Below the pieces are notes generated by a model. That model ran no database searches and was not told the DNA's origin. It saw only the letters and a program-made list of their open reading frames with translations. Both the position numbers and the translations under genes were made by a program. This document shows, piece by piece, positions 1 through 58,084 of a DNA stretch of 58,084 nt. The stretch is taken from the sequence record SRR20825006_1106; one strand, given 5' to 3'. Numbering within the stretch: the stretch's first letter is position 1; the number at the start of each line of letters is the position of its first letter.

Positions 1-178
1 CTTTTAAATCACTTTTTTTAACAGACTCGGGTAAGCTACTACCACTTGGCCAATCTAAATTATATACCGTAGTAAGCCATACCGCCCGTACCTCACTATT
101 TGGGAGCTCTGATTGTGCGAAGCTTAAGGAAGCTCCTAATAAACATATTGTGATAGCTAAGAGGCTTATTCTTTTCAT
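1..178 (-). CDS. 5' end of a second GHL10 (YddW/DUF187-like) glycosyl hydrolase, truncated by the window edge; not in the ORF track
   Basis: Manual translation from ATG at 178 gives MKRISLLAITICLLGASLSFAQSELPNSEVRAVWLTTVYNLDWPSGSSLPESVKKSDLK..., colinear with the N-terminus of the 247..2235 protein (AQSELPDREVRAAWIATVINLDWPSG...VKKTDLK). Confidence 0.9.
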   Translation of the reverse strand, partial: MKRISLLAITICLLGASLSFAQSELPNSEVRAVWLTTVYNLDWPSGSSLPESVKKSDLK

Positions 179-193
179 AATTGAATATTTGTG

Positions 194-231
194 AAAAAAA
201 AAGGAGCTAATATTTCTATTAACTCCTTTTT
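194..231 (-). terminator. Rho-independent terminator after the GHL10 gene
   Basis: Minus strand reads AAAAAGGAGTTAATA-GAAA-TATTAGCTCC followed by a T run. Confidence 0.85.
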
Positions 232-246
232 AATATGAAATTGATT

Positions 247-2235
247 TTATTTTATAAGAGTTAGTTTTCGTGTTAGAACAACACCACTACTCTTTAATTG
301 GTATATATACACACCAGATGCAAATGTGGATGCATCAAAATTAAAAGTATGCTCACCTTGTGCAAGTCTTGAGTTAACAAGAGTCGCAACTTCTCTACCT
401 AATACATCATACACCTTAAGAGATGCCAATCCTGTCTTACCAAGTTTGAATGAGATTGCAGTAGTTGGGTTAAAAGGATTTGGATAATTCTGATTTAGTG
501 AGAAATTATCTGCAATGCTAGTTTCTTCTTCTTTAGAAACTACCACACCTGCATCCTGAGGTTCAGACGGTTCACTTTCAACACCATTACGTGATACAGC
601 AGTCACAACATAATAAAAACGACCTTCTGAGCCAATTCCTACGATATCAGTAAATGTAGTTTCACCTGTTAACCCAATTCTATTTTCTGGATTACTAATC
701 ACTTCATTCACATCTGGTTCAGCTTGGCTATCTACACGATATATAGCGTAGTTCAATAAAGTATCAGCATCCGCAGTAGGAATATTCTTAGCAAGTGGAG
801 AAATAGGACGTTCCCAAGTAAGTGTAAACTTATTTTGTTGAGACTCATCTGGAGTTAAAACAATGCTTGATGGAGTAAAAGGCTCTGTTGTATCCAACCA
901 ACCCATTGTAGGTACAATAGCCGGCTTTCTATAATAATTTGTTATTAAAGAATCTCTTAACCCTTGAGAATAATAGGTAGTAATATTCTTCATTCTAAAT
1001 ATAGAAGAACCTTGAATATTAGGATTATTTCGAGCGTACTCAAGCTGTCTAGGAATTTCGGTAGCTTTAAAAGAAGTTCCTGAATAAGTACTTTTGTCGG
1101 ATCTGTAAGCGCCATGACCTGTATATAAATGACGATCATATTTAGCTACTTCTCCAGCCCACCAATCTGCTAGTTTTGCAAAATCTTGGCCACCACCAAA
1201 CTGCCAATACAGCTGAGGTAGTAGGTAATCAACATCGCCATTTTCTGCCCATTTAAGAGCATCAATATATAATGTTGTGTATGCATCTAAGCCAGAAATC
1301 CCAAATGGAACTCCATTTCTATGAATACCGAATGGACTAACACCGAATTTAACCCAAGGCTTTGCCGTTTTAATACTGTCATTTAATTGAGCAATAAATA
1401 TCTCTACGTTATCTCTTCTCCAATCATCTTTACTAGTAAATCCTCTAGGTTGTAAAGCAAAAGAACTATCATCTAAAGCATTATTGGCTGAGTTTGCACC
1501 CATATGGTTTGGAGGATAAGGATAGAAGTAATCATCAAAATGGATACCATCAACATCATATCTACTTACGATATCCATAATGATCATAGTAACATAATCT
1601 CTTACTTCTTGTAAACCTGGATCAGTTATAGCAATACTTCCATTAGTCCCAGCATTCATAACCATAATCCATTCTGGATGCTTATTTGCAACATGCATAG
1701 AATCTCTTTCAGTTGTTCCTATTTTAAACTTAGGAGCATTTACATCATATTCTTTACCCAATATTGCTTCAACACTTTCATCAATAGCTACTGCAATTTC
1801 TTTTTGAGTATAATCGGAAGGGATTGATCTCATCGCGCGATAAGGATTTAACCAAGCGTGTAATTCCATACCAAGCTTGTGAGCTTCTTCTACTGCGAAC
1901 GATAATGGATCCCAATATGGATCTGGTGCAACACCTTCTTCACCTGTTAGGTACTTTGACCAAGGCTCATATGGAGAATCATAAAGTGCATCTCCCTCAG
2001 CTCTAACTTGAAAGTATACAGTATTTATTCCTGCAGCTTTTAAGCTTATCAATTTATTTTTTAAATCAGTCTTTTTAACCTCTTCAGGTTGGGTATTCCC
2101 ACTAGGCCAGTCCAAGTTTATAACTGTTGCAATCCATGCTGCCCGTACCTCTCTATCAGGAAGTTCTGATTGGGCAAAGCTAACAGAGCCTAATAAGAAA
2201 CTAACACATATAACTAATAAGCTTATTTTTTTCAT
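247..2235 (-). CDS. GHL10 (family-10-like glycosyl hydrolase, YddW/DigH family) with FN3-like domain and T9SS type A C-terminal sorting domain
   Basis: Motifs EVRAAWIATV.NLDWP, YFQVR, HAWLNPYRA, RYDVDGIHFDDYFYPYP, FGVSPFG, PQLYW; tail NYPNPFNPTT...SGVYIYQL...LTLIK. Start moved to MKKISLL (signal peptide) because the upstream TTG lies inside a terminator. Confidence 0.9.
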   Translation of the reverse strand: MKKISLLVICVSFLLGSVSFAQSELPDREVRAAWIATVINLDWPSGNTQPEEVKKTDLKNKLISLKAAGINTVYFQVRAEGDALYDSPYEPWSKYLTGEEGVAPDPYWDPLSFAVEEAHKLGMELHAWLNPYRAMRSIPSDYTQKEIAVAIDESVEAILGKEYDVNAPKFKIGTTERDSMHVANKHPEWIMVMNAGTNGSIAITDPGLQEVRDYVTMIIMDIVSRYDVDGIHFDDYFYPYPPNHMGANSANNALDDSSFALQPRGFTSKDDWRRDNVEIFIAQLNDSIKTAKPWVKFGVSPFGIHRNGVPFGISGLDAYTTLYIDALKWAENGDVDYLLPQLYWQFGGGQDFAKLADWWAGEVAKYDRHLYTGHGAYRSDKSTYSGTSFKATEIPRQLEYARNNPNIQGSSIFRMKNITTYYSQGLRDSLITNYYRKPAIVPTMGWLDTTEPFTPSSIVLTPDESQQNKFTLTWERPISPLAKNIPTADADTLLNYAIYRVDSQAEPDVNEVISNPENRIGLTGETTFTDIVGIGSEGRFYYVVTAVSRNGVESEPSEPQDAGVVVSKEEETSIADNFSLNQNYPNPFNPTTAISFKLGKTGLASLKVYDVLGREVATLVNSRLAQGEHTFNFDASTFASGVYIYQLKSSGVVLTRKLTLIK

Positions 2236-2263
2236 AATCGTTTTAAAAAGTCTTAGTGGTAAT

Positions 2264-2294
2264 AAAAAAAAAGGCAGCATAACGCTGCCTTTTT
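2264..2294 (-). terminator. Rho-independent terminator
   Basis: Minus strand AAAAAGGCAGC-GTTAT-GCTGCC followed by T9, 18 nt after the stop of the 2313..3683 gene. Confidence 0.85.
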
Positions 2295-2312
2295 AAAGAA
2301 CAAATAAATTGA

Positions 2313-3683
2313 TTATTTAATCAATGTCATTTTGTTTGTTAAGCGTACACCATTAGCCTGTAGGCTATATAGGTAAACACCAGAAGCAAGATTACTTGCA
2401 TCAAAAGTAGCAGTATGAGTACCAGCTGTAAATCTTCCGTTAGCTAAAGTAGCAACTTCACGTCCAGTCATATCATACACTTTAATACTAACTAAACCAG
2501 AATTTTTCACAGTAAAGTTAATGTTAGTAGTAGGGTTGAATGGGTTTGGATAGTTTTGCTCTAACTCATAACCAGAAGGTAGTTCTGCAACTTCATTTTC
2601 ATTAGCTACAGTTGGCTCACCTGGAACATATTTCTGAACTGCAGGAGAACCTGCACCAAACATAGAGATGTAAGCAACACCACCGTCAGCAGTAAAGTCA
2701 ATACCTCTTGGTCTAGCATCGCCATAAGTACCATCAATAGTACCAGCATTCCAAAGAATACTATCTACAGGTGCTTCGTTTTCAGTTCCTAAATCAGCAA
2801 CATCAAACGCGTAGAACGTTTCTGGACGGTATTTGTCTGTATCAGGGAAATCATTAGTTGAACCAGCACCAACCCAAAGGTTGCCTGTTACAGGGTGTAG
2901 GTCAAAAGCTTCTGATTTTATACCAGCAAGAACAGTATCAGGAATTGTGTTAAAACCACTGAATTCATCAGGACGAGTATATTTAAGAACTGCGCCTAAA
3001 GTATAACCAGCCCACCAGATAGTATTACCATCAGCTGAAACTTGGAAATCACGTGAAAAACTACCAGTTAATGTAAATAGCTCTTCTGGATTTTCTAAAT
3101 TTGAATCAAACTTAACTATTGGTGCGTCAGCGCCAACAACTGCAGAAACATATGCGTTTCCATCAGCATCAAAAGTAGCTTCTGTAAGAGAGCCAATACC
3201 TGGTTCTACTTTTTTCAATACTTTTCCAGTTTTGTAATCAAACTTGAAAAGAGTTAACCACTGAGATGCAACAACATTTCCATCAGCATCAGCGGCAATA
3301 CCACGACCAGTACGAGTATCATATCCACCAGCACCATCAGCTAATGTTGGATCCCAAAAACGACCTAAAGTGTCATTAGCGGTTGTACCATCAGCCCATT
3401 CAAGAATATATAGTGGGCTAAAGTCAGCTGGCGAACCATCTGCATTGTATACATAGATAGCCGTAGTTGTAACGGTATCTTTTGTTCTGTTTAACACAAC
3501 ATTTTCAGTTGCGTAGTAAGGTTGCATCCATACTTTTCCATCAGGATCAACAGCAACTCCGTGAACATCACGCAGGTTGTCAGTTCCAAATGCTTTAAAA
3601 GTAGTGTCTTGTTTCCACTGAGCTGACACCAAGCTTGGTAAAAGCATTAGTGCAAGAAGTGGAAGAATTAGCAATTTTTTCAT
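2313..3683 (-). CDS. Secreted beta-propeller (NHL-like) protein with T9SS type A C-terminal domain
   Basis: Sec signal peptide ending VSA-Q; repeated blade motifs (HGVAVDPDGKVW, RGIAADADGNV, RDFQVSADGNTIW, RGIDFTADGGVAY); tail NYPNPFNPTT...SGVYLY...MTLIK; AGGAG upstream of ATG. Confidence 0.8.
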   Translation of the reverse strand: MKKLLILPLLALMLLPSLVSAQWKQDTTFKAFGTDNLRDVHGVAVDPDGKVWMQPYYATENVVLNRTKDTVTTTAIYVYNADGSPADFSPLYILEWADGTTANDTLGRFWDPTLADGAGGYDTRTGRGIAADADGNVVASQWLTLFKFDYKTGKVLKKVEPGIGSLTEATFDADGNAYVSAVVGADAPIVKFDSNLENPEELFTLTGSFSRDFQVSADGNTIWWAGYTLGAVLKYTRPDEFSGFNTIPDTVLAGIKSEAFDLHPVTGNLWVGAGSTNDFPDTDKYRPETFYAFDVADLGTENEAPVDSILWNAGTIDGTYGDARPRGIDFTADGGVAYISMFGAGSPAVQKYVPGEPTVANENEVAELPSGYELEQNYPNPFNPTTNINFTVKNSGLVSIKVYDMTGREVATLANGRFTAGTHTATFDASNLASGVYLYSLQANGVRLTNKMTLIK

Positions 3684-3772
3684 AAATGTTCTCCTATTTG
3701 TATCTGTTTTATCTATAACGATATTGATTTGCTGAATGAACAGCTGTTATTGTTTCTGTGAAGTCTCTGTGA

Positions 3773-5041
3773 TTAATAAACTCCTGCACGAGTTTTATCA
3801 TAAGTATCTAAATAGTTAATACTCGCCTCTGTACCGTTTACTCCAACTACCATAAAGCGATCACTTCTCCAACTTAGAGTAAATGCACCTTCTTTTATAA
3901 CTCCATCATAAAATGGAATATGAGATTTGTTAGGAAAGATCTTAACCAAACTCTCTACTGCAGTTGTAGCTAGGATCAAATCTCCATTAGAAGCCAATAT
4001 CATAGACCGAATGCTTCCATCATAGTTAGCTTGGAAATCGAAGTATTTTTCTCCAACACCTAAGTCTCCATTAGCATCAACTGGAATTCTCCATATTTCT
4101 TTATTACCGTTTATACTTCCGGCAACAAATAAGAAGTCTTCAAAAACAGCTACTGCATTTAAATCGCCCACGAAAGGAAACTTAGTTTCGGCTTTTGTAA
4201 CTGCGTTAAAGCGATGAATATTATCACTACCTAAGCCAACAACCCAAAGGAAACCTTTTGAATCTTTAACCATATTCATAATTTTTAGGCCACCAGAAGA
4301 TGAAGCAGCCCAAACTGATTCTCTTTTATCGTCCCCAAATGTCTTTTGGAAAATAGCTCGAATACTCTGTTGACTCATAAGCAATGTATCACCACCATTA
4401 TATACAATAGAGCTATACTGAGTGAAGCGCATTGTACTATCGGTAGGATAAGGTCGTGTATCACCAAAAGTAGGTCTTGCTTCACCTGAAGCTTTTACTT
4501 GATCAAGCGTGATAGTACCATCTGGGGCTATTTTAGAATAACGAATTCTACCCGTAGCACTGTTGTCAACAATAGTGTAAATATTGTCATCACCATCCAT
4601 TGCAATACCTGATGTAGGCGCGTGATTTGCACTTGTACCATTATAAAAATCAAATGGGTCGTCTAGCTTATAAGGAAAAGTATTACTAAAAAACTCAGAT
4701 CCTCTAACAGAGATTCTTACTGGAACCTCATTGCCTACTTTAAAACCTGGACGAACTACCATCTGTGTAGAGTTTGATCTGTAAATAATACCTGGAACTC
4801 CACCAAAATTTAAAGTCATACTATCCAAATCAGTAGTGAAATTCTCACCATTAATAATAAGAGAATCAACTCCTGCTAAATATCCACTAGCAGGTATAAT
4901 ACTACTTATCACTGGACTAGGCTGAGATGATTCGTAATCTGGGTCAAATAAACTTCCAGCTTCCTTTTTACAAGAAGAAGTAAGCATTAATAACCCAGCT
5001 AAGCCTAGTGCTAATATTCTATTTCTGTCTAATTTATTCAT
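3773..5041 (-). CDS. Lipoprotein with IPT/TIG domain and C-terminal beta-propeller
   Basis: Lipobox LTSS-C; IPT-like PVISSIIPASG...LIINGENF; propeller-like repeats (GIAMDGDDNIY, MVKDSKGFLWV, MILASNGDLI). Confidence 0.75.
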   Translation of the reverse strand: MNKLDRNRILALGLAGLLMLTSSCKKEAGSLFDPDYESSQPSPVISSIIPASGYLAGVDSLIINGENFTTDLDSMTLNFGGVPGIIYRSNSTQMVVRPGFKVGNEVPVRISVRGSEFFSNTFPYKLDDPFDFYNGTSANHAPTSGIAMDGDDNIYTIVDNSATGRIRYSKIAPDGTITLDQVKASGEARPTFGDTRPYPTDSTMRFTQYSSIVYNGGDTLLMSQQSIRAIFQKTFGDDKRESVWAASSSGGLKIMNMVKDSKGFLWVVGLGSDNIHRFNAVTKAETKFPFVGDLNAVAVFEDFLFVAGSINGNKEIWRIPVDANGDLGVGEKYFDFQANYDGSIRSMILASNGDLILATTAVESLVKIFPNKSHIPFYDGVIKEGAFTLSWRSDRFMVVGVNGTEASINYLDTYDKTRAGVY

Positions 5042-5052
5042 TAACAAACCTA

Positions 5053-6069
5053 TTAAAAATCTAGTCTAAAACTAATTCTGTTAACATTTCCAAAAACTCC
5101 AAACTCTGTATAAGCATAGTCTACAGATAAATTAATTTTCCCTAAAGGCTGTGTAATACCACCGCCAAAAGAGATGCTTTCCTCATCCTCAGATGGAATT
5201 GCATATCCACCTCTTATATTAAAACGGTTTAAGAATCCATAATCTAAACCTAACACTAGTTGCTCATCATAATCCCGAGGTCTACGAGCGTCAATACTTA
5301 CTAAAAGACTATGAGTATTCCCATCTAGTTTTGTTAAATCTATAACATCCATGGCTAGGCCAATCTTAAAAGTCATTGGTAATTCAGCACTTTCATCATC
5401 AAAAGAAATTTCTTTTGAGAAATTTTGAACAACCATAGCAAAATTTAAGCTTTCAAATCCAGTCTTATAAAGAACTCCAAAATCAAGAACTCCTGTACTT
5501 GCGCTGAAAGATTCACTTAAATACCCACCAGCACCGTCAGTGTTCATATTTATTGAACCTAGCTTTTGGGTTACATATCTAAAATTTGCACCAACTGAGA
5601 ATTGTTCTGTAATTGCATTAGCATAAGCAACGCCAATCGCTACACCGCTCGGGTTAACAGCATCAACATCTCTATATCCACTAGGTAATGAACCATCTAC
5701 CACTGTAGATAAGATAGAACCATAATCTACAGATAAGACGTTGAAACCTATTACTCCAAAATTTCGATTAGTAGGACGAAATGTAAAAGAAGCAGAGTTA
5801 TAGTTTATATCTGCAATGTATTGAACTACTCCACCGCTAAAATCGTATTTGCTATCTGAATTAGCAATTGCAGCTGGGTTATAAAATACTGATGATGATC
5901 CTAATTCTAAAGCAGTTACTGCATTCGACATAGCCGCAGCATTTGCCGAAGGTGAAACACTCAGAAATTTCATGCTTGTTTGCGCTCTTTTTGATTGTGC
6001 CACAACATCTAAAGTAGAAAGCGACAAACCAATAATAAATAAGAAGGTAATTTGATATTTTCTCACCAT
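5053..6069 (-). CDS. PorV/PorQ-family outer-membrane beta-barrel (FadL-like fold)
   Basis: N-terminal FLSVSPSANAAAMSNA...SVFYNPAA signature of PorV/FadL-like barrels; alternating beta-strands; C-terminal DYAY..FG.FG.VNRISFRLDF. Confidence 0.8.
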   Translation of the reverse strand: MVRKYQITFLFIIGLSLSTLDVVAQSKRAQTSMKFLSVSPSANAAAMSNAVTALELGSSSVFYNPAAIANSDSKYDFSGGVVQYIADINYNSASFTFRPTNRNFGVIGFNVLSVDYGSILSTVVDGSLPSGYRDVDAVNPSGVAIGVAYANAITEQFSVGANFRYVTQKLGSINMNTDGAGGYLSESFSASTGVLDFGVLYKTGFESLNFAMVVQNFSKEISFDDESAELPMTFKIGLAMDVIDLTKLDGNTHSLLVSIDARRPRDYDEQLVLGLDYGFLNRFNIRGGYAIPSEDEESISFGGGITQPLGKINLSVDYAYTEFGVFGNVNRISFRLDF

Positions 6070-6076
6070 TGCTCCG

Positions 6077-8224
6077 TTACAAAATAATTACAATTTTTCG
6101 AATCACAACTCGTCCATACTCAGGATCATTCTCATCCTGATTCGTAATTCTAGCTATATAAATACCGCTAGCTACTCGTTGCCTATCCTCTGTCCTCAAA
6201 TCCCAATATTCATCACCACTACCATTAACATGATAAATAGTTCTTATTGGTTCACCTATTTCTGTATAGATATCAATCTTAGATATACCAGGAATTTCAT
6301 AGAAGGCGATTCTATCATTTCCACTTTGATCTAAAAGTAAAGATTTATCAATGTTACTATTGTATGGATTTGGAACTACACGAATATCCGACATTGCTTC
6401 GCCAGCTTGTCTTAGTAATCGAGCGGGATCATATGTTTGAGAGTAATATCTATTGCTTCTAAGGCTTACACCTGTAGGTGTACTTCCCGTTGCGTCATTA
6501 TTTGGTTTGCCTTTAGCCACCACATAATAATAATAGTCACGGCCACGCACAGGAGTTGGTGTATCTTCAGAATACCCACCAGGATCGTTTGCTCTTGCAA
6601 CATCCCCATCACTAATAAAGCGTGTACCCGGTAGAGCTGTATAAACTAATCTATAAGTACTATCAACACGGCCTGATGCTCTATAGATTTCAAAACCATC
6701 TATTCCTGATTCATCATCATAATCCCAAGTAACTTCAATACCATTACCCGCTGAGTTTACAATTACATTAGTTGGTGGTAATGGCCCCTCTGGAATGTCA
6801 TAACCTGATTGATAATTTTTTATCGCACGGTCGAAAGTTTGGAATAGTGAATCTCTACCTTGGAAAACAACTTGATTCTTTTCGAGATTTGAAATTAAAC
6901 CATTCTTAAAGTCTGCACCCGTTTTGTTAGCTAACTCTTTATCTATACCAGCAGAACCTTCAGCTATTACTATAGTCACACTTTCACCTGGTGCTAAAGT
7001 ATAAGGACCATAGCCAGTGTTATACGACCAACCACCAGCAGTTGCACCTGTTGAAGGATCTTTCGTAGGGTCAAGAAAGCCTGGTAAACCACTTGGCTCT
7101 ATTTTAAAAGCTTGTCTAGGAGTCCTACCTTCGCTCATTAAGTTATATTCTGCTTCCATTTTTAATGGATCAAACGGACTATTATTTCTCGATAATAATC
7201 CATCTGAATCAGATTGAGACATAGTGGAAGGTTGATTGATGTCATCTGATTTATCCGTTGCTGATTTATCAGCATGTAAAGTTACTGAACCCACAAAGTG
7301 ATAAGCTACTAAAGCACCCGTTGTATCAGCAGCGTCTAACCAACCACCTGTTGTGTTTGGTACCCAAATAGGACCACCGATATTATCAAAATCAGCAGGA
7401 GCACCAGTTGGTTTGTACGTAGAAAACAAACCATGCCAAGCAAAATGAGCTCTAAAATCTTCAACCTCACCAGGCTGCATACCATCACCTCTACGGTCAA
7501 TCATGGTGTTTAACCCCCAACCGGTACCGTTACCAACAGTATAACGACTTGCTTTAACAGGAGCCATTCTATTTTGAAGGAATAAATAAACGTTATTTAC
7601 AGTTTCGTTAGGAAGTTCAATTTCAGCATCGTCATCAGTATTACCAGTGTTTGTTAATGTATACTCTATCACATGGTAATTGTCGTGATATTGTTGACTA
7701 AACTGTTTAGCAGTTCTTGTTAACGTAATACCTAACAGAGAATTCATTTCCGTAACAATTGCCCGATCTGCTTTCATCGCAGGGTCTACTTCGTCGTTGT
7801 TTACATTCTTACCGTAAGAACCTAATCCATCAACGTAAACTTCCGGAGGAGCAAATCTACTCACTGTTTTAATTTCTACAGGGTAAAATTCACCAAGACC
7901 TGTTACACGAGGTCCAACGTGAACTACTCGATAATCATAGGTATTACCCTGATCATCAACTACATCAGTTGCGCCAATCCACATAGCTTTAGCAGCCTGC
8001 GCATCCTGCCCTCTGTAAATAGCTGGCCATTGCCAACCACCTTGCTGTTCTTTTATAAAGCCTTCTTCAATTTCAGAACCAATACTGGAATAGAAATTAT
8101 GAAAGGATCCCACATTAAGCCATCTGTAATCTATCTGCGCATAACTATATGACGCGAAGATTATTGAGAAAGCAAGGGTTAAAAATAGTTTTTTGGAAAT
8201 ATTGTAAATCATATATCGATACAT
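6077..8224 (-). CDS. Secreted protein of unknown function with FN3-like domain and atypical T9SS-like C-terminal domain (VVPNPY type)
   Basis: Signal peptide ending SYA-Q; FN3-like PLPP...VTWD...GFEIYRAS...YYYYVVA; tail DIRVVPNPY...IDIYTEIGEPIRTI...WDLRT...VASGIYIARI. Start uncertain (8212, 8224 or 8236). Confidence 0.7.
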   Translation of the reverse strand: MYRYMIYNISKKLFLTLAFSIIFASYSYAQIDYRWLNVGSFHNFYSSIGSEIEEGFIKEQQGGWQWPAIYRGQDAQAAKAMWIGATDVVDDQGNTYDYRVVHVGPRVTGLGEFYPVEIKTVSRFAPPEVYVDGLGSYGKNVNNDEVDPAMKADRAIVTEMNSLLGITLTRTAKQFSQQYHDNYHVIEYTLTNTGNTDDDAEIELPNETVNNVYLFLQNRMAPVKASRYTVGNGTGWGLNTMIDRRGDGMQPGEVEDFRAHFAWHGLFSTYKPTGAPADFDNIGGPIWVPNTTGGWLDAADTTGALVAYHFVGSVTLHADKSATDKSDDINQPSTMSQSDSDGLLSRNNSPFDPLKMEAEYNLMSEGRTPRQAFKIEPSGLPGFLDPTKDPSTGATAGGWSYNTGYGPYTLAPGESVTIVIAEGSAGIDKELANKTGADFKNGLISNLEKNQVVFQGRDSLFQTFDRAIKNYQSGYDIPEGPLPPTNVIVNSAGNGIEVTWDYDDESGIDGFEIYRASGRVDSTYRLVYTALPGTRFISDGDVARANDPGGYSEDTPTPVRGRDYYYYVVAKGKPNNDATGSTPTGVSLRSNRYYSQTYDPARLLRQAGEAMSDIRVVPNPYNSNIDKSLLLDQSGNDRIAFYEIPGISKIDIYTEIGEPIRTIYHVNGSGDEYWDLRTEDRQRVASGIYIARITNQDENDPEYGRVVIRKIVIIL

Positions 8225-8232
8225 TAAATCAA

Positions 8233-11200
8233 TCAAAATGAAAATCTAATTCCGAATCGGAATGTTCTCGGGTTAAAAAAGTTAAAGAAACGCTGATCAG
8301 GCATGTTGATATATGCCTTTTCATCTAACACTTTTTTCACTTTATCACTGTCAGCATCTACAAAAGAGCCGTTTACATACTGATAATATTTAGCTTCAAT
8401 AGAGTTGTAATACAATGCTCTAGTATTTGGGTTCGAAACATTTGTATGATCTGTAGTTACTTCTATTGGTACAAAATCAACATCTGGAGCTCTATAATCA
8501 CCAGGACGGTCATTACCAGGTACTCTAGAATTAAGAAGATTTATCTCTTCTAATTTATCTTTTGGCAATTGAAGAGAAGCCATATAATTCAGATAATCAG
8601 TACCTGTTACCGCGCCCATGTTGAATATATTGAGCACTCTTTGATTTAACACGTTACTAACATCCATAAAGAAATTAACTCTTCGATTTTCGTTAAATTT
8701 AATTTCTTTAGACAACCTTAAAGAGGTAGACCAAGAATCTCTTAACTGGAAGTTACGTATCACACCTGGCATTGAGCCACCGCCAGTATAAGTTATATAA
8801 CTACCAGCACTCCAAGAAACAATTGTACTAAAATTCCAATCAGCCAAAGGTTTACTACCCATCAATGTAGGTCCAAATTCTTTTGGAGACTTCATATATA
8901 GTTGAACTCTAGCGTATGGCTGAGGAATTGGCTTTGAAATATCATTTTCACTAGTCGAACGGTCATAAGCTCTTTGCTCGAAAGAGTTTTGATATACTTC
9001 TAATGATCCAAACAAACCTGATGATCTTACACTGTAAGTATAACTCACTTCACCCCAGATTAAATCTGATGGTTGCTTTTTCAAAGTTACTTCAAGACCT
9101 CTAATATCTTCATAAGAATACGGCTTACTCACAGAATAAGACCCGTCATTACTTCCGTATACATCAATAACTATTGGTTGTTGGCTCAAATCTTTGTAAT
9201 AACCACTAACTCTGAAAAGATATTTGTTAAATAGATTTTGCTCATAACCTAACTCATAAGAAACAGTTTTTGGAATCTTATTCTCAGGAGCAGCAATTCT
9301 AACAATAGAATTAGTGAATGGCTCAACTCTTACTAAATACAAATCTTCTGGATCTGGAAGTTGTAAGAAGTGACCGTAATTAAAAAACAACTTACTGTTA
9401 TCAGTGATTGGGAAAGCTACACCTAATCTTGGTTGAAAGATTAACTGTGGTTTTACACTGTATGTATTTAATGAGTCAATATTGGTGTTACCACCGCTTT
9501 TAAATACATCGTCAAAGGTATCGTATTCGTACCAATCTATATTAGGATCAGCATAAGTAAATCTTAAACCAACATTTGCAATCATTCCTTTGAACTCAAG
9601 CTTGTCTTGAACATAGGCAGATAATCTTATTGGCGTTGTATCCCACTTTGAAGAATATCTTCCTGAAGGCAGGTTCTTATCAAATGAACCGTAGTTTATA
9701 TCACTATGAGTTCTAATCAATTCTAAACCAGCTTTAACTTGGTTTACTCTATCTAATTGACTAGTAACAGCAAAACTGGTTGTTAGTACAGATACCTCTG
9801 AGCTATCTCGTGAATTACTCATACCAATACCCATTCTCATACCAGAACCAATACCACTGCTTTGGTCTTCAAAAAATCCGTACGGGCCTTCATCAAAATC
9901 AAGACCGCCAATTGTAACAGCACCAGGAGCTCCTCTATAAGCACCAGGATTAGTACTATTCTTTGTAGCAAATCTGTTCATTTTTACTTCATAGAAAGTA
10001 GTATTAGTAATAGTATGAGTAAACTGAACACCAATATTAGAAGTGGTCACTTTAGTTGGAGCCCAATAATCACTTGCATAAATACGAGTGTCAATGTAAC
10101 TCACTTGATCCATACTACTCGCAATACCTGTCGGCGACACAAAGAAGCCAGGATTACCCGATTGACTAGAACCAGTACCTGTTTGAGTACCATAAAGACC
10201 GTCGAATGAAAGCTTCATACCTGGAGCAACATTACTTGTAAGCTTACCCATCCAAGTTGTGCTTTCATAAGCATCTTCTGATAATGGAATAAAATATTCG
10301 GTATTGGTTTTACGAAAAGATGTAGAAAATCTGAGATTACCCATTTTTTCACTTAAAAATGGAACGGGACCACCTAACGTTAAATCAATTTCATAATCTG
10401 ATTCATCAATTTCCATTTCCTTTCTGTGTTGCCATAGAAATAATTGTTGTGCTCCTTCTGGAGTTAAATCATTACTAGGGTCATCATCAGATAACAATTC
10501 TTGAGAAACCTCATTCCAACCTTTAAAAACTGGATACTCATCTTGGGTATATACATCCCAATTTCCATTATCTGTACCAGTCCATGCAACATCATCATCC
10601 AAAAAAGGACGAATCCAATATGAATCTGGATCATTAACACTTTGTCCAAAATTCTTTGCTTGCGGTGGAGTTACCCTCACAATACCATCAAGAGTATACC
10701 TATCAGGATTACCTTCTTTACTGGTAACGTTTACAACACCCGAACGCACATCACCATATTCAGCGTTAAAACCACCCGTTTGAACCTGAACATTCTCAAT
10801 TGAGGTCACACTAATACCTGTAAACGGTGTATTATCTCGTTCAGATCGCAAGCTCAAGCCATTTAAATTAAAAGACACTTCATCACTACCACTACCACGA
10901 ACACTTAAACCCTCAATACCAGCCTGCAAACCAATTGCAGAGGTTACACTCGTAATAGGAAGCGCTTCGAGCTCACTTTTATTAATACTAGATAGACTAG
11001 AAGAAACATCCCTTTTTATTATAGGCTTTTCAGCTATAACTACAATTTCTTCACCCTCAATAAGCTGCTCTGAAAGCGAAAAATTAATTTCAGTTGTTAA
11101 TCCAATCTCAATTTGCACATCCTCAACTTTAACAGTAGCAAAGCCAATGTAGGTTGCCTTTAAAACGTAAGTACCTGCACTTAAATTTAAGATTGTATAG

Positions 11201-11376
11201 TATCCATCTGCATCAGATGAAGTTCCTGTGGTAGTTTGGTCTACGATAACATTTACCCCTGGCAAAGGATCGCCATTAGTATCAGTTACACGCCCTGTGA
11301 CTTTACCGGTTTGGGCATACAGGGAGGCTGATAATAAAAAAAGAATGATAGTAGACAGTAACGGTTTTTTACCCAT
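8233..11376 (-). CDS. TonB-dependent receptor with N-terminal carboxypeptidase-regulatory-like domain
   Basis: Signal peptide; GKVTGRVTD.NGDPLPGVNV N-domain; plug motifs VRGSGSDEV and VQTGGFNAEYG..RSGVVNVTSK; barrel motifs QPRLGVAFPI and YELGYEQ; C-terminal PRTFRFGIRFSF. Start taken at MGKKPLL. Confidence 0.92.
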   Translation of the reverse strand: MGKKPLLSTIILFLLSASLYAQTGKVTGRVTDTNGDPLPGVNVIVDQTTTGTSSDADGYYTILNLSAGTYVLKATYIGFATVKVEDVQIEIGLTTEINFSLSEQLIEGEEIVVIAEKPIIKRDVSSSLSSINKSELEALPITSVTSAIGLQAGIEGLSVRGSGSDEVSFNLNGLSLRSERDNTPFTGISVTSIENVQVQTGGFNAEYGDVRSGVVNVTSKEGNPDRYTLDGIVRVTPPQAKNFGQSVNDPDSYWIRPFLDDDVAWTGTDNGNWDVYTQDEYPVFKGWNEVSQELLSDDDPSNDLTPEGAQQLFLWQHRKEMEIDESDYEIDLTLGGPVPFLSEKMGNLRFSTSFRKTNTEYFIPLSEDAYESTTWMGKLTSNVAPGMKLSFDGLYGTQTGTGSSQSGNPGFFVSPTGIASSMDQVSYIDTRIYASDYWAPTKVTTSNIGVQFTHTITNTTFYEVKMNRFATKNSTNPGAYRGAPGAVTIGGLDFDEGPYGFFEDQSSGIGSGMRMGIGMSNSRDSSEVSVLTTSFAVTSQLDRVNQVKAGLELIRTHSDINYGSFDKNLPSGRYSSKWDTTPIRLSAYVQDKLEFKGMIANVGLRFTYADPNIDWYEYDTFDDVFKSGGNTNIDSLNTYSVKPQLIFQPRLGVAFPITDNSKLFFNYGHFLQLPDPEDLYLVRVEPFTNSIVRIAAPENKIPKTVSYELGYEQNLFNKYLFRVSGYYKDLSQQPIVIDVYGSNDGSYSVSKPYSYEDIRGLEVTLKKQPSDLIWGEVSYTYSVRSSGLFGSLEVYQNSFEQRAYDRSTSENDISKPIPQPYARVQLYMKSPKEFGPTLMGSKPLADWNFSTIVSWSAGSYITYTGGGSMPGVIRNFQLRDSWSTSLRLSKEIKFNENRRVNFFMDVSNVLNQRVLNIFNMGAVTGTDYLNYMASLQLPKDKLEEINLLNSRVPGNDRPGDYRAPDVDFVPIEVTTDHTNVSNPNTRALYYNSIEAKYYQYVNGSFVDADSDKVKKVLDEKAYINMPDQRFFNFFNPRTFRFGIRFSF

Positions 11377-11417
11377 TGGGTGCTGATTAAGTTTCTTGTT
11401 CCTGCATTTACCACACA

Positions 11418-11526
11418 TTAAGGAAAAGTTTACTCTGAGTAAAATCCTAATTGCGATGGTTTTTACATTTAAAGTTATTTTACAAATTCTTACAATTCGT
11501 GTTCTTTATTTTTCAATTTTTTACAA
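11418..11526. promoter_or_regulatory. Divergent promoter region with palindrome and TTACAA repeat array (candidate operator)
   Basis: TTTACTC-T-GAGTAAA palindrome at 11429-11443; TTACA(A) at 11463, 11480, 11490, 11521 and TTTCAA at 11511. Confidence 0.4.
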
Positions 11527-11593
11527 AAGCATTTTTCGATTTAATCATCCATATTGTCCCTTCGATAAAACACTAGAGAATATATTTTTAACC

Positions 11594-12373
11594 ATGAGTA
11601 CCACTTACACAAGCTATTTACAAATAAACCCGCTTTTGGAACTACAAAAGCTTCAATCTTCTCCAAAAGAACACGATGAAATGCTTTTCATCATAATACA
11701 TCAAACATATGAATTATGGTTCAAACAAATTCTTCATGAGTTTACAAAACTTTCGTCGGAACTCAACGATGGAAATACATGGGGTTCTGTAAAAACTTTA
11801 CGTAGAGTTTTAACCATTTTTAAGACTTTAGTTGGTCAAATTGACATTCTTGAAACCATGACTCCCCTAGAGTTTAATAGCTTTCGGAAATTTTTGGGTC
11901 AGTCTAGTGGCTTTCAGTCTTTACAATTCCGAGAAATAGAAATCCTCTGTGGTTTACGTTTTCCTTTAATGAAGGAAGCTCATAAAGAAGTTCCAGCTCA
12001 TCTTTTAGTACTCGAGAAGCGTATGGAGCAACTAACTCTTTGGGAAAGTTTCTGTAACTACCTTTCGCATAAAGGATATGATGCAAAACCCATCCGAGAA
12101 AATGAAAAAGGTCTGTTATTCAACCCTTCAGATAAAATTCAGTCTACTTTGATTGAAGTGATGAACTCAAACCCAGAAGCAGCCATGGTTAGTGAACTTT
12201 TAGTAGATTTTGATGAAGGTCTTCAGGAATGGAGATACCGACACGTTAAGATGGTAGAGCGAACCATTGGAACAAAAAAAGGAACGGGCGGTTCTGATGG
12301 CGTTACATATCTTAAAAAAACATTAGATCGTTCAATCTTTCCAGATTTATGGGCGATTCGATCTGAGTTTTAA
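11594..12373 (+). CDS. kynA: Tryptophan 2,3-dioxygenase
   Basis: Motifs Y.SYLQI..LL.LQ, HDEMLFIIIHQTYELWFKQ, LETMTP.EF..FR, SSGFQS.QFR, WRYRHV.MVERTIG.K.GTGGS.G..YL. Start moved to MSTTYTSY. Confidence 0.95.
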   Translation: MSTTYTSYLQINPLLELQKLQSSPKEHDEMLFIIIHQTYELWFKQILHEFTKLSSELNDGNTWGSVKTLRRVLTIFKTLVGQIDILETMTPLEFNSFRKFLGQSSGFQSLQFREIEILCGLRFPLMKEAHKEVPAHLLVLEKRMEQLTLWESFCNYLSHKGYDAKPIRENEKGLLFNPSDKIQSTLIEVMNSNPEAAMVSELLVDFDEGLQEWRYRHVKMVERTIGTKKGTGGSDGVTYLKKTLDRSIFPDLWAIRSEF

Positions 12374-12513
12374 AACTCTTTATTACTGATTTTTTTACGC
12401 CTCCATGATTTGCTTAATTTATTGTTAACTTTTCTCATTGTTAATTAACACAATCCATTTCAGAGACCGAAGTACTCAAATAGTGCTTACCCACTTCTCA
12501 ATTATATTCTATT

Positions 12514-13698
12514 ATGTTAGATATCGATCAATTAGCCCACTCACTAACTCCTCATTACTCACACTTTAAAGTTTCGGAACGGCTTTTATTTACTGGACAC
12601 TCTCACCAAGCTTGGCCAGATGTTGCTTTAGAAGGACAAAAAGAATACTTCTTGGATTCAGCTGAACTAGTAGATAAGAAATGGGAGAAAGCTGCTGAGA
12701 AAACAGAAATTCTTAGAAACTACTTACGTAACTTTTATGACGACCCTGACGGCTTTTATTGTCGAGAAGAAAACACGCACTTTCTATTTGTGAGTTGGTT
12801 AAGTAGCCTTGACCTTAAACAGAAGCCAAAGGTTATTTCTACTGATGGTGAATTTCATTCCCTATACCGACAATTACACCGGCTTGAAGAAAACGGACTT
12901 GAAGTAGCATGGGTAGAAACCAATCCTGATGAAACTTTTGCAAAGCGCATTATTGCAGAGATGGATGATAGAACTTCTGCAGTAATGCTTTCTAGAGTTT
13001 ATTTTGAATCTAGTTTGATAAACACTCATCTATCAGAAATTGCTAAAGCGGCTCGGGATAAAGGCATCCCCGTTCTTATTGATGACTACCACGGAACTAA
13101 TGTAGCTCCACTATCTATACGCAATGCAGATTTAGAAGACTGCTTTTTCATGATTGGTGGCTATAAATATTTACAATGGGGAGAGGCTAATTGCTTCCTC
13201 CGTTTTCCAAAAAACTGTGACCTTCGGCCTGCAATTACAGGTTGGTTTGCTTCGTTCAGCACACTTGAAAAGCCGAGAACCTCTGCCCTTACCGAATATG
13301 ACAATTCTGATCAAAGATTTGCAAGTGGAACTTATGACCCTTCTTCTCAATATAGAGCCGCTAAGGTAGTAGAATTTTTTAAAGAACAGAATCTAACTCC
13401 CGAAATATTAAGAGAACAGTATCAACAAAAAGTTGGGTTACTAAAAGATCATTTTCAGAATCTCAATATCTCACCTAGCCTAATAAAACTTACCCATACT
13501 CGTGATTTAGAATTTAATGGCGGATTTCTGTCCCTTACCTCGCCTAAAGCACAAGAGATACGAGCTCGTCTTCTCGAGAAAGACATATTTACTGATGCTA
13601 GAGGAAACATCATTAGATTTGGCCCAGCTCCTTATACTACTACAGCCCAAATTGAACAAGTGATGAAAGAACTTAACATTGTAATTGATGCACTTTAA
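12514..13698 (+). CDS. kynU: Kynureninase-like class V PLP enzyme
   Basis: Class V PLP motifs (LIDDYH, GGYKYLQWG, PAITGWFA, DARG..IRFGPAPY); located next to kynA. Confidence 0.75.
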   Translation: MLDIDQLAHSLTPHYSHFKVSERLLFTGHSHQAWPDVALEGQKEYFLDSAELVDKKWEKAAEKTEILRNYLRNFYDDPDGFYCREENTHFLFVSWLSSLDLKQKPKVISTDGEFHSLYRQLHRLEENGLEVAWVETNPDETFAKRIIAEMDDRTSAVMLSRVYFESSLINTHLSEIAKAARDKGIPVLIDDYHGTNVAPLSIRNADLEDCFFMIGGYKYLQWGEANCFLRFPKNCDLRPAITGWFASFSTLEKPRTSALTEYDNSDQRFASGTYDPSSQYRAAKVVEFFKEQNLTPEILREQYQQKVGLLKDHFQNLNISPSLIKLTHTRDLEFNGGFLSLTSPKAQEIRARLLEKDIFTDARGNIIRFGPAPYTTTAQIEQVMKELNIVIDAL

Positions 13699-14800
13699 AA
13701 AATACAGATCCATTTTCGCACTGGTTGCTACCTTAATACTTTTGCAAAGCAACATAATTGCGCAAAACAAAATTTCAGGCAAGGTATTAGATAAGGAAGA
13801 TTCTGAACCAATCATCGGTGCTCAGATTTTTCTAAGCGGGACAACTATTGGAACCGTTAGTAATGCTGATGGACACTTTATATTAGATGGGATTCCAGAA
13901 GGAATTTATGAACTGCTAGTAACATCGTTAGGGTATAACAGGGTTTCTTCTGAACTGAATACAAGTAAAATTAAGCCTTCTTACTCCTTTACACTTGAAT
14001 CTCAAGTCTATGAATTAAATGAACTCACCGTTGTGCCAAATTCAGAAGATTGGAAATACAATTTTGAAGAGTTTGAACGAATTTTTATTGGTGAGGGTCC
14101 ATTTTCTAAAGACACTAAAATCATTAATAAAGAGGTTCTAAATTTCGATTTCGACCCCACAACTAGGGTTTTAACTGCCTACGCTTACGATAAACTAGTT
14201 ATTGAGAATAAAGCATTAGGCTATAGAATTAGTTATTTCCTTGAAAGCTTCACTCTAGATTATAAGAATAAAATAACCTCCTATTTAGGACGACCACTCT
14301 TTGAACTTTTGACAAGTAAAAGAAAAAGAACCCAATCTAAATGGAAGAAGAACAGAGCTCTCGCTTATAATGGATCCTTTCAGCACTTTGTAGAGTCTCT
14401 GATCGAAAATAAGGTTGCTGAAAATGGATATACTATAAAAGGAGAAATGCGGAAAGATGGATCTCGTTATATTGGGAAAGAAACTGTTCATCAAAATGTG
14501 TTCTTTGCACAAATAGATAGCTCTAATTTTGAACTAAGTTTTATCAATTTTCTCAATGTCACATACGAAAATGAGCTCGAAGACATTACTTACTTATACT
14601 ATCTAAGCTCACCTATCTCGTCCAATAACCGCATGCTTGTTCTTCCTCAAACATCTATGCTCACTTTAAACCAAGCATCTGTCAAAATTCATGAATCGGG
14701 ATACATTTATGATTCTCTAGCTATTCTTTTTGATGGTTATTGGGGCTTTGAGAAAATGTCTGATACCGTTCCTTTAAATTTTATCCCAGAGTCTGATTAA
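13688..14800 (+). CDS. Exported protein with carboxypeptidase-like regulatory (CarbopepD_reg_2) N-terminal domain
   Basis: Signal peptide; ISGKVLDKEDSEPIIGA.IFLSGTTIGTVSNADGHF...SLGY; C-terminal GYW..EKMSDTVP motif typical of FCB hypothetical proteins. Confidence 0.75.
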   Translation: MHFKKYRSIFALVATLILLQSNIIAQNKISGKVLDKEDSEPIIGAQIFLSGTTIGTVSNADGHFILDGIPEGIYELLVTSLGYNRVSSELNTSKIKPSYSFTLESQVYELNELTVVPNSEDWKYNFEEFERIFIGEGPFSKDTKIINKEVLNFDFDPTTRVLTAYAYDKLVIENKALGYRISYFLESFTLDYKNKITSYLGRPLFELLTSKRKRTQSKWKKNRALAYNGSFQHFVESLIENKVAENGYTIKGEMRKDGSRYIGKETVHQNVFFAQIDSSNFELSFINFLNVTYENELEDITYLYYLSSPISSNNRMLVLPQTSMLTLNQASVKIHESGYIYDSLAILFDGYWGFEKMSDTVPLNFIPESD

Positions 14801-14874
14801 ATTTTTTTTGTAAGGAATTTTATAAAAGCCGCTCTAACATATATATCATACACATCAGAAAAATAAAATATCTA

Positions 14875-14953
14875 TTTGCAATTACATATATTGAACATAT
14901 ATTCTTTGCAATGTTTATGTGACACGTTCTGACACTCTGTATGTGTAACTTTG
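14875..14953 (+). promoter_or_regulatory. recA promoter/operator region
   Basis: TAACTTTG (Bacteroidota-type -7 element TAnnTTTG) at 14946-14953; GAACATATATTC near-palindrome at 14893-14904; TGACAC direct repeat at 14920 and 14930. Confidence 0.45.
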
Positions 14954-14988
14954 CATAAAGTAACATTCTAAAATTAACGAATAACATC

Positions 14989-16038
14989 ATGGCTGAATCA
15001 AACGACAAACTTAAAGCGATAGACATTGCCCTAGGACAAATAGAAAAACAGCACGGCAAAGGCACCATTATGAAATTGGGCGACGATGCCATGCAAGACG
15101 TAGATGTAATTTCTACGGGCTCAATTATGGTAGATTATGCCTTAGGAGTACAAGGTGTGCCACGTGGGCGTATTACCGAGATTTATGGCCCAGAAGCAAG
15201 TGGTAAAACAACTCTGGCTTTACAAGTTATTGCTGAAGCTCAAAAAAACGGTGGCTATGCTGCTTTTATTGATGCAGAACACGCGTTTGATCCACGATAT
15301 GCAAGAGCATTAGGTATTAAAGTTGATGAACTTCTAGTTTCTCAACCTGATAGTGGTGAACAAGCTCTAGAAATTACAGAGACGTTGATTCGCTCTGGTG
15401 CTTTAGATGTTATTGTAGTTGATTCTGTTGCAGCTCTTGTTCCTCGCGCTGAACTTGAAGGTGAAATGGGTGACTCTCATATGGGTTTACAAGCTCGTTT
15501 GATGTCACAAGCACTTAGAAAAATTACGGGAATTGTTAGCAAATCTCATACTTCTTGTATTTTTATTAACCAGGTACGCGAGAAGATTGGCGTAATGTTT
15601 GGTAACCCAGAAACCACAACTGGTGGCCGTGCTCTAAAATTTTACTCTTCAGTACGTATAGATATCCGAAGAATTGGCGCTATCAAAAAGGGTGACGAAA
15701 TATTGGGTAATAGAACTAAAGTTAAAATTGCCAAAAACAAAGTTGCTCCACCATTTAAAGTTGTTGAATTCAATATCATGTATGGTAAAGGAATCTCAAA
15801 GACATCTGAGATACTTGATTTAGCTGTTGAGTTTGATATCATCCAGAAGCGAGGAAGCTGGTTTAGATACGATGGTGAACCTATTGGTCAAGGCGCCGAC
15901 TCTGCGATGCAATTCCTTGAAGAGGATGCTGCATTATGTGCAAAAATTGAAAAAATTGTTCGTGCAAAGTTGAAAGGCGAGGAAATTGAAGAAATCGCTT
16001 CCGTTTCAGCAGAAACTACTACTGAAAGTGCTAAATAA
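14989..16038 (+). CDS. recA: Recombinase RecA
   Basis: [16 protein letters not shown] Walker [44 protein letters not shown]. Confidence 0.99.
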
Positions 16039-16056
16039 GTTTCTATACTAAATTCT

Positions 16057-16094
16057 AAGAACAGCTCGTATTTATTTTCGAGCTGTTCTTTTTT
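16057..16094 (+). terminator. Terminator between recA and recX
   Basis: AAGAACAGCTCG-N10-CGAGCTGTTCTT followed by TTTT. Confidence 0.85.
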
Positions 16095-16105
16095 ATATAT
16101 CCTTT

Positions 16106-16771
16106 ATGGATAACCCAAAAGAATTCGATTTTCCAATAACAATTGCACGCATTGAAGTGCAAAAGAAGAACCATGCACGCTATTCTCTGTATTCGGATAC
16201 AGAATTTATTTTAGGTGTGTCTGATGCCGCTCTGGCAAAACTAAATATTCGAAAAGGTTCTGTATTAACAACCTCACTTTATGAACAAATTATCAAGGAG
16301 GAGACTTTTTGGAAGACAAGGGAATATTTAATTCGCTTACTTTCAAGGCGAGATCATGCTAGTTTTGAATTACAACAAAAAGCAGCTAAGAAAGAGTTTA
16401 CCCCTGAAATAATTAACCAAATTATTGAAGAATTAGAGCAGAAAGGATATATCAATAATCAAGCCTTTGCACTAAAGTACGTACACGATAAGTTTGAGTT
16501 TAATAAATGGGGAAGCAATAGAATTCGTACTGAACTTATTAGAAAAAATATTCCTAAACACTATATTGAGTCTGCAATAGACCACCATTTTGGTAGTGAA
16601 AAAGTACAAGCCACATTAATGGCTCTTACTTTAAAAAAGAAATCACAATTATTAAGAACTAGTCCAGAAAAAAGAAAAAAGAAATTGTTCGACTTTTTAA
16701 TGAGAAAAGGCTACGATACGAACAGCATTTTAAAAGAGATTGACGCACTAGTTAAGTTAGTTGAAGAATGA
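16106..16771 (+). CDS. recX: Regulatory protein RecX
   Basis: Directly after recA; LLSRRDHAS.EL..K, GYIN...FA, KWG..RI..EL, FLMRKGY motifs. Confidence 0.9.
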   Translation: MDNPKEFDFPITIARIEVQKKNHARYSLYSDTEFILGVSDAALAKLNIRKGSVLTTSLYEQIIKEETFWKTREYLIRLLSRRDHASFELQQKAAKKEFTPEIINQIIEELEQKGYINNQAFALKYVHDKFEFNKWGSNRIRTELIRKNIPKHYIESAIDHHFGSEKVQATLMALTLKKKSQLLRTSPEKRKKKLFDFLMRKGYDTNSILKEIDALVKLVEE

Positions 16772-17856
16772 AAAACATAACTCTTGAACGAGTAATTAAA
16801 TTTGGTATTGGTATAGCCGCACTTGTTGTAGTTGGGCTAATATTATACAATTACGCTACCTTAGTGCTGTATTTAATTCTCGCAATGATTCTAAGTTACG
16901 TGTTAGACCCAACCGTAAATTGGTTGCAAAGAAATAGAGTCAACAGAACATTTTCAATCGCACTAACACTCACCGCTGTTATTCTGATTTTTGTTTATAT
17001 ATCAACTAGCATTATCCCAATTGTTGCTGAGCAAATGGTTGAGCTCACAAGTCAATTAGATATTCGTAATATTGAAATGATTGCTACAAAAGTTGAAGCC
17101 AAATTAAGTGCCGACTATAAATTTATCCCAGAAGGTTTTTTAAGTGATAATATTTCGAGAATATTGAATGACCTTTTCGATTTTAATAAGTTTTCAAATG
17201 TTTTAAGTGATGTTGTTAGCGTATTCACTGATATTTTTTCTGCAATACTAGTAGTTCCTTTTGCTGCTTTTTTCTTCCTTAAAGATGGAAGTAAAATTCG
17301 AAGAGATGTTCTCACCTTAGTACCTAATAAGTACTTTGAAACTACGCTTACTTTAATTGACAAAATTGAGAAAAGACTTAGTATATACTTTAGAAGTGTC
17401 CTACTTCAAAGTCTGTTAGTGGCACTTGCTTCTTGGGGAACTTTATCTGTTGCAGGGCTTAACAACTCACTTTCAGTTGGTATTGCTGTGGGTGTTGCTA
17501 ACACTATTCCCTATTTTGGGCCAATTATTGGATACATACTTTCGGTAATTATATCCATTATAGAGACTGGTGATTTTTCTTTAGTTCTTGTTTGCTTGCT
17601 CGCAATCTTTGTGGTTCAAATGCTGGACAATATTTTGCTACAACCCATGCTTTTTTCTCGCTCAGCAGATATGCACCCAGTTGCCATTTTATTTATCATT
17701 CTTATTGGCGCTGAAACCGCTGGAGTGCTAGGTATGCTTGTTGCAATTCCAATTGCAACCGTAATAAAAATTACCATTAATCAGATTACATGGAGTTTTA
17801 ATAACTACCAAGTTTTTCGTCGAGATACACTACTAAATAAAACTTCGTCTGGCTAA
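16768..17856 (+). CDS. AI-2E family transporter
   Basis: Multi-TM protein; SYVLDP.V..L, FFFLKDG, IPYFGPIIG, Q.LDN.LLQP, MHPV, GMLVAIP motifs. Confidence 0.9.
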   Translation: MKNITLERVIKFGIGIAALVVVGLILYNYATLVLYLILAMILSYVLDPTVNWLQRNRVNRTFSIALTLTAVILIFVYISTSIIPIVAEQMVELTSQLDIRNIEMIATKVEAKLSADYKFIPEGFLSDNISRILNDLFDFNKFSNVLSDVVSVFTDIFSAILVVPFAAFFFLKDGSKIRRDVLTLVPNKYFETTLTLIDKIEKRLSIYFRSVLLQSLLVALASWGTLSVAGLNNSLSVGIAVGVANTIPYFGPIIGYILSVIISIIETGDFSLVLVCLLAIFVVQMLDNILLQPMLFSRSADMHPVAILFIILIGAETAGVLGMLVAIPIATVIKITINQITWSFNNYQVFRRDTLLNKTSSG

Positions 17857-17941
17857 ATTTTACTCATCTTTCTTCTTTATTGCTTTCAAAGTTTCCCTAT
17901 CTTAATAAGGCATATCAGCAACGCCAAAAACTTTATTTACA

Positions 17942-18532
17942 TTGAAGAAACTTGTAGTTTTTGCCTCTGGGTCAGGCTCTAACTTCCAATCTATTATTGA
18001 TGCAATTCTAAACGGGCAGTTGAACGCACGTATAGTTGGTCTTATGTCTAATAAAGAAGAGGCGTATTGCCTTAAACGAGCATCAGAAAACGATATTCCG
18101 ACGGTAATTTTAAAAGCTTCTGATTACACTTCTGAATTTGAGTATGAACAAAAACTCTTAGAACAACTACACACCTGGGAAGCTGATGTTATAATTTTGG
18201 CTGGGTATTTAAGGAAAATTCCAGCTTCAATCATTGATGCTTTTCCTAACAATATTCTGAATATCCATCCATCATTGCTACCTAAATATGGTGGTAAAGG
18301 TTTTTACGGTATAAAAGTACACAAAGCTGTTCTTGAAGCTAATGAAGAGGAAAGCGGATGTACTATTCATATTGTAAGCCGAGAATATGATGAAGGACCA
18401 GTTTTAGGCCAATCTCGTGTACCTGTATTAAAAACCGATACTCCGGAACAACTTGCTGAGCGTGTGCTTATACAAGAGCACAAATTATATCCCGCAATTA
18501 TCCAACAACATCTAGAATCTTTAAAAAACTAA
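17942..18532 (+). CDS. purN: Phosphoribosylglycinamide formyltransferase
   Basis: FASGSGSNFQ, LAGYL, NIHPSLLP, GCTIH.V...YDEGP; TTG start. Confidence 0.97.
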   Translation: MKKLVVFASGSGSNFQSIIDAILNGQLNARIVGLMSNKEEAYCLKRASENDIPTVILKASDYTSEFEYEQKLLEQLHTWEADVIILAGYLRKIPASIIDAFPNNILNIHPSLLPKYGGKGFYGIKVHKAVLEANEEESGCTIHIVSREYDEGPVLGQSRVPVLKTDTPEQLAERVLIQEHKLYPAIIQQHLESLKN

Positions 18533-18536
18533 CAAC

Positions 18537-20111
18537 GTGGCTTTAAAACCTCTTAATTCTTTACCCGAAACAAATCTTACCATTAAAAGAGCATTGCTTT
18601 CTGTTTCTGATAAAGCACATCTTATTGACTTAGCTACAGCATTACACGAACAAAACGTTGAGCTGCTATCGACTGGTGGAACTGCAAAAGCCATTTCTGA
18701 TGCTGGCATCCCAGTTAAAGATGTTTCTGAGATTACACACTTTAAAGAATGTCTCGATGGTAGAGTAAAAACTCTTCATCCAAATGTGCATGGCGGTATC
18801 TTAGCAAGAACAAGTTATGATAAAGATTTGCAGGAACTTGAAGAACTTGGTATTGAGCCTATTCAACTCGTTGTGGTTAACTTGTATCCTTTCAAAAACA
18901 AAGTAGCAGAAGGAGCAATTACTCCTGCTGTTGCTACTGAGTTTATCGATATTGGGGGGCCAACAATGATTAGAGCTGCCGCTAAAAACTTCGCACACGT
19001 TGCTATACTAAGTAGTTCATCTCAATATGAAGATTTTATTACTGAATTTAAAAATGGCGATGGTATAACTTTCAAAACACGCCAAGTTTTAGCTAAAGAC
19101 GCTTTCAATCACACCGCCGACTATGACACTGCCATTGCGAACTATTTTATTGGCTTAGTTGATGAAAATCCTGTTCAACAGCTAAATATTTCCCTCCCAC
19201 TTTCTCATGAACTTCGCTATGGCGAGAATCCTCATCAGAATGCAGCTGTATATGGAAATCAAGATTCAATAATTGATTGTTTTCACGGTAAACAGCTGAG
19301 TTACAATAATTACCTTGATGTAGACTCTGCCCTAAGTATCATCTCTTCTTTTGATGAAAACCAACCTGCATGCGTTATTATTAAACACACAATACCTTGT
19401 GGTGTTGGCATTGCAAACAATCTTACTGACGCATATAAACGAGCATTCAGCACTGATACCGTATCTCCTTTTGGTGGAATCGTTGTTGTAAATAAGGAGT
19501 TAGACATCGACACTGCAAAAGCAATAGATGAAATCTTTACTGAAATTATCATTGCACCATCCTTTTCTAGTGATGCGCTTGAATTACTAACTCAAAAAAA
19601 GAACCGCCGCTTAATTCGCATCAAAAAGAACCTAACAGAAGCTTCCTCTCACACCTATCGTTCTATTTTTGGAGGTCTTTTGAAACAAGATGCAGACTTA
19701 GAGTCTATAAATGCTGATGAATTTAAAGTAGTAACAGAACGTACCCCTTCTTCCGAAGAGATGATCGATCTTATATTTGCCTGGAAAGTTGTTCGCAATG
19801 TAAAGTCTAACGCGATTGTTTACGCCAAAGATGGCAGAACTTTAGGGATTGGCTCAGGACAAACAAGTCGCGTAGATTCATCCGAAATCGCTGTAGCAAA
19901 AGCGCTAAAAGAAGGATTAAACTTGGAAGGCTCAGCAATTGCATCAGACGCATTCTTCCCATTTGCGGATGGTGTTGAGGCGGCAGCTAAAGCTGGCGCA
20001 AAAGCAATTATCCAGCCAGGTGGTAGTATTCGAGATGAGGAAGTTATTGCGAAAGCAAATGAATACGGTATGACGATGATTTTTACTGGTAAAAGACATT
20101 TTAAACATTAA
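18537..20111 (+). CDS. purH: Bifunctional AICAR formyltransferase/IMP cyclohydrolase
   Basis: RALLSVSDK, STGGTA, GRVKTLHP, IDIGGPTMIRAAAKN, LRYGENPHQ, ASDAFFPF.D, QPGGS.RD, RHFKH. Confidence 0.98.
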   Translation: MALKPLNSLPETNLTIKRALLSVSDKAHLIDLATALHEQNVELLSTGGTAKAISDAGIPVKDVSEITHFKECLDGRVKTLHPNVHGGILARTSYDKDLQELEELGIEPIQLVVVNLYPFKNKVAEGAITPAVATEFIDIGGPTMIRAAAKNFAHVAILSSSSQYEDFITEFKNGDGITFKTRQVLAKDAFNHTADYDTAIANYFIGLVDENPVQQLNISLPLSHELRYGENPHQNAAVYGNQDSIIDCFHGKQLSYNNYLDVDSALSIISSFDENQPACVIIKHTIPCGVGIANNLTDAYKRAFSTDTVSPFGGIVVVNKELDIDTAKAIDEIFTEIIIAPSFSSDALELLTQKKNRRLIRIKKNLTEASSHTYRSIFGGLLKQDADLESINADEFKVVTERTPSSEEMIDLIFAWKVVRNVKSNAIVYAKDGRTLGIGSGQTSRVDSSEIAVAKALKEGLNLEGSAIASDAFFPFADGVEAAAKAGAKAIIQPGGSIRDEEVIAKANEYGMTMIFTGKRHFKH

Positions 20112-20219
20112 CAACCCTTTCATTTTATTTCGCTTTTTATATATTCGCTAATACAAAATCATTATTGTATTTTCTTTTAATCTACACCCTGCATAATTTA
20201 AATATCCTCTATAGTGGCA

Positions 20220-21284
20220 ATGTCAGACAATTACGGTATTCCTTCACATTCAAAAACAAAGACTAAAAGAAAAAAAGGTCTTTTAGACTTTCTATACACA
20301 GATATAGCAATAGATTTAGGTACAGCTAACACCTTGATTTATGCGCGAGGTCAAGGTATTGTTTTGGACGAACCCTCAATAGTTGCACTTAATCAAAATG
20401 GCGCTTTTGTTACTACAGGCCATGAAGCTCGATTAATGCATGAAAAAACACATAAGAATATCAGAACTGTTCGCCCATTGAGAGATGGTGTAATTGCTGA
20501 TTTCGAAGTTGCCGAGCATATGATTCGGGGCATGATTAAGAAGGTTAAGGTAAAATGGTATTCTTCAACGCGCCAAATGGTTATTTGTGTGCCAAGTGGC
20601 ATTACTGAGGTTGAACGCCGTGCAGTAAGAGATAGCGCAGAACATGCTGGAGCCAAGGAAGTATATTTAGTTGATGAACCGATGGCCGCAGCAATTGGAA
20701 TTGGCTTAGATGTACACGAACCAGTTGGTAATATGATTGTAGATATCGGAGGTGGAACTACTGAAATCGCTGTTATTGCACTATCAGGTATCGTTTATGC
20801 ACAATCGGTGAGATTGGGTGGGGATGAACTAAACGATGACATTATTAACTATTTTAGACGCAACCATAACTTGTTGATTGGTGAGCGAACAGCTGAAAAG
20901 ATTAAATGTGAAATAGGATCTGCAGCTCCTCTTGATGAAGAGTTAGAAATGATTACAAAAGGTCGTGACCTTGTTAACGGCGTTCCTAGAACACGCCACA
21001 TTACCTCCAAAGATGCACGTGAAGCTATTGCTGAATCAGTAAATACAATTGTAGAATCAATTACTAAGTCTTTAGAGCAAACACCTCCTGAACTTTCTGC
21101 TGACATTTTAGATCGCGGAATTATGCTTACTGGTGGTGGTGCATTGTTGAAGAATTTAGACAAACTCATAATGGAAACAACAGATCTTCCTGTTCATATT
21201 GCTGAAGATCCACTTACTGCTGTAGTTCGTGGTACTGGTGCCATACTTGAAAACCTTGAATATTATCGCCCTGTGATTTCATAA
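20220..21284 (+). CDS. mreB: Rod shape-determining protein MreB
   Basis: IAIDLGTANT, RPLRDGVIADF, EPMAAAIG, VDIGGGTTE, LTGGGALL. Start is ATG 20220 or GTG 20214. Confidence 0.98.
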   Translation: MSDNYGIPSHSKTKTKRKKGLLDFLYTDIAIDLGTANTLIYARGQGIVLDEPSIVALNQNGAFVTTGHEARLMHEKTHKNIRTVRPLRDGVIADFEVAEHMIRGMIKKVKVKWYSSTRQMVICVPSGITEVERRAVRDSAEHAGAKEVYLVDEPMAAAIGIGLDVHEPVGNMIVDIGGGTTEIAVIALSGIVYAQSVRLGGDELNDDIINYFRRNHNLLIGERTAEKIKCEIGSAAPLDEELEMITKGRDLVNGVPRTRHITSKDAREAIAESVNTIVESITKSLEQTPPELSADILDRGIMLTGGGALLKNLDKLIMETTDLPVHIAEDPLTAVVRGTGAILENLEYYRPVIS

Positions 21285-21296
21285 CTCTAAAGATGA

Positions 21297-22139
21297 ATGC
21301 AATTTAAACTCATTAAAGTTGGTGAAGCTAAAGATTTCATATTAACTGCCATACTTCTTTTACTTGCTATATCAATTGCTGTAAGCAGGAATCAGGGTGG
21401 TATTAATAGTTTACGTCAGGTTTCTATAACCGTTGTGAGTTTACTTCAAACTCCCCTTTCTAGCGTTCGTATTTATCGCCAAGCTTTAAACACAAATACT
21501 TATCTGCAACGTCAAAACATTCTTCTACAGGACGAACTTAGCAGATTAAGATCTATTGAACAGGAGAATATTAATCTTAGAAGAATGTTCGAATTTAAAG
21601 AACAATCTCCTTTAGATTTAAAACCTGTAACTATTATTGGAAAAGAACTAAGTGGCATAAACAATAGCCTTACTATTACCCCAGGTGCTTCGGAAGGCTT
21701 GAAGCCGGGAATGCCACTTATTACATCCGACGGTCTACTAGGGAAAATTGTATTAATCAATGATAAATATGCTCAGGTAATGCCTTATTATAACAGTTTG
21801 TTTAGAGTAAGTGCTAGAGTTCAAGAAAACCAAGCTCCAGGAATTGTCTCTTGGTCTGGAACAAACATGTCTGAGCTAGTAATGGATTTTGTCCCGCTTA
21901 CAATTAGAGTCGATAGTGGTTTTGTGGTGGAAACTTCTGGATTTAGTAATCAATACCCTCAAGGAATTCCAATAGGAACTGTCATAAGAACTGAACCTGA
22001 GGAAGGAAAAGAAACTCAAAGAATATACTTAAAACCATCAGCTTCTTTATATAATGTATCTGAAGGTTTCATTGTTAAGTTTAGCCGAGATACCTCTCTT
22101 ATAAACCTAGAAACCGACTACAAAGAAATTTTCAAATGA
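21297..22139 (+). CDS. mreC: Rod shape-determining protein MreC
   Basis: N-terminal TM plus coiled coil (EN..LR), VETSG...YPQGIPIG; operon position. Confidence 0.93.
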   Translation: MQFKLIKVGEAKDFILTAILLLLAISIAVSRNQGGINSLRQVSITVVSLLQTPLSSVRIYRQALNTNTYLQRQNILLQDELSRLRSIEQENINLRRMFEFKEQSPLDLKPVTIIGKELSGINNSLTITPGASEGLKPGMPLITSDGLLGKIVLINDKYAQVMPYYNSLFRVSARVQENQAPGIVSWSGTNMSELVMDFVPLTIRVDSGFVVETSGFSNQYPQGIPIGTVIRTEPEEGKETQRIYLKPSASLYNVSEGFIVKFSRDTSLINLETDYKEIFK

Positions 22140-22606
22140 ACCGAGAAGTAGTAAAACATATTGGTGTTGGTATTCTTTTCGTGCTCTCTCACGTTTTATT
22201 ATTTCAATACTTAAGTATTTTTGGAGCCATAGCCGACCCTGTATTGATTTATTTACTGTGGCTAAGCATGAAGTATGAAAGAACTACGGTTCTATTATTT
22301 GCTGCAGGTCTCGGCTTATTTCAAGATTCTTTATTTGATTTATGGGGTTTATATATGTTCTCTAAAACCCTTCTCATTTTTATTAGCTACAAAATAATTT
22401 CTAGAAACTCAGAAAATAGATTACTTCTTTGGCAAATTTTCTTCTTTATTTGGGTTACAGCTTTTTTCCATAATGCTTTTTTCCTCACTCTTAGCTCATT
22501 TATTCAAACCTACACATCTGGGTTTTCACCAATACTGTTTTTATTGGTTAGTAGCTTATACACTGCATTAACGGGTGCTTTACTCTTTGTTTTTAAGGGG
22601 AAGTAA
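22136..22606 (+). CDS. mreD: Rod shape-determining protein MreD
   Basis: Small multi-TM protein with GLFQD motif lying between mreC and mrdA. Confidence 0.85.
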   Translation: MNREVVKHIGVGILFVLSHVLLFQYLSIFGAIADPVLIYLLWLSMKYERTTVLLFAAGLGLFQDSLFDLWGLYMFSKTLLIFISYKIISRNSENRLLLWQIFFFIWVTAFFHNAFFLTLSSFIQTYTSGFSPILFLLVSSLYTALTGALLFVFKGK

Positions 22607-22611
22607 TAACT

Positions 22612-24453
22612 TTGAAACGATATAGTACAGATCGAACTAGAACTTCTATAATTGTTTTGCAAGTTATAATGACCGGATTATGCCTAATTGCGCTAGGTAG
22701 AATCTTTTTACTTCAAATAGTTAATTATGAAACTTATGAAGAACTCGGGGAAAGAAATTCCATTCGTCAAGAGTATGTTGACCCCGCACGTGGCCTTATT
22801 TTCGATCGTAATTTTAAACTTATTGTAGATAACCAACCCATTTTCTCACTCACTATTACACCTAGTAATTTTGATGAAGCAAATACTCCAATCCTCGCTA
22901 AGCTCCTATCAGTGCCTGATAGTCTTATTAATCTAAAAGTAAAAGAAGCTCAAAAATATTCATGGTATAGAACTTCAAAACTGATTTCAGATATTGACTT
23001 CATGACGTTTTCAAGTATACAAGAAAATATATGGAAGCTCCCTGGTATTGGCCATCAGATAGATAGCAAACGAAATTATCCTACAAAAATGAAAGCCTCT
23101 CACATATTGGGTTATTTGCGTGAAGCGAATGAAAATGACTATGCGAATAGTAAAACAATCAGATTAGGCGACAAAATAGGTAAAAGTGGCTTAGAGCTTA
23201 TCTACGAAGACAGTTTACGTGGTGTATTGGGAATGAATTATCTTAAAGTTAATGCATTTGGTCAATCATTAGGCAACTTTACAAAAGAACGTAAACCTTT
23301 ATCACCCATTCAAGGTGATAATATAATAAGTACCATTGATTCTGATTTACAGCTTTTTGCTGAAGAATTAATGGTAGGAAAAAGTGGTGCTGTTGTGGCC
23401 ATGGATCCAACAACTGGTGAGATACTAGCTCTGGTAAGTTCACCTGAATATGATGTTAGTCGCCTAGCGGGCCGTATAGATACTGAATATTGGCAAGAAA
23501 TTAATACTGATTCTACAAAACCACTTTATAACAGAGCTATATCTAGCCGACAACCCCCAGGTTCAACATTTAAGCCATTGATGGGAATTGTTGGAATGGA
23601 ATTAGGAATTGTAACACCTACAACAGAAATCTATAACAGCGGCTCTTACATCCGAGGAAGAGCTTATAATGATTTAGCAGAACCTGGAAGTTATAATCTC
23701 GAGAAAGCCATTGCTTATTCTAGTAATACCTATTTCCTATCTCTTATGGACAAAATTACGATGTCTGGCAAGCTCAATCAATGGAGTACACTTATTAAAG
23801 ACTTTGGGCTTGGAGTACCTAATAGGATTGATTTACCTAGTGCCAACCAAGGAATTATACCCGATAGTACGTACTTAGATAATCGTTTTGGTAGAAGAAA
23901 GTGGAGCCTAGGAGATGTTTTAAACCTCGGTATTGGACAGGGGCTTATTTCAGCATCTCCATTACAAATTGCTCAAATGACTAGCTCAATTGCTAATGGA
24001 GGTTTTAGAATTACTCCGCATTTAGTTAAAGCAACGCAACAACCCGATGGTACTTTAAACTACATGCAACCAGAGCATACAAAGATAGGTTGGGTTAAAG
24101 ATATTTATCTAGAAACAGTAAAGAAAGGGATGAGAAGAGTGGTTTTGGAAGGTGGGGGGAGATATTACGCCAACATTCCAAACATTGAAGTGGCAGGTAA
24201 AACAGGTACCGCTCAAAATCCACTTGGCCAAGATCATGGCTGGTTCACTTCTTTTGCACCTTTTGATAATCCCCAAATTGTTGTAACGGTTTTCTTAGAA
24301 AATTCAGGTTTTGGCTCTATTTCTGCTGCTCCTATAGCTTCGCTCGTCATCGAAAAATATCTTACTGGCGAAATACAGAAAAAAAGGACCTACGTATATA
24401 ACTACGTTTTAAACTTTGTACCAAGGCCACAAAGCAAAAAGGAAAATGAATAA
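22612..24453 (+). CDS. mrdA: Penicillin-binding protein 2
   Basis: RGLIFDRN, GKSGLE, SxxK (PGSTFK), SSN, KTGTAQ motifs; mre operon context. Confidence 0.96.
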   Translation: MKRYSTDRTRTSIIVLQVIMTGLCLIALGRIFLLQIVNYETYEELGERNSIRQEYVDPARGLIFDRNFKLIVDNQPIFSLTITPSNFDEANTPILAKLLSVPDSLINLKVKEAQKYSWYRTSKLISDIDFMTFSSIQENIWKLPGIGHQIDSKRNYPTKMKASHILGYLREANENDYANSKTIRLGDKIGKSGLELIYEDSLRGVLGMNYLKVNAFGQSLGNFTKERKPLSPIQGDNIISTIDSDLQLFAEELMVGKSGAVVAMDPTTGEILALVSSPEYDVSRLAGRIDTEYWQEINTDSTKPLYNRAISSRQPPGSTFKPLMGIVGMELGIVTPTTEIYNSGSYIRGRAYNDLAEPGSYNLEKAIAYSSNTYFLSLMDKITMSGKLNQWSTLIKDFGLGVPNRIDLPSANQGIIPDSTYLDNRFGRRKWSLGDVLNLGIGQGLISASPLQIAQMTSSIANGGFRITPHLVKATQQPDGTLNYMQPEHTKIGWVKDIYLETVKKGMRRVVLEGGGRYYANIPNIEVAGKTGTAQNPLGQDHGWFTSFAPFDNPQIVVTVFLENSGFGSISAAPIASLVIEKYLTGEIQKKRTYVYNYVLNFVPRPQSKKENE

Positions 24454-25696
24454 CTTTAGAGATTTTAATTGGTCTATTTTCATCCCTTGGCTTATACTTG
24501 CAATTATAGGCCTTGTTGCTATTTATAGCGCTACTCAGGGTCCTGTTTCTGAGTTTTTACCCTCATTCATTCTAAATAATTTCCCTAAACAATTAGTTTG
24601 GGTAGGTTTATCGATTGTCCTTGTTTTTGGATTTCAGTTTATTACACCTCGTTCATATATGCAATTATCGTATCTATTCTATGCCGTAGCATTGATACTG
24701 ATGATTCTAACCTTTTTTATTGGTACTGAAATAAATGGTGCTCGAAGCTGGATTAAAGTAGGTCCCATAAATATTCAACCAAGTGAGTTGATGAAGATTG
24801 CAACTATATTGGCTACTGCAAATTACCTTACAAGCCGTAGAGATATTTCAGCAGATAATGTGAGATATGCTCTCATTGCAGTTCTTATGATATTGGCACC
24901 AACATCATTAATAATTCTTCAGAATGATGTGGGTACGGCATTAGTATTTCTTTCTCTTATTCCTGTAATGTTGTTTTGGTCGGGGCTCCCTTATGGCGTT
25001 TCATTATTTATTATTTCCCCTGCTATAATTCTCTACTTAACCGTTTTCAGCTGGGTTTATGGTGCTATAGCCACTGTAGTACTAGCTGCACTTATATTTA
25101 TAATCCAAAAAGGACCTTGGCTTACAGGCACTGCTTTAGTTACTGGCGCACTAACTGTAATTGGTGTTAATGTTGCTTTAACTGATCTGCTTCAACCACA
25201 TCAAATTTCTAGAATTACGGCATTTACAAACCCTAATTTTGATCCAACTGGTGCTGGCTGGAATGTTATCCAAGCCAAAACAGCAATTGGCTCAGGTGGT
25301 TTATTTGGTAAAGGCTTTTTAGAGGGTACGCAAACACAACTCCGCTTTTTACCTGAACAATGGACCGACTTTATTTCTTGTGTGATTGGGGAAGAGTTCG
25401 GATTTCTTGGGCTCGGACTCTTAATACTTACCTTTCTATTTTTCTTTATCAGAATGCTGAATATGGCAGGAAATCATAAACATCCTTTTGCTCAACTCGT
25501 TACAGTGAGTGTAACGTCAGTATTCTTCATTCACTTTTTCATCAATATTGGTAGTGCTACTGCTTTACTTCCCGTAATAGGCCTTCCTTTACCATTTGTA
25601 AGCTATGGTGGTTCCGCATTTCTTACTAACTCTTTGATGTTGGCAATTTGTTTAAATATGGATCTTCATAAACGCGAATTTAGTATCTATCGCTAA
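24446..25696 (+). CDS. rodA: Rod shape-determining SEDS protein RodA
   Basis: GARSW, QPSE..K, AIGSGG..GKG, LPE..TDFI, IGEE.G, PLPFVSYGGS. Start at MNNFRDF. Confidence 0.96.
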   Translation: MNNFRDFNWSIFIPWLILAIIGLVAIYSATQGPVSEFLPSFILNNFPKQLVWVGLSIVLVFGFQFITPRSYMQLSYLFYAVALILMILTFFIGTEINGARSWIKVGPINIQPSELMKIATILATANYLTSRRDISADNVRYALIAVLMILAPTSLIILQNDVGTALVFLSLIPVMLFWSGLPYGVSLFIISPAIILYLTVFSWVYGAIATVVLAALIFIIQKGPWLTGTALVTGALTVIGVNVALTDLLQPHQISRITAFTNPNFDPTGAGWNVIQAKTAIGSGGLFGKGFLEGTQTQLRFLPEQWTDFISCVIGEEFGFLGLGLLILTFLFFFIRMLNMAGNHKHPFAQLVTVSVTSVFFIHFFINIGSATALLPVIGLPLPFVSYGGSAFLTNSLMLAICLNMDLHKREFSIYR

Positions 25697-26313
25697 GCTT
25701 TTTTGTACTTTTTATTAGTCCCCAATTTAAAACTTTGTCTATGATGGATAGTTGAGCCATACTTTAGAAGTGCTTTTTTATGTTCTGGTGTTGGATAGCC
25801 CACATTTTTCTGCCAATTAAACTCAGGATATTCTTTGCCTAGTTTGACCATCAAATCATCTCTATAAACTTTTGCTAAAATAGAAGCTGCTCCAATACTT
25901 AAAGACTTATCATCTCCCTTAACTATGCAAGTATGTGGTATTAGTGAGCTCGTATATCTATTTCCATCCACTAAAAGATAATCTGGACATGCGTCTTTAA
26001 TTTCAGTGCACCTTAGCATTGTATCTATTGAAGCCCAAAGGATATTCAATTTATCTATTGTTTCAATACTCCCCTCTTGAACTGTCCAAAACAGAGCTTT
26101 TTCCCGAATTATTGTAGCTAATTCCCTTCTTTTAAGCTCTGAAATGGTTTTGCTATCTCTTACCCCCTCTAATTTAATGCCCCTCGGTAAAATTACTCCT
26201 GCGGCAACCACTGGTCCGCAAAGGCAACCTCGGCCAACTTCATCTAGCCCCATGACTCTTTTAAAACCATCAGCCCATAATTTTCTTTCGTATAACAATC
26301 TATCTTGATTCAT
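25693..26313 (-). CDS. rnhB: Ribonuclease HII
   Basis: GLDEVGRG.L.GPVVA, DSK, LVDG, KGD, AASILAKV.RD, GYPT, HRQSF. Confidence 0.97.
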   Translation of the reverse strand: MNQDRLLYERKLWADGFKRVMGLDEVGRGCLCGPVVAAGVILPRGIKLEGVRDSKTISELKRRELATIIREKALFWTVQEGSIETIDKLNILWASIDTMLRCTEIKDACPDYLLVDGNRYTSSLIPHTCIVKGDDKSLSIGAASILAKVYRDDLMVKLGKEYPEFNWQKNVGYPTPEHKKALLKYGSTIHHRQSFKLGTNKKYKKA

Positions 26314-26401
26314 AAACAAATTTACTAATATTCTAACCTTCTTTTCTCTATTATTGGAACTGATTACCCCTCCAATTTAGTTACAGAAGTAAAAAGGTAC
26401 T

Positions 26402-27514
26402 ATGAATTTTCGATACTCCAATTGGGATGAACAGCTAGCCAAGCATAAAGGGAAAACTCCCTTCGATACGCTTTGGGATTTATTTCAACAGCTTCTCACT
26501 ATTTCTAGCGGAGATGTAGCACAAGCTTTGAAATGGTTAACCGAGCTTGATGCACAATATGAAATAACAAATCAATTTGATGCTGATTATTCAATTGGTG
26601 ATTTTATTGAGGAGATGAAAGAACGTGACTACCTTGATGACAGCTCTGAGAACAATGATTTGATAATGACTCGAAAAGCGGAACGTTCTCTTCGCCAAAA
26701 AGCGCTTGAAGAAGTCTTCCGCAACCTTGAAAAAGGAACAGCAGGGTCTCATAAAACTCCTCATTCTGGCCGTGGAGTTGAAAGGCAACCTGAAACACGA
26801 CTATGGGCTCCAGGAGATGATATAGGCCAAATTGATTCTGTAGGAACTATGCTCAATATGCTAAATCATAGTTCCATTGAGAGCTTTGATTTGCATGAAG
26901 ATGATTTATCGGTTTACGATACAGATCATTATACATCTGTTGCAACAGTTCTACTACTTGATTTAAGTCACTCTATGATTTTGTATGGAGAAGATAGAAT
27001 TACACCGGCCAAGAAGGTGGCGATGGCACTTTCCGAATTAATAATAAGTAACTATGCAAAAGACTCTCTAGATATAGTAGTATTTGGAAACGAAGCCTGG
27101 GAAATAGCTATTGAAGACTTGCCTTACCTAAAAGTGGGACCTTATCATACAAATACGTTACAAGGCTTAGAAAGAGCTCGACATATTCTGCAGAGAAAGA
27201 AATATGCGAACAAACAAATTTTCATGATTACAGATGGAAAGCCTTCTTGCATGATAGAGAATGGAAAGCTTTATAAAAACAGCTTCGGCTTAGATAGGAA
27301 GATAGTGAATAAGGTGTTAGATGAAGCCGTAAAATGCCGCAGAGAAAAGATATCTATTACTACGTTTATGATTGCATCAGATCCTTACCTACAACGCTTT
27401 GTGCGCGAAATGACAGAAGCAAATAAAGGCAAGGCTTACTTCTCTTCACTAGATAGTTTGGGAGAGTATATTTTTGAAGATTATATGCGAAATCGTAAAA
27501 AAAATGTGACCTAA
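26402..27514 (+). CDS. von Willebrand factor type A domain protein
   Basis: MIDAS motif DLSHS, TN..GL, MITDGKP; SMILYGEDRITPAKKVAMAL segment typical of bacterial vWA partners of AAA+ ATPases. Confidence 0.85.
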   Translation: MNFRYSNWDEQLAKHKGKTPFDTLWDLFQQLLTISSGDVAQALKWLTELDAQYEITNQFDADYSIGDFIEEMKERDYLDDSSENNDLIMTRKAERSLRQKALEEVFRNLEKGTAGSHKTPHSGRGVERQPETRLWAPGDDIGQIDSVGTMLNMLNHSSIESFDLHEDDLSVYDTDHYTSVATVLLLDLSHSMILYGEDRITPAKKVAMALSELIISNYAKDSLDIVVFGNEAWEIAIEDLPYLKVGPYHTNTLQGLERARHILQRKKYANKQIFMITDGKPSCMIENGKLYKNSFGLDRKIVNKVLDEAVKCRREKISITTFMIASDPYLQRFVREMTEANKGKAYFSSLDSLGEYIFEDYMRNRKKNVT

Positions 27515-27515
27515 T

Positions 27516-27548
27516 AAAAAAGGCTATTCAATAAAATTGAATAGCCTT
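27516..27548 (-). terminator. Terminator between the convergent vWA gene and skp operon
   Basis: AAGGCTATTCAAT-AAA-ATTGAATAGCCTT with an A run on the left, which is the T tail on the minus strand. Confidence 0.85.
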
Positions 27549-27569
27549 GAAATCGTATTGGTTCAGAAA

Positions 27570-28106
27570 TTACATTCCCAATTCTACCATCACTTGCTCT
27601 GTAATATCAAACTTAGCTTGATAGTCAGGTGAAGCATAAAGAATAATTAAATCACCACTGTTAGTTGTGGTATTTAATACATAAGACAATTCCATTCTCT
27701 TTGCTACATTTGTTATAGCAAGATCAATTTGATTAAGTAATGGGCCTAATAACTCGTTTCTCTTCGCAGCAACATCAGCTTGAGCTTTTTGCTGTGCTTG
27801 ATTTAGATCAGTGCTCATTTTTTGAAGTTGAGCTTGTTCTGTTTGTTTTGCAGACTCAGAAATAGCGCCTTCTTTCTGTCTGTATACAGCAATTGCATTT
27901 TGTAACTCTGCGTCTTTAGCGCGTAATGCATTCGTCTGTTTTTCAGAAAAATTGATCAATTTTTGTTGTATTGCCTTCATTTCAGGCATACGAGTCAATA
28001 TGGTTTGAGGATCTACATACCCTACTTTTAATTGTTGAGCACTTACTACAGAACTTAACGTAGCCATTAAAAATAGGAGGATTCCAATTGGTAACTTTTT
28101 AGTCAT
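27570..28106 (-). CDS. skp: OmpH/Skp family periplasmic chaperone (copy 3)
   Basis: Signal peptide; KVGYVD...IL..MPE; long coiled coil; DIT..V end. Start at MTKKLPI. Confidence 0.88.
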   Translation of the reverse strand: MTKKLPIGILLFLMATLSSVVSAQQLKVGYVDPQTILTRMPEMKAIQQKLINFSEKQTNALRAKDAELQNAIAVYRQKEGAISESAKQTEQAQLQKMSTDLNQAQQKAQADVAAKRNELLGPLLNQIDLAITNVAKRMELSYVLNTTTNSGDLIILYASPDYQAKFDITEQVMVELGM

Positions 28107-28137
28107 AATAGTGATGAATAAATTTATTGTTTTACGA

Positions 28138-28653
28138 TTATTGAAGTTTCTGAAGAACTTTCTGAGTAATATTTGGTTGGTTTTCAGCAGCATAGAATAT
28201 AATCTCACCACCCTCTGAGGTAACATCACTAAGCACTAAATCTAAACCTAGCTCTTTTGCAACGTCAGCAATTGCTTTGTTAACTTTATCTTGAATTGGG
28301 CCTAATAACGCTATTTGGCGCTGTTGAATTTCTTCATAGCTAGCTTGTTTAGTCGCTTCAAACTGTTCATTAAGAGCAATTAATTCACTCTCTCGTGCTT
28401 GTTTGGCTTCATTAGAAAGTGTTGCCATAATTTTTTCATACGCTTCGATTTGTGCTTGAAGTGAGTCTGCTTTAGGCTTTAGCATTGCATCTTTTTGTTC
28501 TACGAACAATCTAATTTCTTCGCCTAATTTTTTAACTTCTTGCAATTCACTCATAATTATGTCGGGATTCGCATACCCTATCTTAACTTGAGCAGATGCA
28601 TACTGCGTACTAAAAAAGGCCAATGCCGCAACTAATAGTAATCTTCTAATCAT
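28138..28653 (-). CDS. skp: OmpH/Skp family periplasmic chaperone (copy 2)
   Basis: Signal peptide; KIGYAN; coiled coil; AIADVAKELGLDLVL; NITQKVL. Confidence 0.88.
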   Translation of the reverse strand: MIRRLLLVAALAFFSTQYASAQVKIGYANPDIIMSELQEVKKLGEEIRLFVEQKDAMLKPKADSLQAQIEAYEKIMATLSNEAKQARESELIALNEQFEATKQASYEEIQQRQIALLGPIQDKVNKAIADVAKELGLDLVLSDVTSEGGEIIFYAAENQPNITQKVLQKLQ

Positions 28654-28682
28654 TATACTTGTTTATTTTGAGTGTTAATTTT

Positions 28683-29228
28683 CTATTGGTCATCAAGGCT
28701 ATCAACCGCAATACCAAGTTCCAGTAAAATAGCTTCATTTAGGTTCCATTCTCCTCGAGCATAAACCATATAGATATCTCCTGATCTGTCGAAAACGAAA
28801 TCTACACCCTGCTTTTGAGCTACAGCACGTACCGCAGCAAAAACTTGTCGTTGAATAGGTTCTAATAATTCTTTTTGGCGAGTGAAGTACTCCCCCTTTG
28901 GACCAAATTTCTGCGTCATAAAGCCATCTCTGGCTTTTAATAATGTGTTAATTTCATTTTTCTTTTGTGTCCGTATCTCTTCAGTATATAATATTTCTTT
29001 GGCTTCAAAGTCCTGCTGTAACTCTTTAATTTCCTTTTCTTTGTTAGAGAGTTCAGTTTTCCAAGAATCACTTAATAATCGCAATTGCTGTTCGATTCCT
29101 TGATACTCTGGAATTTTTTCCAAAATAAACTCAGAATCGAAATACGCGATTTTCTGATTCTGCGCATAAGTAGCACTAGCTACCAACGCAAAAAATAGAA
29201 TTAAGATATATATTTTATAACATTTCAT
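28683..29228 (-). CDS. skp: OmpH/Skp family periplasmic chaperone (copy 1)
   Basis: KIAYFDSEFIL.KIPEY, KFGPKGE, ELL.PIQ, DFVFDRS; immediately after bamA. Confidence 0.92.
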   Translation of the reverse strand: MKCYKIYILILFFALVASATYAQNQKIAYFDSEFILEKIPEYQGIEQQLRLLSDSWKTELSNKEKEIKELQQDFEAKEILYTEEIRTQKKNEINTLLKARDGFMTQKFGPKGEYFTRQKELLEPIQRQVFAAVRAVAQKQGVDFVFDRSGDIYMVYARGEWNLNEAILLELGIAVDSLDDQ

Positions 29229-31705
29229 TAAAAAGGAGCACCTATGTTAAATAGAAATTCCCACTCACCAGCATTAATTGTGGAAGCATTGATACCACCT
29301 TGCACTCCATCTAGTCTATAGCCGTAACTTAAGTCAACAAGCCCTAGAATAGGTAAGAATAAGCGAACACCAAAGCCTGCAGATCTTTTCACATTAAATG
29401 GATCATAAGTTGAGAAATCGTAATAAGAGTTACCAGCGTCAACAAAAGTATAAGGTATTACTTGAATTTGCTCATTTGTAATAGCGGGGTATCTCAATTC
29501 TAGGGAATATTTATTATAAATACGACCACCAAATTTTTCACCATTTACAACTGGAGCAATACTTTCGCTAAAGCCACCAGGATAACCTCTCATATCAACA
29601 TTTTCGTATAAGAAACTTTGTTGCTGCTGAAGAGGAGTTCCACCAACTAAGAATCTTTGGAAGTTACTTCGCTCATCCTTGGTAAAGTATCCGATGTAAC
29701 CAAAATTAGCTTGGCTAGTTAATACAAGCTTTTCGATTACTGGGAAATGATGCTGATAGTCTACTTTAAATTTATAATAATCAGAAAGCCCAGGAATAGG
29801 TAATGCAGCTTCAGCTGAGAAAGATATTTTAGAACCAGAGTTTGGTGAGATAAAATTATCTAAAGAATTTCTTTCAATAACTTCGGTAAGAGAGATGGTG
29901 TTTGTAACACCACTCAACAAACTAGAATTTGATTGACTTACATCATATAACTGATAGCTAAGAATTGTTCTTTGAGAGAAGAAATCATCTGGCCATTTCA
30001 AACGTTTACCAATCGATACACTTCCTGAAAACAGTTCACTCTTTCCTACACTGTAAGCATTTTTAATAAGATTATAGGAAAAATTAACACCTAATGATGT
30101 TGGCTTGCCATTTAGCCACGGCTCAACAAATCCTAAGCTATAGCTTTGGTAGCCAGAACCCGTTACTTGTACGCCTAATGATACTTGTTGCCCATCTCCT
30201 GATGGAATAGGAGACCATCCTCCTTTTTCGAATGCTCTTTTAAGGGAAAAGTTATTGAAGTTTACTCGAGCAGAAACAATAGCCCCAATAGACTGACCGC
30301 CGTAACCACCTGAAAATTCAAAATTGTCGGTAGATGCTGCTTCTTTTAGCGAGTAAGAAATATCAACGGTTTTATCATTTTGATTTGGTAATACATCAGG
30401 CTCAATACTTTGGGCATCAAAATAACCAAGCGTACCTAATTCACGAATGGTTCGAACGATGGCTTCTCTACTATAATTATTACCAGGAATAGTTCTTAGC
30501 GTTCGGCGAACTACATCATCGTGGGTTTTTGTATTCCCAGAAAAAGCTACTTCACTTATGCTAGCTATCTCATCCTCATAAATATCAAAATGAATATCTA
30601 TAGAATCTGCTGCAACTTTCGAAATTGTTGGAATTGCTCTAAAAAATAAATATCCAATATTTTGATAGAGAGAGTTAATATCAGAGCTAGTTTTATTGAA
30701 TGTTAAATTAGCTTCATATTTTTCTTCATCAAAGACATCCCCATTTTCGAATCCTAAAGATCTTGAAAGTTGGTCATCTGTATACACAGTGTTTCCTTCC
30801 CAAGAAACATTTCTAACTTTGTATTGCGGGCCCTCTGCAACGGTTAGTTTTACACCAACACCGTCTAAATCTTTAACATAATTGTATACATATACAGAAT
30901 CGCTGACAATACGCGCGTCTGAAAAGCCATTTTTCCTATAAAAAGCTATTAGGTTTTCCTTCCCTTCCTCAAAATCTTCTTTCTTGAATACTTTTTTACT
31001 GAAAATCTTAATCCATTTGTCTTCTTTGAGTGGCTTTAATCTTTTCTTTAGTTTTTTATCAGAATACTCTTCGTTTCCAACAATCTCAATTTCCTTTATT
31101 TCTAGTCTTTTACCTGGTTTGATTTCAAATATCAATCGAGCTCTGTTATCCAGCTTTTCGTCTAGTTCTACTCGTGTTTTTACTTCTGTATACCAAAACC
31201 CTTTATCTTTGTAAAATCGTTTGATAGTGTTAATTGCTTGAGCTTTGTTTGACTCAGTAATCGCAACACCTGGCAGTAATACAATCAAATCTTTCAAGTC
31301 TCTTCGTTGAGATCTTTTTATACCTTCTAACTTATATTCAATTATTCGAGGTTGCTCTTGAACCTGAATTATTAAACTAATGTTATTTCCGACTTTCTCT
31401 TTTATCAAGATTTTTACATCCGAGAATAGGCCTGCTTGATAGAGACGACGAACAGCATCAGGAATATCGTCCCCAGGGTAATTCAACTTAGAGCCTTCTT
31501 TCAACAAACTAGCGCTAATAATAAACTCTTTTCTAGTCACCTCATTGCCCTCAACAATAAGCTCCTTTAATGTATACTCTTGAGGCGTTGTTAATGTGGG
31601 ATCGGTAATTTCGAAGGTATCTTGTGCACGCAAATCTGGAGAATAGGTCCCCAAAAAAATCAGTATTAATGCGACAAACGGTAATCTTTTCAACAAATTA
31701 GACAC
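29228..31705 (-). CDS. bamA: Outer membrane protein assembly factor BamA
   Basis: POTRA repeats (GN.KT.D.VVRR), MRGY motif, DAGN, RSAGFGVR.FLP..G, C-terminal Phe. Confidence 0.96.
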   Translation of the reverse strand: MSNLLKRLPFVALILIFLGTYSPDLRAQDTFEITDPTLTTPQEYTLKELIVEGNEVTRKEFIISASLLKEGSKLNYPGDDIPDAVRRLYQAGLFSDVKILIKEKVGNNISLIIQVQEQPRIIEYKLEGIKRSQRRDLKDLIVLLPGVAITESNKAQAINTIKRFYKDKGFWYTEVKTRVELDEKLDNRARLIFEIKPGKRLEIKEIEIVGNEEYSDKKLKKRLKPLKEDKWIKIFSKKVFKKEDFEEGKENLIAFYRKNGFSDARIVSDSVYVYNYVKDLDGVGVKLTVAEGPQYKVRNVSWEGNTVYTDDQLSRSLGFENGDVFDEEKYEANLTFNKTSSDINSLYQNIGYLFFRAIPTISKVAADSIDIHFDIYEDEIASISEVAFSGNTKTHDDVVRRTLRTIPGNNYSREAIVRTIRELGTLGYFDAQSIEPDVLPNQNDKTVDISYSLKEAASTDNFEFSGGYGGQSIGAIVSARVNFNNFSLKRAFEKGGWSPIPSGDGQQVSLGVQVTGSGYQSYSLGFVEPWLNGKPTSLGVNFSYNLIKNAYSVGKSELFSGSVSIGKRLKWPDDFFSQRTILSYQLYDVSQSNSSLLSGVTNTISLTEVIERNSLDNFISPNSGSKISFSAEAALPIPGLSDYYKFKVDYQHHFPVIEKLVLTSQANFGYIGYFTKDERSNFQRFLVGGTPLQQQQSFLYENVDMRGYPGGFSESIAPVVNGEKFGGRIYNKYSLELRYPAITNEQIQVIPYTFVDAGNSYYDFSTYDPFNVKRSAGFGVRLFLPILGLVDLSYGYRLDGVQGGINASTINAGEWEFLFNIGAPF

Positions 31706-31723
31706 TCTTTTTTAATAATTAAC

Positions 31724-32551
31724 TTATTTTTGCTTCTCGATTAAACGGGAAACAAACCCTTTTTGGTCTTTGGGATTATTTAATTTTCCAAATCTACGAT
31801 CTCGCCCTTGGTAAGATTCAATGGCTTCATACAGTTCATCTCTTCTAAAATCTGGCCAAAATTGTTTAGTAATATACAGTTCTGAGTAAGCTAATTGCCA
31901 AAGCAGAAAATTGCTAATTCTATATTCACCACTTGTACGAATAATTAAATCTGGATCCGGAATATCAGCTGTAGATAAATGGTCCGTAATCATCTGATCG
32001 TTAATTAATGAAGGATCTAAACGATTTTCTTTTACATGGTTCGCAATCTTCTTAACTGCTTCAGTTATATCCCATCGACCCGAATAACTGAGAGCTAAGC
32101 ACAATTGTAGCCCTTTGTTATTTTTTGTGAGTTCTATCGCTTCTTCCAGTTCTCTTTTGCAATCTTTAGGGAAACGATCAAGTTGCCCAATGGTAACAAG
32201 TCTTATGTCATTAGCATGAAGGTTTTCAGCTTCTTTTCTAAGCGAAGAAACTAACAACCGCATAAGCCCTCTAATTTCAAGCGAAGGTCTACCCCAATTC
32301 TCTGTAGAAAAAGCGTAAAGAGTTAAGTACTTAACTCCTATTTGAGCACAAGATTCGGTTATATCCCTAACTGACTCAACCCCAACCTTATGACCATGTA
32401 ATCTAATACTGCCATTTTTTGTAGCCCACCTACCATTCCCATCCATTATGATGGCAATGTGCTCAGGAATCACCCCAGATTTTTGCAAATCTAGTTGTTT
32501 TTGTTTGTCTTCCTCAGACTGTTCCGTATTTGTTAAAGTGAGCTTTTTCAA
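31724..32551 (-). CDS. uppS: Undecaprenyl diphosphate synthase (isoprenyl transferase)
   Basis: PEHIAIIMDGNGRWA, YAFSTENW.RP, DLIIRTSGE.RISNFLLWQ.AYSE, RRFG. Confidence 0.97.
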   Translation of the reverse strand: MKKLTLTNTEQSEEDKQKQLDLQKSGVIPEHIAIIMDGNGRWATKNGSIRLHGHKVGVESVRDITESCAQIGVKYLTLYAFSTENWGRPSLEIRGLMRLLVSSLRKEAENLHANDIRLVTIGQLDRFPKDCKRELEEAIELTKNNKGLQLCLALSYSGRWDITEAVKKIANHVKENRLDPSLINDQMITDHLSTADIPDPDLIIRTSGEYRISNFLLWQLAYSELYITKQFWPDFRRDELYEAIESYQGRDRRFGKLNNPKDQKGFVSRLIEKQK

Positions 32552-32621
32552 ATAATAAAAGGCTTTTTTTAGAGCCTATAAAATTAGGCTTTTAATAGTG
32601 ATTTAGCAAGAATAAACAAGT

Positions 32622-33095
32622 TTAATTAGAGTTTATTTCTTGCTTAAGTGATATCATTTCCAATACAGCCAACGCAGCTTCGCCGCCTTTGTTTCCTTTC
32701 TCTCCAACTCTATCCAATGCTTGCTTAACATCATCGGTTGTAAGTACCCCAAAAGCAATGGGTAAGTTATACTTAAGGTTTAAAGCGGCAACTCCAGTTG
32801 TAACTGCATCACAAACATATTCAAAGTGAGGGGTACCACCTCTAATAACTACACCAAGAGCAATTACGCCATCCAGTTTTTTACTTTCTAATAGATACTG
32901 GACTGCTAAAGGAAGTTCGAAAGAGCCCGGACACCGAGTAACAATTACATCCGCATCTTCAACTCCATTACCCTTTAGCACTTTTAATGCGCCATCGAGC
33001 ATTCTATCTGTGATTGAAGAGTTCCAACGAGATACTACTATGCCTATTTTTGCGCCTTCATTATTGGTTTTTCCTTCATAAAAGGTAACACTCAT
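32622..33095 (-). CDS. ribH: 6,7-dimethyl-8-ribityllumazine synthase
   Basis: IVVSRWN, PGSFELP, LGVVIRGGTPHFEYVC, FGVLT, NKGGEAA. Confidence 0.97.
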   Translation of the reverse strand: MSVTFYEGKTNNEGAKIGIVVSRWNSSITDRMLDGALKVLKGNGVEDADVIVTRCPGSFELPLAVQYLLESKKLDGVIALGVVIRGGTPHFEYVCDAVTTGVAALNLKYNLPIAFGVLTTDDVKQALDRVGEKGNKGGEAALAVLEMISLKQEINSN

Positions 33096-33098
33096 CGC

Positions 33099-33950
33099 TC
33101 AATCCTTTAATTTTATGATACTTTTCCGTTGATCTGTCATTCGTTTCATTTTTTCAACGTGTTTATACGCTATTGTAATAACACCAACGTGGGTATTTCC
33201 TGATTCGTACGCTCCATGATAATCACTTCCCCCTGTTTTAAGCAAAGCTTTTTTATCACAAAACTCGGTATATGACAATTGTTTTTGCCAATTATGACTT
33301 GGGTGAATACACTCAATTCCATCCACTCCTAACTCTACTAATTCTTCAATTTCCTCTTGTGAATAAAACCGCCCAGGATGAGCAACAATTGCTGCACCAC
33401 CTACTTCTTTTACAATATTAATTGCGTCTTTAACGTCTGGATAAGCACTCTCAAAATCGCCAAGTCGTTCATTACTTAGATACCGTAGAAATGCTTCATG
33501 TTTACTCGATACATATCCCTTGTTAATAAGCACGCTTGCCAAATGAGGGCGGCCGATATTAGCCCCATTTGCAATCGCCCATACTTCATCATAATCTACA
33601 TCTATGCCTTGTTTGTTCAAGATTTCGATAATGACTTTTATTCTTTCTTTTCTGGCAAAACGTTGTTTAAGAACAAAATCTTTAAAATATTGAGAGCTCG
33701 TATCGAAATAATAGGCTAGTAAATGGCATTCTCCACCTTTAAAAAGAGTTGTAATCTCTACTCCTGGAATAAGCTCTATTTCCTTTTCGGCAGCGAAATC
33801 TTTTGCTAATGTATAACCTTCAAAAGTATCGTGGTCGGTAATAGCTAAAGCTTCTAATTTCTTATCACAAGCAAGTTGCACTGCTTCTTTAGGTGATAAA
33901 CGCCCATCAGAGCTGGTAGTATGAATATGTAAATCTGCTTTTGGAAGCAT
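33099..33950 (-). CDS. PHP domain metal-dependent phosphoesterase (TrpH/YciV-like)
   Basis: DLHIHT..SDG, TDHD, GVEI, GRPH, AHP, GGSDYHG. Confidence 0.92.
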   Translation of the reverse strand: MLPKADLHIHTTSSDGRLSPKEAVQLACDKKLEALAITDHDTFEGYTLAKDFAAEKEIELIPGVEITTLFKGGECHLLAYYFDTSSQYFKDFVLKQRFARKERIKVIIEILNKQGIDVDYDEVWAIANGANIGRPHLASVLINKGYVSSKHEAFLRYLSNERLGDFESAYPDVKDAINIVKEVGGAAIVAHPGRFYSQEEIEELVELGVDGIECIHPSHNWQKQLSYTEFCDKKALLKTGGSDYHGAYESGNTHVGVITIAYKHVEKMKRMTDQRKSIIKLKD

Positions 33951-33953
33951 CAA

Positions 33954-35591
33954 TTAATTACCGCTCAATAAAGAACTAACATCTTTTGGCGAGGTGATAA
34001 GGTCTATTGCCGCTTTTAATTGATGGTCTCTATCTAACTCAGCTTTTGTTCTAGATTTCTGGCCTTTATAACGAGATAAAATCTCGAAGAAAAGCGATTC
34101 TTCAATCATTGAACGCTCACTATTAAATTGTTCTTTTTTGTGACTCTTAACCTTTTTCTGTAATTCATCAATACCCTCACTAGCCCCTGAAATTGAAGAA
34201 AGCTCAGATTGTAAATCTTCTAGCATTCTTTCTCCATCCGTTGCGTAATCAAACTCTTTTTGAGATAAAAACTCTGAGAATTCTGAGAAAAATCCATCTG
34301 GCATTTTATTCATATTTTCATTTGGATGTTTTGCTTGATACTGAGTTGCAAAATCGAAGTACATTCCTTTTTGTAGTAACGCTACTTGTAATAAGCTTAA
34401 TGGTTTCTCTTCTATACTTATATCTGGCTCAATTCCTCTTCCATCAAATACTTTACGCCCATTTCGAGTTTTATAAACTCTATTAGTAGAATCTCTTTTT
34501 ACCACACCTGAATTTCGCCCTTCATGGTTATAATCAATTGATTGAATACTTCGGCCACTTGGGATGTAGTATCGGGCTATGGTGATTTTCATTGAAGTAT
34601 TATAAGGAAGTGGTTTTACTATTTGAACCAACCCTTTCCCAAAACTTCTTTCACCTAAGATAACCGCTCTATCCAAGTCTTGAAGTGCACCGGCCACCAC
34701 TTCGGATGCACTGGCGCTTCCCCCATTCATTAAAACTACAACAGGCTTTGAAAACATCACTGGCTCTCGAGTTTTAAATACTTCATTATACTCTGTAATT
34801 CGACCTCTATTCTCTACAACCGTAAGCCCTGGCTCTACAAACTTATCGATAATGGCTACAGCTTCTTGTAATATTCCACCAGGGTTATCTCGAAGATCGA
34901 GCACCAATCCGTTAATATCTTTGTTTGAAATTAGGTCTATTAGAGCCAATCTTACTTCCTCTGCAGACTTATCTCCAAACTGAGCTAGACGGATAAATCC
35001 GATGTCTTTTGCGCCTCCGACGTAGCCCGAATAGGTAACGTTTTTCACTTCAATTCTTTCTCGTTTAAGCTCAAAATCAAGGTCTTGCTCTACTCCAAAC
35101 CTTTTGATTGTGAGTACCACGCTAGAGCCAACTTCTCCAACAGTTAAACTTTGCACTTCATCTGGTTGAAGATTCTGAGTAGAGATTCCATCAATTGCTA
35201 TAATTTCATCGCCAGCTCTTATCCCTTTTCTATCTGCTGGTCCATCTTCATTTGGAGCTACAATTACTACTTTCCCCTCTCTATATCCAGCTTCAACGCC
35301 AATTCCAGCGTAATTCCCACGAGAAAGAATCTCTGCTTGTTCGTTTTGAGACTCATCATATACTACCGTATAAGGATCCAATGTTTCTAGCATAGCTTCT
35401 AACCCAGTTCGCATTAATTTTTCTGGGTCAACTTCATCAACATATTCTAGGGCGACATTTTCGTAAGTCTTACTGAAAATGGAAAAGTTCTTTTTTATTA
35501 GAAAGTAGATATCTGCTTTCTGTGGAGCTATAGCCACCCCAACAACTAGCAGGATTACTAAAAAAGGAAGAACTTTTGCCAGACGTTTCAT
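33954..35591 (-). CDS. S41 family C-terminal processing peptidase with PDZ domain
   Basis: LDPY, GIG, DLRDNPGG, SASASE.VAGALQD..R, G.RSFGKG.VQ, GI.PD. Confidence 0.93.
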   Translation of the reverse strand: MKRLAKVLPFLVILLVVGVAIAPQKADIYFLIKKNFSIFSKTYENVALEYVDEVDPEKLMRTGLEAMLETLDPYTVVYDESQNEQAEILSRGNYAGIGVEAGYREGKVVIVAPNEDGPADRKGIRAGDEIIAIDGISTQNLQPDEVQSLTVGEVGSSVVLTIKRFGVEQDLDFELKRERIEVKNVTYSGYVGGAKDIGFIRLAQFGDKSAEEVRLALIDLISNKDINGLVLDLRDNPGGILQEAVAIIDKFVEPGLTVVENRGRITEYNEVFKTREPVMFSKPVVVLMNGGSASASEVVAGALQDLDRAVILGERSFGKGLVQIVKPLPYNTSMKITIARYYIPSGRSIQSIDYNHEGRNSGVVKRDSTNRVYKTRNGRKVFDGRGIEPDISIEEKPLSLLQVALLQKGMYFDFATQYQAKHPNENMNKMPDGFFSEFSEFLSQKEFDYATDGERMLEDLQSELSSISGASEGIDELQKKVKSHKKEQFNSERSMIEESLFFEILSRYKGQKSRTKAELDRDHQLKAAIDLITSPKDVSSLLSGN

Positions 35592-35592
35592 C

Positions 35593-37581
35593 TTATTTCG
35601 ATTCACTAATTTTTAGAACCTGGCCTACATAGATTCTTGAACCACTTACTCCGTTTAAACTTCTCAAAGTTGAAATTGGGACTCCGAAATCTTCAGCAAT
35701 TTTGCCTAAAGTATCATTCTTGCGAACAGTATAAGTTTTATATCCGCTAGATGAAGATGTAGCTGAAGCTAGTAAAATATTCTCTCCACTGCGCTGCTTG
35801 CGTTCTTGGCTTTGTTTTTCACTAAACGACATTTTATTTACTTTGGCGTAATAGTCTTTATTAGCTGATGGTACAAATATCGATAAATTCTGTCCTACAC
35901 GAATAGTATTACTTATACCATTCCAAGTTCTAATTTGGTAACTACGCACGTCATACCATTCTGCAATGTGCCCAATTGTGTCACCGGTTTTAACCTTATA
36001 AGTAAGTTTTGTTGAATTTGCAGGAGTGCTTGTCCGAGCAGTTGTAGCAGATCTACTCGTGTTAGTTAAGTTAGTTGGTTGGTTTACAGAAATCTCACCC
36101 GCGCTACCCTTTGGCAAAGGTATTACAAGCGTTTCTCCAGGATAAATTACTTTACCTAAACTCTCATTACTAGCATAAATACCTCGAACAGTTGTCCCAT
36201 ATTTTCTTGCGATGATTCCAATCGATTCACCACTTCTAACGGTATGCATTGTTATACTCTGAGCTCGGTTATCTTTCGGGATATCTTTATACGCCAATAG
36301 AAATTTTTCTTTAACACCTTTAGGCATTTTTAAAGGATATTTATTACTGGGAGGTGTAGCCCAGCGAAGCAACTCAGGGTTATAATCTTTCAGTTCCTCT
36401 GTAGTTATACCCGCAGCTTTTGCCAAATCATCAAGTGGCATTAGTCCTTCAACTTCTGCGACTTCGTAAGAATATGGTTCGCCTTCATATTTCTTCTGAA
36501 AACCAAACTCAACAGGATTTAATCCGATCATTGCTGTAGCAATAAACCCTGGAACATATCCTCTCGTTTCTCTTGGTAAATATGGATATGCTTCCCAATA
36601 ATCCTTTTTACCGCCAGCACGGCTTATTGCTCTATTTAGCCCTCTTGGACTAATATTGTAGTTTGCCATCGCTAAATGCCAATCGCCCCATATATTGTGT
36701 AAATCTCTTAGGTGGCGAGCTGCTGCTCTAGTTGCTTTTTCAGGATCTCGGCGTTCATCAATCCACCAATTAACTTCCAAACCATATACTCGGCCTGTTG
36801 CAGCAATAAACTGCCACATTCCTGCTGCTGCGGCCCAACTACGTGCAGTTGGGTTAAGTCCAGACTCAATAAAAGCTAAGTAGGCTAGCTCTTCAGGTAC
36901 TTTTTCTTCCTTCAGTATTCTTTGAATCATTGGCATATAAACCTCAGATCTTTTAAGCCAAAGTTCCATCACCTCAGGACGCTTCAATGTATAATAAACT
37001 AGACTATTGGTCACAAATCTATTCTGGATAAGAGGGACGTCTGTTTTATTTAACACTACATCTTTTGGTAGGCTAAAATTCTCAGTTAACGCAAAATTAT
37101 CTTCAGCAAAAAGTTCTTCTTGAATAGCAAATATTTCACCTTGAGGCTCATTGGTTGCCTCCGTAATTCCATAAAAGTTTCTGTATTCCGAAACGATTGT
37201 TCTCGACAATTCCGCAAAACGGCGATCCGTTCTAATTTCAGGGTAATCGTCTAATAGTGCTTGGGAAGCATTTACTGCATCATTAATATTCGTTTCCGCT
37301 TCAATAAAGTCATCACCTATTAGCGCTTCAAGGCTAACCAAGTGTATTTGATAGATATCAGAAATTCGGCGTAAAATGTCTTTCTGAAAACTATCAAGAA
37401 CAACATTTGTAGGTTCTTGAATTTGTTGATCATCTAATCCCTTTGCACCCATTGGATTATTAACAGGAAGCAACCTAACTGGCATCTGCTCAATCTTTAT
37501 TAGAGTTGAGTCTTGTGCTACTAATTGAACTGTGCCGAACGTAAAAAGGGCACAGAGAATGGTCTTAAGTATCTTTTGCAT
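35593..37581 (-). CDS. mltD: MltD-like lytic transglycosylase (SLT domain plus three LysM domains)
   Basis: IESG.NP.A.S.A.A.G.WQF, DERRDP, A.YN, LPRETRGYVP; LysM motifs HTVRSGES, YKVKTGDT, YTVRKNDT. Start at MQKILK. Confidence 0.88.
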   Translation of the reverse strand: MQKILKTILCALFTFGTVQLVAQDSTLIKIEQMPVRLLPVNNPMGAKGLDDQQIQEPTNVVLDSFQKDILRRISDIYQIHLVSLEALIGDDFIEAETNINDAVNASQALLDDYPEIRTDRRFAELSRTIVSEYRNFYGITEATNEPQGEIFAIQEELFAEDNFALTENFSLPKDVVLNKTDVPLIQNRFVTNSLVYYTLKRPEVMELWLKRSEVYMPMIQRILKEEKVPEELAYLAFIESGLNPTARSWAAAAGMWQFIAATGRVYGLEVNWWIDERRDPEKATRAAARHLRDLHNIWGDWHLAMANYNISPRGLNRAISRAGGKKDYWEAYPYLPRETRGYVPGFIATAMIGLNPVEFGFQKKYEGEPYSYEVAEVEGLMPLDDLAKAAGITTEELKDYNPELLRWATPPSNKYPLKMPKGVKEKFLLAYKDIPKDNRAQSITMHTVRSGESIGIIARKYGTTVRGIYASNESLGKVIYPGETLVIPLPKGSAGEISVNQPTNLTNTSRSATTARTSTPANSTKLTYKVKTGDTIGHIAEWYDVRSYQIRTWNGISNTIRVGQNLSIFVPSANKDYYAKVNKMSFSEKQSQERKQRSGENILLASATSSSSGYKTYTVRKNDTLGKIAEDFGVPISTLRSLNGVSGSRIYVGQVLKISESK

Positions 37582-37683
37582 ATTACCGTCTGATTTTAAA
37601 AGCTCGTTTATAATAGTAATTATTAGCCTTAATTGTATAAAGCCTTTGCTCAAATTCCTTTGCACAACATGCAAAGAACATAG

Positions 37684-39396
37684 TTATTGTATCTCTTTTG
37701 TAACTATTGAAGCATCTCTCTCCTGCCCAGTCCATCTTTGGACCAAAGGCCATCGTCTACCTACACCAAATGCTTTTGCGGAAACTTTTAATCCTGGTGC
37801 TGATTGATAACGTTTATGCTCGTTTAAGTCTACCAGTTTTAGAATGCGATCTACCGTTTCATCATCAAATCCTTTATTCAAGATTTCCTCTCTTGAAAGT
37901 TGGTGTTCTAGGTAGTATTCCAAAATTGAATCTAAAGTTTCATAATTGGGCAATGAATCTGAATCTTTTTGATCGGGGCGTAACTCTGCACTTGGTTCCT
38001 TGTCAATAATGGTTCTAGGAATCACTTCTTTTCGGTAGAAATCTTCATTCAACCATTCACACATTGCATACACTTCTGTTTTATAGAGATCTGAAATTAC
38101 GGCTAGCCCACCAGCCATATCACCATAAAGAGTACAGTAACCAACCGCTGTTTCCGATTTGTTACCAGTGTTAAGTAGCATATAATCGAATTTGTTAGCT
38201 ATCGCCATTAACAAATCACCACGACTTCTACTTTGAAGATTTTCTTCTGCAACATTGAATTTGGTGTCTTTAAAAACCGGGCTCAATTGTTCAAGAAAAG
38301 AATCGTATATCGATTTTATTGGTATTTCTAGTAATTGAACCCCTAAATTTTCTGCTAGTTTTTGAGAGTCACTTACGCTTCCCTCTGATGAAAACTCAGA
38401 GGGCATTGTAACACCAAGCACATTTTCTGCACCAAGTGCTTCTACGGCAATTGCACATACTAGCGCCGAATCAATTCCGCCACTCAAACCAAGTATTACT
38501 TTATTGGCAGCCTTAGATTTTCGCAAATAATCTTTAAGCCCAAGTACCAATCCATTAAACATACTTTGAATAGGGTTTGGAGCACCTTTTTGACCTTTCG
38601 AATTACCTAATGCTTTTAGCTCTTTACTCTTAGCATTATAACTTACTGTAATATGGGTTTGAGCAAACCTTTCTGCTCGTTGCACAATTTCTCCATTCTC
38701 ATCTAAAGCCAGTGAGTCGCCATCAAAAATAAGTTCGGAATTTGCTCCAACTTGATTCACATAAAACAATGGTAAATGCAATTGCTTTGCATGCTTCTGG
38801 AGCATTGTTATACGGCTAACTGGCTTCTTTTTTGTAAAAGGAGACGCTGAAATATTGATAATTGCCTCGGCACCCTTACTAGCTAAAACTTCGGCTGGGT
38901 TAACGGCATAAGTATGGTAATTAATCTCATTATCGTTAAACCAAATATCTTCACAAACAGTGATTCCAAAAGACACGCCATTTATAGAGACAGGAGCAAA
39001 ATCAGTACCTGGCTCAAAGTACCGCAAATCATCAAAAACATCATAGGTTGGCAAAAGTGCTTTATGAACTCTTGAAAGCTCTTTACCATTTTGAGCCACA
39101 ATAGCTGAGTTAAAACATTTCCGTCCGATTCCCGTCAAATTCTCGGTAATGGATCCAAAAACTACGCACATAGTTGATGTATGTTCTATTATCTCAGTAT
39201 TCACTTGGTAGCAAAATTCTCTAAAAACTGCCCGCTCTAATAAATCAAGAGGTGGATAACCACAAACAATCAACTCGGGGAGAAGTAATACTTCTACACC
39301 GTCTACTTCGGCTTGTTTAATAGCATCTAGAATAAGTTTTTTATTACCAGCAAGGTCCCCAATAGTTGGGTTTAGTTGTGCAAGTCGTATGTTCAC
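37684..39396 (-). CDS. nadE: Glutamine-dependent NAD+ synthetase
   Basis: Nitrilase-like domain (PEL, K.LLP.YDVFD, VCEDIW) plus LGLSGGIDS, ENLQSR.RG, TGNKSE, PSAELRPDQ.D.DSLP. Confidence 0.97.
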   Translation of the reverse strand: MNIRLAQLNPTIGDLAGNKKLILDAIKQAEVDGVEVLLLPELIVCGYPPLDLLERAVFREFCYQVNTEIIEHTSTMCVVFGSITENLTGIGRKCFNSAIVAQNGKELSRVHKALLPTYDVFDDLRYFEPGTDFAPVSINGVSFGITVCEDIWFNDNEINYHTYAVNPAEVLASKGAEAIINISASPFTKKKPVSRITMLQKHAKQLHLPLFYVNQVGANSELIFDGDSLALDENGEIVQRAERFAQTHITVSYNAKSKELKALGNSKGQKGAPNPIQSMFNGLVLGLKDYLRKSKAANKVILGLSGGIDSALVCAIAVEALGAENVLGVTMPSEFSSEGSVSDSQKLAENLGVQLLEIPIKSIYDSFLEQLSPVFKDTKFNVAEENLQSRSRGDLLMAIANKFDYMLLNTGNKSETAVGYCTLYGDMAGGLAVISDLYKTEVYAMCEWLNEDFYRKEVIPRTIIDKEPSAELRPDQKDSDSLPNYETLDSILEYYLEHQLSREEILNKGFDDETVDRILKLVDLNEHKRYQSAPGLKVSAKAFGVGRRWPLVQRWTGQERDASIVTKEIQ

Positions 39397-39529
39397 GTGA
39401 AAGAAATTTTTGGTTATTACAGAAGATACGATGATTACTTTTTAAAGGCGAAATTGATGCTCTTAAGTTTATCGGTTTACTCTACCCTCTGTCCAAAAGT
39501 TGGAAAAAGTGATTCTAAGCACTCCTAAA

Positions 39530-39901
39530 CTATCTTACAATTGCATCTTTAATGATTTCTAAAATCACTTCTAGTTCGTAAGGTTTTTGAATATAGTTTG
39601 AGATTAACCCCTCCTTAATAGCGCCATCAATTTCGTCATTAAGCCCATAACCTGTTAGCACCATATACTCTAGATTAGAGTGCAATTTTCTTGCTTCCCT
39701 TATAAAGTCTAACCCACTTATTTCGGGCATTTTCAGGTCAGATACAACGAGTTTGATATTTGAATTCTCTTTGAGGACTTCCATTCCTCCTTTTGCGGAA
39801 TCTACCGTAATTACATCGAAATGATTAGCGAGAAGGTTCTTGAAGAGAAACAAGTTAATTGCTTCATCATCAACATATAAGATTTGAAGTTTATCCGACA
39901 T
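39530..39901 (-). CDS. Single-domain response regulator (receiver only)
   Basis: ILYVDDE, VSDLKMP, LTGY, QKP; 123 aa with no output domain. Confidence 0.93.
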   Translation of the reverse strand: MSDKLQILYVDDEAINLFLFKNLLANHFDVITVDSAKGGMEVLKENSNIKLVVSDLKMPEISGLDFIREARKLHSNLEYMVLTGYGLNDEIDGAIKEGLISNYIQKPYELEVILEIIKDAIVR

Positions 39902-39908
39902 TCTAGGT

Positions 39909-42900
39909 TTATTCTGCTTCTAAGTTAAGTTCAAGTTCTACGGTAACAATTGTTCCTTTCTTTTCAGAAGACTGAAAAGAAATATTTCCACGATGCTCTT
40001 CAATTATATTATAGACGATAGAAAGGCCTAATCCGGTACCCTTTCCTGCTTCTTTGGTTGTGAAAAAAGGGTCATAAATTTTGCCCAATATCTCTTCTGG
40101 AATCCCACAACCAGTATCTTTAATAATTATCAGAGCTTTGTCAATAGTGGATTTCGTTTCTATTTTGATTGTCCCTTCATTTTCTATTGAATGTATGGCA
40201 TTTATCAATAGATTTGTAAACACTTGGTACAATTTACTTTCATTTCCGCTAACATATAAATGTTTGCTATCAAACTCGAATAACACATTAATACGTTCTT
40301 TATACTCATGGTGTAAAATAGTAACAGTGTCCTTTAGCACTTTGTTTATGTTTACTTTTGAATCTAGCCGATCATCTTTTCTGCTAAAAGAACCCAAACT
40401 TTTGGTAATACTTACAATTCGCTCTACACCGATATTGATGCCATCCATTACCTGCTCGTAGGTTTCTTTATCTTGTATAAGTACTTCATTATTTTCTATT
40501 TTCGAAATCATTTTTAAAATTTCTGCCCCCGATTTTATATAGTTCATCGGGTTATTTATTTCGTGTGCCACTCCAGCCGTTAATACACCCAAGGCAGCCA
40601 TTTTTTCTGATTGAATTAACTTGGTCTGGGTTTTTGATAACGCGTTTAGAGCTACTTCTAAAGCTTCCTTTTGTTCTTTCAGACTCTGGTTATAAATATT
40701 GAGTTTTCTATTTTGCTGATCAATTTCATTAGTTCTTTCCTTTACTAAAAGCTTTAGCTTTTGCTTTTGTTTAACGAGAAGGAAAAAACGAATTCTATAA
40801 AAAGTATATAAGCAAAATACAATAATGATAATGGACAAAGCGATGAACCATATCTGAAAATAGAAGGGTTTTTCGATAAAGATAGTTACGGAAATTGCTT
40901 CACTCCAAGGCCCAGATTCTACTCTTGCTTTCACACTAAATGTATACTTTCCGTTAGGTAAATTGGTATACCTTATTGTATTGTTCTCAAAACTGCCCGT
41001 TTCTTCCCAGTCTTTATCAAAGCCTTCAAGCTTATATCTATACTCGAAAGAATCTTCATTGATAAATGATATTGCAGCATAAGAAAACTCTAGGCTATTA
41101 TCGTCGGAACTGAGGTTGGTTACAACAGTTGGGTCAATATTGGTACCTTTAATTGTATTAATGCTTACAAAGTTAATTTTAGGTATATAGGATCCCGTTA
41201 CATTCTCACTTTCATCAAAAACTGAGGCGCCTTGATCAGTACCAATCCAAACTCTTCCTTCATTATCCTCAATAAGCGCATTTCTACTTATATCATTGCC
41301 AGCAAGGCCATTTCTTGTATTAAAGTGAATATAATTCTCTCCGTCACTGCTTATTACCCCATCATTTGTTCCAATCCACAGATTATTCTTCCTATCTACC
41401 AATAAAGCATACGCCGCTTTGTTCTCCATTCCTTTTAGTTCAAGCTCTTCTATTTCTCCATTTTTCAGAACACCTACTCCAGCTGCTGTCGCGACAATTA
41501 AGTCTCCATTCCACTTAGTAATATCATAAGTGTTGTTTAAAAGTCTACTTTCTGAGCTATATCTTGACTCATTTTCGCCATCTCGTATATAAAGCCCATT
41601 AGATGTTAATAGCACAAGCCTATCATCTGGTAATGATTTGATATTCCTTATATTTATATAACCTTTTATTTTTTCTAGGTTCTCGTTTTTATCAAGAGCA
41701 TACAATACTCTTGAACTAGCTGCATAGAGCTTATCTTGACTGAGAGTTAACGCAATAATGGTTAATGGTTCATTATTGATTTTTACTTTTGAAACTTTAT
41801 TTTCTTTATAAACAAGAAAATCTCTGTTTGAGGTAGCTATATATATACTTCCATTATCCGTTTCTTGGATATCAAGTATCCTCGCAACACCAGTCTTTGT
41901 GCCTACTTTAAACTGCATATTTTCAACGCCTGAGTTCTTTACAATATTAAGTGCCTCAGGATTTGCCATCAAAATTGAACCATCACTAAGCTGGGCAATA
42001 GCACTTACTTCATCTGCAATAAGACCCGCTTCATTGTTGTAATTTTTGAAGCGCAGCATATTGAACTTAAACAGCCCCCTATGATCAGAAACCCAAATAA
42101 TATTCTCTTGATCAACAAAAATTCTATTACTTAATACATTTTTGAGCCTCCCTCCAATAAGTAAAGGCTCGCCAATGCCTTTATTCCTATTAAACATCCT
42201 TGCAAGAGATGCACTACTATAAAAAACACGACCAAGTTGATCTACTTCTAGATTGTATTTATTCGGAATCGATACTTGAGAAATATTTATTGAGTTAGAA
42301 AGTAGTTTAAACGTATTGTTATCAATCTCACCGAGCCAATCATGTCCAAGAACATATAAAACTCCATCTTTTTCTTTAACAATCAAGATATTCTTCTCTT
42401 CAGAAAACTTCTTATTGAGCTCGCTATAAACTATTTCGTTATTTCCTGAATTTTTTTGGACTTCAAAAATTCCATTAGTTGTACAGATAAAGGTTTGATT
42501 ACTCCCTTCAACAATACTATTTATTGAGATAGATAGATTGTTTCTTTTTAAAGTCCAATTCGACCACTCTTTATTCGTTTCGCTATAGCGGAGTATTTGG
42601 TTTTTATTTCCAAGCCAAACATATGTTTCTCCATTATTATCAGATACGTTAAAAGTGAACGCTCTTATACTTTCACTCCAATTTTTTGGCAAGGGGATAT
42701 CTCTCCAGACTCCTTGCTGATAGTATTTAATGACAAAATATTTTTCGTTATGCCCAGCTGCCCAAACAGTACCATCTTTTGACGTTCTGATAAAGGAATA
42801 TTCAGATATTGGCAACCCTAATGAATCTGGAAACACATTCCATTTGTACGAATTATAAGTTGCAATTCCCTCCGAGGTTAAAAACCACATCACCCTATCT

Positions 42901-43034
42901 GGAGTTTGTGCAATATCAAAAACAGCATTAGAAGGTAGCCCTTCAACTGTTGAGTAAGTTTTTGTAGGATAAAACTGTCCTAATAAGGAATACGGGAGAA
43001 ACGCTAAAAATAATCCAATAAAAACCTGTTTCAT
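39909..43034 (-). CDS. Membrane sensor histidine kinase with periplasmic beta-propeller (Reg_prop) and Y_Y_Y domains
   Basis: GLPSN and D...LWIGT repeats; YRYKLEGFD..W and YTNLP.GKY.F.V.A; one TM; H-box AGVAHEINNP; N-box NLLINA; DTGCGI, PFFTTK, GTGLGLS. Confidence 0.93.
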   Translation of the reverse strand: MKQVFIGLFLAFLPYSLLGQFYPTKTYSTVEGLPSNAVFDIAQTPDRVMWFLTSEGIATYNSYKWNVFPDSLGLPISEYSFIRTSKDGTVWAAGHNEKYFVIKYYQQGVWRDIPLPKNWSESIRAFTFNVSDNNGETYVWLGNKNQILRYSETNKEWSNWTLKRNNLSISINSIVEGSNQTFICTTNGIFEVQKNSGNNEIVYSELNKKFSEEKNILIVKEKDGVLYVLGHDWLGEIDNNTFKLLSNSINISQVSIPNKYNLEVDQLGRVFYSSASLARMFNRNKGIGEPLLIGGRLKNVLSNRIFVDQENIIWVSDHRGLFKFNMLRFKNYNNEAGLIADEVSAIAQLSDGSILMANPEALNIVKNSGVENMQFKVGTKTGVARILDIQETDNGSIYIATSNRDFLVYKENKVSKVKINNEPLTIIALTLSQDKLYAASSRVLYALDKNENLEKIKGYINIRNIKSLPDDRLVLLTSNGLYIRDGENESRYSSESRLLNNTYDITKWNGDLIVATAAGVGVLKNGEIEELELKGMENKAAYALLVDRKNNLWIGTNDGVISSDGENYIHFNTRNGLAGNDISRNALIEDNEGRVWIGTDQGASVFDESENVTGSYIPKINFVSINTIKGTNIDPTVVTNLSSDDNSLEFSYAAISFINEDSFEYRYKLEGFDKDWEETGSFENNTIRYTNLPNGKYTFSVKARVESGPWSEAISVTIFIEKPFYFQIWFIALSIIIIVFCLYTFYRIRFFLLVKQKQKLKLLVKERTNEIDQQNRKLNIYNQSLKEQKEALEVALNALSKTQTKLIQSEKMAALGVLTAGVAHEINNPMNYIKSGAEILKMISKIENNEVLIQDKETYEQVMDGINIGVERIVSITKSLGSFSRKDDRLDSKVNINKVLKDTVTILHHEYKERINVLFEFDSKHLYVSGNESKLYQVFTNLLINAIHSIENEGTIKIETKSTIDKALIIIKDTGCGIPEEILGKIYDPFFTTKEAGKGTGLGLSIVYNIIEEHRGNISFQSSEKKGTIVTVELELNLEAE

Positions 43035-43120
43035 CAAAACTCTAAAACCATTGAAAATAAATTTACTTCTCGTTCATCTTTAAGAACTCACTATAATACC
43101 ACTCTATTAGATTCAAAACA

Positions 43121-44485
43121 TTAGGATATGTATATCGTTTTAGTATTAACAAACTCATGAATCCCAAATAGTCCTAACTCTCGGCCATAACCTGAGTGTT
43201 TAATACCGCCAAATGGTAGGCGTGGATCTGATTTAACCAATTCGTTCACAAAACAGCATCCCGCATGGAGTCTTTCAGCAACAATACTCTCGACATGTTC
43301 TACATTTTCTGAAAAAATTGCAGCACCCAAACCGTATATACTATCATTGGCAACCTCGATTGCTTCTTCTTCATTTTTTACTTTTATAATTGAGGCAACG
43401 GGACCAAACAATTCTTCATGATATGCTGGCATACCCTTCTGTACATTCTCCAATATTGTTACTGGATAAAAAGCACCTTTTCGATCTGGTATTGTTCCTC
43501 CTAAAGTAATTTTCGCTCCTTTTTTCACACTTTCTTGCACTTGCTTGTGGATACTATCTCTTAAATCAACTCTTGCCAATGGGCCAATATCTGTTAATTC
43601 TTCAAACGGATCTCCCATAACCTTTTCTTTCATGAGCGCTGTAAATTCATATACAAAAGCCTCATAAACTTCTTCAACTACAATAAATCGTTTGGCAGCT
43701 ACACAGCTCTGACCGCTGTTTATAAGCCTAGATGTAACACAGGTAATTGCGGCCTGCTTAATGTTCGCATCTTTTAATATGATGTATGGATCATTACCTC
43801 CAAGTTCTAATACCGTTTTTTTAAGAGCTTCGCCTGCTTGCGATGCAACTATTTTACCTGCTTTTGTGCTTCCAGTTAACGTAACTGCTGCAATTCCGGA
43901 ATGTTGAATAATGGGTTTCATATGCTCGTTTGAGACCAAAATAGTTCTAAATAGATCACGGGAGCAGCCAGAGTCGTGAATTAACGTCTCAATTTCCAAG
44001 GCACAACCAGAAGTGTTTTCTGAATGTTTTAGAACAATCCCATTCCCAGCCATTAACGCTGGCACAGCAAAGCGAAATAATTGCCAAAATGGAAAATTCC
44101 AAGGCATAATAGAAAGGATTATTCCAAGTGGCTTAAAAGCTACATAACTTTTTGAAGCATCGGTTTCTACCATTCTATCAGCTAAAAAAGAAGCTGCATT
44201 CTCAGCATAATATTCGCAAACCCAGGCACACTTTTCAACTTCCGAAATAGACTGAGCAATAGGTTTTCCCATTTCTTGAGACATTAGCTGACCAAGACTT
44301 TCTTTTCTTTCCTTAAGTAAACTAGCAACCCTTTGCAAGCATGCTGCTCGTTGTTCAAAGCTTTTTTGAGCCCATTGTAGTTGGGCGATGTTGGCTCTAT
44401 CAATAATACCATTAACTTCATCAGGAGACATTTCAGCGTATTCTTTGATTAACTCTCCCGTGGTCGGATTTACAGTTTTCATCAT
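43121..44485 (-). CDS. NAD(P)-dependent aldehyde dehydrogenase, succinate-semialdehyde dehydrogenase (Sad/GabD1-like)
   Basis: MPWNFP.WQ, LTGS, LELGG.D, NSGQSC.AAKR, EELFGPV, PFGG.K.SGYGRE. Confidence 0.88.
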   Translation of the reverse strand: MMKTVNPTTGELIKEYAEMSPDEVNGIIDRANIAQLQWAQKSFEQRAACLQRVASLLKERKESLGQLMSQEMGKPIAQSISEVEKCAWVCEYYAENAASFLADRMVETDASKSYVAFKPLGIILSIMPWNFPFWQLFRFAVPALMAGNGIVLKHSENTSGCALEIETLIHDSGCSRDLFRTILVSNEHMKPIIQHSGIAAVTLTGSTKAGKIVASQAGEALKKTVLELGGNDPYIILKDANIKQAAITCVTSRLINSGQSCVAAKRFIVVEEVYEAFVYEFTALMKEKVMGDPFEELTDIGPLARVDLRDSIHKQVQESVKKGAKITLGGTIPDRKGAFYPVTILENVQKGMPAYHEELFGPVASIIKVKNEEEAIEVANDSIYGLGAAIFSENVEHVESIVAERLHAGCCFVNELVKSDPRLPFGGIKHSGYGRELGLFGIHEFVNTKTIYIS

Positions 44486-44527
44486 TCTCTTGTTTAATTT
44501 TTGATTTAGCTGAAATAACAAACTCTA

Positions 44528-45721
44528 TTAATCTTGTATTCCAGAAACATTTGTATGTATACTTTCCATAATTGTTTCTAAAACCTCATCTAGAAGATCA
44601 TTCTCTATGATTAAAGGTGGAGCTAGTCGAACTAAAGTATTTGAATGAAGAGTCCAACCTAGAAGGACTCCCTTTTCGAAACAGCTTTCAACAACTGCTT
44701 TTGTGAGCTCCCAACTTTCCAACTCTAGACCCAGCATTGCTCCTTTCCCTCTTACTTCAACAATGCCTTTTCCAACTAACCGCTTCTTTATTTTTCGCTC
44801 TATCTCAACGGCCCGATTTATATAATTTCCATCTAATAATTCTTTCAAATTTGCATGAGCAGCAGCACAACAAACTGGATGTCCGCCAAAAGTGGTTACA
44901 TGATTTAATGGAGGATTGTACATGAAAGCCTTAAAAATCTCGGAAGATGAGACAAAAGCTCCCATCGGCATTCCACCAGCCATTGCCTTGGCTAAGCATA
45001 AAATATCGGGAATTACATCATAATGCTCGAATGCGAAAAGCTTCCCTGTTCTTGCAAAACCGGATTGTATTTCATCAAAAATAAGAAGTGCTCCAGTTTC
45101 ATCACACTTAGATCTTACTGCCTTCAACCATTCTTTTTCAGCGGGAATAATCCCTCCCTCACCTTGAATTGGTTCGAGTATTACTGAAGCTGTTTGATTA
45201 TCAATGTTATCTAAATCAACAAAACTATTGAAATCTAAAAAATGAACATCTGGTAATAACGGAAGATATGGATCTCGGTATACATCTCGTCCGGTTACAC
45301 TAAGTGAGCCGTGAGTATCGCCATGGTAGCTATTTTTAAACGCAACTAATTTACTTCTGCCCGTGTGTTTTTTGGCGAGCTTCAAAGCGCCTTCGTTAGC
45401 TTCAGTTCCACTATTTACTAGATACACTTGATTTAGTTGTGGGGGAAGTTGTACCATTAAAAGTTCTGCAAATTCCACCTGAGGCTTCTGTATAAACTCG
45501 CCATAAACCATCACATGCAAATATTTACCAAGTTGTTCTTCTATGGCGGCGATTACTTTTGGATGGCGATGCCCCAAGCTGCTAACTGCTATTCCAGAAA
45601 TAAAATCCACGTAGCGTACTTCTTTCGTAGTATAAAGGAAAGGACCCTTAGCATGACTTATTTCGAGACCAATTGGTGAGTCGCTAGTTTGAGCAATATG
45701 GGAAAGAAAAGATTGTTTCAA
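44528..45721 (-). CDS. Class III PLP aminotransferase (ArgD/ornithine aminotransferase-like)
   Basis: NSGTEANEGALK, YHG, EPIQGEGG, DEIQSGFARTG, PDI..LAKAMAGG, TFGG.P. Confidence 0.9.
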   Translation of the reverse strand: MKQSFLSHIAQTSDSPIGLEISHAKGPFLYTTKEVRYVDFISGIAVSSLGHRHPKVIAAIEEQLGKYLHVMVYGEFIQKPQVEFAELLMVQLPPQLNQVYLVNSGTEANEGALKLAKKHTGRSKLVAFKNSYHGDTHGSLSVTGRDVYRDPYLPLLPDVHFLDFNSFVDLDNIDNQTASVILEPIQGEGGIIPAEKEWLKAVRSKCDETGALLIFDEIQSGFARTGKLFAFEHYDVIPDILCLAKAMAGGMPMGAFVSSSEIFKAFMYNPPLNHVTTFGGHPVCCAAAHANLKELLDGNYINRAVEIERKIKKRLVGKGIVEVRGKGAMLGLELESWELTKAVVESCFEKGVLLGWTLHSNTLVRLAPPLIIENDLLDEVLETIMESIHTNVSGIQD

Positions 45722-45801
45722 TTGTAACTTATAATTTATTTTAAATGACCTATTTTTGAACCTACTGAATTTCAGTATTTCTGATAACTAATAAACGATA
45801 T

Positions 45802-46194
45802 ATGATACAAAAGATACCACTATTGATTTTTGCTGCTTTTCTTCTGTTCTCGTGTAAATCATCAAAAAAAACAACTCAAGGCCCCATCCAACTTAAATCG
45901 GATATAGAAATCTTATCGCCAGGGCACGTTGAGGTGAAATTTAAGGTTTTAAATGAAGAAGCCACAGAACCAGATTCTAGTCCTATTTATAAAATTGAAA
46001 TACTGACCATTAATAAATATGGAACTGCTACACCAGTTTTAGCAAAAGGCGAAGTTTTAAGTGTTTTACTTAGAGCCATTTCTCTTAAAGATAAACTTAC
46101 TATTGGTACTATTCACATAGGCCTTTTAGCTCATTTAGAAAAAATTGTAACCGAAAAACCGACCCCTAGTTGGGATTTATTAAATATTAAATAG
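45802..46194 (+). CDS. Small lipoprotein of unknown function
   Basis: Lipobox LLFS-C followed by KSSK; stop 5 nt before the next ATG. Confidence 0.75.
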   Translation: MIQKIPLLIFAAFLLFSCKSSKKTTQGPIQLKSDIEILSPGHVEVKFKVLNEEATEPDSSPIYKIEILTINKYGTATPVLAKGEVLSVLLRAISLKDKLTIGTIHIGLLAHLEKIVTEKPTPSWDLLNIK

Positions 46195-46199
46195 CATTT

Positions 46200-49007
46200 A
46201 TGAATTTTATTTTTTCCAATAAAGGAAAGTTCTCTCTCTTATTCTTTTCTTTATTCTTAATTGTAGTAGTAGTTACTTTTTCAAATTACTATTCAGACTT
46301 AGGGCCTTTAGAACGTCAAGATGTTGAGACTGAAGAACTAGGACCTCTTAACGAAGAAGTTGAAAATAAAAAGGCTCGCCAGGAGTACTATTTTAATATG
46401 CTTCGCGACCCCAAAACCAATTCAATCCCAGAAGCTGTTCGTGCAAGGGAGCTTCGTTTTGCAAATGACTTATTTCAACATTCTAAAGCAAAATCTGGTA
46501 ATTTATTCAATTGGCAAGAAGCTGGCCCTAACGTTGTTGGTGGCAGAACGCGTGCTATCGCTGTGGACGTAGGGGATCCTACAGGTAATACGGTAATTGC
46601 AGGGGCCGCTTCAGGTGGAATTTGGAAGTCTACTAATGGCGGGGCTTCTTGGGATTATAAATCCGACCCGAATCACAATCTAAGTGTGACATCAATTTCT
46701 CAAGATCCGAATAACACTAACGTTTGGTATTACAGCGCCGGTGAGATAAGTGGTAATACAGCTAGTGGGAGACTTGGAAGTGCATCGTATTATGGTTTTG
46801 GAATTTGGAAGTCCACAAATAGTGGAGAAAGTTGGACTAATGTTACCATAAACGAAGACGGCGTTGGTGATGCTTCTTGGAATTCACCATTTGATTATAT
46901 TTCAAAAGTAATGGTAAACCCGGTAAATAGTGACGTATATGTAGCTACCAATGGCTTTGGCTTATACAAATCAACGAATGGTGTAGATTTTCAAAATGTA
47001 TATGGAAGCTCGGGAGAGTTTAGATATTTAGATTTTGATATAGACACTCAAGGAAATATTGTTTTGATTGCCTCTGAATCAACGGCGGGCGAGTCTACCG
47101 CTAACACAGGAGTGTTTTATACAACAAATAATGGGGCTTCATGGACTAATATCACTCCATCAGAATTCCCAATAAAACATGCTCGTAGCGTTATTGACAT
47201 TGCACCTTCAGCCGAGCATATAGTATATATATTCACTAATACTGGACTTGGGAAAGTCAGCAATGTTGATCCAAAAGAAATAGTTGAGAAACTTGCTCTG
47301 TTTAAGATTAATACCAAAACTGGTGAATCTTTTGACCTATCTGCTAATATCCCAGAATTGGATATTTTTAGAGGAACTGTCCAAACTCAAGGCAATTTCA
47401 ATATGGCACTTGCAATCAGTCCTATTGATACTAATCTTGTTATTGTTGGTGGCATTAGTTTATTTAGATCTAAAGACGGTTTTACTTCTACTAACTTTGA
47501 CCGGATTGGCGGATATGGCGTTGATAACCATCACCCAGATAATCATACCTTAGCTTTTGACCCTCAGAACCCAGAACGACTTTGGAGTGGGCATGACGGT
47601 GGTATTAGCTTAACAAACTCGGCTAGTGGTTCAATTTCCTGGTTAAATAAGAATAATGGTTATAATGTAACCCAGTTTTATACTGTTTCAATTGCACGTG
47701 AAGCTGGGGATACTCGAATTATTGGTGGCACACAAGATAATGGATCGCCTTACTTCCGTTTAAATGATACCAACGAGGTTGAAAACGATATTTCTACTGG
47801 TGATGGATCATTTGCCTTCATTGGTAACTTTTATATGTACGTATCATCACAAGAAGGGAGAATGTTACGGGTTGGGTACTATGAGGATACGGGAGAGCCA
47901 TTAAATCCATTTGGGAATAAATACGATCAATATGATTGGTCGTTTATGTATCCAGCAGGAGCCTCTAATCAGGCATTTGTTCATCCTTTTGCAGTGAACC
48001 CAATAAATCAGAATATGATTTTCTACCCTGATGGTGCTGAACTTTGGAAGACGACAAGAGCTGGTTTTATTCAGGGTGGATTACAAGAAGGTTCAAATTC
48101 CGACTGGACAAAATTGCCGTTTAGTGCAGGCGCTGGATATAACATTTCAGCTCTATCTTTTACGCAAAGTACTCCTAGTCATAAATTATATTTCGCAGCA
48201 TCTAGCAACTCGGGTGCCCCCAGAATTTATTTCTTAGAGAATACATCTCAAACCCCTACTGAAATTAGCATTCCTGGGACTACTGGGGGAAGTAAAGTGC
48301 ATCAAATTGCAGTAAACCCACTAAATGGAAATGAACTTATTGTTGTGATGTCTAACTATAACATCGTTGGAACTTACTACTCTAGCAATGGTGGTGTTAC
48401 TTGGACTGCAATTGAAGGAAATTTAATTGGTGATTCTGTTAATATTGGGCCTTCGATAAGATCTGCAGCCATTGCACAAGGTAATAGAACCACTGCCTAT
48501 GTACTCGGAACAAGTACAGGTGTTTACACAACTACTACTTTATCAGGAAACAACACAATTTGGACTAAAGAGTCTCCTGAGATTATCGGTAGCTCTATAG
48601 CCGAAGCAATCGATTATAGAAGTAGTGACCAAACCATTGCAATTGGCACCCATGGGCGAGGTATCTTCATTGGCACCGCTAATAATGCTGTAGCTAATGA
48701 AGATGAAACAGTTACCGAAGTACCTAATTCATTCTCGCTATCTCAGAACTATCCAAATCCATTTAACCCAACTACAAATATTGAGTTTAATCTTCCAAGT
48801 TCAGCAAAAGTAACTCTAACTGTTTATGATGTAAATGGAAGGCTTGTAGCAACTATACTCAACAATAGCCAGAGGATGGCTGGTCAACATGCGGTTTCTT
48901 TTAATGCCGAAAACTTGGCCAGTGGTGTTTATCTTTACGAAATTAATGCGGTTTCTGTGAGTGGAAAGTCTTTTGCTCAGAGTAAGAAAATGACACTTAT
49001 AAAATAA
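46200..49007 (+). CDS. BNR/Asp-box (VPS10/GH74-like propeller) protein with T9SS type A C-terminal domain, copy 1
   Basis: W...GP..VGGRTRA, GGIWKS.NGG.SW and other S.[DN]GG.[ST]W repeats, H.D.H, GG.QDNG, GTHGRG; tail NYPNPFNPTT...MTLIK. Confidence 0.85.
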   Translation: MNFIFSNKGKFSLLFFSLFLIVVVVTFSNYYSDLGPLERQDVETEELGPLNEEVENKKARQEYYFNMLRDPKTNSIPEAVRARELRFANDLFQHSKAKSGNLFNWQEAGPNVVGGRTRAIAVDVGDPTGNTVIAGAASGGIWKSTNGGASWDYKSDPNHNLSVTSISQDPNNTNVWYYSAGEISGNTASGRLGSASYYGFGIWKSTNSGESWTNVTINEDGVGDASWNSPFDYISKVMVNPVNSDVYVATNGFGLYKSTNGVDFQNVYGSSGEFRYLDFDIDTQGNIVLIASESTAGESTANTGVFYTTNNGASWTNITPSEFPIKHARSVIDIAPSAEHIVYIFTNTGLGKVSNVDPKEIVEKLALFKINTKTGESFDLSANIPELDIFRGTVQTQGNFNMALAISPIDTNLVIVGGISLFRSKDGFTSTNFDRIGGYGVDNHHPDNHTLAFDPQNPERLWSGHDGGISLTNSASGSISWLNKNNGYNVTQFYTVSIAREAGDTRIIGGTQDNGSPYFRLNDTNEVENDISTGDGSFAFIGNFYMYVSSQEGRMLRVGYYEDTGEPLNPFGNKYDQYDWSFMYPAGASNQAFVHPFAVNPINQNMIFYPDGAELWKTTRAGFIQGGLQEGSNSDWTKLPFSAGAGYNISALSFTQSTPSHKLYFAASSNSGAPRIYFLENTSQTPTEISIPGTTGGSKVHQIAVNPLNGNELIVVMSNYNIVGTYYSSNGGVTWTAIEGNLIGDSVNIGPSIRSAAIAQGNRTTAYVLGTSTGVYTTTTLSGNNTIWTKESPEIIGSSIAEAIDYRSSDQTIAIGTHGRGIFIGTANNAVANEDETVTEVPNSFSLSQNYPNPFNPTTNIEFNLPSSAKVTLTVYDVNGRLVATILNNSQRMAGQHAVSFNAENLASGVYLYEINAVSVSGKSFAQSKKMTLIK

Positions 49008-49026
49008 ATTATCTTATTTTTAAACT

Positions 49027-49054
49027 AAAAAGGCAGCCTTTAAAGCTGTCTTTT
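49027..49054 (+). terminator. Rho-independent terminator
   Basis: AAAAAGGCAGC-CTTTAAA-GCTGTC-TTTT. Confidence 0.75.
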
Positions 49055-49241
49055 CCTGAAAAAATTGCCTTATTAATTACCGCAGGTTATGATTGATAGA
49101 AATGCTTTAGCATAGCAAGTAAATGGAATTTTTAAGTGTTAATTCTTATTCCATGAATACAAAACTATTGATTAGTTAAACACACTTATTGTCTAATCAA
49201 TAACTACCTATAACAGTCAAAGGTCTCATTTAATTTTGGCG

Positions 49242-49406
49242 ATGAAAACACCTAACTTTATCCATGAAAACCCGATAGAGTTTACACCCCTTGCTTCTCT
49301 TTTGAATACAACTATAATCCTGTCAACATATATTAGGGCGTCACATTTAGAAGAAATAGCAACGGCAAAACAGATTTCATTTTTGAAATTAATAAGTATT
49401 ACTTAG
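49242..49406 (+). pseudogene. Decayed remnant of the 45802..46194 lipoprotein gene (54-aa ORF, no signal peptide)
   Basis: ORF ends SHLEEIATAKQISFLKLISIT* versus AHLEKIVTEKPTPSWDLLNIK* (same length to stop, 8 of 21 identical); DNA CATTTAGAAGAAATAGCAACGGCAAAACAGA versus CATTTAGAAAAAATTGTAACCGAAAAACCGA; same position ahead of the paralogous gene. Confidence 0.65.
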
Positions 49407-49412
49407 CCCATT

Positions 49413-52199
49413 ATGAATTTTTTATTTTCAAATAAAAGGAGAATTCTACTTCTATTTCTTCCATTATTTCTAATTGTAACTTTAATTACTATTTCAAATT
49501 ACTATTCAGATTTAGGTCCTCTAGAACGTCATAACGAAAAGAAAGAAGAACAAGGTCCAGCAGGCGAAAAAGTTGAAAATAAAAAAGCTCGACAAGAGTA
49601 TTTTTTTAATATGCTTCGCGACCCCAAGACAAATACTATTCCAGAATCTGTTCGTTCTAAAGAGCTTCGTTTTGCAAATGATTTATTCCAACATTCTAAA
49701 ATTATATCTGAGAACCTCTTCAATTGGCAAGAGGCAGGACCTAACGTAGTTGGAGGGAGAACTCGTGCAATTGCCATAGATATTAGTGACCCTTCAGGGA
49801 ATACCGTAATAGCTGGAGCCGCTTCAGGTGGGATTTGGAAATCTATTGATGGCGGAGCTTCTTGGGCTTATAAATCAGACCCAAACCACAATCTAAGTGT
49901 GACATCTATTTCTCAAGACCCGAATAACACTGACACTTGGTATTACAGTGCTGGTGAGATACGAGGTAATAATGCAAGTGGAAGATTATCCAGTGCACGT
50001 TATTATGGCTTTGGGATATGGAAATCTACGAATAGTGGGGAAAAATGGACAAATATTACAGTTAACGAAATTGGTGTTGGTGATGCTTCTTGGAATTCCC
50101 CTTTCGACTATGTTTCGAAAGTAATGGTAAGCCCCGCTAATAGCGATGTATATGTGGCTACTAATGGATTCGGGTTATACAAGTCTACCAACGGTATTGA
50201 TTTTGAGAACATTTTTGGGAACCCAGCAGAATTTAGGTTCTTAGATTTTGATATAGCTTCTAATGGAAATATTGTGGTAGTAGCTTCTCAGGATAATGCA
50301 GGGCAAACCACTGGTACTCCTGGCGTATATTATTCTACTGATAACGGAGTTTCGTGGTTGAATATCACTCCAACTACGTTCCCATTACAACACTCCCGTA
50401 GTGTGGTGGAACTTGCTCCTTCCTCAGAAAATTTAGTTTATATCTTTACTAATACTGGCCAAAATAAGACTAGTAATACCGACTCAACAAAAACCGTTGA
50501 GAAGCTTGCTTTACATAAAGTAAATCTCAATAGCGGTGAATCTTTTGATTTATCCAATAATGTGCCTGAGTTTGATACTTATAAAGGTACAGCTCAAACC
50601 CAGAATAATTTTAATATGGCGCTGGCTGTAAGCCCTTCCGACACAAATTTAGTATTTCTTGGAGGAGTTAGCTTGTTTCGATCAAGAACGGGATTTAGTT
50701 CAGCTAATTCAGAGTGGGTTGGTGGATATAACATCCAGAATCATCACGCCGATAACCATGCCTTAGTCTTTGACCCAAACAATGCTGAACGCCTTTGGAG
50801 TGGACATGATGGTGGTATCAGCGTAACAGATTTAGCTAGTGGTTCAATACCTTGGCAGAATATGAATAATGGTTATAATGTGACTCAATTTTACACTGTA
50901 TCTATAGCACGCGGGGCTGGTGACACTAGAATTATTGGCGGAGCACAAGATAATGGTTCTCCTTATTTCCGCTTAAACGACGATAAAGAAGTTGAGAACG
51001 ATATTTCAAGTGGGGATGGTTCTTTTGCTTTTATAGGAAGTACTTATATGTATGTTTCTACTACAAATGGTGTCATGATTCGTATCGGGTATTACCAAAA
51101 TACAGGAGAACCCTTAAATCCATTTGGTAACAAGTATAATCAATATGATTGGTCATATATTCACCCCTCACTCGCTTCTAATCAGGCATTTATTCATCCT
51201 TTTGCAGTCAACCCGACTAATCAGAATATAATATTCTATCCTGATGGTGCTGAACTTTGGAAAACAACTAAAGCTGGCTCTATTCAAAGTGGATTAAAAG
51301 ATGGTTCGGATTCCGACTGGACTAAGTTAGTGTTTGATGCAGGCTCTGGATATAACATCACTGCACTTTCTTTCACCCAAAACTCACCTAGCCATAAGCT
51401 ATATTTTGCGGCCTCTAGTAACTCAGGTGTACCCAAAATTTATTTCTTAGAAAATGAAGCCCCATCTCCTACAGAAATAAATATCTTAGAAGCTGCAAGT
51501 GGAAGCCAAGTGCATCATATTGCGGTAAACCCCTTAAATGGAAATGAACTTATCGTTGTAATGTCTAACTATAACATTACTGGTACTTATCATTCAAGTG
51601 ATGGAGGCGAAACCTGGAGTGCTATCGAAGGTAACTTAACTGGCAGTGAAGACAATTTGGGACCTTCAATTAGGTCAGCTGCTATTATTCAAGGTCGAGA
51701 AGCCACAGCGTATGTACTTGGAACTAGCACTGGTGTTTATTCTACAACTGTGCTTGCGGGGAATAGCACCAATTGGATAAAAGAATCACCTGAAATTATA
51801 GGGAGCTCTGTTGCTGAAGCAATTGATTATAGAAGTAGTGATCAAACTATCGCGATTGGCACCCATGGACGTGGAATTTTTATTGGAACTGCAAATAATC
51901 TTGTAGGTGAGGTACCTAGTTCCTTCACGTTGGCTCAAAATTATCCAAATCCATTCAATCCGAATACAAATATTCAGTTTTATCTAACAAATTCTGCGAA
52001 AGTAAACCTAACTGTTTATGATGTAAGTGGAAGAAAAGTTGCTACTATACTTAACAATAATCAAAGATCGATAGGTCAACACACTGTTTCTTTTAATGCT
52101 GGAAACTTAGCGAGTGGTGTTTATCTATACAAAATTGATATTGTTACTGAGGATGGAAAGACTTTTGCTCAGAGTAAGAAAATGACTCTTATCAAATAG
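49413..52199 (+). CDS. BNR/Asp-box (VPS10/GH74-like propeller) protein with T9SS type A C-terminal domain, copy 2
   Basis: Colinear over its whole length with 46200..49007, with long identical stretches (e.g. NLFNWQEAGPNVVGGRTRAIA, AEAIDYRSSDQTIAIGTHGRGIFIGTANN). Confidence 0.85.
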   Translation: MNFLFSNKRRILLLFLPLFLIVTLITISNYYSDLGPLERHNEKKEEQGPAGEKVENKKARQEYFFNMLRDPKTNTIPESVRSKELRFANDLFQHSKIISENLFNWQEAGPNVVGGRTRAIAIDISDPSGNTVIAGAASGGIWKSIDGGASWAYKSDPNHNLSVTSISQDPNNTDTWYYSAGEIRGNNASGRLSSARYYGFGIWKSTNSGEKWTNITVNEIGVGDASWNSPFDYVSKVMVSPANSDVYVATNGFGLYKSTNGIDFENIFGNPAEFRFLDFDIASNGNIVVVASQDNAGQTTGTPGVYYSTDNGVSWLNITPTTFPLQHSRSVVELAPSSENLVYIFTNTGQNKTSNTDSTKTVEKLALHKVNLNSGESFDLSNNVPEFDTYKGTAQTQNNFNMALAVSPSDTNLVFLGGVSLFRSRTGFSSANSEWVGGYNIQNHHADNHALVFDPNNAERLWSGHDGGISVTDLASGSIPWQNMNNGYNVTQFYTVSIARGAGDTRIIGGAQDNGSPYFRLNDDKEVENDISSGDGSFAFIGSTYMYVSTTNGVMIRIGYYQNTGEPLNPFGNKYNQYDWSYIHPSLASNQAFIHPFAVNPTNQNIIFYPDGAELWKTTKAGSIQSGLKDGSDSDWTKLVFDAGSGYNITALSFTQNSPSHKLYFAASSNSGVPKIYFLENEAPSPTEINILEAASGSQVHHIAVNPLNGNELIVVMSNYNITGTYHSSDGGETWSAIEGNLTGSEDNLGPSIRSAAIIQGREATAYVLGTSTGVYSTTVLAGNSTNWIKESPEIIGSSVAEAIDYRSSDQTIAIGTHGRGIFIGTANNLVGEVPSSFTLAQNYPNPFNPNTNIQFYLTNSAKVNLTVYDVSGRKVATILNNNQRSIGQHTVSFNAGNLASGVYLYKIDIVTEDGKTFAQSKKMTLIK

Positions 52200-52214
52200 A
52201 AACTCCTTTATACT

Positions 52215-52245
52215 AAAAAGGCAGCCAATAAAGCTGCCTTTTTTT
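52215..52245. terminator. Bidirectional terminator between convergent genes
   Basis: AAAAAGGCAGC-CAATAAA-GCTGCC-TTTTTTT; abuts the stop codon of the thioredoxin-like gene. Confidence 0.88.
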
Positions 52246-52864
52246 AATTCCAGTTATCTAATATCTCTAAAAATTCAGCTTGAATACCGGCACCTTTATC
52301 TCGGGCATACCACAGATGAAGTTCTCTTTTTACATCATCATTACTCATTGTTGAATCAGCAACCATTTCTACAAAACGATCTTGAATTACTTTAGGCCTT
52401 GGTCCCCACGTTCCTAGTTCTTCTAGAGTCTCTGTATCTAGTGCGATTAACTTTGGAATTGAACGACTCGTGCCATTTGTTAAGTAAGCGTCCATTACGT
52501 CCAAGTATTCATCTCTAAGAATCAGTTTCAACTCAATATTTGGGCTAATTTCTGCCATTTTATTGAGAAATGGGAGCAACTGAGATGCATCTCCACACCA
52601 ACCCTCAGTTAGCACAAGCCAAGTCATCTTTCTAGGGAAATCACTAAGCTTATTAGCAAGCTCATCATTAATCACACCGCGTTTATCCCAACGGTTAGAT
52701 CTTTGCATGTTTAGCTTGGTGTACTCCAACATATCTTCGCCATTTTCATCGTTTGTTGTACGATGTTCGGCATATAATTTTTCAACTAGCTTGCTATACT
52801 TTTGGTAAGAATATGCGCCTTTAATAAGGTCTTTTGTGATAATAGCTTGTGTGTCTGTATTCAT
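52244..52864 (-). CDS. Thioredoxin-family protein (single-cysteine WCGDA type)
   Basis: LVLTEGWCGDA, LILRD, YLTNG.SRSIPKLI, WGPRP. Start at MNTDTQ. Confidence 0.85.
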   Translation of the reverse strand: MNTDTQAIITKDLIKGAYSYQKYSKLVEKLYAEHRTTNDENGEDMLEYTKLNMQRSNRWDKRGVINDELANKLSDFPRKMTWLVLTEGWCGDASQLLPFLNKMAEISPNIELKLILRDEYLDVMDAYLTNGTSRSIPKLIALDTETLEELGTWGPRPKVIQDRFVEMVADSTMSNDDVKRELHLWYARDKGAGIQAEFLEILDNWN

Positions 52865-52908
52865 AGTGCTTAAAGTAATTGTGCAGTGTGAATAATTTAT
52901 GAACTTAT

Positions 52909-53790
52909 TCAATTGGATATAATCGATTTGTACAATACACACGATAGGATAAAGAGAACAAAGCTAAACGAAGTTAGAAATTTGATCTTCATTACTGTCT
53001 CATATTCAGTTTTATTTCCCTCCAATCTTTTGAGAATCTGATTTATAACTCCAAAGGTTACGGTACTTAATACTAAGAAAAGAAGACTTAAACTTGGATC
53101 TGTATTGTATAAACTGCCAGCTATCAAAAGCACACCGCTTGCGAAGAATATTCTATACAACCTTTTAATTCCTTTAAGTCCATATCGAATTGCAAATGTT
53201 TGATCTCCACGTTGAGCGTCTTCTTCTTTTTGATACACTTGAGAGACCGGATATAAACTCAGCATAATAAGAGCTACCCCTAACGCAGCAAAACCCTGAA
53301 CTATTCCTATCATTTTAGCACCAGAAGCTAAATATCCAAGTAAGAACGAATTACTTCCCGTGCTTACGCCAATAGCTACTAAGCTTAATAATGGTCGTCC
53401 TTTCCATCTTGTTATTGGGCTTGAATACAGCCAGAAGAAGAAAATGCTTATTCCATAAATCATAACGTAAACTCGGCCTAGTGAGAAAGCACTTACCAAA
53501 CCTACAAATTGAATCAACATCGATGCTACCCACATCCAACCTTCCATTTTTGGCGGGGATTTCAATCCTCCGATTGGCCCTTCATCCTTATCCCAAAATG
53601 AATTGTAAGCTGTAGCTCCTCCAAAAAGCAGTACGTGCACATTCAAAAACTGGAGACCAAACAGCTCCCAATTTATGGATTCTACAAAGAGTGCTGAGAG
53701 TAGATAGCCTCCAGAAAGAATAAAAAACTGATAGTGCAATCGAAGATGCACAATGAAATGCCAGACTTGGATGAGTTTAAACTTTTTCAT
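52909..53790 (-). CDS. UbiA family prenyltransferase
   Basis: Multi-TM protein; NxxxD motif YNSFWDKDEG; YS.P..RWK; second acidic motif YQKEED..RGD.T. Start at MKKFKL. Confidence 0.75.
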   Translation of the reverse strand: MKKFKLIQVWHFIVHLRLHYQFFILSGGYLLSALFVESINWELFGLQFLNVHVLLFGGATAYNSFWDKDEGPIGGLKSPPKMEGWMWVASMLIQFVGLVSAFSLGRVYVMIYGISIFFFWLYSSPITRWKGRPLLSLVAIGVSTGSNSFLLGYLASGAKMIGIVQGFAALGVALIMLSLYPVSQVYQKEEDAQRGDQTFAIRYGLKGIKRLYRIFFASGVLLIAGSLYNTDPSLSLLFLVLSTVTFGVINQILKRLEGNKTEYETVMKIKFLTSFSFVLFILSCVLYKSIISN

Positions 53791-53901
53791 AAACCTATAT
53801 AGGGTTAAAGCATGAAAAATGAAATTCTGTTTAAGCAACAACAACCTAAATTTAAGCTAATCTTCTACTGATTTAGAATCTAGTTAATCATATCTTTAGG
53901 G

Positions 53902-54810
53902 ATGCAGACGATTCCTACAACTACAACCTTCGAAAAAACTCTCTCCCAAAGTAATTGGGTTGCGGCTCAAACTGCTCACAGTGCTCGGATAGAAGCCTTA
54001 GTAGGTGATTATTTAATCCAACGCTCCCAACATGGTAAACAGCCTGTTATGGATTTCCTGTTCGATTATTACGCTTTTAGGCCTTCAATGCTTAGGCGTT
54101 GGTCTCCTGGGTTTAGAACTGCACTCGAAATAGACACCGAAATAGAGCTTCCAGAATTTAGTGAATTCAAAATTCAGGATAATCTAGCATGGTTAGATGT
54201 GAGTTTATTTCCAAAAAGAAGGTATAGGTCTACAAATTGGATTTTACAGATGTTGAAATCCACACAAGATTCACGTCCAGCTTTTGGTTGCTTTGGTATG
54301 CATGAATGGGCAATGGTTTATAAAGCAGAAAAACCACGACACGATCAAGTCCCTTTGCGAATGGAGCCTGAGGAATTAGCTGAGTTTGTAGAATCTCGCC
54401 CTCTCCTTTGTACACACTTTGATGCATTTAGATTTTTCACTCCCGAAGCTGTTCCTATGAATAAATTCCAGTTAACGCGGGATAAATTCGAAGAAAAGGA
54501 ACAACCTGGTTGTATTCACTCTAATATGGATTTATACAAATGGGCATTCAAACTATATCCATGGATTTCTAGTGACTTAATTCTAGAAGCTTTTGAACTA
54601 GCACTTGAAGCTCGAACTATTGATATGAAAGCTAGTCCATATGATCTGCTTGATTATGGTTTAACTCCCATAAAAATTGAGACCGAAGCTGGACGTTTTG
54701 AATACAAAGAGACTCAAGAAGCTATTTTCGAAAGAGGAAAACCTATCCGCGAGAAATTGATTATCGAGTATGAACGATTTTTGGAATGCTTGGAAGAATC
54801 GTCCATTTAG
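53902..54810 (+). CDS. Conserved hypothetical protein with three Cys/His motifs (family I recall being loosely labelled 3-methyladenine DNA glycosylase)
   Basis: PV.DFLF.YY, FGCFGMHEWAMVY, CTHFDAFRFF, QPGCIHSNMDLYKW, DM.ASPYDL. Confidence 0.65.
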   Translation: MQTIPTTTTFEKTLSQSNWVAAQTAHSARIEALVGDYLIQRSQHGKQPVMDFLFDYYAFRPSMLRRWSPGFRTALEIDTEIELPEFSEFKIQDNLAWLDVSLFPKRRYRSTNWILQMLKSTQDSRPAFGCFGMHEWAMVYKAEKPRHDQVPLRMEPEELAEFVESRPLLCTHFDAFRFFTPEAVPMNKFQLTRDKFEEKEQPGCIHSNMDLYKWAFKLYPWISSDLILEAFELALEARTIDMKASPYDLLDYGLTPIKIETEAGRFEYKETQEAIFERGKPIREKLIIEYERFLECLEESSI

Positions 54811-54813
54811 CCT

Positions 54814-55962
54814 CTAATTTGGAAGGCTAATCTTTCCTAAACTTATTTGCGTTCCGTTAACTTCAAAGCCATTTCCTCGGAATAAGTCATCAGCTAGAAA
54901 AGCCATTAGTGCTGCTTCTTTCGCATCAGGGAGCATTCCAAGCTCTTCAAAGTTTTTAACTTGGGCATTAGGCAATCGTTCAGCTAAGCTAGCCATCATA
55001 GTTTTGTTATGAATACCGCCCCCACTTGCATAAAGCTCAAAAACATCTTTACCTGAAATCTCATCAAAAGCTCGTGAAATACTCTGAACAGTTAGCTGAG
55101 TTAATGTAGCTATCAAATCTGTTGGATTTAGCTGAATTTGATACCCTTTCATCAACTCCTCTACCAGCTCCAAGTTGAAGTCTTCTTGACCTGTTGTTTT
55201 TGGAAATGGTTTTCTGAAATAAGGTTCTAACAATAAATATTTCAATAATTCGGAATGTACTTTTCCCAATTTGGCAACATCTCCGCTGGCATCATAGGCC
55301 TTGTTGAAATGCTTTTGCATTGCCTCGTTTATCAGCGTGTTTGCTGGACCTGTGTCTGAAGTAATAATTGCCTTCCCACTTTGCTTTGCTGGTAACCATG
55401 TAAAGTTGGCGATTCCTCCTAGGTTTAGTAGCACTCGGTTCTTGGACTCGTGCCTAAACAATACATCATCCATCAGCGCTACAAGCGGAGCTCCTTCGCC
55501 ACCCGCAGCGGTATGCTTTTGCCGAAAATCAGAAATAGTAATTATTCCTGTCTTTTGGGCTATGTGATCACCATCCACAATCTGCAATGTACTATTGAAG
55601 TCATCACCAGGCTGATGATACAATGTTTGCCCATGAGAGGCGATGGCATCAACATCCTTTACTGAGAAATTCCATTCTTCAATCGCTTCTAAAATCCAAC
55701 TACTATACAAATGCGCTAACTCTGTATTAAGCACACACACTTCTTGTAAATCGACGGTTTGTTTGGATTGGACAGCGCGGAGTCTTGCTCTTAAACCCGC
55801 ATCATACTCTACGGTTTTAAATTCAAGAACCTTAACACTCGATTCCGAACATTCACAAAGTGCCATATCTAGCCCGTCTAAAGAGGTCCCAGACATCAAT
55901 CCAATAATAATTCGAGAGGATTTTTGAGTAATTTCAGAAAGTAGAGAGAGTTGCTTGTTCAT
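54814..55962 (-). CDS. anmK: Anhydro-N-acetylmuramic acid kinase
   Basis: IGLMSGTSLDG.D, SHGQT..H, DFR, GGEGAPL, LNLGGIAN, DTGPAN, PKTTG.E.F, KEA...AFL. Start at MNKQLS. Confidence 0.96.
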   Translation of the reverse strand: MNKQLSLLSEITQKSSRIIIGLMSGTSLDGLDMALCECSESSVKVLEFKTVEYDAGLRARLRAVQSKQTVDLQEVCVLNTELAHLYSSWILEAIEEWNFSVKDVDAIASHGQTLYHQPGDDFNSTLQIVDGDHIAQKTGIITISDFRQKHTAAGGEGAPLVALMDDVLFRHESKNRVLLNLGGIANFTWLPAKQSGKAIITSDTGPANTLINEAMQKHFNKAYDASGDVAKLGKVHSELLKYLLLEPYFRKPFPKTTGQEDFNLELVEELMKGYQIQLNPTDLIATLTQLTVQSISRAFDEISGKDVFELYASGGGIHNKTMMASLAERLPNAQVKNFEELGMLPDAKEAALMAFLADDLFRGNGFEVNGTQISLGKISLPN

Positions 55963-55977
55963 AGTGGAAACTCGGAG

Positions 55978-55985
55978 TATTTTTG
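55978..55985 (+). promoter_or_regulatory. Putative Bacteroidota-type -7 promoter element
   Basis: TATTTTTG matches TAnnTTTG, 21 nt upstream of the ATG at 56007. Confidence 0.4.
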
Positions 55986-56006
55986 CATCGAAACAAATCC
56001 AAAACA

Positions 56007-56252
56007 ATGAGCGATACAGAAGAATTAGATTACCAATCTTTCGAAGAAGATTTAAAATTTTTGATAACTACGTTAAAAGACAGTTTTGAGTCTACCGATG
56101 TGGAATATTATGTAGACGACCACAACGAGATTCTCTATGTTAAGTTAGAAGGTTTAGACGAATATCCTGAGCATGAAATTGAGGAAATTGCTACTCCGAT
56201 ATTTGAAGAATTAGACATGGATTTTGAAGAAATCATCCTCTTATCACTCTAA
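56007..56252 (+). CDS. Small, very acidic hypothetical protein (81 aa)
   Basis: ATG preceded by an A-rich tract; 27 Asp/Glu, 3 Lys and no Arg by manual count; fills the gap between anmK and thrC. Confidence 0.75.
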   Translation: MSDTEELDYQSFEEDLKFLITTLKDSFESTDVEYYVDDHNEILYVKLEGLDEYPEHEIEEIATPIFEELDMDFEEIILLSL

Positions 56253-56342
56253 GAATAGCTTTCAGAAAAGCGCTTTTTTAATTGTTTTAAAGGAGAAGAA
56301 TGCTTCGTATTTTTTAGGATAATTTAATTCCTTATTTACTAT

Positions 56343-58049
56343 ATGAAGAGTTCTAATTCTGGATACGTTATGCGTTGTATTATGTGCAACCATGAAAATG
56401 ACGAGCGCAAAACAAGTACGTACTGTACGCAATGTGGCGGTGTGTTAACTATTGAGTACAATGAGGTTCGGCAAGAAATACAGTACCCACTTAAGAATAT
56501 AATTCCTGATCCTCTCAAAAATCATTACACCGCTCTAAAGAAGTTAGAACGCCTTTCTACCATTTATGGCGCTGAGCTTTATGCCAAATTAGAGCTCGAG
56601 AATCCAACAGGATGCTTCAAAGATCGTGGAAGTTATATTGAAGTTTTGAAAGCTCTCGAGTTGGGCGCTGATGCTATTTGTTTGGCTTCAACAGGAAATA
56701 TGGCAGCGTCGGTAGCAGCTTATGCTTGTTATTTCAAACTCCCATGTTTTGTGTTCGTACCCGAAAAAACTCCTGATGTTAAACTCGCTCAAAGCACCAT
56801 TTATGACGCTACTATCATAAAAGTAAAAGGCGACTTCAGAACGTGTGAGGTTCTTTGTCGCGAATTTGCTAAGTCTGGAAATTACTATTTAGCTGGCGAT
56901 TACGTATTTCGCCAGGAAGGACAAAAATCATTCTCTTACGAGCTGTTAGAGCAGGGAGAAATTGATTACGATTACATCTTTGTACCCGTAGGTGCTGGAA
57001 CAAACTTCGCAGCAATTTATAAAGGTTTTGTTGAAATGAAGGCTGCGGGTTTGATTGATAGAATACCAAGTTTTGTGGCTGTTCAGCCAGAACAAAGTTC
57101 TCCCGTTGTTGAAGGAATTTTCAAAAAGGAAAAAATCATCAAGGAACAGGTGCATACTATGGCTGATGCCGTTGCGGTAGGAGATCCTTTCGATTTTTAT
57201 AAAGTTCTTGAAGGTATTGATAAGACAAACGGACTTGCATTCACTGCTACTGAAAACGAACTGCTCGAATCGATGAAAGAAATGACCATCGAAGAAGGCA
57301 TTTTTACAGAACCGGCATGCGCCATTCCCTTAGCAACTTTCAAAAATAATTTAGAAACCTTTAAAGGAAAAAAGTGTTTGTTTGTGCTTACTGGAACAGG
57401 GTTGAAAAGCTCACAAATCGTATCTAAGTATTCACTTTCATCTCCTGTACTATCTCCAAACATGGAAACCATTCAACAGTATATAGATTCGGGATTCCCG
57501 CAATTACAGAAACAAAGTTGGGGTCAGTCGCGGGAAATGATGATTGGTAATGTAAATATGGACGACGACCACGCTCGTTTATACGATGGTTACGTAAGTG
57601 GCATCAACAAAAAAGGGAAGGTTTTAAAAGAGGAAGAAATAAAAGCACTAAAATCTCTCGTGTATAACGAAGAAAAAGTGCTTCATTATCCGGTTGAAGT
57701 TTTAGATTACAAGCTCACAATGCGTATGCATGGCTTAGTAAGTGCGGCAGTGAAGCTTCGCATTGATGGAATTGAGGACGAAGTGCTCTCGTTAGATCAA
57801 GGTGTTGGGCCAATGGATGCTATCTTAACGGCAATTAAAGCCGAAACAGATTCATTCTTGCCTTTAGAAGTTAAGAACCACGAAATTGAAATTCTAAGTC
57901 CTGATACCGACTCCTTAGTTATTGTAACTCTCACTCTAGAAAAGCAGGGACATACATTCCAATCTAAAGGTGCCTCTCCTGATACTATTGAAGCTCTTAT
58001 TCAGGCGTTCGTAAAAGGCTTAGCTATTGCCAATAAAGCACTGGTTTAA
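56343..58049 (+). CDS. thrC: Threonine synthase-like PLP enzyme with N-terminal Zn ribbon and C-terminal LeuA/CimA-type allosteric domain
   Basis: CxxC...CxxC; NPTGCFKDRG (PLP Lys), ASTGN, R.EGQK, EG.F.EPA, LTG.GLK; about 200 extra C-terminal residues containing G.GP.DA and G.S.D.I.A...A. Confidence 0.75.
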   Translation: MKSSNSGYVMRCIMCNHENDERKTSTYCTQCGGVLTIEYNEVRQEIQYPLKNIIPDPLKNHYTALKKLERLSTIYGAELYAKLELENPTGCFKDRGSYIEVLKALELGADAICLASTGNMAASVAAYACYFKLPCFVFVPEKTPDVKLAQSTIYDATIIKVKGDFRTCEVLCREFAKSGNYYLAGDYVFRQEGQKSFSYELLEQGEIDYDYIFVPVGAGTNFAAIYKGFVEMKAAGLIDRIPSFVAVQPEQSSPVVEGIFKKEKIIKEQVHTMADAVAVGDPFDFYKVLEGIDKTNGLAFTATENELLESMKEMTIEEGIFTEPACAIPLATFKNNLETFKGKKCLFVLTGTGLKSSQIVSKYSLSSPVLSPNMETIQQYIDSGFPQLQKQSWGQSREMMIGNVNMDDDHARLYDGYVSGINKKGKVLKEEEIKALKSLVYNEEKVLHYPVEVLDYKLTMRMHGLVSAAVKLRIDGIEDEVLSLDQGVGPMDAILTAIKAETDSFLPLEVKNHEIEILSPDTDSLVIVTLTLEKQGHTFQSKGASPDTIEALIQAFVKGLAIANKALV

Positions 58050-58051
58050 AC

Positions 58052-58084
58052 AAAAAAACTCAGCTTTCTATCGATAGAAAGCTG
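58052..58084. terminator. Probable (bidirectional) terminator after thrC, cut by the window edge
   Basis: Perfect 24-bp palindrome CAGCTTTCTATC/GATAGAAAGCTG at 58061-58084, preceded by an A run. Confidence 0.65.

Follow-up and report, generated by a model that had tools for sequence, protein, structure and literature searches.

A TonB-dependent receptor, a secreted protein that combines a supersandwich with an FN3 domain and bears a sorting tail of a separate class, and an extra barrel of the PorV/PorQ family form a three-gene outer-membrane unit, hereafter the triad, that is inherited together, as judged from sequence comparison and predicted structure. The marine bacterium that carries it appears to import foreign cell-wall fragments through an outer-membrane channel, and the surface partner of the receptor is probably held by its own small barrel, in place of the usual SusD lipoprotein. 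We favor, as the probable explanation, a foreign-peptidoglycan utilization locus built on this three-gene unit with a barrel-held partner. The locus occupies positions 1..11376 of the window, the 58,084-nt stretch of sequence record SRR20825006_1106 that was analyzed.

All seven genes of the locus lie on the minus strand; six are complete, and the seventh, encoding a second GHL10 protein, is broken off by the window edge. An earlier note on this DNA had described seven co-oriented and tightly packed genes. The co-orientation is borne out, whereas tight packing applies to the first four genes only: the receptor, 715-aa protein, barrel and lipoprotein genes are separated by 8, 7, and 11 nt (5 nt when measured to an upstream TTG), and the gaps after the lipoprotein gene are 89, 77, and 68 nt. 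An intrinsic-terminator-like hairpin separates the first GHL10 gene from the propeller gene (2268..2294, minus strand, z −4.9), and a second lies between the two GHL10 genes (198..231, minus strand, z −6.6), strong hairpins with U-runs that flank the first GHL10 gene on both sides. Because these hairpins split off the GHL10 genes, the sequence suggests that they are not simply on one transcript with the core genes, and a single seven-gene transcript was dropped as a safe assumption. A sigma-70 promoter scan gave 33 sites against 43.5 expected. Three runs that are only guessed to be RNA, from two samples in two studies, contain short contigs, near-identical ones, that map to the propeller gene and to portions of the genes for the receptor, the lipoprotein, and RecA. 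As none of the listed contigs spans two genes, nothing is concluded from them about co-transcription. A plasmid search gave no match.

The receptor (8233..11376, minus strand; 1047 aa from ATG) was identified by Pfam and by Foldseek with its AlphaFold model (pLDDT 85.8). It consists of an N-terminal CarboxypepD_reg-like extension, a plug, and a barrel with long loop insertions. All of the Foldseek matches are TonB-dependent receptors, many types of which score alike. Against the SusC/RagA model TIGR04056 it reaches 83 bits, with a cut-off of 368, and only residues 39-187 are matched; by sequence it is not a canonical SusC. As the earlier note had proposed, no SusD-type lipoprotein follows it. 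The next gene encodes the 715-aa secreted protein (6077..8224, minus strand), which has no Pfam match and no lipobox cysteine in its signal peptide. The SusD Pfam families matched none of the six complete locus proteins at E 0.01, although PF07980 (SusD) finds three genes elsewhere in G001, the nearest genome.

The AlphaFold model of the 715-aa protein (pLDDT 92.4, pTM 0.88) predicts, after the signal peptide, a beta-supersandwich, linker helices, an FN3 domain, and a type IX secretion system (T9SS) tail. In structure alignments of the model, the beta-supersandwich (residues about 30-427; 6944..8137, minus strand) resembles the noncatalytic N-terminal domains of GH94, GH116, GH15, and GH65 enzymes, and aldose epimerases; VIA-align gave Z 18.6 (rmsd 3.1 Å, 253 aligned) with 8rf9 and Z 18.3 (rmsd 3.7 Å, 279 aligned) with the GH116 structure 7w2t. 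The catalytic barrel of these best fold relatives is missing from the modeled protein, and sharing the supersandwich fold by itself tells nothing of function. The FN3-like domain (residues about 486-603; 6416..6769, minus strand) was assigned from the secondary structure of the model and FnIII matches in Foldseek, and has weak sequence matches to FN3 domains of pectate lyases. A sequence search of the family against solved structures found nothing beyond these weak FN3 matches, and the nearest ESM Atlas clusters carry neither names nor Pfam domains. SusD is a helical TPR protein. The model of the 715-aa protein is mostly beta, and with neither a SusD Pfam match nor a lipobox, SusD homology was rejected; the fold-search results contain no SusD entry, which does not by itself exclude SusD. 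The same body also occurs where receptor and barrel are both missing, in many cases joined to BNR, RCC1, LRR, or beta-helix domains, and can therefore work alone.

The tail of the 715-aa protein (about 105 aa, VVPNPY motif; 6080..6400, minus strand) was delimited by profile comparison. The type A T9SS tail models TIGR04183 and PF18962 do not match the protein, and a comparison of profiles nevertheless finds the tail homologous to ordinary type A tails (hhalign probability 97%, E 7e-11); from sequence we regard it as a separate class related to type A. The orthologous tail in G001 scores 138 bits on the triad profile versus 18 on the type A profile. There is also a weak match to PorZ, with 5m11 matched in Foldseek (E 8e-5). 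Tail class and gene neighborhood go together. Among 140 distinct homologs, all 122 that could be scored with a triad tail adjoin a barrel gene and 121 adjoin a receptor gene, the remaining one having a receptor fragment at the edge of its locus, whereas none of the nine homologs with an ordinary tail has an adjacent barrel or receptor. The tail type has switched at least 19 times in a 189-protein tree (starred branches), and it agrees with the barrel neighborhood in 5/5 independent contrasts (p 0.0625). In 88 thinned triads, where distance-matrix correlations rest on nonindependent pairs, divergence of the tail goes with that of the barrel (partial r 0.41 given the receptor), while all 11 length-matched windows of the body follow the receptor (0.63 to 0.82) and show no such relation to the barrel (−0.24 to 0.06). 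A common substrate, instead of contact, could be the source of the tracking between body and receptor. Inter-protein mutual information in the 88 triads was uninformative, with top scores alike for all four pairs.

The barrel (338 aa; 5053..6069, minus strand) belongs to the PorV/PorQ family (NF033709, 178 bits, cut-off 90) and matches the Flavobacterium johnsoniae PorV structure 6h3i in a profile search (E 2e-18). It falls below the equivalog cut-offs for PorV (62 versus 250) and PorQ (88 versus 220). G001 has 11 near-full-length members of the family, this barrel being one. Two other G001 genes pass the PorV/PorQ equivalog cut-offs, one a porV gene adjoining porU (L013, 281 bits) and the other in L018 (296 bits). 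A housekeeping role as PorV was rejected for the barrel on the grounds that it is below the cut-offs and that these genes fill the role, in agreement with the earlier note, which took it for a dedicated barrel.

G001 contains the T9SS core, with SprA at 1487 bits, PorU at 1033, and PorV at 281; the motor model TIGR03517 (GldM/PorM) and PorP/SprF have no match in G001, and none in the control genomes either. Besides the housekeeping PorV, PorQ, PorU, and SprA and the three SusD matches, G001 has five triads, all with the triad tail class (triad profile 53-138 bits, type A profile 9-23 bits). Paralogous triads elsewhere carry different enzyme sets, of xylan, pectin, and mannan type. The partners in the other G001 triads are matched by the A1 profile mostly over the tail, with a weak match close to the FN3 region, so that their bodies are not established as the same family. 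The neighborhood survey covered lineages outside Bacteroidia, with a few loci titled Cytophagia or Chitinophagia that group with other lineages, and found receptor, 715-aa homolog, and barrel recurring in Balneolota, Rhodothermota, Ignavibacteriota, and KSB1. Three outcomes had been named beforehand as counting against the proposal, a SusD-fold match, an unconserved triad, and a barrel that is the sole housekeeping porV, and none of them was observed. Among the papers searched, we found no description of the conserved arrangement, although supplements of T9SS or genome papers could mention such clusters.

The likely substrate is peptidoglycan, as argued by the relatives of the locus enzymes, the recycling genes downstream in G001, and the cell-wall enzymes at loci of the receptor clade. 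The first GHL10 (PF02638) enzyme (247..2235, minus strand; Pfam E 4e-67) has a type A T9SS tail; a longer ORF from 2280 overlaps the terminator-like hairpin, and the ATG at 2235 is therefore the likelier start. The two GHL10 hydrolases described previously are both real, the second being represented in the window by an ORF of its first 59 codons (2..178, minus strand) and in full by its G001 ortholog, a 663-aa GHL10 protein with a type A tail (L015:2612-4603). The closest solved relative of the first is Cwp19 (5oq2, E 1.6e-77), and 12/13 residues of the predicted Cwp19 active-site pocket (named in PMC5765458) are kept in an alignment read by eye. Cwp19 is a lytic transglycosylase (PMC6016235) whose action on peptidoglycan is slow and which has PgaB as a structural neighbor (PMC5765458). 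Not every GHL10 enzyme has peptidoglycan as its substrate: starch is the reported substrate of DogH (PMC9967864).

In G001, a downstream stretch of about 15 kb contains genes for NAGPA, NagX-like, sugar kinase, GH3, NamZ, Amidase_3, AmpG-like, and NagB proteins, of which the GH3, AmpG-like, NagX-like, and kinase proteins are below their own NCBIfam cut-offs; murQ is elsewhere in the genome. With a marker set picked after inspection of the loci, cell-wall enzymes are found at 65/101 loci of the receptor clade and 1/21 outside it, and at 21 of the 65 the enzyme is other than GHL10. No cell-wall enzyme was found in the DNA fetched for the other 36 clade loci, among them a Rhodothermales group of 14 members and a group of 9 members in which the lipoprotein is missing too. 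In distant lineages the triad has beside it a secreted Amidase_3 (15 loci), Amidase_2 (2 loci), NlpC/P60-SH3 (4 loci), or an Ala-Glu epimerase-like protein (5 loci), and a KSB1 locus has NamZ directly upstream of the receptor. The Cwp19 match, the recycling genes, and the amidases and murein-peptide enzymes at related loci thus strengthen what had been a guess about peptidoglycan. Another part of that guess, that anmK fits muropeptide use, stands as to the presence of the gene (54814..56007, minus strand) and carries little weight: it is unlinked, 43 kb from the locus, and was rejected as evidence for its function, and recycling genes such as namZ, present in 292/301 genomes of the phylum, are so nearly universal that co-occurrence cannot discriminate.

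In the explanation that we favor, the 715-aa protein would leave through the SprA translocon, be picked up by the cognate barrel and not by the housekeeping PorV, and keep its tail and remain at the cell surface, in the way that PorQ retains PorZ and PorV retains PorU. The supersandwich domain would work with the receptor, probably binding incoming oligosaccharide, where Bacteroidia use lipid-anchored SusD. Outside the cell, ordinary type IX cargo would break cell-wall debris, namely the two GHL10 glycan-strand cutters and a NAGPA-family glycosidase, and presumably amidases in other lineages. The receptor would then import GlcNAc-MurNAc fragments, which NamZ, a NagZ-like GH3, the amidase, the AmpG-like permease, the sugar kinase, AnmK, MurQ, and NagB may feed into metabolism. 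A bolder form, which we put forward tentatively and at somewhat less than even chances, is that the triad represents a second general design of outer-membrane glycan importer in relatives of Bacteroidia, a three-subunit complex with a T9SS-exported, substrate-capturing lid that a private PorV-like barrel, and not a lipid, tethers, and that this clade is a dedicated foreign-peptidoglycan importer in Balneolota, Rhodothermota, Ignavibacteriota, and KSB1.

The barrel might instead be a dedicated shuttle or anchor for a 715-aa protein that acts as a surface enzyme or binder near the receptor, with neither a lid nor a stable complex. The domain does occur free-standing with an ordinary tail or fused to other surface modules, retains numerous polar and aromatic residues without change (47 positions conserved at ≥97% in 119 sequences), and shares its fold with catalytic aldose epimerases. 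We think this unlikely, given that the best fold matches are noncatalytic N-terminal domains, whose accompanying catalytic barrel the protein lacks, and that the triad-tailed form almost always directly follows the receptor and diverges in step with it. Alternatively, the architecture is right and the substrate is another GlcNAc glycan, such as chitin-like oligomers, poly-N-acetylglucosamine, or host glycans, the recycling genes being housekeeping neighbors. NAGPA, GH84, NagX-like, kinase, and NagB genes would suit any source of GlcNAc, the GHL10 substrate range may be wider (PMC9967864; for the PgaB neighbor, PMC5765458), and both the near-universal namZ and the 36 clade loci without a nearby cell-wall enzyme are compatible with it; the recurrence of MurNAc- or stem-peptide-specific families beside the triad in distant lineages makes it quite improbable.

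An accessory gene bears on a further possibility, that the IPT/TIG and beta-propeller lipoprotein (3773..5041, minus strand) is the functional counterpart of SusD, and that the barrel and the tailed protein make up a module for assembling or scaffolding receptors of this family. It is the sole lipoprotein of the operon, its Cys24 is invariant in 59 aligned homologs, and it is present at 86/101 clade loci. Against this, it is absent throughout the 9-member group and at three of G001's four further triads, whereas the triad stays constant, and its conservation is the lowest of the genes, with a mean column identity of 30% versus 47% for the triad protein family and 59% for the receptor across homologs; we regard such a role as very doubtful. 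The adjacent beta-propeller protein (2313..3683, minus strand; Pfam), which has an ordinary type A T9SS tail, is found at 77/101 loci of the receptor clade and 0/21 outside it.

The barrel-held unit that we favor resembles SusC/SusD (RagA/RagB) polysaccharide utilization loci (PULs) in having a receptor with a CarboxypepD_reg-like extension followed by a surface partner, a lipoprotein, and secreted glycan-cutting enzymes, in the clustering of glycan-degrading enzymes (two GHL10 in the window; NAGPA, GH3, NamZ, and amidase in G001), and in the occurrence of paralogous units with different enzyme sets. It differs in that the partner is mostly beta and type IX-tailed, without lipobox or SusD domain, that a barrel gene lies within the unit, and that the score of the receptor on the SusC model is far under the cut-off. 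PULDB predictions start from susCD pairs (PMC5753385), and triad loci would therefore be missed as PULs; the triad could serve as a marker for glycan-utilization loci in lineages overlooked by such prediction.

The tail and barrel recall the PorZ-PorQ and PorU-PorV pairs of the Porphyromonas gingivalis attachment complex, in which a protein with an extended, variant tail is likewise matched with a barrel of the PorV/PorQ family: PorU and PorZ have longer tails that are not cleaved (PMC11285876), and PorU is anchored on PorV and PorZ on PorQ (PMC12365241). Those proteins are parts of the secretion machine, and G001 has separate PorU, PorV, and PorQ, whereas here each receptor locus has a pair of its own, in which the body of the tailed protein is related to neither PorU nor PorZ. 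Type B cargo of F. johnsoniae also has a special tail class, its own PorP/SprF barrel gene directly downstream, and orphan forms; its cognate shuttles are encoded directly downstream, whereas type A tails are all handled by PorV (PMC12618676). In the triad, by contrast, the barrel is of the PorV/PorQ family, the tail is related to type A, and the cargo is tied to a nutrient receptor and not an adhesin, so that cognate pairing of tail and barrel, as a feature of type IX secretion, would extend to barrels of the PorV family. A candidate route for uptake of peptidoglycan from dead cells by marine and sediment bacteria would follow, and a cultured member of a related phylum lives on foreign muropeptides (PMC11652737). 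Finally, the GHL10 proteins share a Pfam family with Clostridioides difficile Cwp19, which is close in sequence and has its pocket kept, and with Escherichia coli DigH; unlike these enzymes of the cell's own wall, the GHL10 proteins of the locus bear type IX export tails, which in a diderm would place their substrate outside the cell.

Gene calls and domain searches of the window recovered, as previously described, all seven minus-strand genes of the locus (1-11376): a TonB-dependent receptor (8233-11376), a 715-aa secreted protein (6077-8224) and a PorV/PorQ-family barrel (5053-6069), together the triad, then an IPT/propeller lipoprotein (3773-5041), a propeller protein (2313-3683) and two GHL10 genes (247-2235 and 2-178), the second represented by 59 codons only. 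The tight packing described in the earlier note holds from the receptor to the lipoprotein (gaps of 8, 7, and 11 nt) but not thereafter (89, 77, and 68 nt). Since a hairpin followed by a U-run lies on either side of the first GHL10 gene, the five genes upstream of it are likely to form the core operon. Genome-wide statements rest on the nearest genome, G001 (99% complete), which is 98.6% identical to window positions 1-15479 and contains the second GHL10 gene complete. The names of homologues assign the source organism to Balneolaceae. Divergent from the receptor gene are tryptophan 2,3-dioxygenase and kynureninase-like genes (11396-13698); this linkage was found at 15 of 79 loci, exclusively in Balneolaceae, and is therefore probably just lineage synteny. 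Elsewhere in the window, type IX cargo paralogues of ~930 aa lie in tandem (46200-49007 and 49413-52199); they have BNR/sortilin-type propellers and no assigned function. There is also a 302-aa gene adjoining anmK (53902-54810) that gave no match in Pfam and NCBIfam searches.

The 715-aa protein has a signal peptide, lacks a lipobox, and matches no Pfam family. In its AlphaFold model (alignment of 119 sequences; pLDDT 92.4, pTM 0.88), a beta-supersandwich (residues about 30-427) is followed by linker helices, then an FN3 domain and, at the C terminus, a beta-sandwich. In structure searches the model comes closest to N-terminal domains from GH94, GH116, GH15, and GH65 enzymes (Z 18.6, rmsd 3.1 Å, 253 aligned), with aldose epimerases next (Z 12-13); the catalytic helical barrel of the matched GH enzymes is absent from the model, and the fold resemblance suggests a possible sugar-binding role. 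The type IX sorting domain at its C terminus, the triad tail, is homologous to the ordinary, type A domains (hhalign 97%) but a class apart. Five G001 triad proteins score 53-138 bits on the triad-tail profile and 9-23 on the type A profile, whereas 13 ordinary cargo proteins score 8-21 and 111-133, respectively; for PorU and three further tails, both scores are intermediate or low. The nearest ESM Atlas cluster to residues 30-480 is unnamed, its commonest recorded phylum being Fidelibacterota, a cultured member of which depends on foreign muropeptides according to PMC11652737; this link is a lead only.

The barrel falls below both the PorV and PorQ equivalog cut-offs. It is distinct from the housekeeping porV, as had been suspected: of the 11 near-full-length PorV/PorQ-family barrels in G001, one is a true PorV next to porU, another a true PorQ, and a third PorV2-like; five more adjoin a receptor and a triad-tailed protein, and in one of those five triads the gene order differs and two genes intervene. 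In the tree, barrels of 715-aa-family triads form a single group (support 100) apart from housekeeping barrels. SprA, PorU, PorV, and PorQ are all present in G001; GldM/PorM and PorP/SprF were not detected, though control genomes gave none either. G001 also has three SusD matches, so both importer designs coexist there. Its four further receptor/triad-tail/barrel units (L014, L016, L017, L019) have partners of up to 1289 aa; judged from sequence, an ABC sugar transporter and two GH130 genes come after the L014 unit, and L019 adjoins alpha-glucan-type genes and a LacI-type regulator. Two G001 tail-barrel pairs lack a receptor: in one, a barrel lies downstream of a 2384-aa repeat protein (L022:10477-17631); in the other, two barrels come after a 538-aa BNR propeller that weakly matches PorZ (L021:7434-11028).

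The 715-aa family is broad, with 1518 matches among 8000 scored candidates and 447 representatives at E 1e-30; when 301 genomes of the phylum were sampled, 72 had it. We surveyed 139 loci: 79 taken as the best of 518 confirmed matches, and 60 regions picked among the matches listed and weighted toward non-Balneola and divergent ones; all contain the family by construction because they were found with it. They carry 142 homologues (140 distinct), from which nine were left out: two genes were truncated, one was split, and six were cut by a contig end at the place of the missing neighbour. The tail class of L115 was reassigned manually, and the barrel of L084 comes from a tblastn match. Among the 131 homologues scored, the triad proved conserved across genomes: a barrel adjoins each of the 122 triad-tailed homologues (downstream in 116, upstream of the receptor in 6) and a receptor adjoins 121, against 0/9 ordinary-tailed homologues with either. 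The contrast reduces to five pairs that are independent of one another, and all five agree (p 0.0625). Long ordinary-tailed homologues carry BNR, RCC1, LRR or beta-helix domains as fusions. Leaving aside 14 unclassified rows, tail type switches 26 times on a tree of 189 bodies, 19 of them forced by well-supported branches. When 115 triads were thinned to 88, divergence of the tail followed that of the barrel, and each length-matched window of the body followed the receptor; the pairs are not independent. Counts, switches, and co-tracking fit a 715-aa protein that would be held by the barrel through one end and suited to the receptor at its other end. A dedicated tail-barrel pairing is very likely, and it is probable that the 715-aa protein acts directly with the receptor at the cell surface; a true SusD-like lid role is less certain.

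In some Balneola genomes the triad protein has an additional, free-standing copy with an ordinary tail (L051:10007-12091, L057:10007-12079, L060:9947-12019), placed between an AI-2E transporter gene and recX, where the window has no gene (16106-17856). Two loci, L093 and L102, have back-to-back triads ordered receptor-partner-barrel and barrel-receptor-partner, with one barrel apiece; namZ lies directly upstream in L093. Six loci (L123:7345-8300, L126, L132, L160:4110-5045, L163, L150) have an unannotated gene of ~270-310 aa, without a Pfam match, between partner and barrel.

The sole solved relative of the GHL10 protein is Cwp19 (E 1.6e-77), a lytic transglycosylase yielding anhydro-muropeptides (PMC6016235); 12 of 13 pocket residues named in PMC5765458 are kept. 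DigH cleaves peptide-free glycan strands (PMC12288456). Against peptidoglycan, starch cleavage is reported for DogH (PMC9967864). Beyond the window edge G001 has NAGPA, NagX-like, BadF-type kinase, GH3, NamZ, Amidase_3, AmpG-like, and NagB genes; murQ lies elsewhere. A FastTree phylogeny of 122 triad receptors places that of the window in a clade of 101 (support 100). With a marker set fixed after the loci had been inspected, cell-wall-type enzymes occur at 65/101 clade loci (GHL10 at 55; amidase, NlpC/P60, epimerase or NamZ at 21), spanning Balneolota, Rhodothermota, Ignavibacteriota, and KSB1, versus 1/21 outside, and a clade member is encoded at the same locus as that one. In place of cell-wall enzymes, loci outside the clade have xylan, pectin, GH2/GH31, GH5, GH16 or GH18 genes; 36/101 clade loci have no cell-wall enzyme within the fetched flank. 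Peptidoglycan is the likely substrate and, because the enzymes bear export tails, it should be extracellular, presumably in foreign walls. A nine-member group within the clade (L109, L111, L112, L114, L116, L118, L119, L121, L142) lacks the lipoprotein, propeller, and GHL10 genes; in most of them, series of TPR and FG-GAP/ASPIC genes come next; the L111 triad lies tail to tail with a true SusC/SusD pair.

The locus is a real, conserved variant of the glycan-utilisation locus, and one with this triad is apparently undescribed. Good genomic evidence backs a putative private type IX barrel and peptidoglycan use; the whole model of paired barrel, receptor partner, and peptidoglycan is moderately probable. 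No description of the triad or such a peptidoglycan locus was found in searches of open-access articles, nor in the available sections of papers on Caldithrix, Cyclonatronum-type strain Omega, and Fidelibacter (PMC5317091, PMC6243061, PMC11652737). PULDB predictions are built from susCD pairs (PMC5753385). Precedents for barrel anchoring of a tailed protein are PorZ-PorQ and PorU-PorV (PMC12365241, PMC11285876) and, for type B cargo, SprF-like shuttles encoded downstream of it (PMC12618676). Read from its genes, the triad locus would work like a SusC/SusD locus, but it differs in that no SusD-type partner follows the receptor, as originally noted, and its proteins fall outside both SusD and SusC in membership tests.

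Follow-up and report, generated by a model that had tools for sequence, protein, structure and literature searches.

A threonine synthase-like PLP enzyme with a fused LeuA/CimA-type regulatory domain, possibly an effector-regulated lyase

Introduction

Among threonine synthases, one case of allosteric control is established according to a review, that of the plant enzyme activated by SAM (PMC9081730). Threonine synthases (ThrC) are also known for a second activity: in published assays enzymes of the ThrC family can deaminate threonine to alpha-ketobutyrate. Those of T. thermophilus and B. subtilis are described as doing so at high threonine concentration, and the Microcystis aeruginosa enzyme, which stands apart from canonical ThrC in phylogeny, as doing so in vitro with sigmoidal kinetics (PMC12172450). 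The isolated PF08502 domain of citramalate synthase (CimA), in turn, is described as a specific, autonomous isoleucine sensor (PMC13381585).

Here we analyze a gene in which a ThrC-like enzyme and a domain of the latter type are joined. It lies in a window of 58,084 nucleotides, the whole stretch of DNA that was analyzed (sequence record SRR20825006_1106). Our literature search did not find a paper on such a fusion. The protein combines a PLP enzyme whose substrate site has been rebuilt with what appears to be a feedback sensor borrowed from a different enzyme family, and portable sensors of this kind show how evolution assembles allosteric control.

Architecture and Spread of the Fusion

The gene starts with ATG, and its features are collected in Table 1. 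The N-terminal element is a small beta hairpin in the predicted model. Its match to Zn_Ribbon_TF is weak (E 0.024, below the Pfam cut-off), and of 18 Balneolaceae orthologues 11 keep the CxxC...CxxC pattern and 7 have lost it. Both larger domains score above their Pfam gathering thresholds, LeuA_dimer with 55 bits against 24.9. The sequence LTGTGLK lies at residues 348-355, next to the end of the PALP match, so the PLP fold ends where a sequence-only reading of this DNA had placed it, near residue 360. The hairpin that follows the gene is formed by a stem of 10 pairs, with a run of T on the minus strand.

Table 1. Features of the fusion gene and its downstream flank (positions in the window)
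Feature	Position	Strand	Basis or counterpart
Whole gene, 568-aa ThrC-like PLP enzyme with LeuA/CimA-type regulatory domain	56343..58049	+	ORF, translation, two Pfam domains
N-terminal four-cysteine Zn-ribbon-like element, residues 10-45 (C12, C15, C28, C31)	56370..56477	+	Zn_Ribbon_TF
Fold-type-II PLP domain, residues 62-351	56526..57395	+	Pfam PALP, E 2.3e-61
Lys93 in NPTGCFKDRG, presumed PLP Schiff-base lysine	56619..56621	+	Alignment
Substrate loop S116-T-G-N-M-A121	56688..56705	+	STGNT[SA] in ordinary ThrC
G185-D186-Y187-V-F-R190	56895..56912	+	NS.NP.R in ordinary ThrC
Helical linker, residues 362-430, with conserved KGK motif	57426..57632	+	Models, alignments
LeuA_dimer (PF08502) regulatory domain, residues 431-560	57633..58022	+	Pfam, E 9.9e-15
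G487-V-G-P-M-D-A493, the GxGPxDA loop of LeuA/CimA regulatory domains	57801..57821	+	Alignment
Palindromic hairpin, 12 bases past the stop codon	58061..58084	.	Terminator-like, between fusion and dapD

The fusion is not an assembly artefact, because both Pfam domains occur together in 119 of the best 120 database relatives listed, the copy in the nearest genome (G001) is 100% identical, and 42 of 61 sampled Balneolaceae genomes carry an orthologue. The observation of a ThrC-like enzyme fused to a LeuA-type domain is thereby confirmed. NC10 and CPR bacteria have the fusion too. A motif scan of the genome contigs returned mostly general ThrC motif matches and one fusion locus (L016). The genera with the fusion include Gracilimonas, Balneola and Rhodohalobacter, and the strains and species named in the sources should allow bench tests. 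Natural variants could serve as controls: the orthologue in G268 is 391 aa long and has lost the regulatory domain, and G076 keeps the fusion without ilvA.

The Catalytic Domain

The closest solved relatives of the PLP domain are threonine synthases, with 6CGQ at 5e-45 by sequence and E 2e-26 by Foldseek; in Foldseek, ThrC is nearest to the catalytic core and threonine deaminases and serine racemases come next. Lys93 is shared by 20 of 20 aligned sequences, among them the canonical ThrC of G001, and we take it from the ThrC family motif to be the lysine that forms the Schiff base with PLP. Arg190, Asn221 and TGxGLK of ThrC are also kept.

The substrate site differs. STGNT[SA], present in 72 of 76 ordinary ThrC frames, is absent and replaced by STGNMA, as it is in all 15 fusions that were compared. 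NS.NP.R.EGQK is absent as well: the stretch reads AGDYVFRQEGQK, with the Arg alone kept, and the HMMER alignment to 6CGQ places GDYVFR opposite N-S-V-N-P-Y-R. Among the ordinary frames, 68 of 76 have NS.N..R.EGQK and 68 of 76 have both motifs. Asp and Met in the fusion thus stand in place of Ser and Thr, at positions that we take, from the structures of T. thermophilus threonine synthase, to form the phosphate site for O-phosphohomoserine. The new residues are constant: 15 of 15 diverse fusions have N119 and M120 of the substrate loop together with G185, D186, Y187 and R190, and STGNM[AG] with GDY..R is common to all 15 and to the nearest unfused relatives.

This clade is split from canonical ThrC with an SH-aLRT support of 100%. 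Judged by sequence, the catalytic domain belongs to a separate ThrC-like clade with remodelled motifs. Family models place it at the border: the fusion scores 167.7 bits with TIGR00260 (thrC) against a cut-off of 167.1, a margin of 0.6 bit, and falls far under the cut-offs of five other PRK models named for threonine synthase. It is not a member of the IlvA families (TIGR02079, THD1, 85.8 bits against 440; TIGR01124, 63.4 against 411). Cysteate synthase was considered and rejected, with TIGR03844 at 46.1 bits against a cut-off of 324.9 and ten clade members giving no match at E 1e-30. Other uncharacterized ThrC-like clades, such as the STGNAA and STGNMG types, are found among 150 representatives, and in one genome (G056) a further ThrC-like paralogue, of PRK08197 type, adjoins a LysR regulator.

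Database entries that name the fusion always call it "threonine synthase" or "PLP-dependent enzyme." The label is contradicted by the sequence and by the genomes that carry the gene, and the fusion enzyme is probably not a true threonine synthase. The best explanation, tentative when taken as a whole, is that its clade gave up the substrate site of the ordinary enzyme.

The Regulatory Domain and Linker

An AlphaFold model of residues 363-568 (pLDDT 80.5) has two beta-beta-beta-alpha units. When it was searched against the PDB with Foldseek, the ten best matches were only to M. tuberculosis LeuA (3FIG, 1SR9, 3HPZ, 3HPS) and to 3F6H and 3F6G, the isoleucine-bound regulatory domain of L. interrogans citramalate synthase (TM 0.75-0.81, rmsd 2.4-2.7 A, E 7e-9 to 5e-8); the next match had an E of 9e-4. 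Fold and Pfam score thus bear out the LeuA/CimA-type C-terminal domain that the sequence-only reading had proposed. Sequence identity to the solved regulatory domains is 17-24%, and the match to PDB sequences needed a profile: phmmer with the C-terminus alone found nothing relevant there, and a profile of 18 orthologues found 3F6G as its best match (E 0.0027).

The same reading had likened the helical stretch before the domain to the LeuA linker. This likeness holds, in that NCBIfam 2-isopropylmalate synthase models begin at residues 401/414/418 and run to 563, corresponding to model positions 344-359 to 499. With M. tuberculosis LeuA, the Foldseek alignments cover 134-186 columns, exceeding the regulatory domain alone in most chains. 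The linker is helical in both models, with G63 and K64 invariant in alignment A3 and a KGK consensus in A2. These data support the view that part of the LeuA helical linker came along with the regulatory domain.

The GVGPxDA loop falls opposite GdGgyDA of 3F6G in the alignment and is presumably involved in effector binding, as GxGPxDA is in the LeuA and citramalate synthase structures. G487, V488, G489 and D492 are invariant in 15 fusions and A493 nearly so; this loop and S545-P546-D547 are invariant or near-invariant across the 15 fusions at just 30-35% mutual identity. The domain is under strong purifying selection, with dN/dS of 0.014-0.045 for pairs with unsaturated dS. For L096 and L098, both without ilvC, the regulatory-domain omega is 0.037.

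In the fusion, PF08502 comes after PALP and not after a catalytic domain of the HMGL-like (DRE-TIM) kind. G001 has no PF08502 domain besides that of the fusion (58.8 bits), because the separate LeuA there, the only HMGL-like protein of the genome, is short (387 aa). That LeuA covers positions 4-387 and the fusion 359-499 of the same model, which was the basis for considering the regulatory domain as a fragment of the genome's own LeuA acting in trans. We rejected this on the distribution in the family. All 36 LeuA-type HMGL matches in Balneolaceae are short frames (388-452 aa), whether the fusion is present or absent; G305, G136, G336 and G341 have a short LeuA and neither the fusion nor a CimA-like gene; and the fusion is kept in 18 genomes without any LeuA-type match.

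Genome Context and Distribution

The genome nearest to the window has a canonical thrA-thrB-thrC operon (ThrC 302 bits with the thrC model) and IlvA (644 bits), and its fusion gene is convergent with dapD-dapA-dapB-lysC, dapD lying just past the hairpin. In G320 the fusion is convergent with thrC-thrB-thrA, and in many genomes it adjoins aspartate-family operons in convergent orientation. There is no ilv-gene context at this locus or in 19 Balneolaceae loci, where the only constant neighbors are AnmK and a small acidic ORF. This 81-aa upstream ORF was considered as a partner, since it adjoins the fusion in 19 of 19 loci; it is also found in 58 of 61 genomes, fusion-less ones included, and the association is therefore one of synteny only. 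In 3 of 12 annotated metagenome loci of distant relatives, the fusion comes first and is followed by ilvE, ilvB, ilvN, ilvD or ilvC. In Balneolaceae and on NC10-like contigs, the neighboring genes have no connection with amino-acid synthesis. No RidA gene was found adjacent to the fusion, and no amino-acid leader or riboswitch was found upstream at Rfam gathering thresholds.

Five good genomes (G048, G100, G313, G331 and G076) keep the fusion and have no recognizable homoserine kinase gene: their best thrB score is 42 bits or less against a cut-off of 168, in a search limited to GHMP-type kinases in which 3 of 14 control genomes also fell under the cut-off. The fusion is the only ThrC-like match near the cut-off in these five, and no other ThrC was found. 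In four of them (G048, G100, G331 and G076), where thrB and a canonical thrC are lacking, homoserine dehydrogenase occurs along with a MetX-family acyltransferase (E 1e-115 to 1e-125).

Across the 61 Balneolaceae genomes, which are related and therefore not independent, the fusion occurs in 24 of 37 genomes that have ilvC and in 18 of 24 without it, in 10 of 13 with IlvA, in 13 of 22 with a CimA-like gene, and in 19 of 24 without class-II ThrC vs. 23 of 37 with it. It neither complements IlvA or CimA as a stand-in would nor tracks ilvC. This independence from the isoleucine genes implies that supplying 2-oxobutanoate for isoleucine is not its general role in Balneolaceae. The family keeps the fusion even after loss of branched-chain amino-acid synthesis, and its role cannot be limited to standing in for IlvA. 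The otherwise syntenic leu/ilv cluster of G076 cleanly lacks ilvA and the genome keeps the fusion, but this is weak evidence, since valine and leucine synthesis require ilvBNCD and leuABCD in any case.

What the Fusion May Do

We start from the observed architecture, conservation, remodelled motifs and phyletic pattern. The reading we prefer, although we would put it at somewhat less than an even chance, is that the fusion is an effector-regulated lyase making 2-oxobutanoate and not a threonine synthase. A distinct ThrC-like clade (STGNM[AG], GDY..R.EG.K) would have come under allosteric control through the LeuA/CimA linker and regulatory domain. Synthesis of threonine from O-phosphohomoserine is most likely not the reaction of the enzyme, which would instead carry out an elimination giving, most likely, 2-oxobutanoate and ammonia, from L-threonine or possibly from an O-acyl-homoserine. 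A branched-chain amino acid bound at the C-terminal domain would tune the activity, whether by inhibition or by activation. Our best guess is isoleucine, since the solved domain nearest to this one is that of citramalate synthase, which binds isoleucine. In this organism the role would be accessory, beside IlvA and thrA-thrB-thrC, and the enzyme may supply 2-oxobutanoate by an additional route under different control, or serve to break threonine down.

We count in favor of a regulated lyase the fold, the invariant effector loop, the selection on the domain, the change of motifs, the thrABC operon and IlvA of G001, the thrB-less genomes, the relatives that head ilv gene runs, the published results on threonine deamination by ThrC-family enzymes and on the CimA domain, and the case of G076. 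Counted against it are the lack of an ilv operon in Balneolaceae, the distribution, the lack of RidA and of a leader RNA, the ThrC residues that are retained and the thrC score that just reaches its cut-off. Should 2-oxobutanoate prove to be the product, a threonine/isoleucine step is mis-assigned in the metabolic reconstructions of NC10, CPR and Balneolaceae genomes.

It is unlikely, yet deserves weight, that the enzyme performs another chemistry on another substrate (beta-replacement, racemization or another lyase reaction) and that the domain senses an amino acid, branched-chain or other, as a general nutrient signal. The uncharacterized ThrC-like clades, the PRK08197-type paralogue beside a LysR regulator, the presence of the fusion in most genomes without ilvC and the neighbors unrelated to amino-acid synthesis are all consistent with this. 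However, cysteate synthase is excluded, the sole informative gene context found is ilv, and Foldseek places the core nearest to ThrC, followed by threonine deaminases and serine racemases.

The sequence-only reading had proposed a threonine synthase regulated by branched-chain amino acids. The architecture behind that proposal stands; the identity as an O-phosphohomoserine-dependent threonine synthase is not supported, given the 0.6-bit margin, the replacement of both motifs and the thrB-less genomes. A genuine second ThrC whose LeuA-type domain mediates feedback control by a branched-chain amino acid would fit the TIGR00260 score, the solved relatives by sequence and fold, the retained lysine motif, Arg190, Asn221 and TGxGLK, the adjoining aspartate-family operons (dap-lysC in G001, thr in G320) and the names in the sources. 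We consider it improbable all the same: Asp and Met occupy the places of Ser and Thr, the same genome has a full thrABC operon, five genomes keep the fusion without a recognizable homoserine kinase, and the relatives head ilv operons, not thr operons.

About equally improbable is that the GDY clade branched off from threonine synthase as a phosphate-independent enzyme acting on MetX-made O-acyl-homoserine, with Asp186 as catalytic base and the LeuA-type sensor in control, to give threonine or 2-oxobutanoate. Such use of O-acyl-homoserine would explain why the fusion, homoserine dehydrogenase and MetX are kept together in G048, G100, G331 and G076, and, if true, would open a new way into the synthesis of threonine or isoleucine. 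The narrower version, in which threonine itself is made from O-acetyl- or O-succinyl-homoserine, Asp186 takes over the catalytic role of the departing phosphate, and Balneolaceae without thrB and thrC stay threonine prototrophs, we regard as very unlikely. The gene set of those four genomes and the higher share of fusions in genomes without class-II ThrC agree with it, and a pocket with Met, Gly-Asp-Tyr and the kept Arg would suit an ester better than a phosphate. Yet the route is without precedent, the phyletic contrast is small and comes from related genomes, thrC and the fusion occur together in 23 genomes, the ilv context of relatives favors 2-oxobutanoate over threonine as product, and threonine auxotrophy is plausible where ilvC and leuA are also lost. 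Finally, a ligand-free C-terminal domain that merely holds the enzyme as a dimer or tetramer would accord with the Pfam name (allosteric, dimerization), the low identity to solved domains and the G268 protein, whose catalytic part can stand alone, but there is little chance of it when GVGPxDA and S545-P546-D547 are conserved across 15 fusions beyond the needs of packing and omega is 0.014-0.045.

Comparison with Known Systems

The class-I (short, bacterial/archaeal) ThrC enzymes, EC 4.2.3.1 (6CGQ/6NMX of B. subtilis, 1UIM/1V7C of T. thermophilus, 2ZSJ of A. aeolicus and 2D1F of M. tuberculosis), share with the fusion the fold-type-II PLP fold (28-34% identity, Foldseek E ~1e-25), the NPTG.FKDRG lysine motif, the R.EGQK arginine, the G.G.N loop for the PLP phosphate and TG.GLK. 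The N-terminal Zn ribbon is seen also in many archaeal-type ThrC-like proteins. The fusion departs from class-I ThrC in having STGNMA for STGNT[SA] and AGDY..R for NS.NP.R, with a one-residue deletion, and in its 200 extra C-terminal residues, which bear the LeuA-type domain. It also differs in being a paralogue beside canonical thrABC and in occurring without homoserine kinase.

With LeuA (3FIG, leucine-bound) and CimA (3F6G/3F6H, isoleucine-bound) the fusion shares the two-fold beta-beta-beta-alpha fold, the GxGPxDA loop and part of the linker. The difference is that here the regulatory domain, a predicted sensor, is joined to a PLP enzyme and not to an HMGL-like TIM barrel.

The biosynthetic threonine deaminase IlvA (EC 4.3.1.19; 1TDJ of E. 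coli) has the same overall plan, a fold-type-II PLP domain followed by a C-terminal amino-acid-binding regulatory domain, and is a structural neighbor (Foldseek E 1e-18 to 1e-20). The regulatory domain of IlvA, however, is ACT-like and not LeuA_dimer; the fusion belongs to a different clade and coexists with IlvA in 10 of 13 genomes that have the latter. The plant threonine synthase (Arabidopsis, 1E5X/2C2B) is a structural relative too, but it responds to SAM, lacks a LeuA-type domain and has ordinary ThrC chemistry. The Microcystis enzyme, as described in its source, still uses O-phosphohomoserine and has no LeuA-type domain (PMC12172450).

Architecture of the fusion

The sequence-only reading had proposed that the last gene of the window joins a ThrC-like PLP fold to a regulatory domain of the LeuA/CimA type, and Pfam, NCBIfam, the structural models and PDB matches bear this out in every detail. 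Residues 401/414/418-563 are aligned by three 2-isopropylmalate synthase models of NCBIfam, and the nearest solved proteins by sequence are threonine synthases (6CGQ, 5e-45, then 2ZSJ, 2D1F and 1UIM). Of 18 Balneolaceae orthologues, 7 no longer have the four Zn-ribbon cysteines that the fusion carries (window 56376-56438, residues 12-31), so some of the family can apparently do without the ribbon.

Features of the fusion gene and of its upstream region in the window
Feature	Position	Strand	Remarks
Fusion gene	56343-58049	+	ORF, 568 residues, last gene in window
PALP domain	residues 62-351		Pfam, E 2.3e-61
LeuA_dimer domain (PF08502)	residues 431-560		Pfam, E 9.9e-15, 55 bits vs gathering score 24.9
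Weak Zn-ribbon signal	residues 10-45		Pfam
Small, very acidic ORF, 81 aa	56007-56252	+	90 bases upstream of fusion
ORF, 302 aa	53902-54810	+	No Pfam or NCBIfam match

With the full-length AlphaFold model (pLDDT 78, pTM 0.60), Foldseek places threonine synthases at the top (E about 1e-25), followed by threonine deaminases and serine racemases. The C-terminal part (residues 363-568), modeled on an 18-orthologue alignment (pLDDT 80.5), has four helices and then two beta-beta-beta-alpha units. Its ten top PDB matches (E 7e-9 to 5e-8; the next match, 9e-4) are only M. tuberculosis LeuA (3FIG, 1SR9, 3HPZ, 3HPS) and, with isoleucine bound, the regulatory domain of citramalate synthase from L. interrogans (3F6H, 3F6G; TM 0.75-0.81, rmsd 2.4-2.7 A). 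A profile from the same alignment has 3F6G as its top PDB sequence (E 0.0027).

Catalytic motifs

In HMMER alignments to B. subtilis ThrC, ASTGNMAAS of the fusion lies opposite ASTGNTSAA, and LAGD-YVFRQEGQK opposite LVNSVNPYRLEGQK. The Thr, Asn and Ser that are replaced are presumably the ligands of the O-phosphohomoserine phosphate in T. thermophilus ThrC structures. The fusion residues N119, M120, G185, D186, Y187 and R190 are invariant in 15/15 fusions. When 79 ThrC loci from reference genomes were surveyed, the lysine-motif frame was present in 76, of which 72 have STGNT[SA], 68 both canonical motifs, and three, all archaeal, the GNM/GDY type of the fusion (STGNM[AG] and GDY..R). Among the 150 best representatives, the GNM/GDY pair is found in 50, with the GVGPxDA loop also in 17 of those, and the canonical motifs in 6. 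The fusion clade is split from canonical ThrC in the tree with 100% support.

The NCBIfam model that clade members match best is PRK08197 and not cysteate synthase, an identity that was considered and dropped. Two genomes without thrB, G056 (L194:6140-7345, minus strand) and G120 (L195:5742-6953, plus strand), carry a second paralogue of ThrC-like type, which has 401-403 aa and scores 518-590 bits on PRK08197. In G056 it lies beside genes for a LysR-type regulator and for a YfcC-like transporter. The function of this "threonine synthase," too, is doubtful.

Conservation and loss of the regulatory domain

Both Pfam domains are present in 119 of the 120 best relatives (68-100% identity) from a collection of 5.8 billion proteins, the named sources being Balneolaceae, Balneola and Gracilimonas; in the nearest genome, G001, the protein is 100% identical. 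Searching without a word index reached remoter full-length fusions (600-633 aa, 30-40% identity), in whose clusters there are records from NC10, Parcubacteria/Jacksonbacteria and Patescibacteria. In the ESM Atlas, a Balneolota cluster of 509 members has PALP in 100% and LeuA_dimer in 99%, and Methylomirabilota make up most of a second one (240 members). All 15 aligned fusions have the KGK motif of the linker and the GVGPxDA loop in common.

In the PLP-domain tree, all 20 fused rows and 14 unfused rows make one sub-clade (34 rows, 95% SH-aLRT), whose well-supported branches cannot be reconciled with fewer than four changes of state between fused and unfused. The fusion may have had a single origin followed by several losses. 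Loss has occurred within Balneolaceae: the orthologue of one genome (G268), 391 aa and devoid of LeuA_dimer, is nested in the family clade (99% support). Its gene (L112:6980-8155, minus strand) stops after the PLP fold and has the same anmK and small-ORF neighborhood.

Genomic setting

In G001, a divergent anmK and the small acidic ORF precede the fusion gene; dapD, dapA, dapB and a lysine-type aspartokinase lie downstream and convergent, with a hairpin between the fusion and dapD units. There is no RidA gene next to the fusion and no leader RNA was found upstream of it. The same genome contains a canonical operon, thrA-thrB-thrC, whose ThrC (432 aa) scores 302 bits and includes a Thr_synth_N domain; an IlvA (644 bits) adjoining ilvD-ilvB-ilvN-ilvC; and, within leuA-leuC-leuD-leuB, a LeuA of 387 aa with no regulatory domain. 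Its sole PF08502 domain is in the fusion. In 36 genomes of the family the 2-isopropylmalate synthase is short (frames 388-452 aa; G001 copy, L014:10617-11780, minus strand) and lacks the Leu-binding regulatory domain, and in 22 genomes a longer, CimA-like HMGL + LeuA_dimer gene lies adjacent, next to ilvC.

The acidic ORF, which has no Pfam family, is a conserved family-specific small protein, adjacent to the fusion in 19/19 Balneolaceae loci and present in 58 of 61 genomes, fusion-less ones included. ORFs of 300-308 aa, likewise of no family, occupy the position of the 302-aa ORF beside anmK in other genomes (e.g., L097:9158-10060). A gathering-level Rfam match to the eukaryotic snoRNA SNORD77 (window 14848-14914, minus strand; 41.9 bits, E 2e-4) is almost certainly due to chance.

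Twelve annotated loci from metagenome contigs encoding relatives of the NC10 protein were also inspected. In three (L187, L191, L192; fusions about 50% identical to protein P0128) the fusion is the first gene, and ilvE, ilvB, ilvN, ilvD or ilvC come after it on the same strand; in the other nine the neighbors are unrelated. The ilv link is therefore real in some lineages and absent in others, the window's included.

Phyletic pattern in Balneolaceae

Six markers were scored in 61 Balneolaceae genomes, which are akin, so that the counts are descriptive only. A fusion orthologue is present in 42 (39 full-length, two cut by contig ends with the domain kept, one cut before it): in 10 of 13 genomes with IlvA above cut-off, 13 of 22 with the long CimA-like gene adjoining ilvC, 24 of 37 with ilvC and 18 of 24 lacking it, and 23 of 37 with class-II ThrC and 19 of 24 lacking it. 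By these counts the family's fusion occurs irrespective of branched-chain amino-acid synthesis, and its distribution is not complementary to that of IlvA or CimA, which argues against a simple replacement of IlvA.

The leu/ilv cluster of G076 is collinear with that of G001 except for a clean absence of ilvA (L197, between 11499-11975 and 12054-13199), and tblastn detected no ilvA remnant in the gap. A different source of 2-oxobutanoate would fit this absence, and isoleucine auxotrophy would fit it equally well. The genome has no CimA-like gene, thrB or canonical thrC, and retains the fusion.

What the fusion may do

The sequence-only reading had called the protein a branched-chain-amino-acid-regulated threonine synthase. 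This reading is supported in part: the ThrC family and the LeuA/CimA sensor stand; an ordinary threonine synthase is not supported, the canonical motifs being replaced. In our view the fusion probably belongs to a clade derived from ThrC and is a PLP enzyme under effector control rather than a canonical threonine synthase. The most likely reaction, proposed tentatively and at slightly less than an even chance, would be an elimination in which threonine or a homoserine ester yields 2-oxobutanoate, with a branched-chain amino acid as modulator. According to a recent report (2025; PMC12172450), a divergent Microcystis ThrC converts threonine to alpha-ketobutyrate in vitro; its authors also state that the T. 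thermophilus and B. subtilis enzymes have this activity at high threonine concentration. For CimA, the PF08502 domain on its own was shown to be a specific isoleucine sensor forming dimers and tetramers (2026; PMC13381585). The fusion would serve as an accessory or catabolic route in the window's organism, since IlvA and thrABC exist there as well and auxotrophs retain the gene.

A different chemistry altogether is unlikely. A true, regulated threonine synthase is less probable still: the TIGR00260 (thrC) score is borderline (167.7 bits vs cut-off 167.1) and the clusters of remote fusions are all labeled "threonine synthase," but the replaced motifs speak against it. A phosphate-independent enzyme making threonine from O-acyl-homoserine is slightly more doubtful again. 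In five genomes 96-100% complete (G048, G100, G313, G331, G076) the fusion is the sole ThrC-like match near cut-off, and none has a GHMP homoserine kinase above cut-off (top score 42 bits vs 168); homoserine dehydrogenase and a MetX-family acyltransferase both occur in 5/5 genomes searched (G048, G100, G331, G076, G001). A purely structural C-terminal domain is just as improbable; the domain is under strong purifying selection, between two ilvC-less genomes too (omega 0.037; synonymous sites being saturated in most pairs).

In a 2022 review of PLP-enzyme allostery (PMC9081730), LeuA is not mentioned, and our literature search found no paper on a PALP + LeuA_dimer protein. The window's instance comes from genera with named strains and species in the sources, and it combines two known kinds, the ThrC family and the LeuA/CimA sensor.
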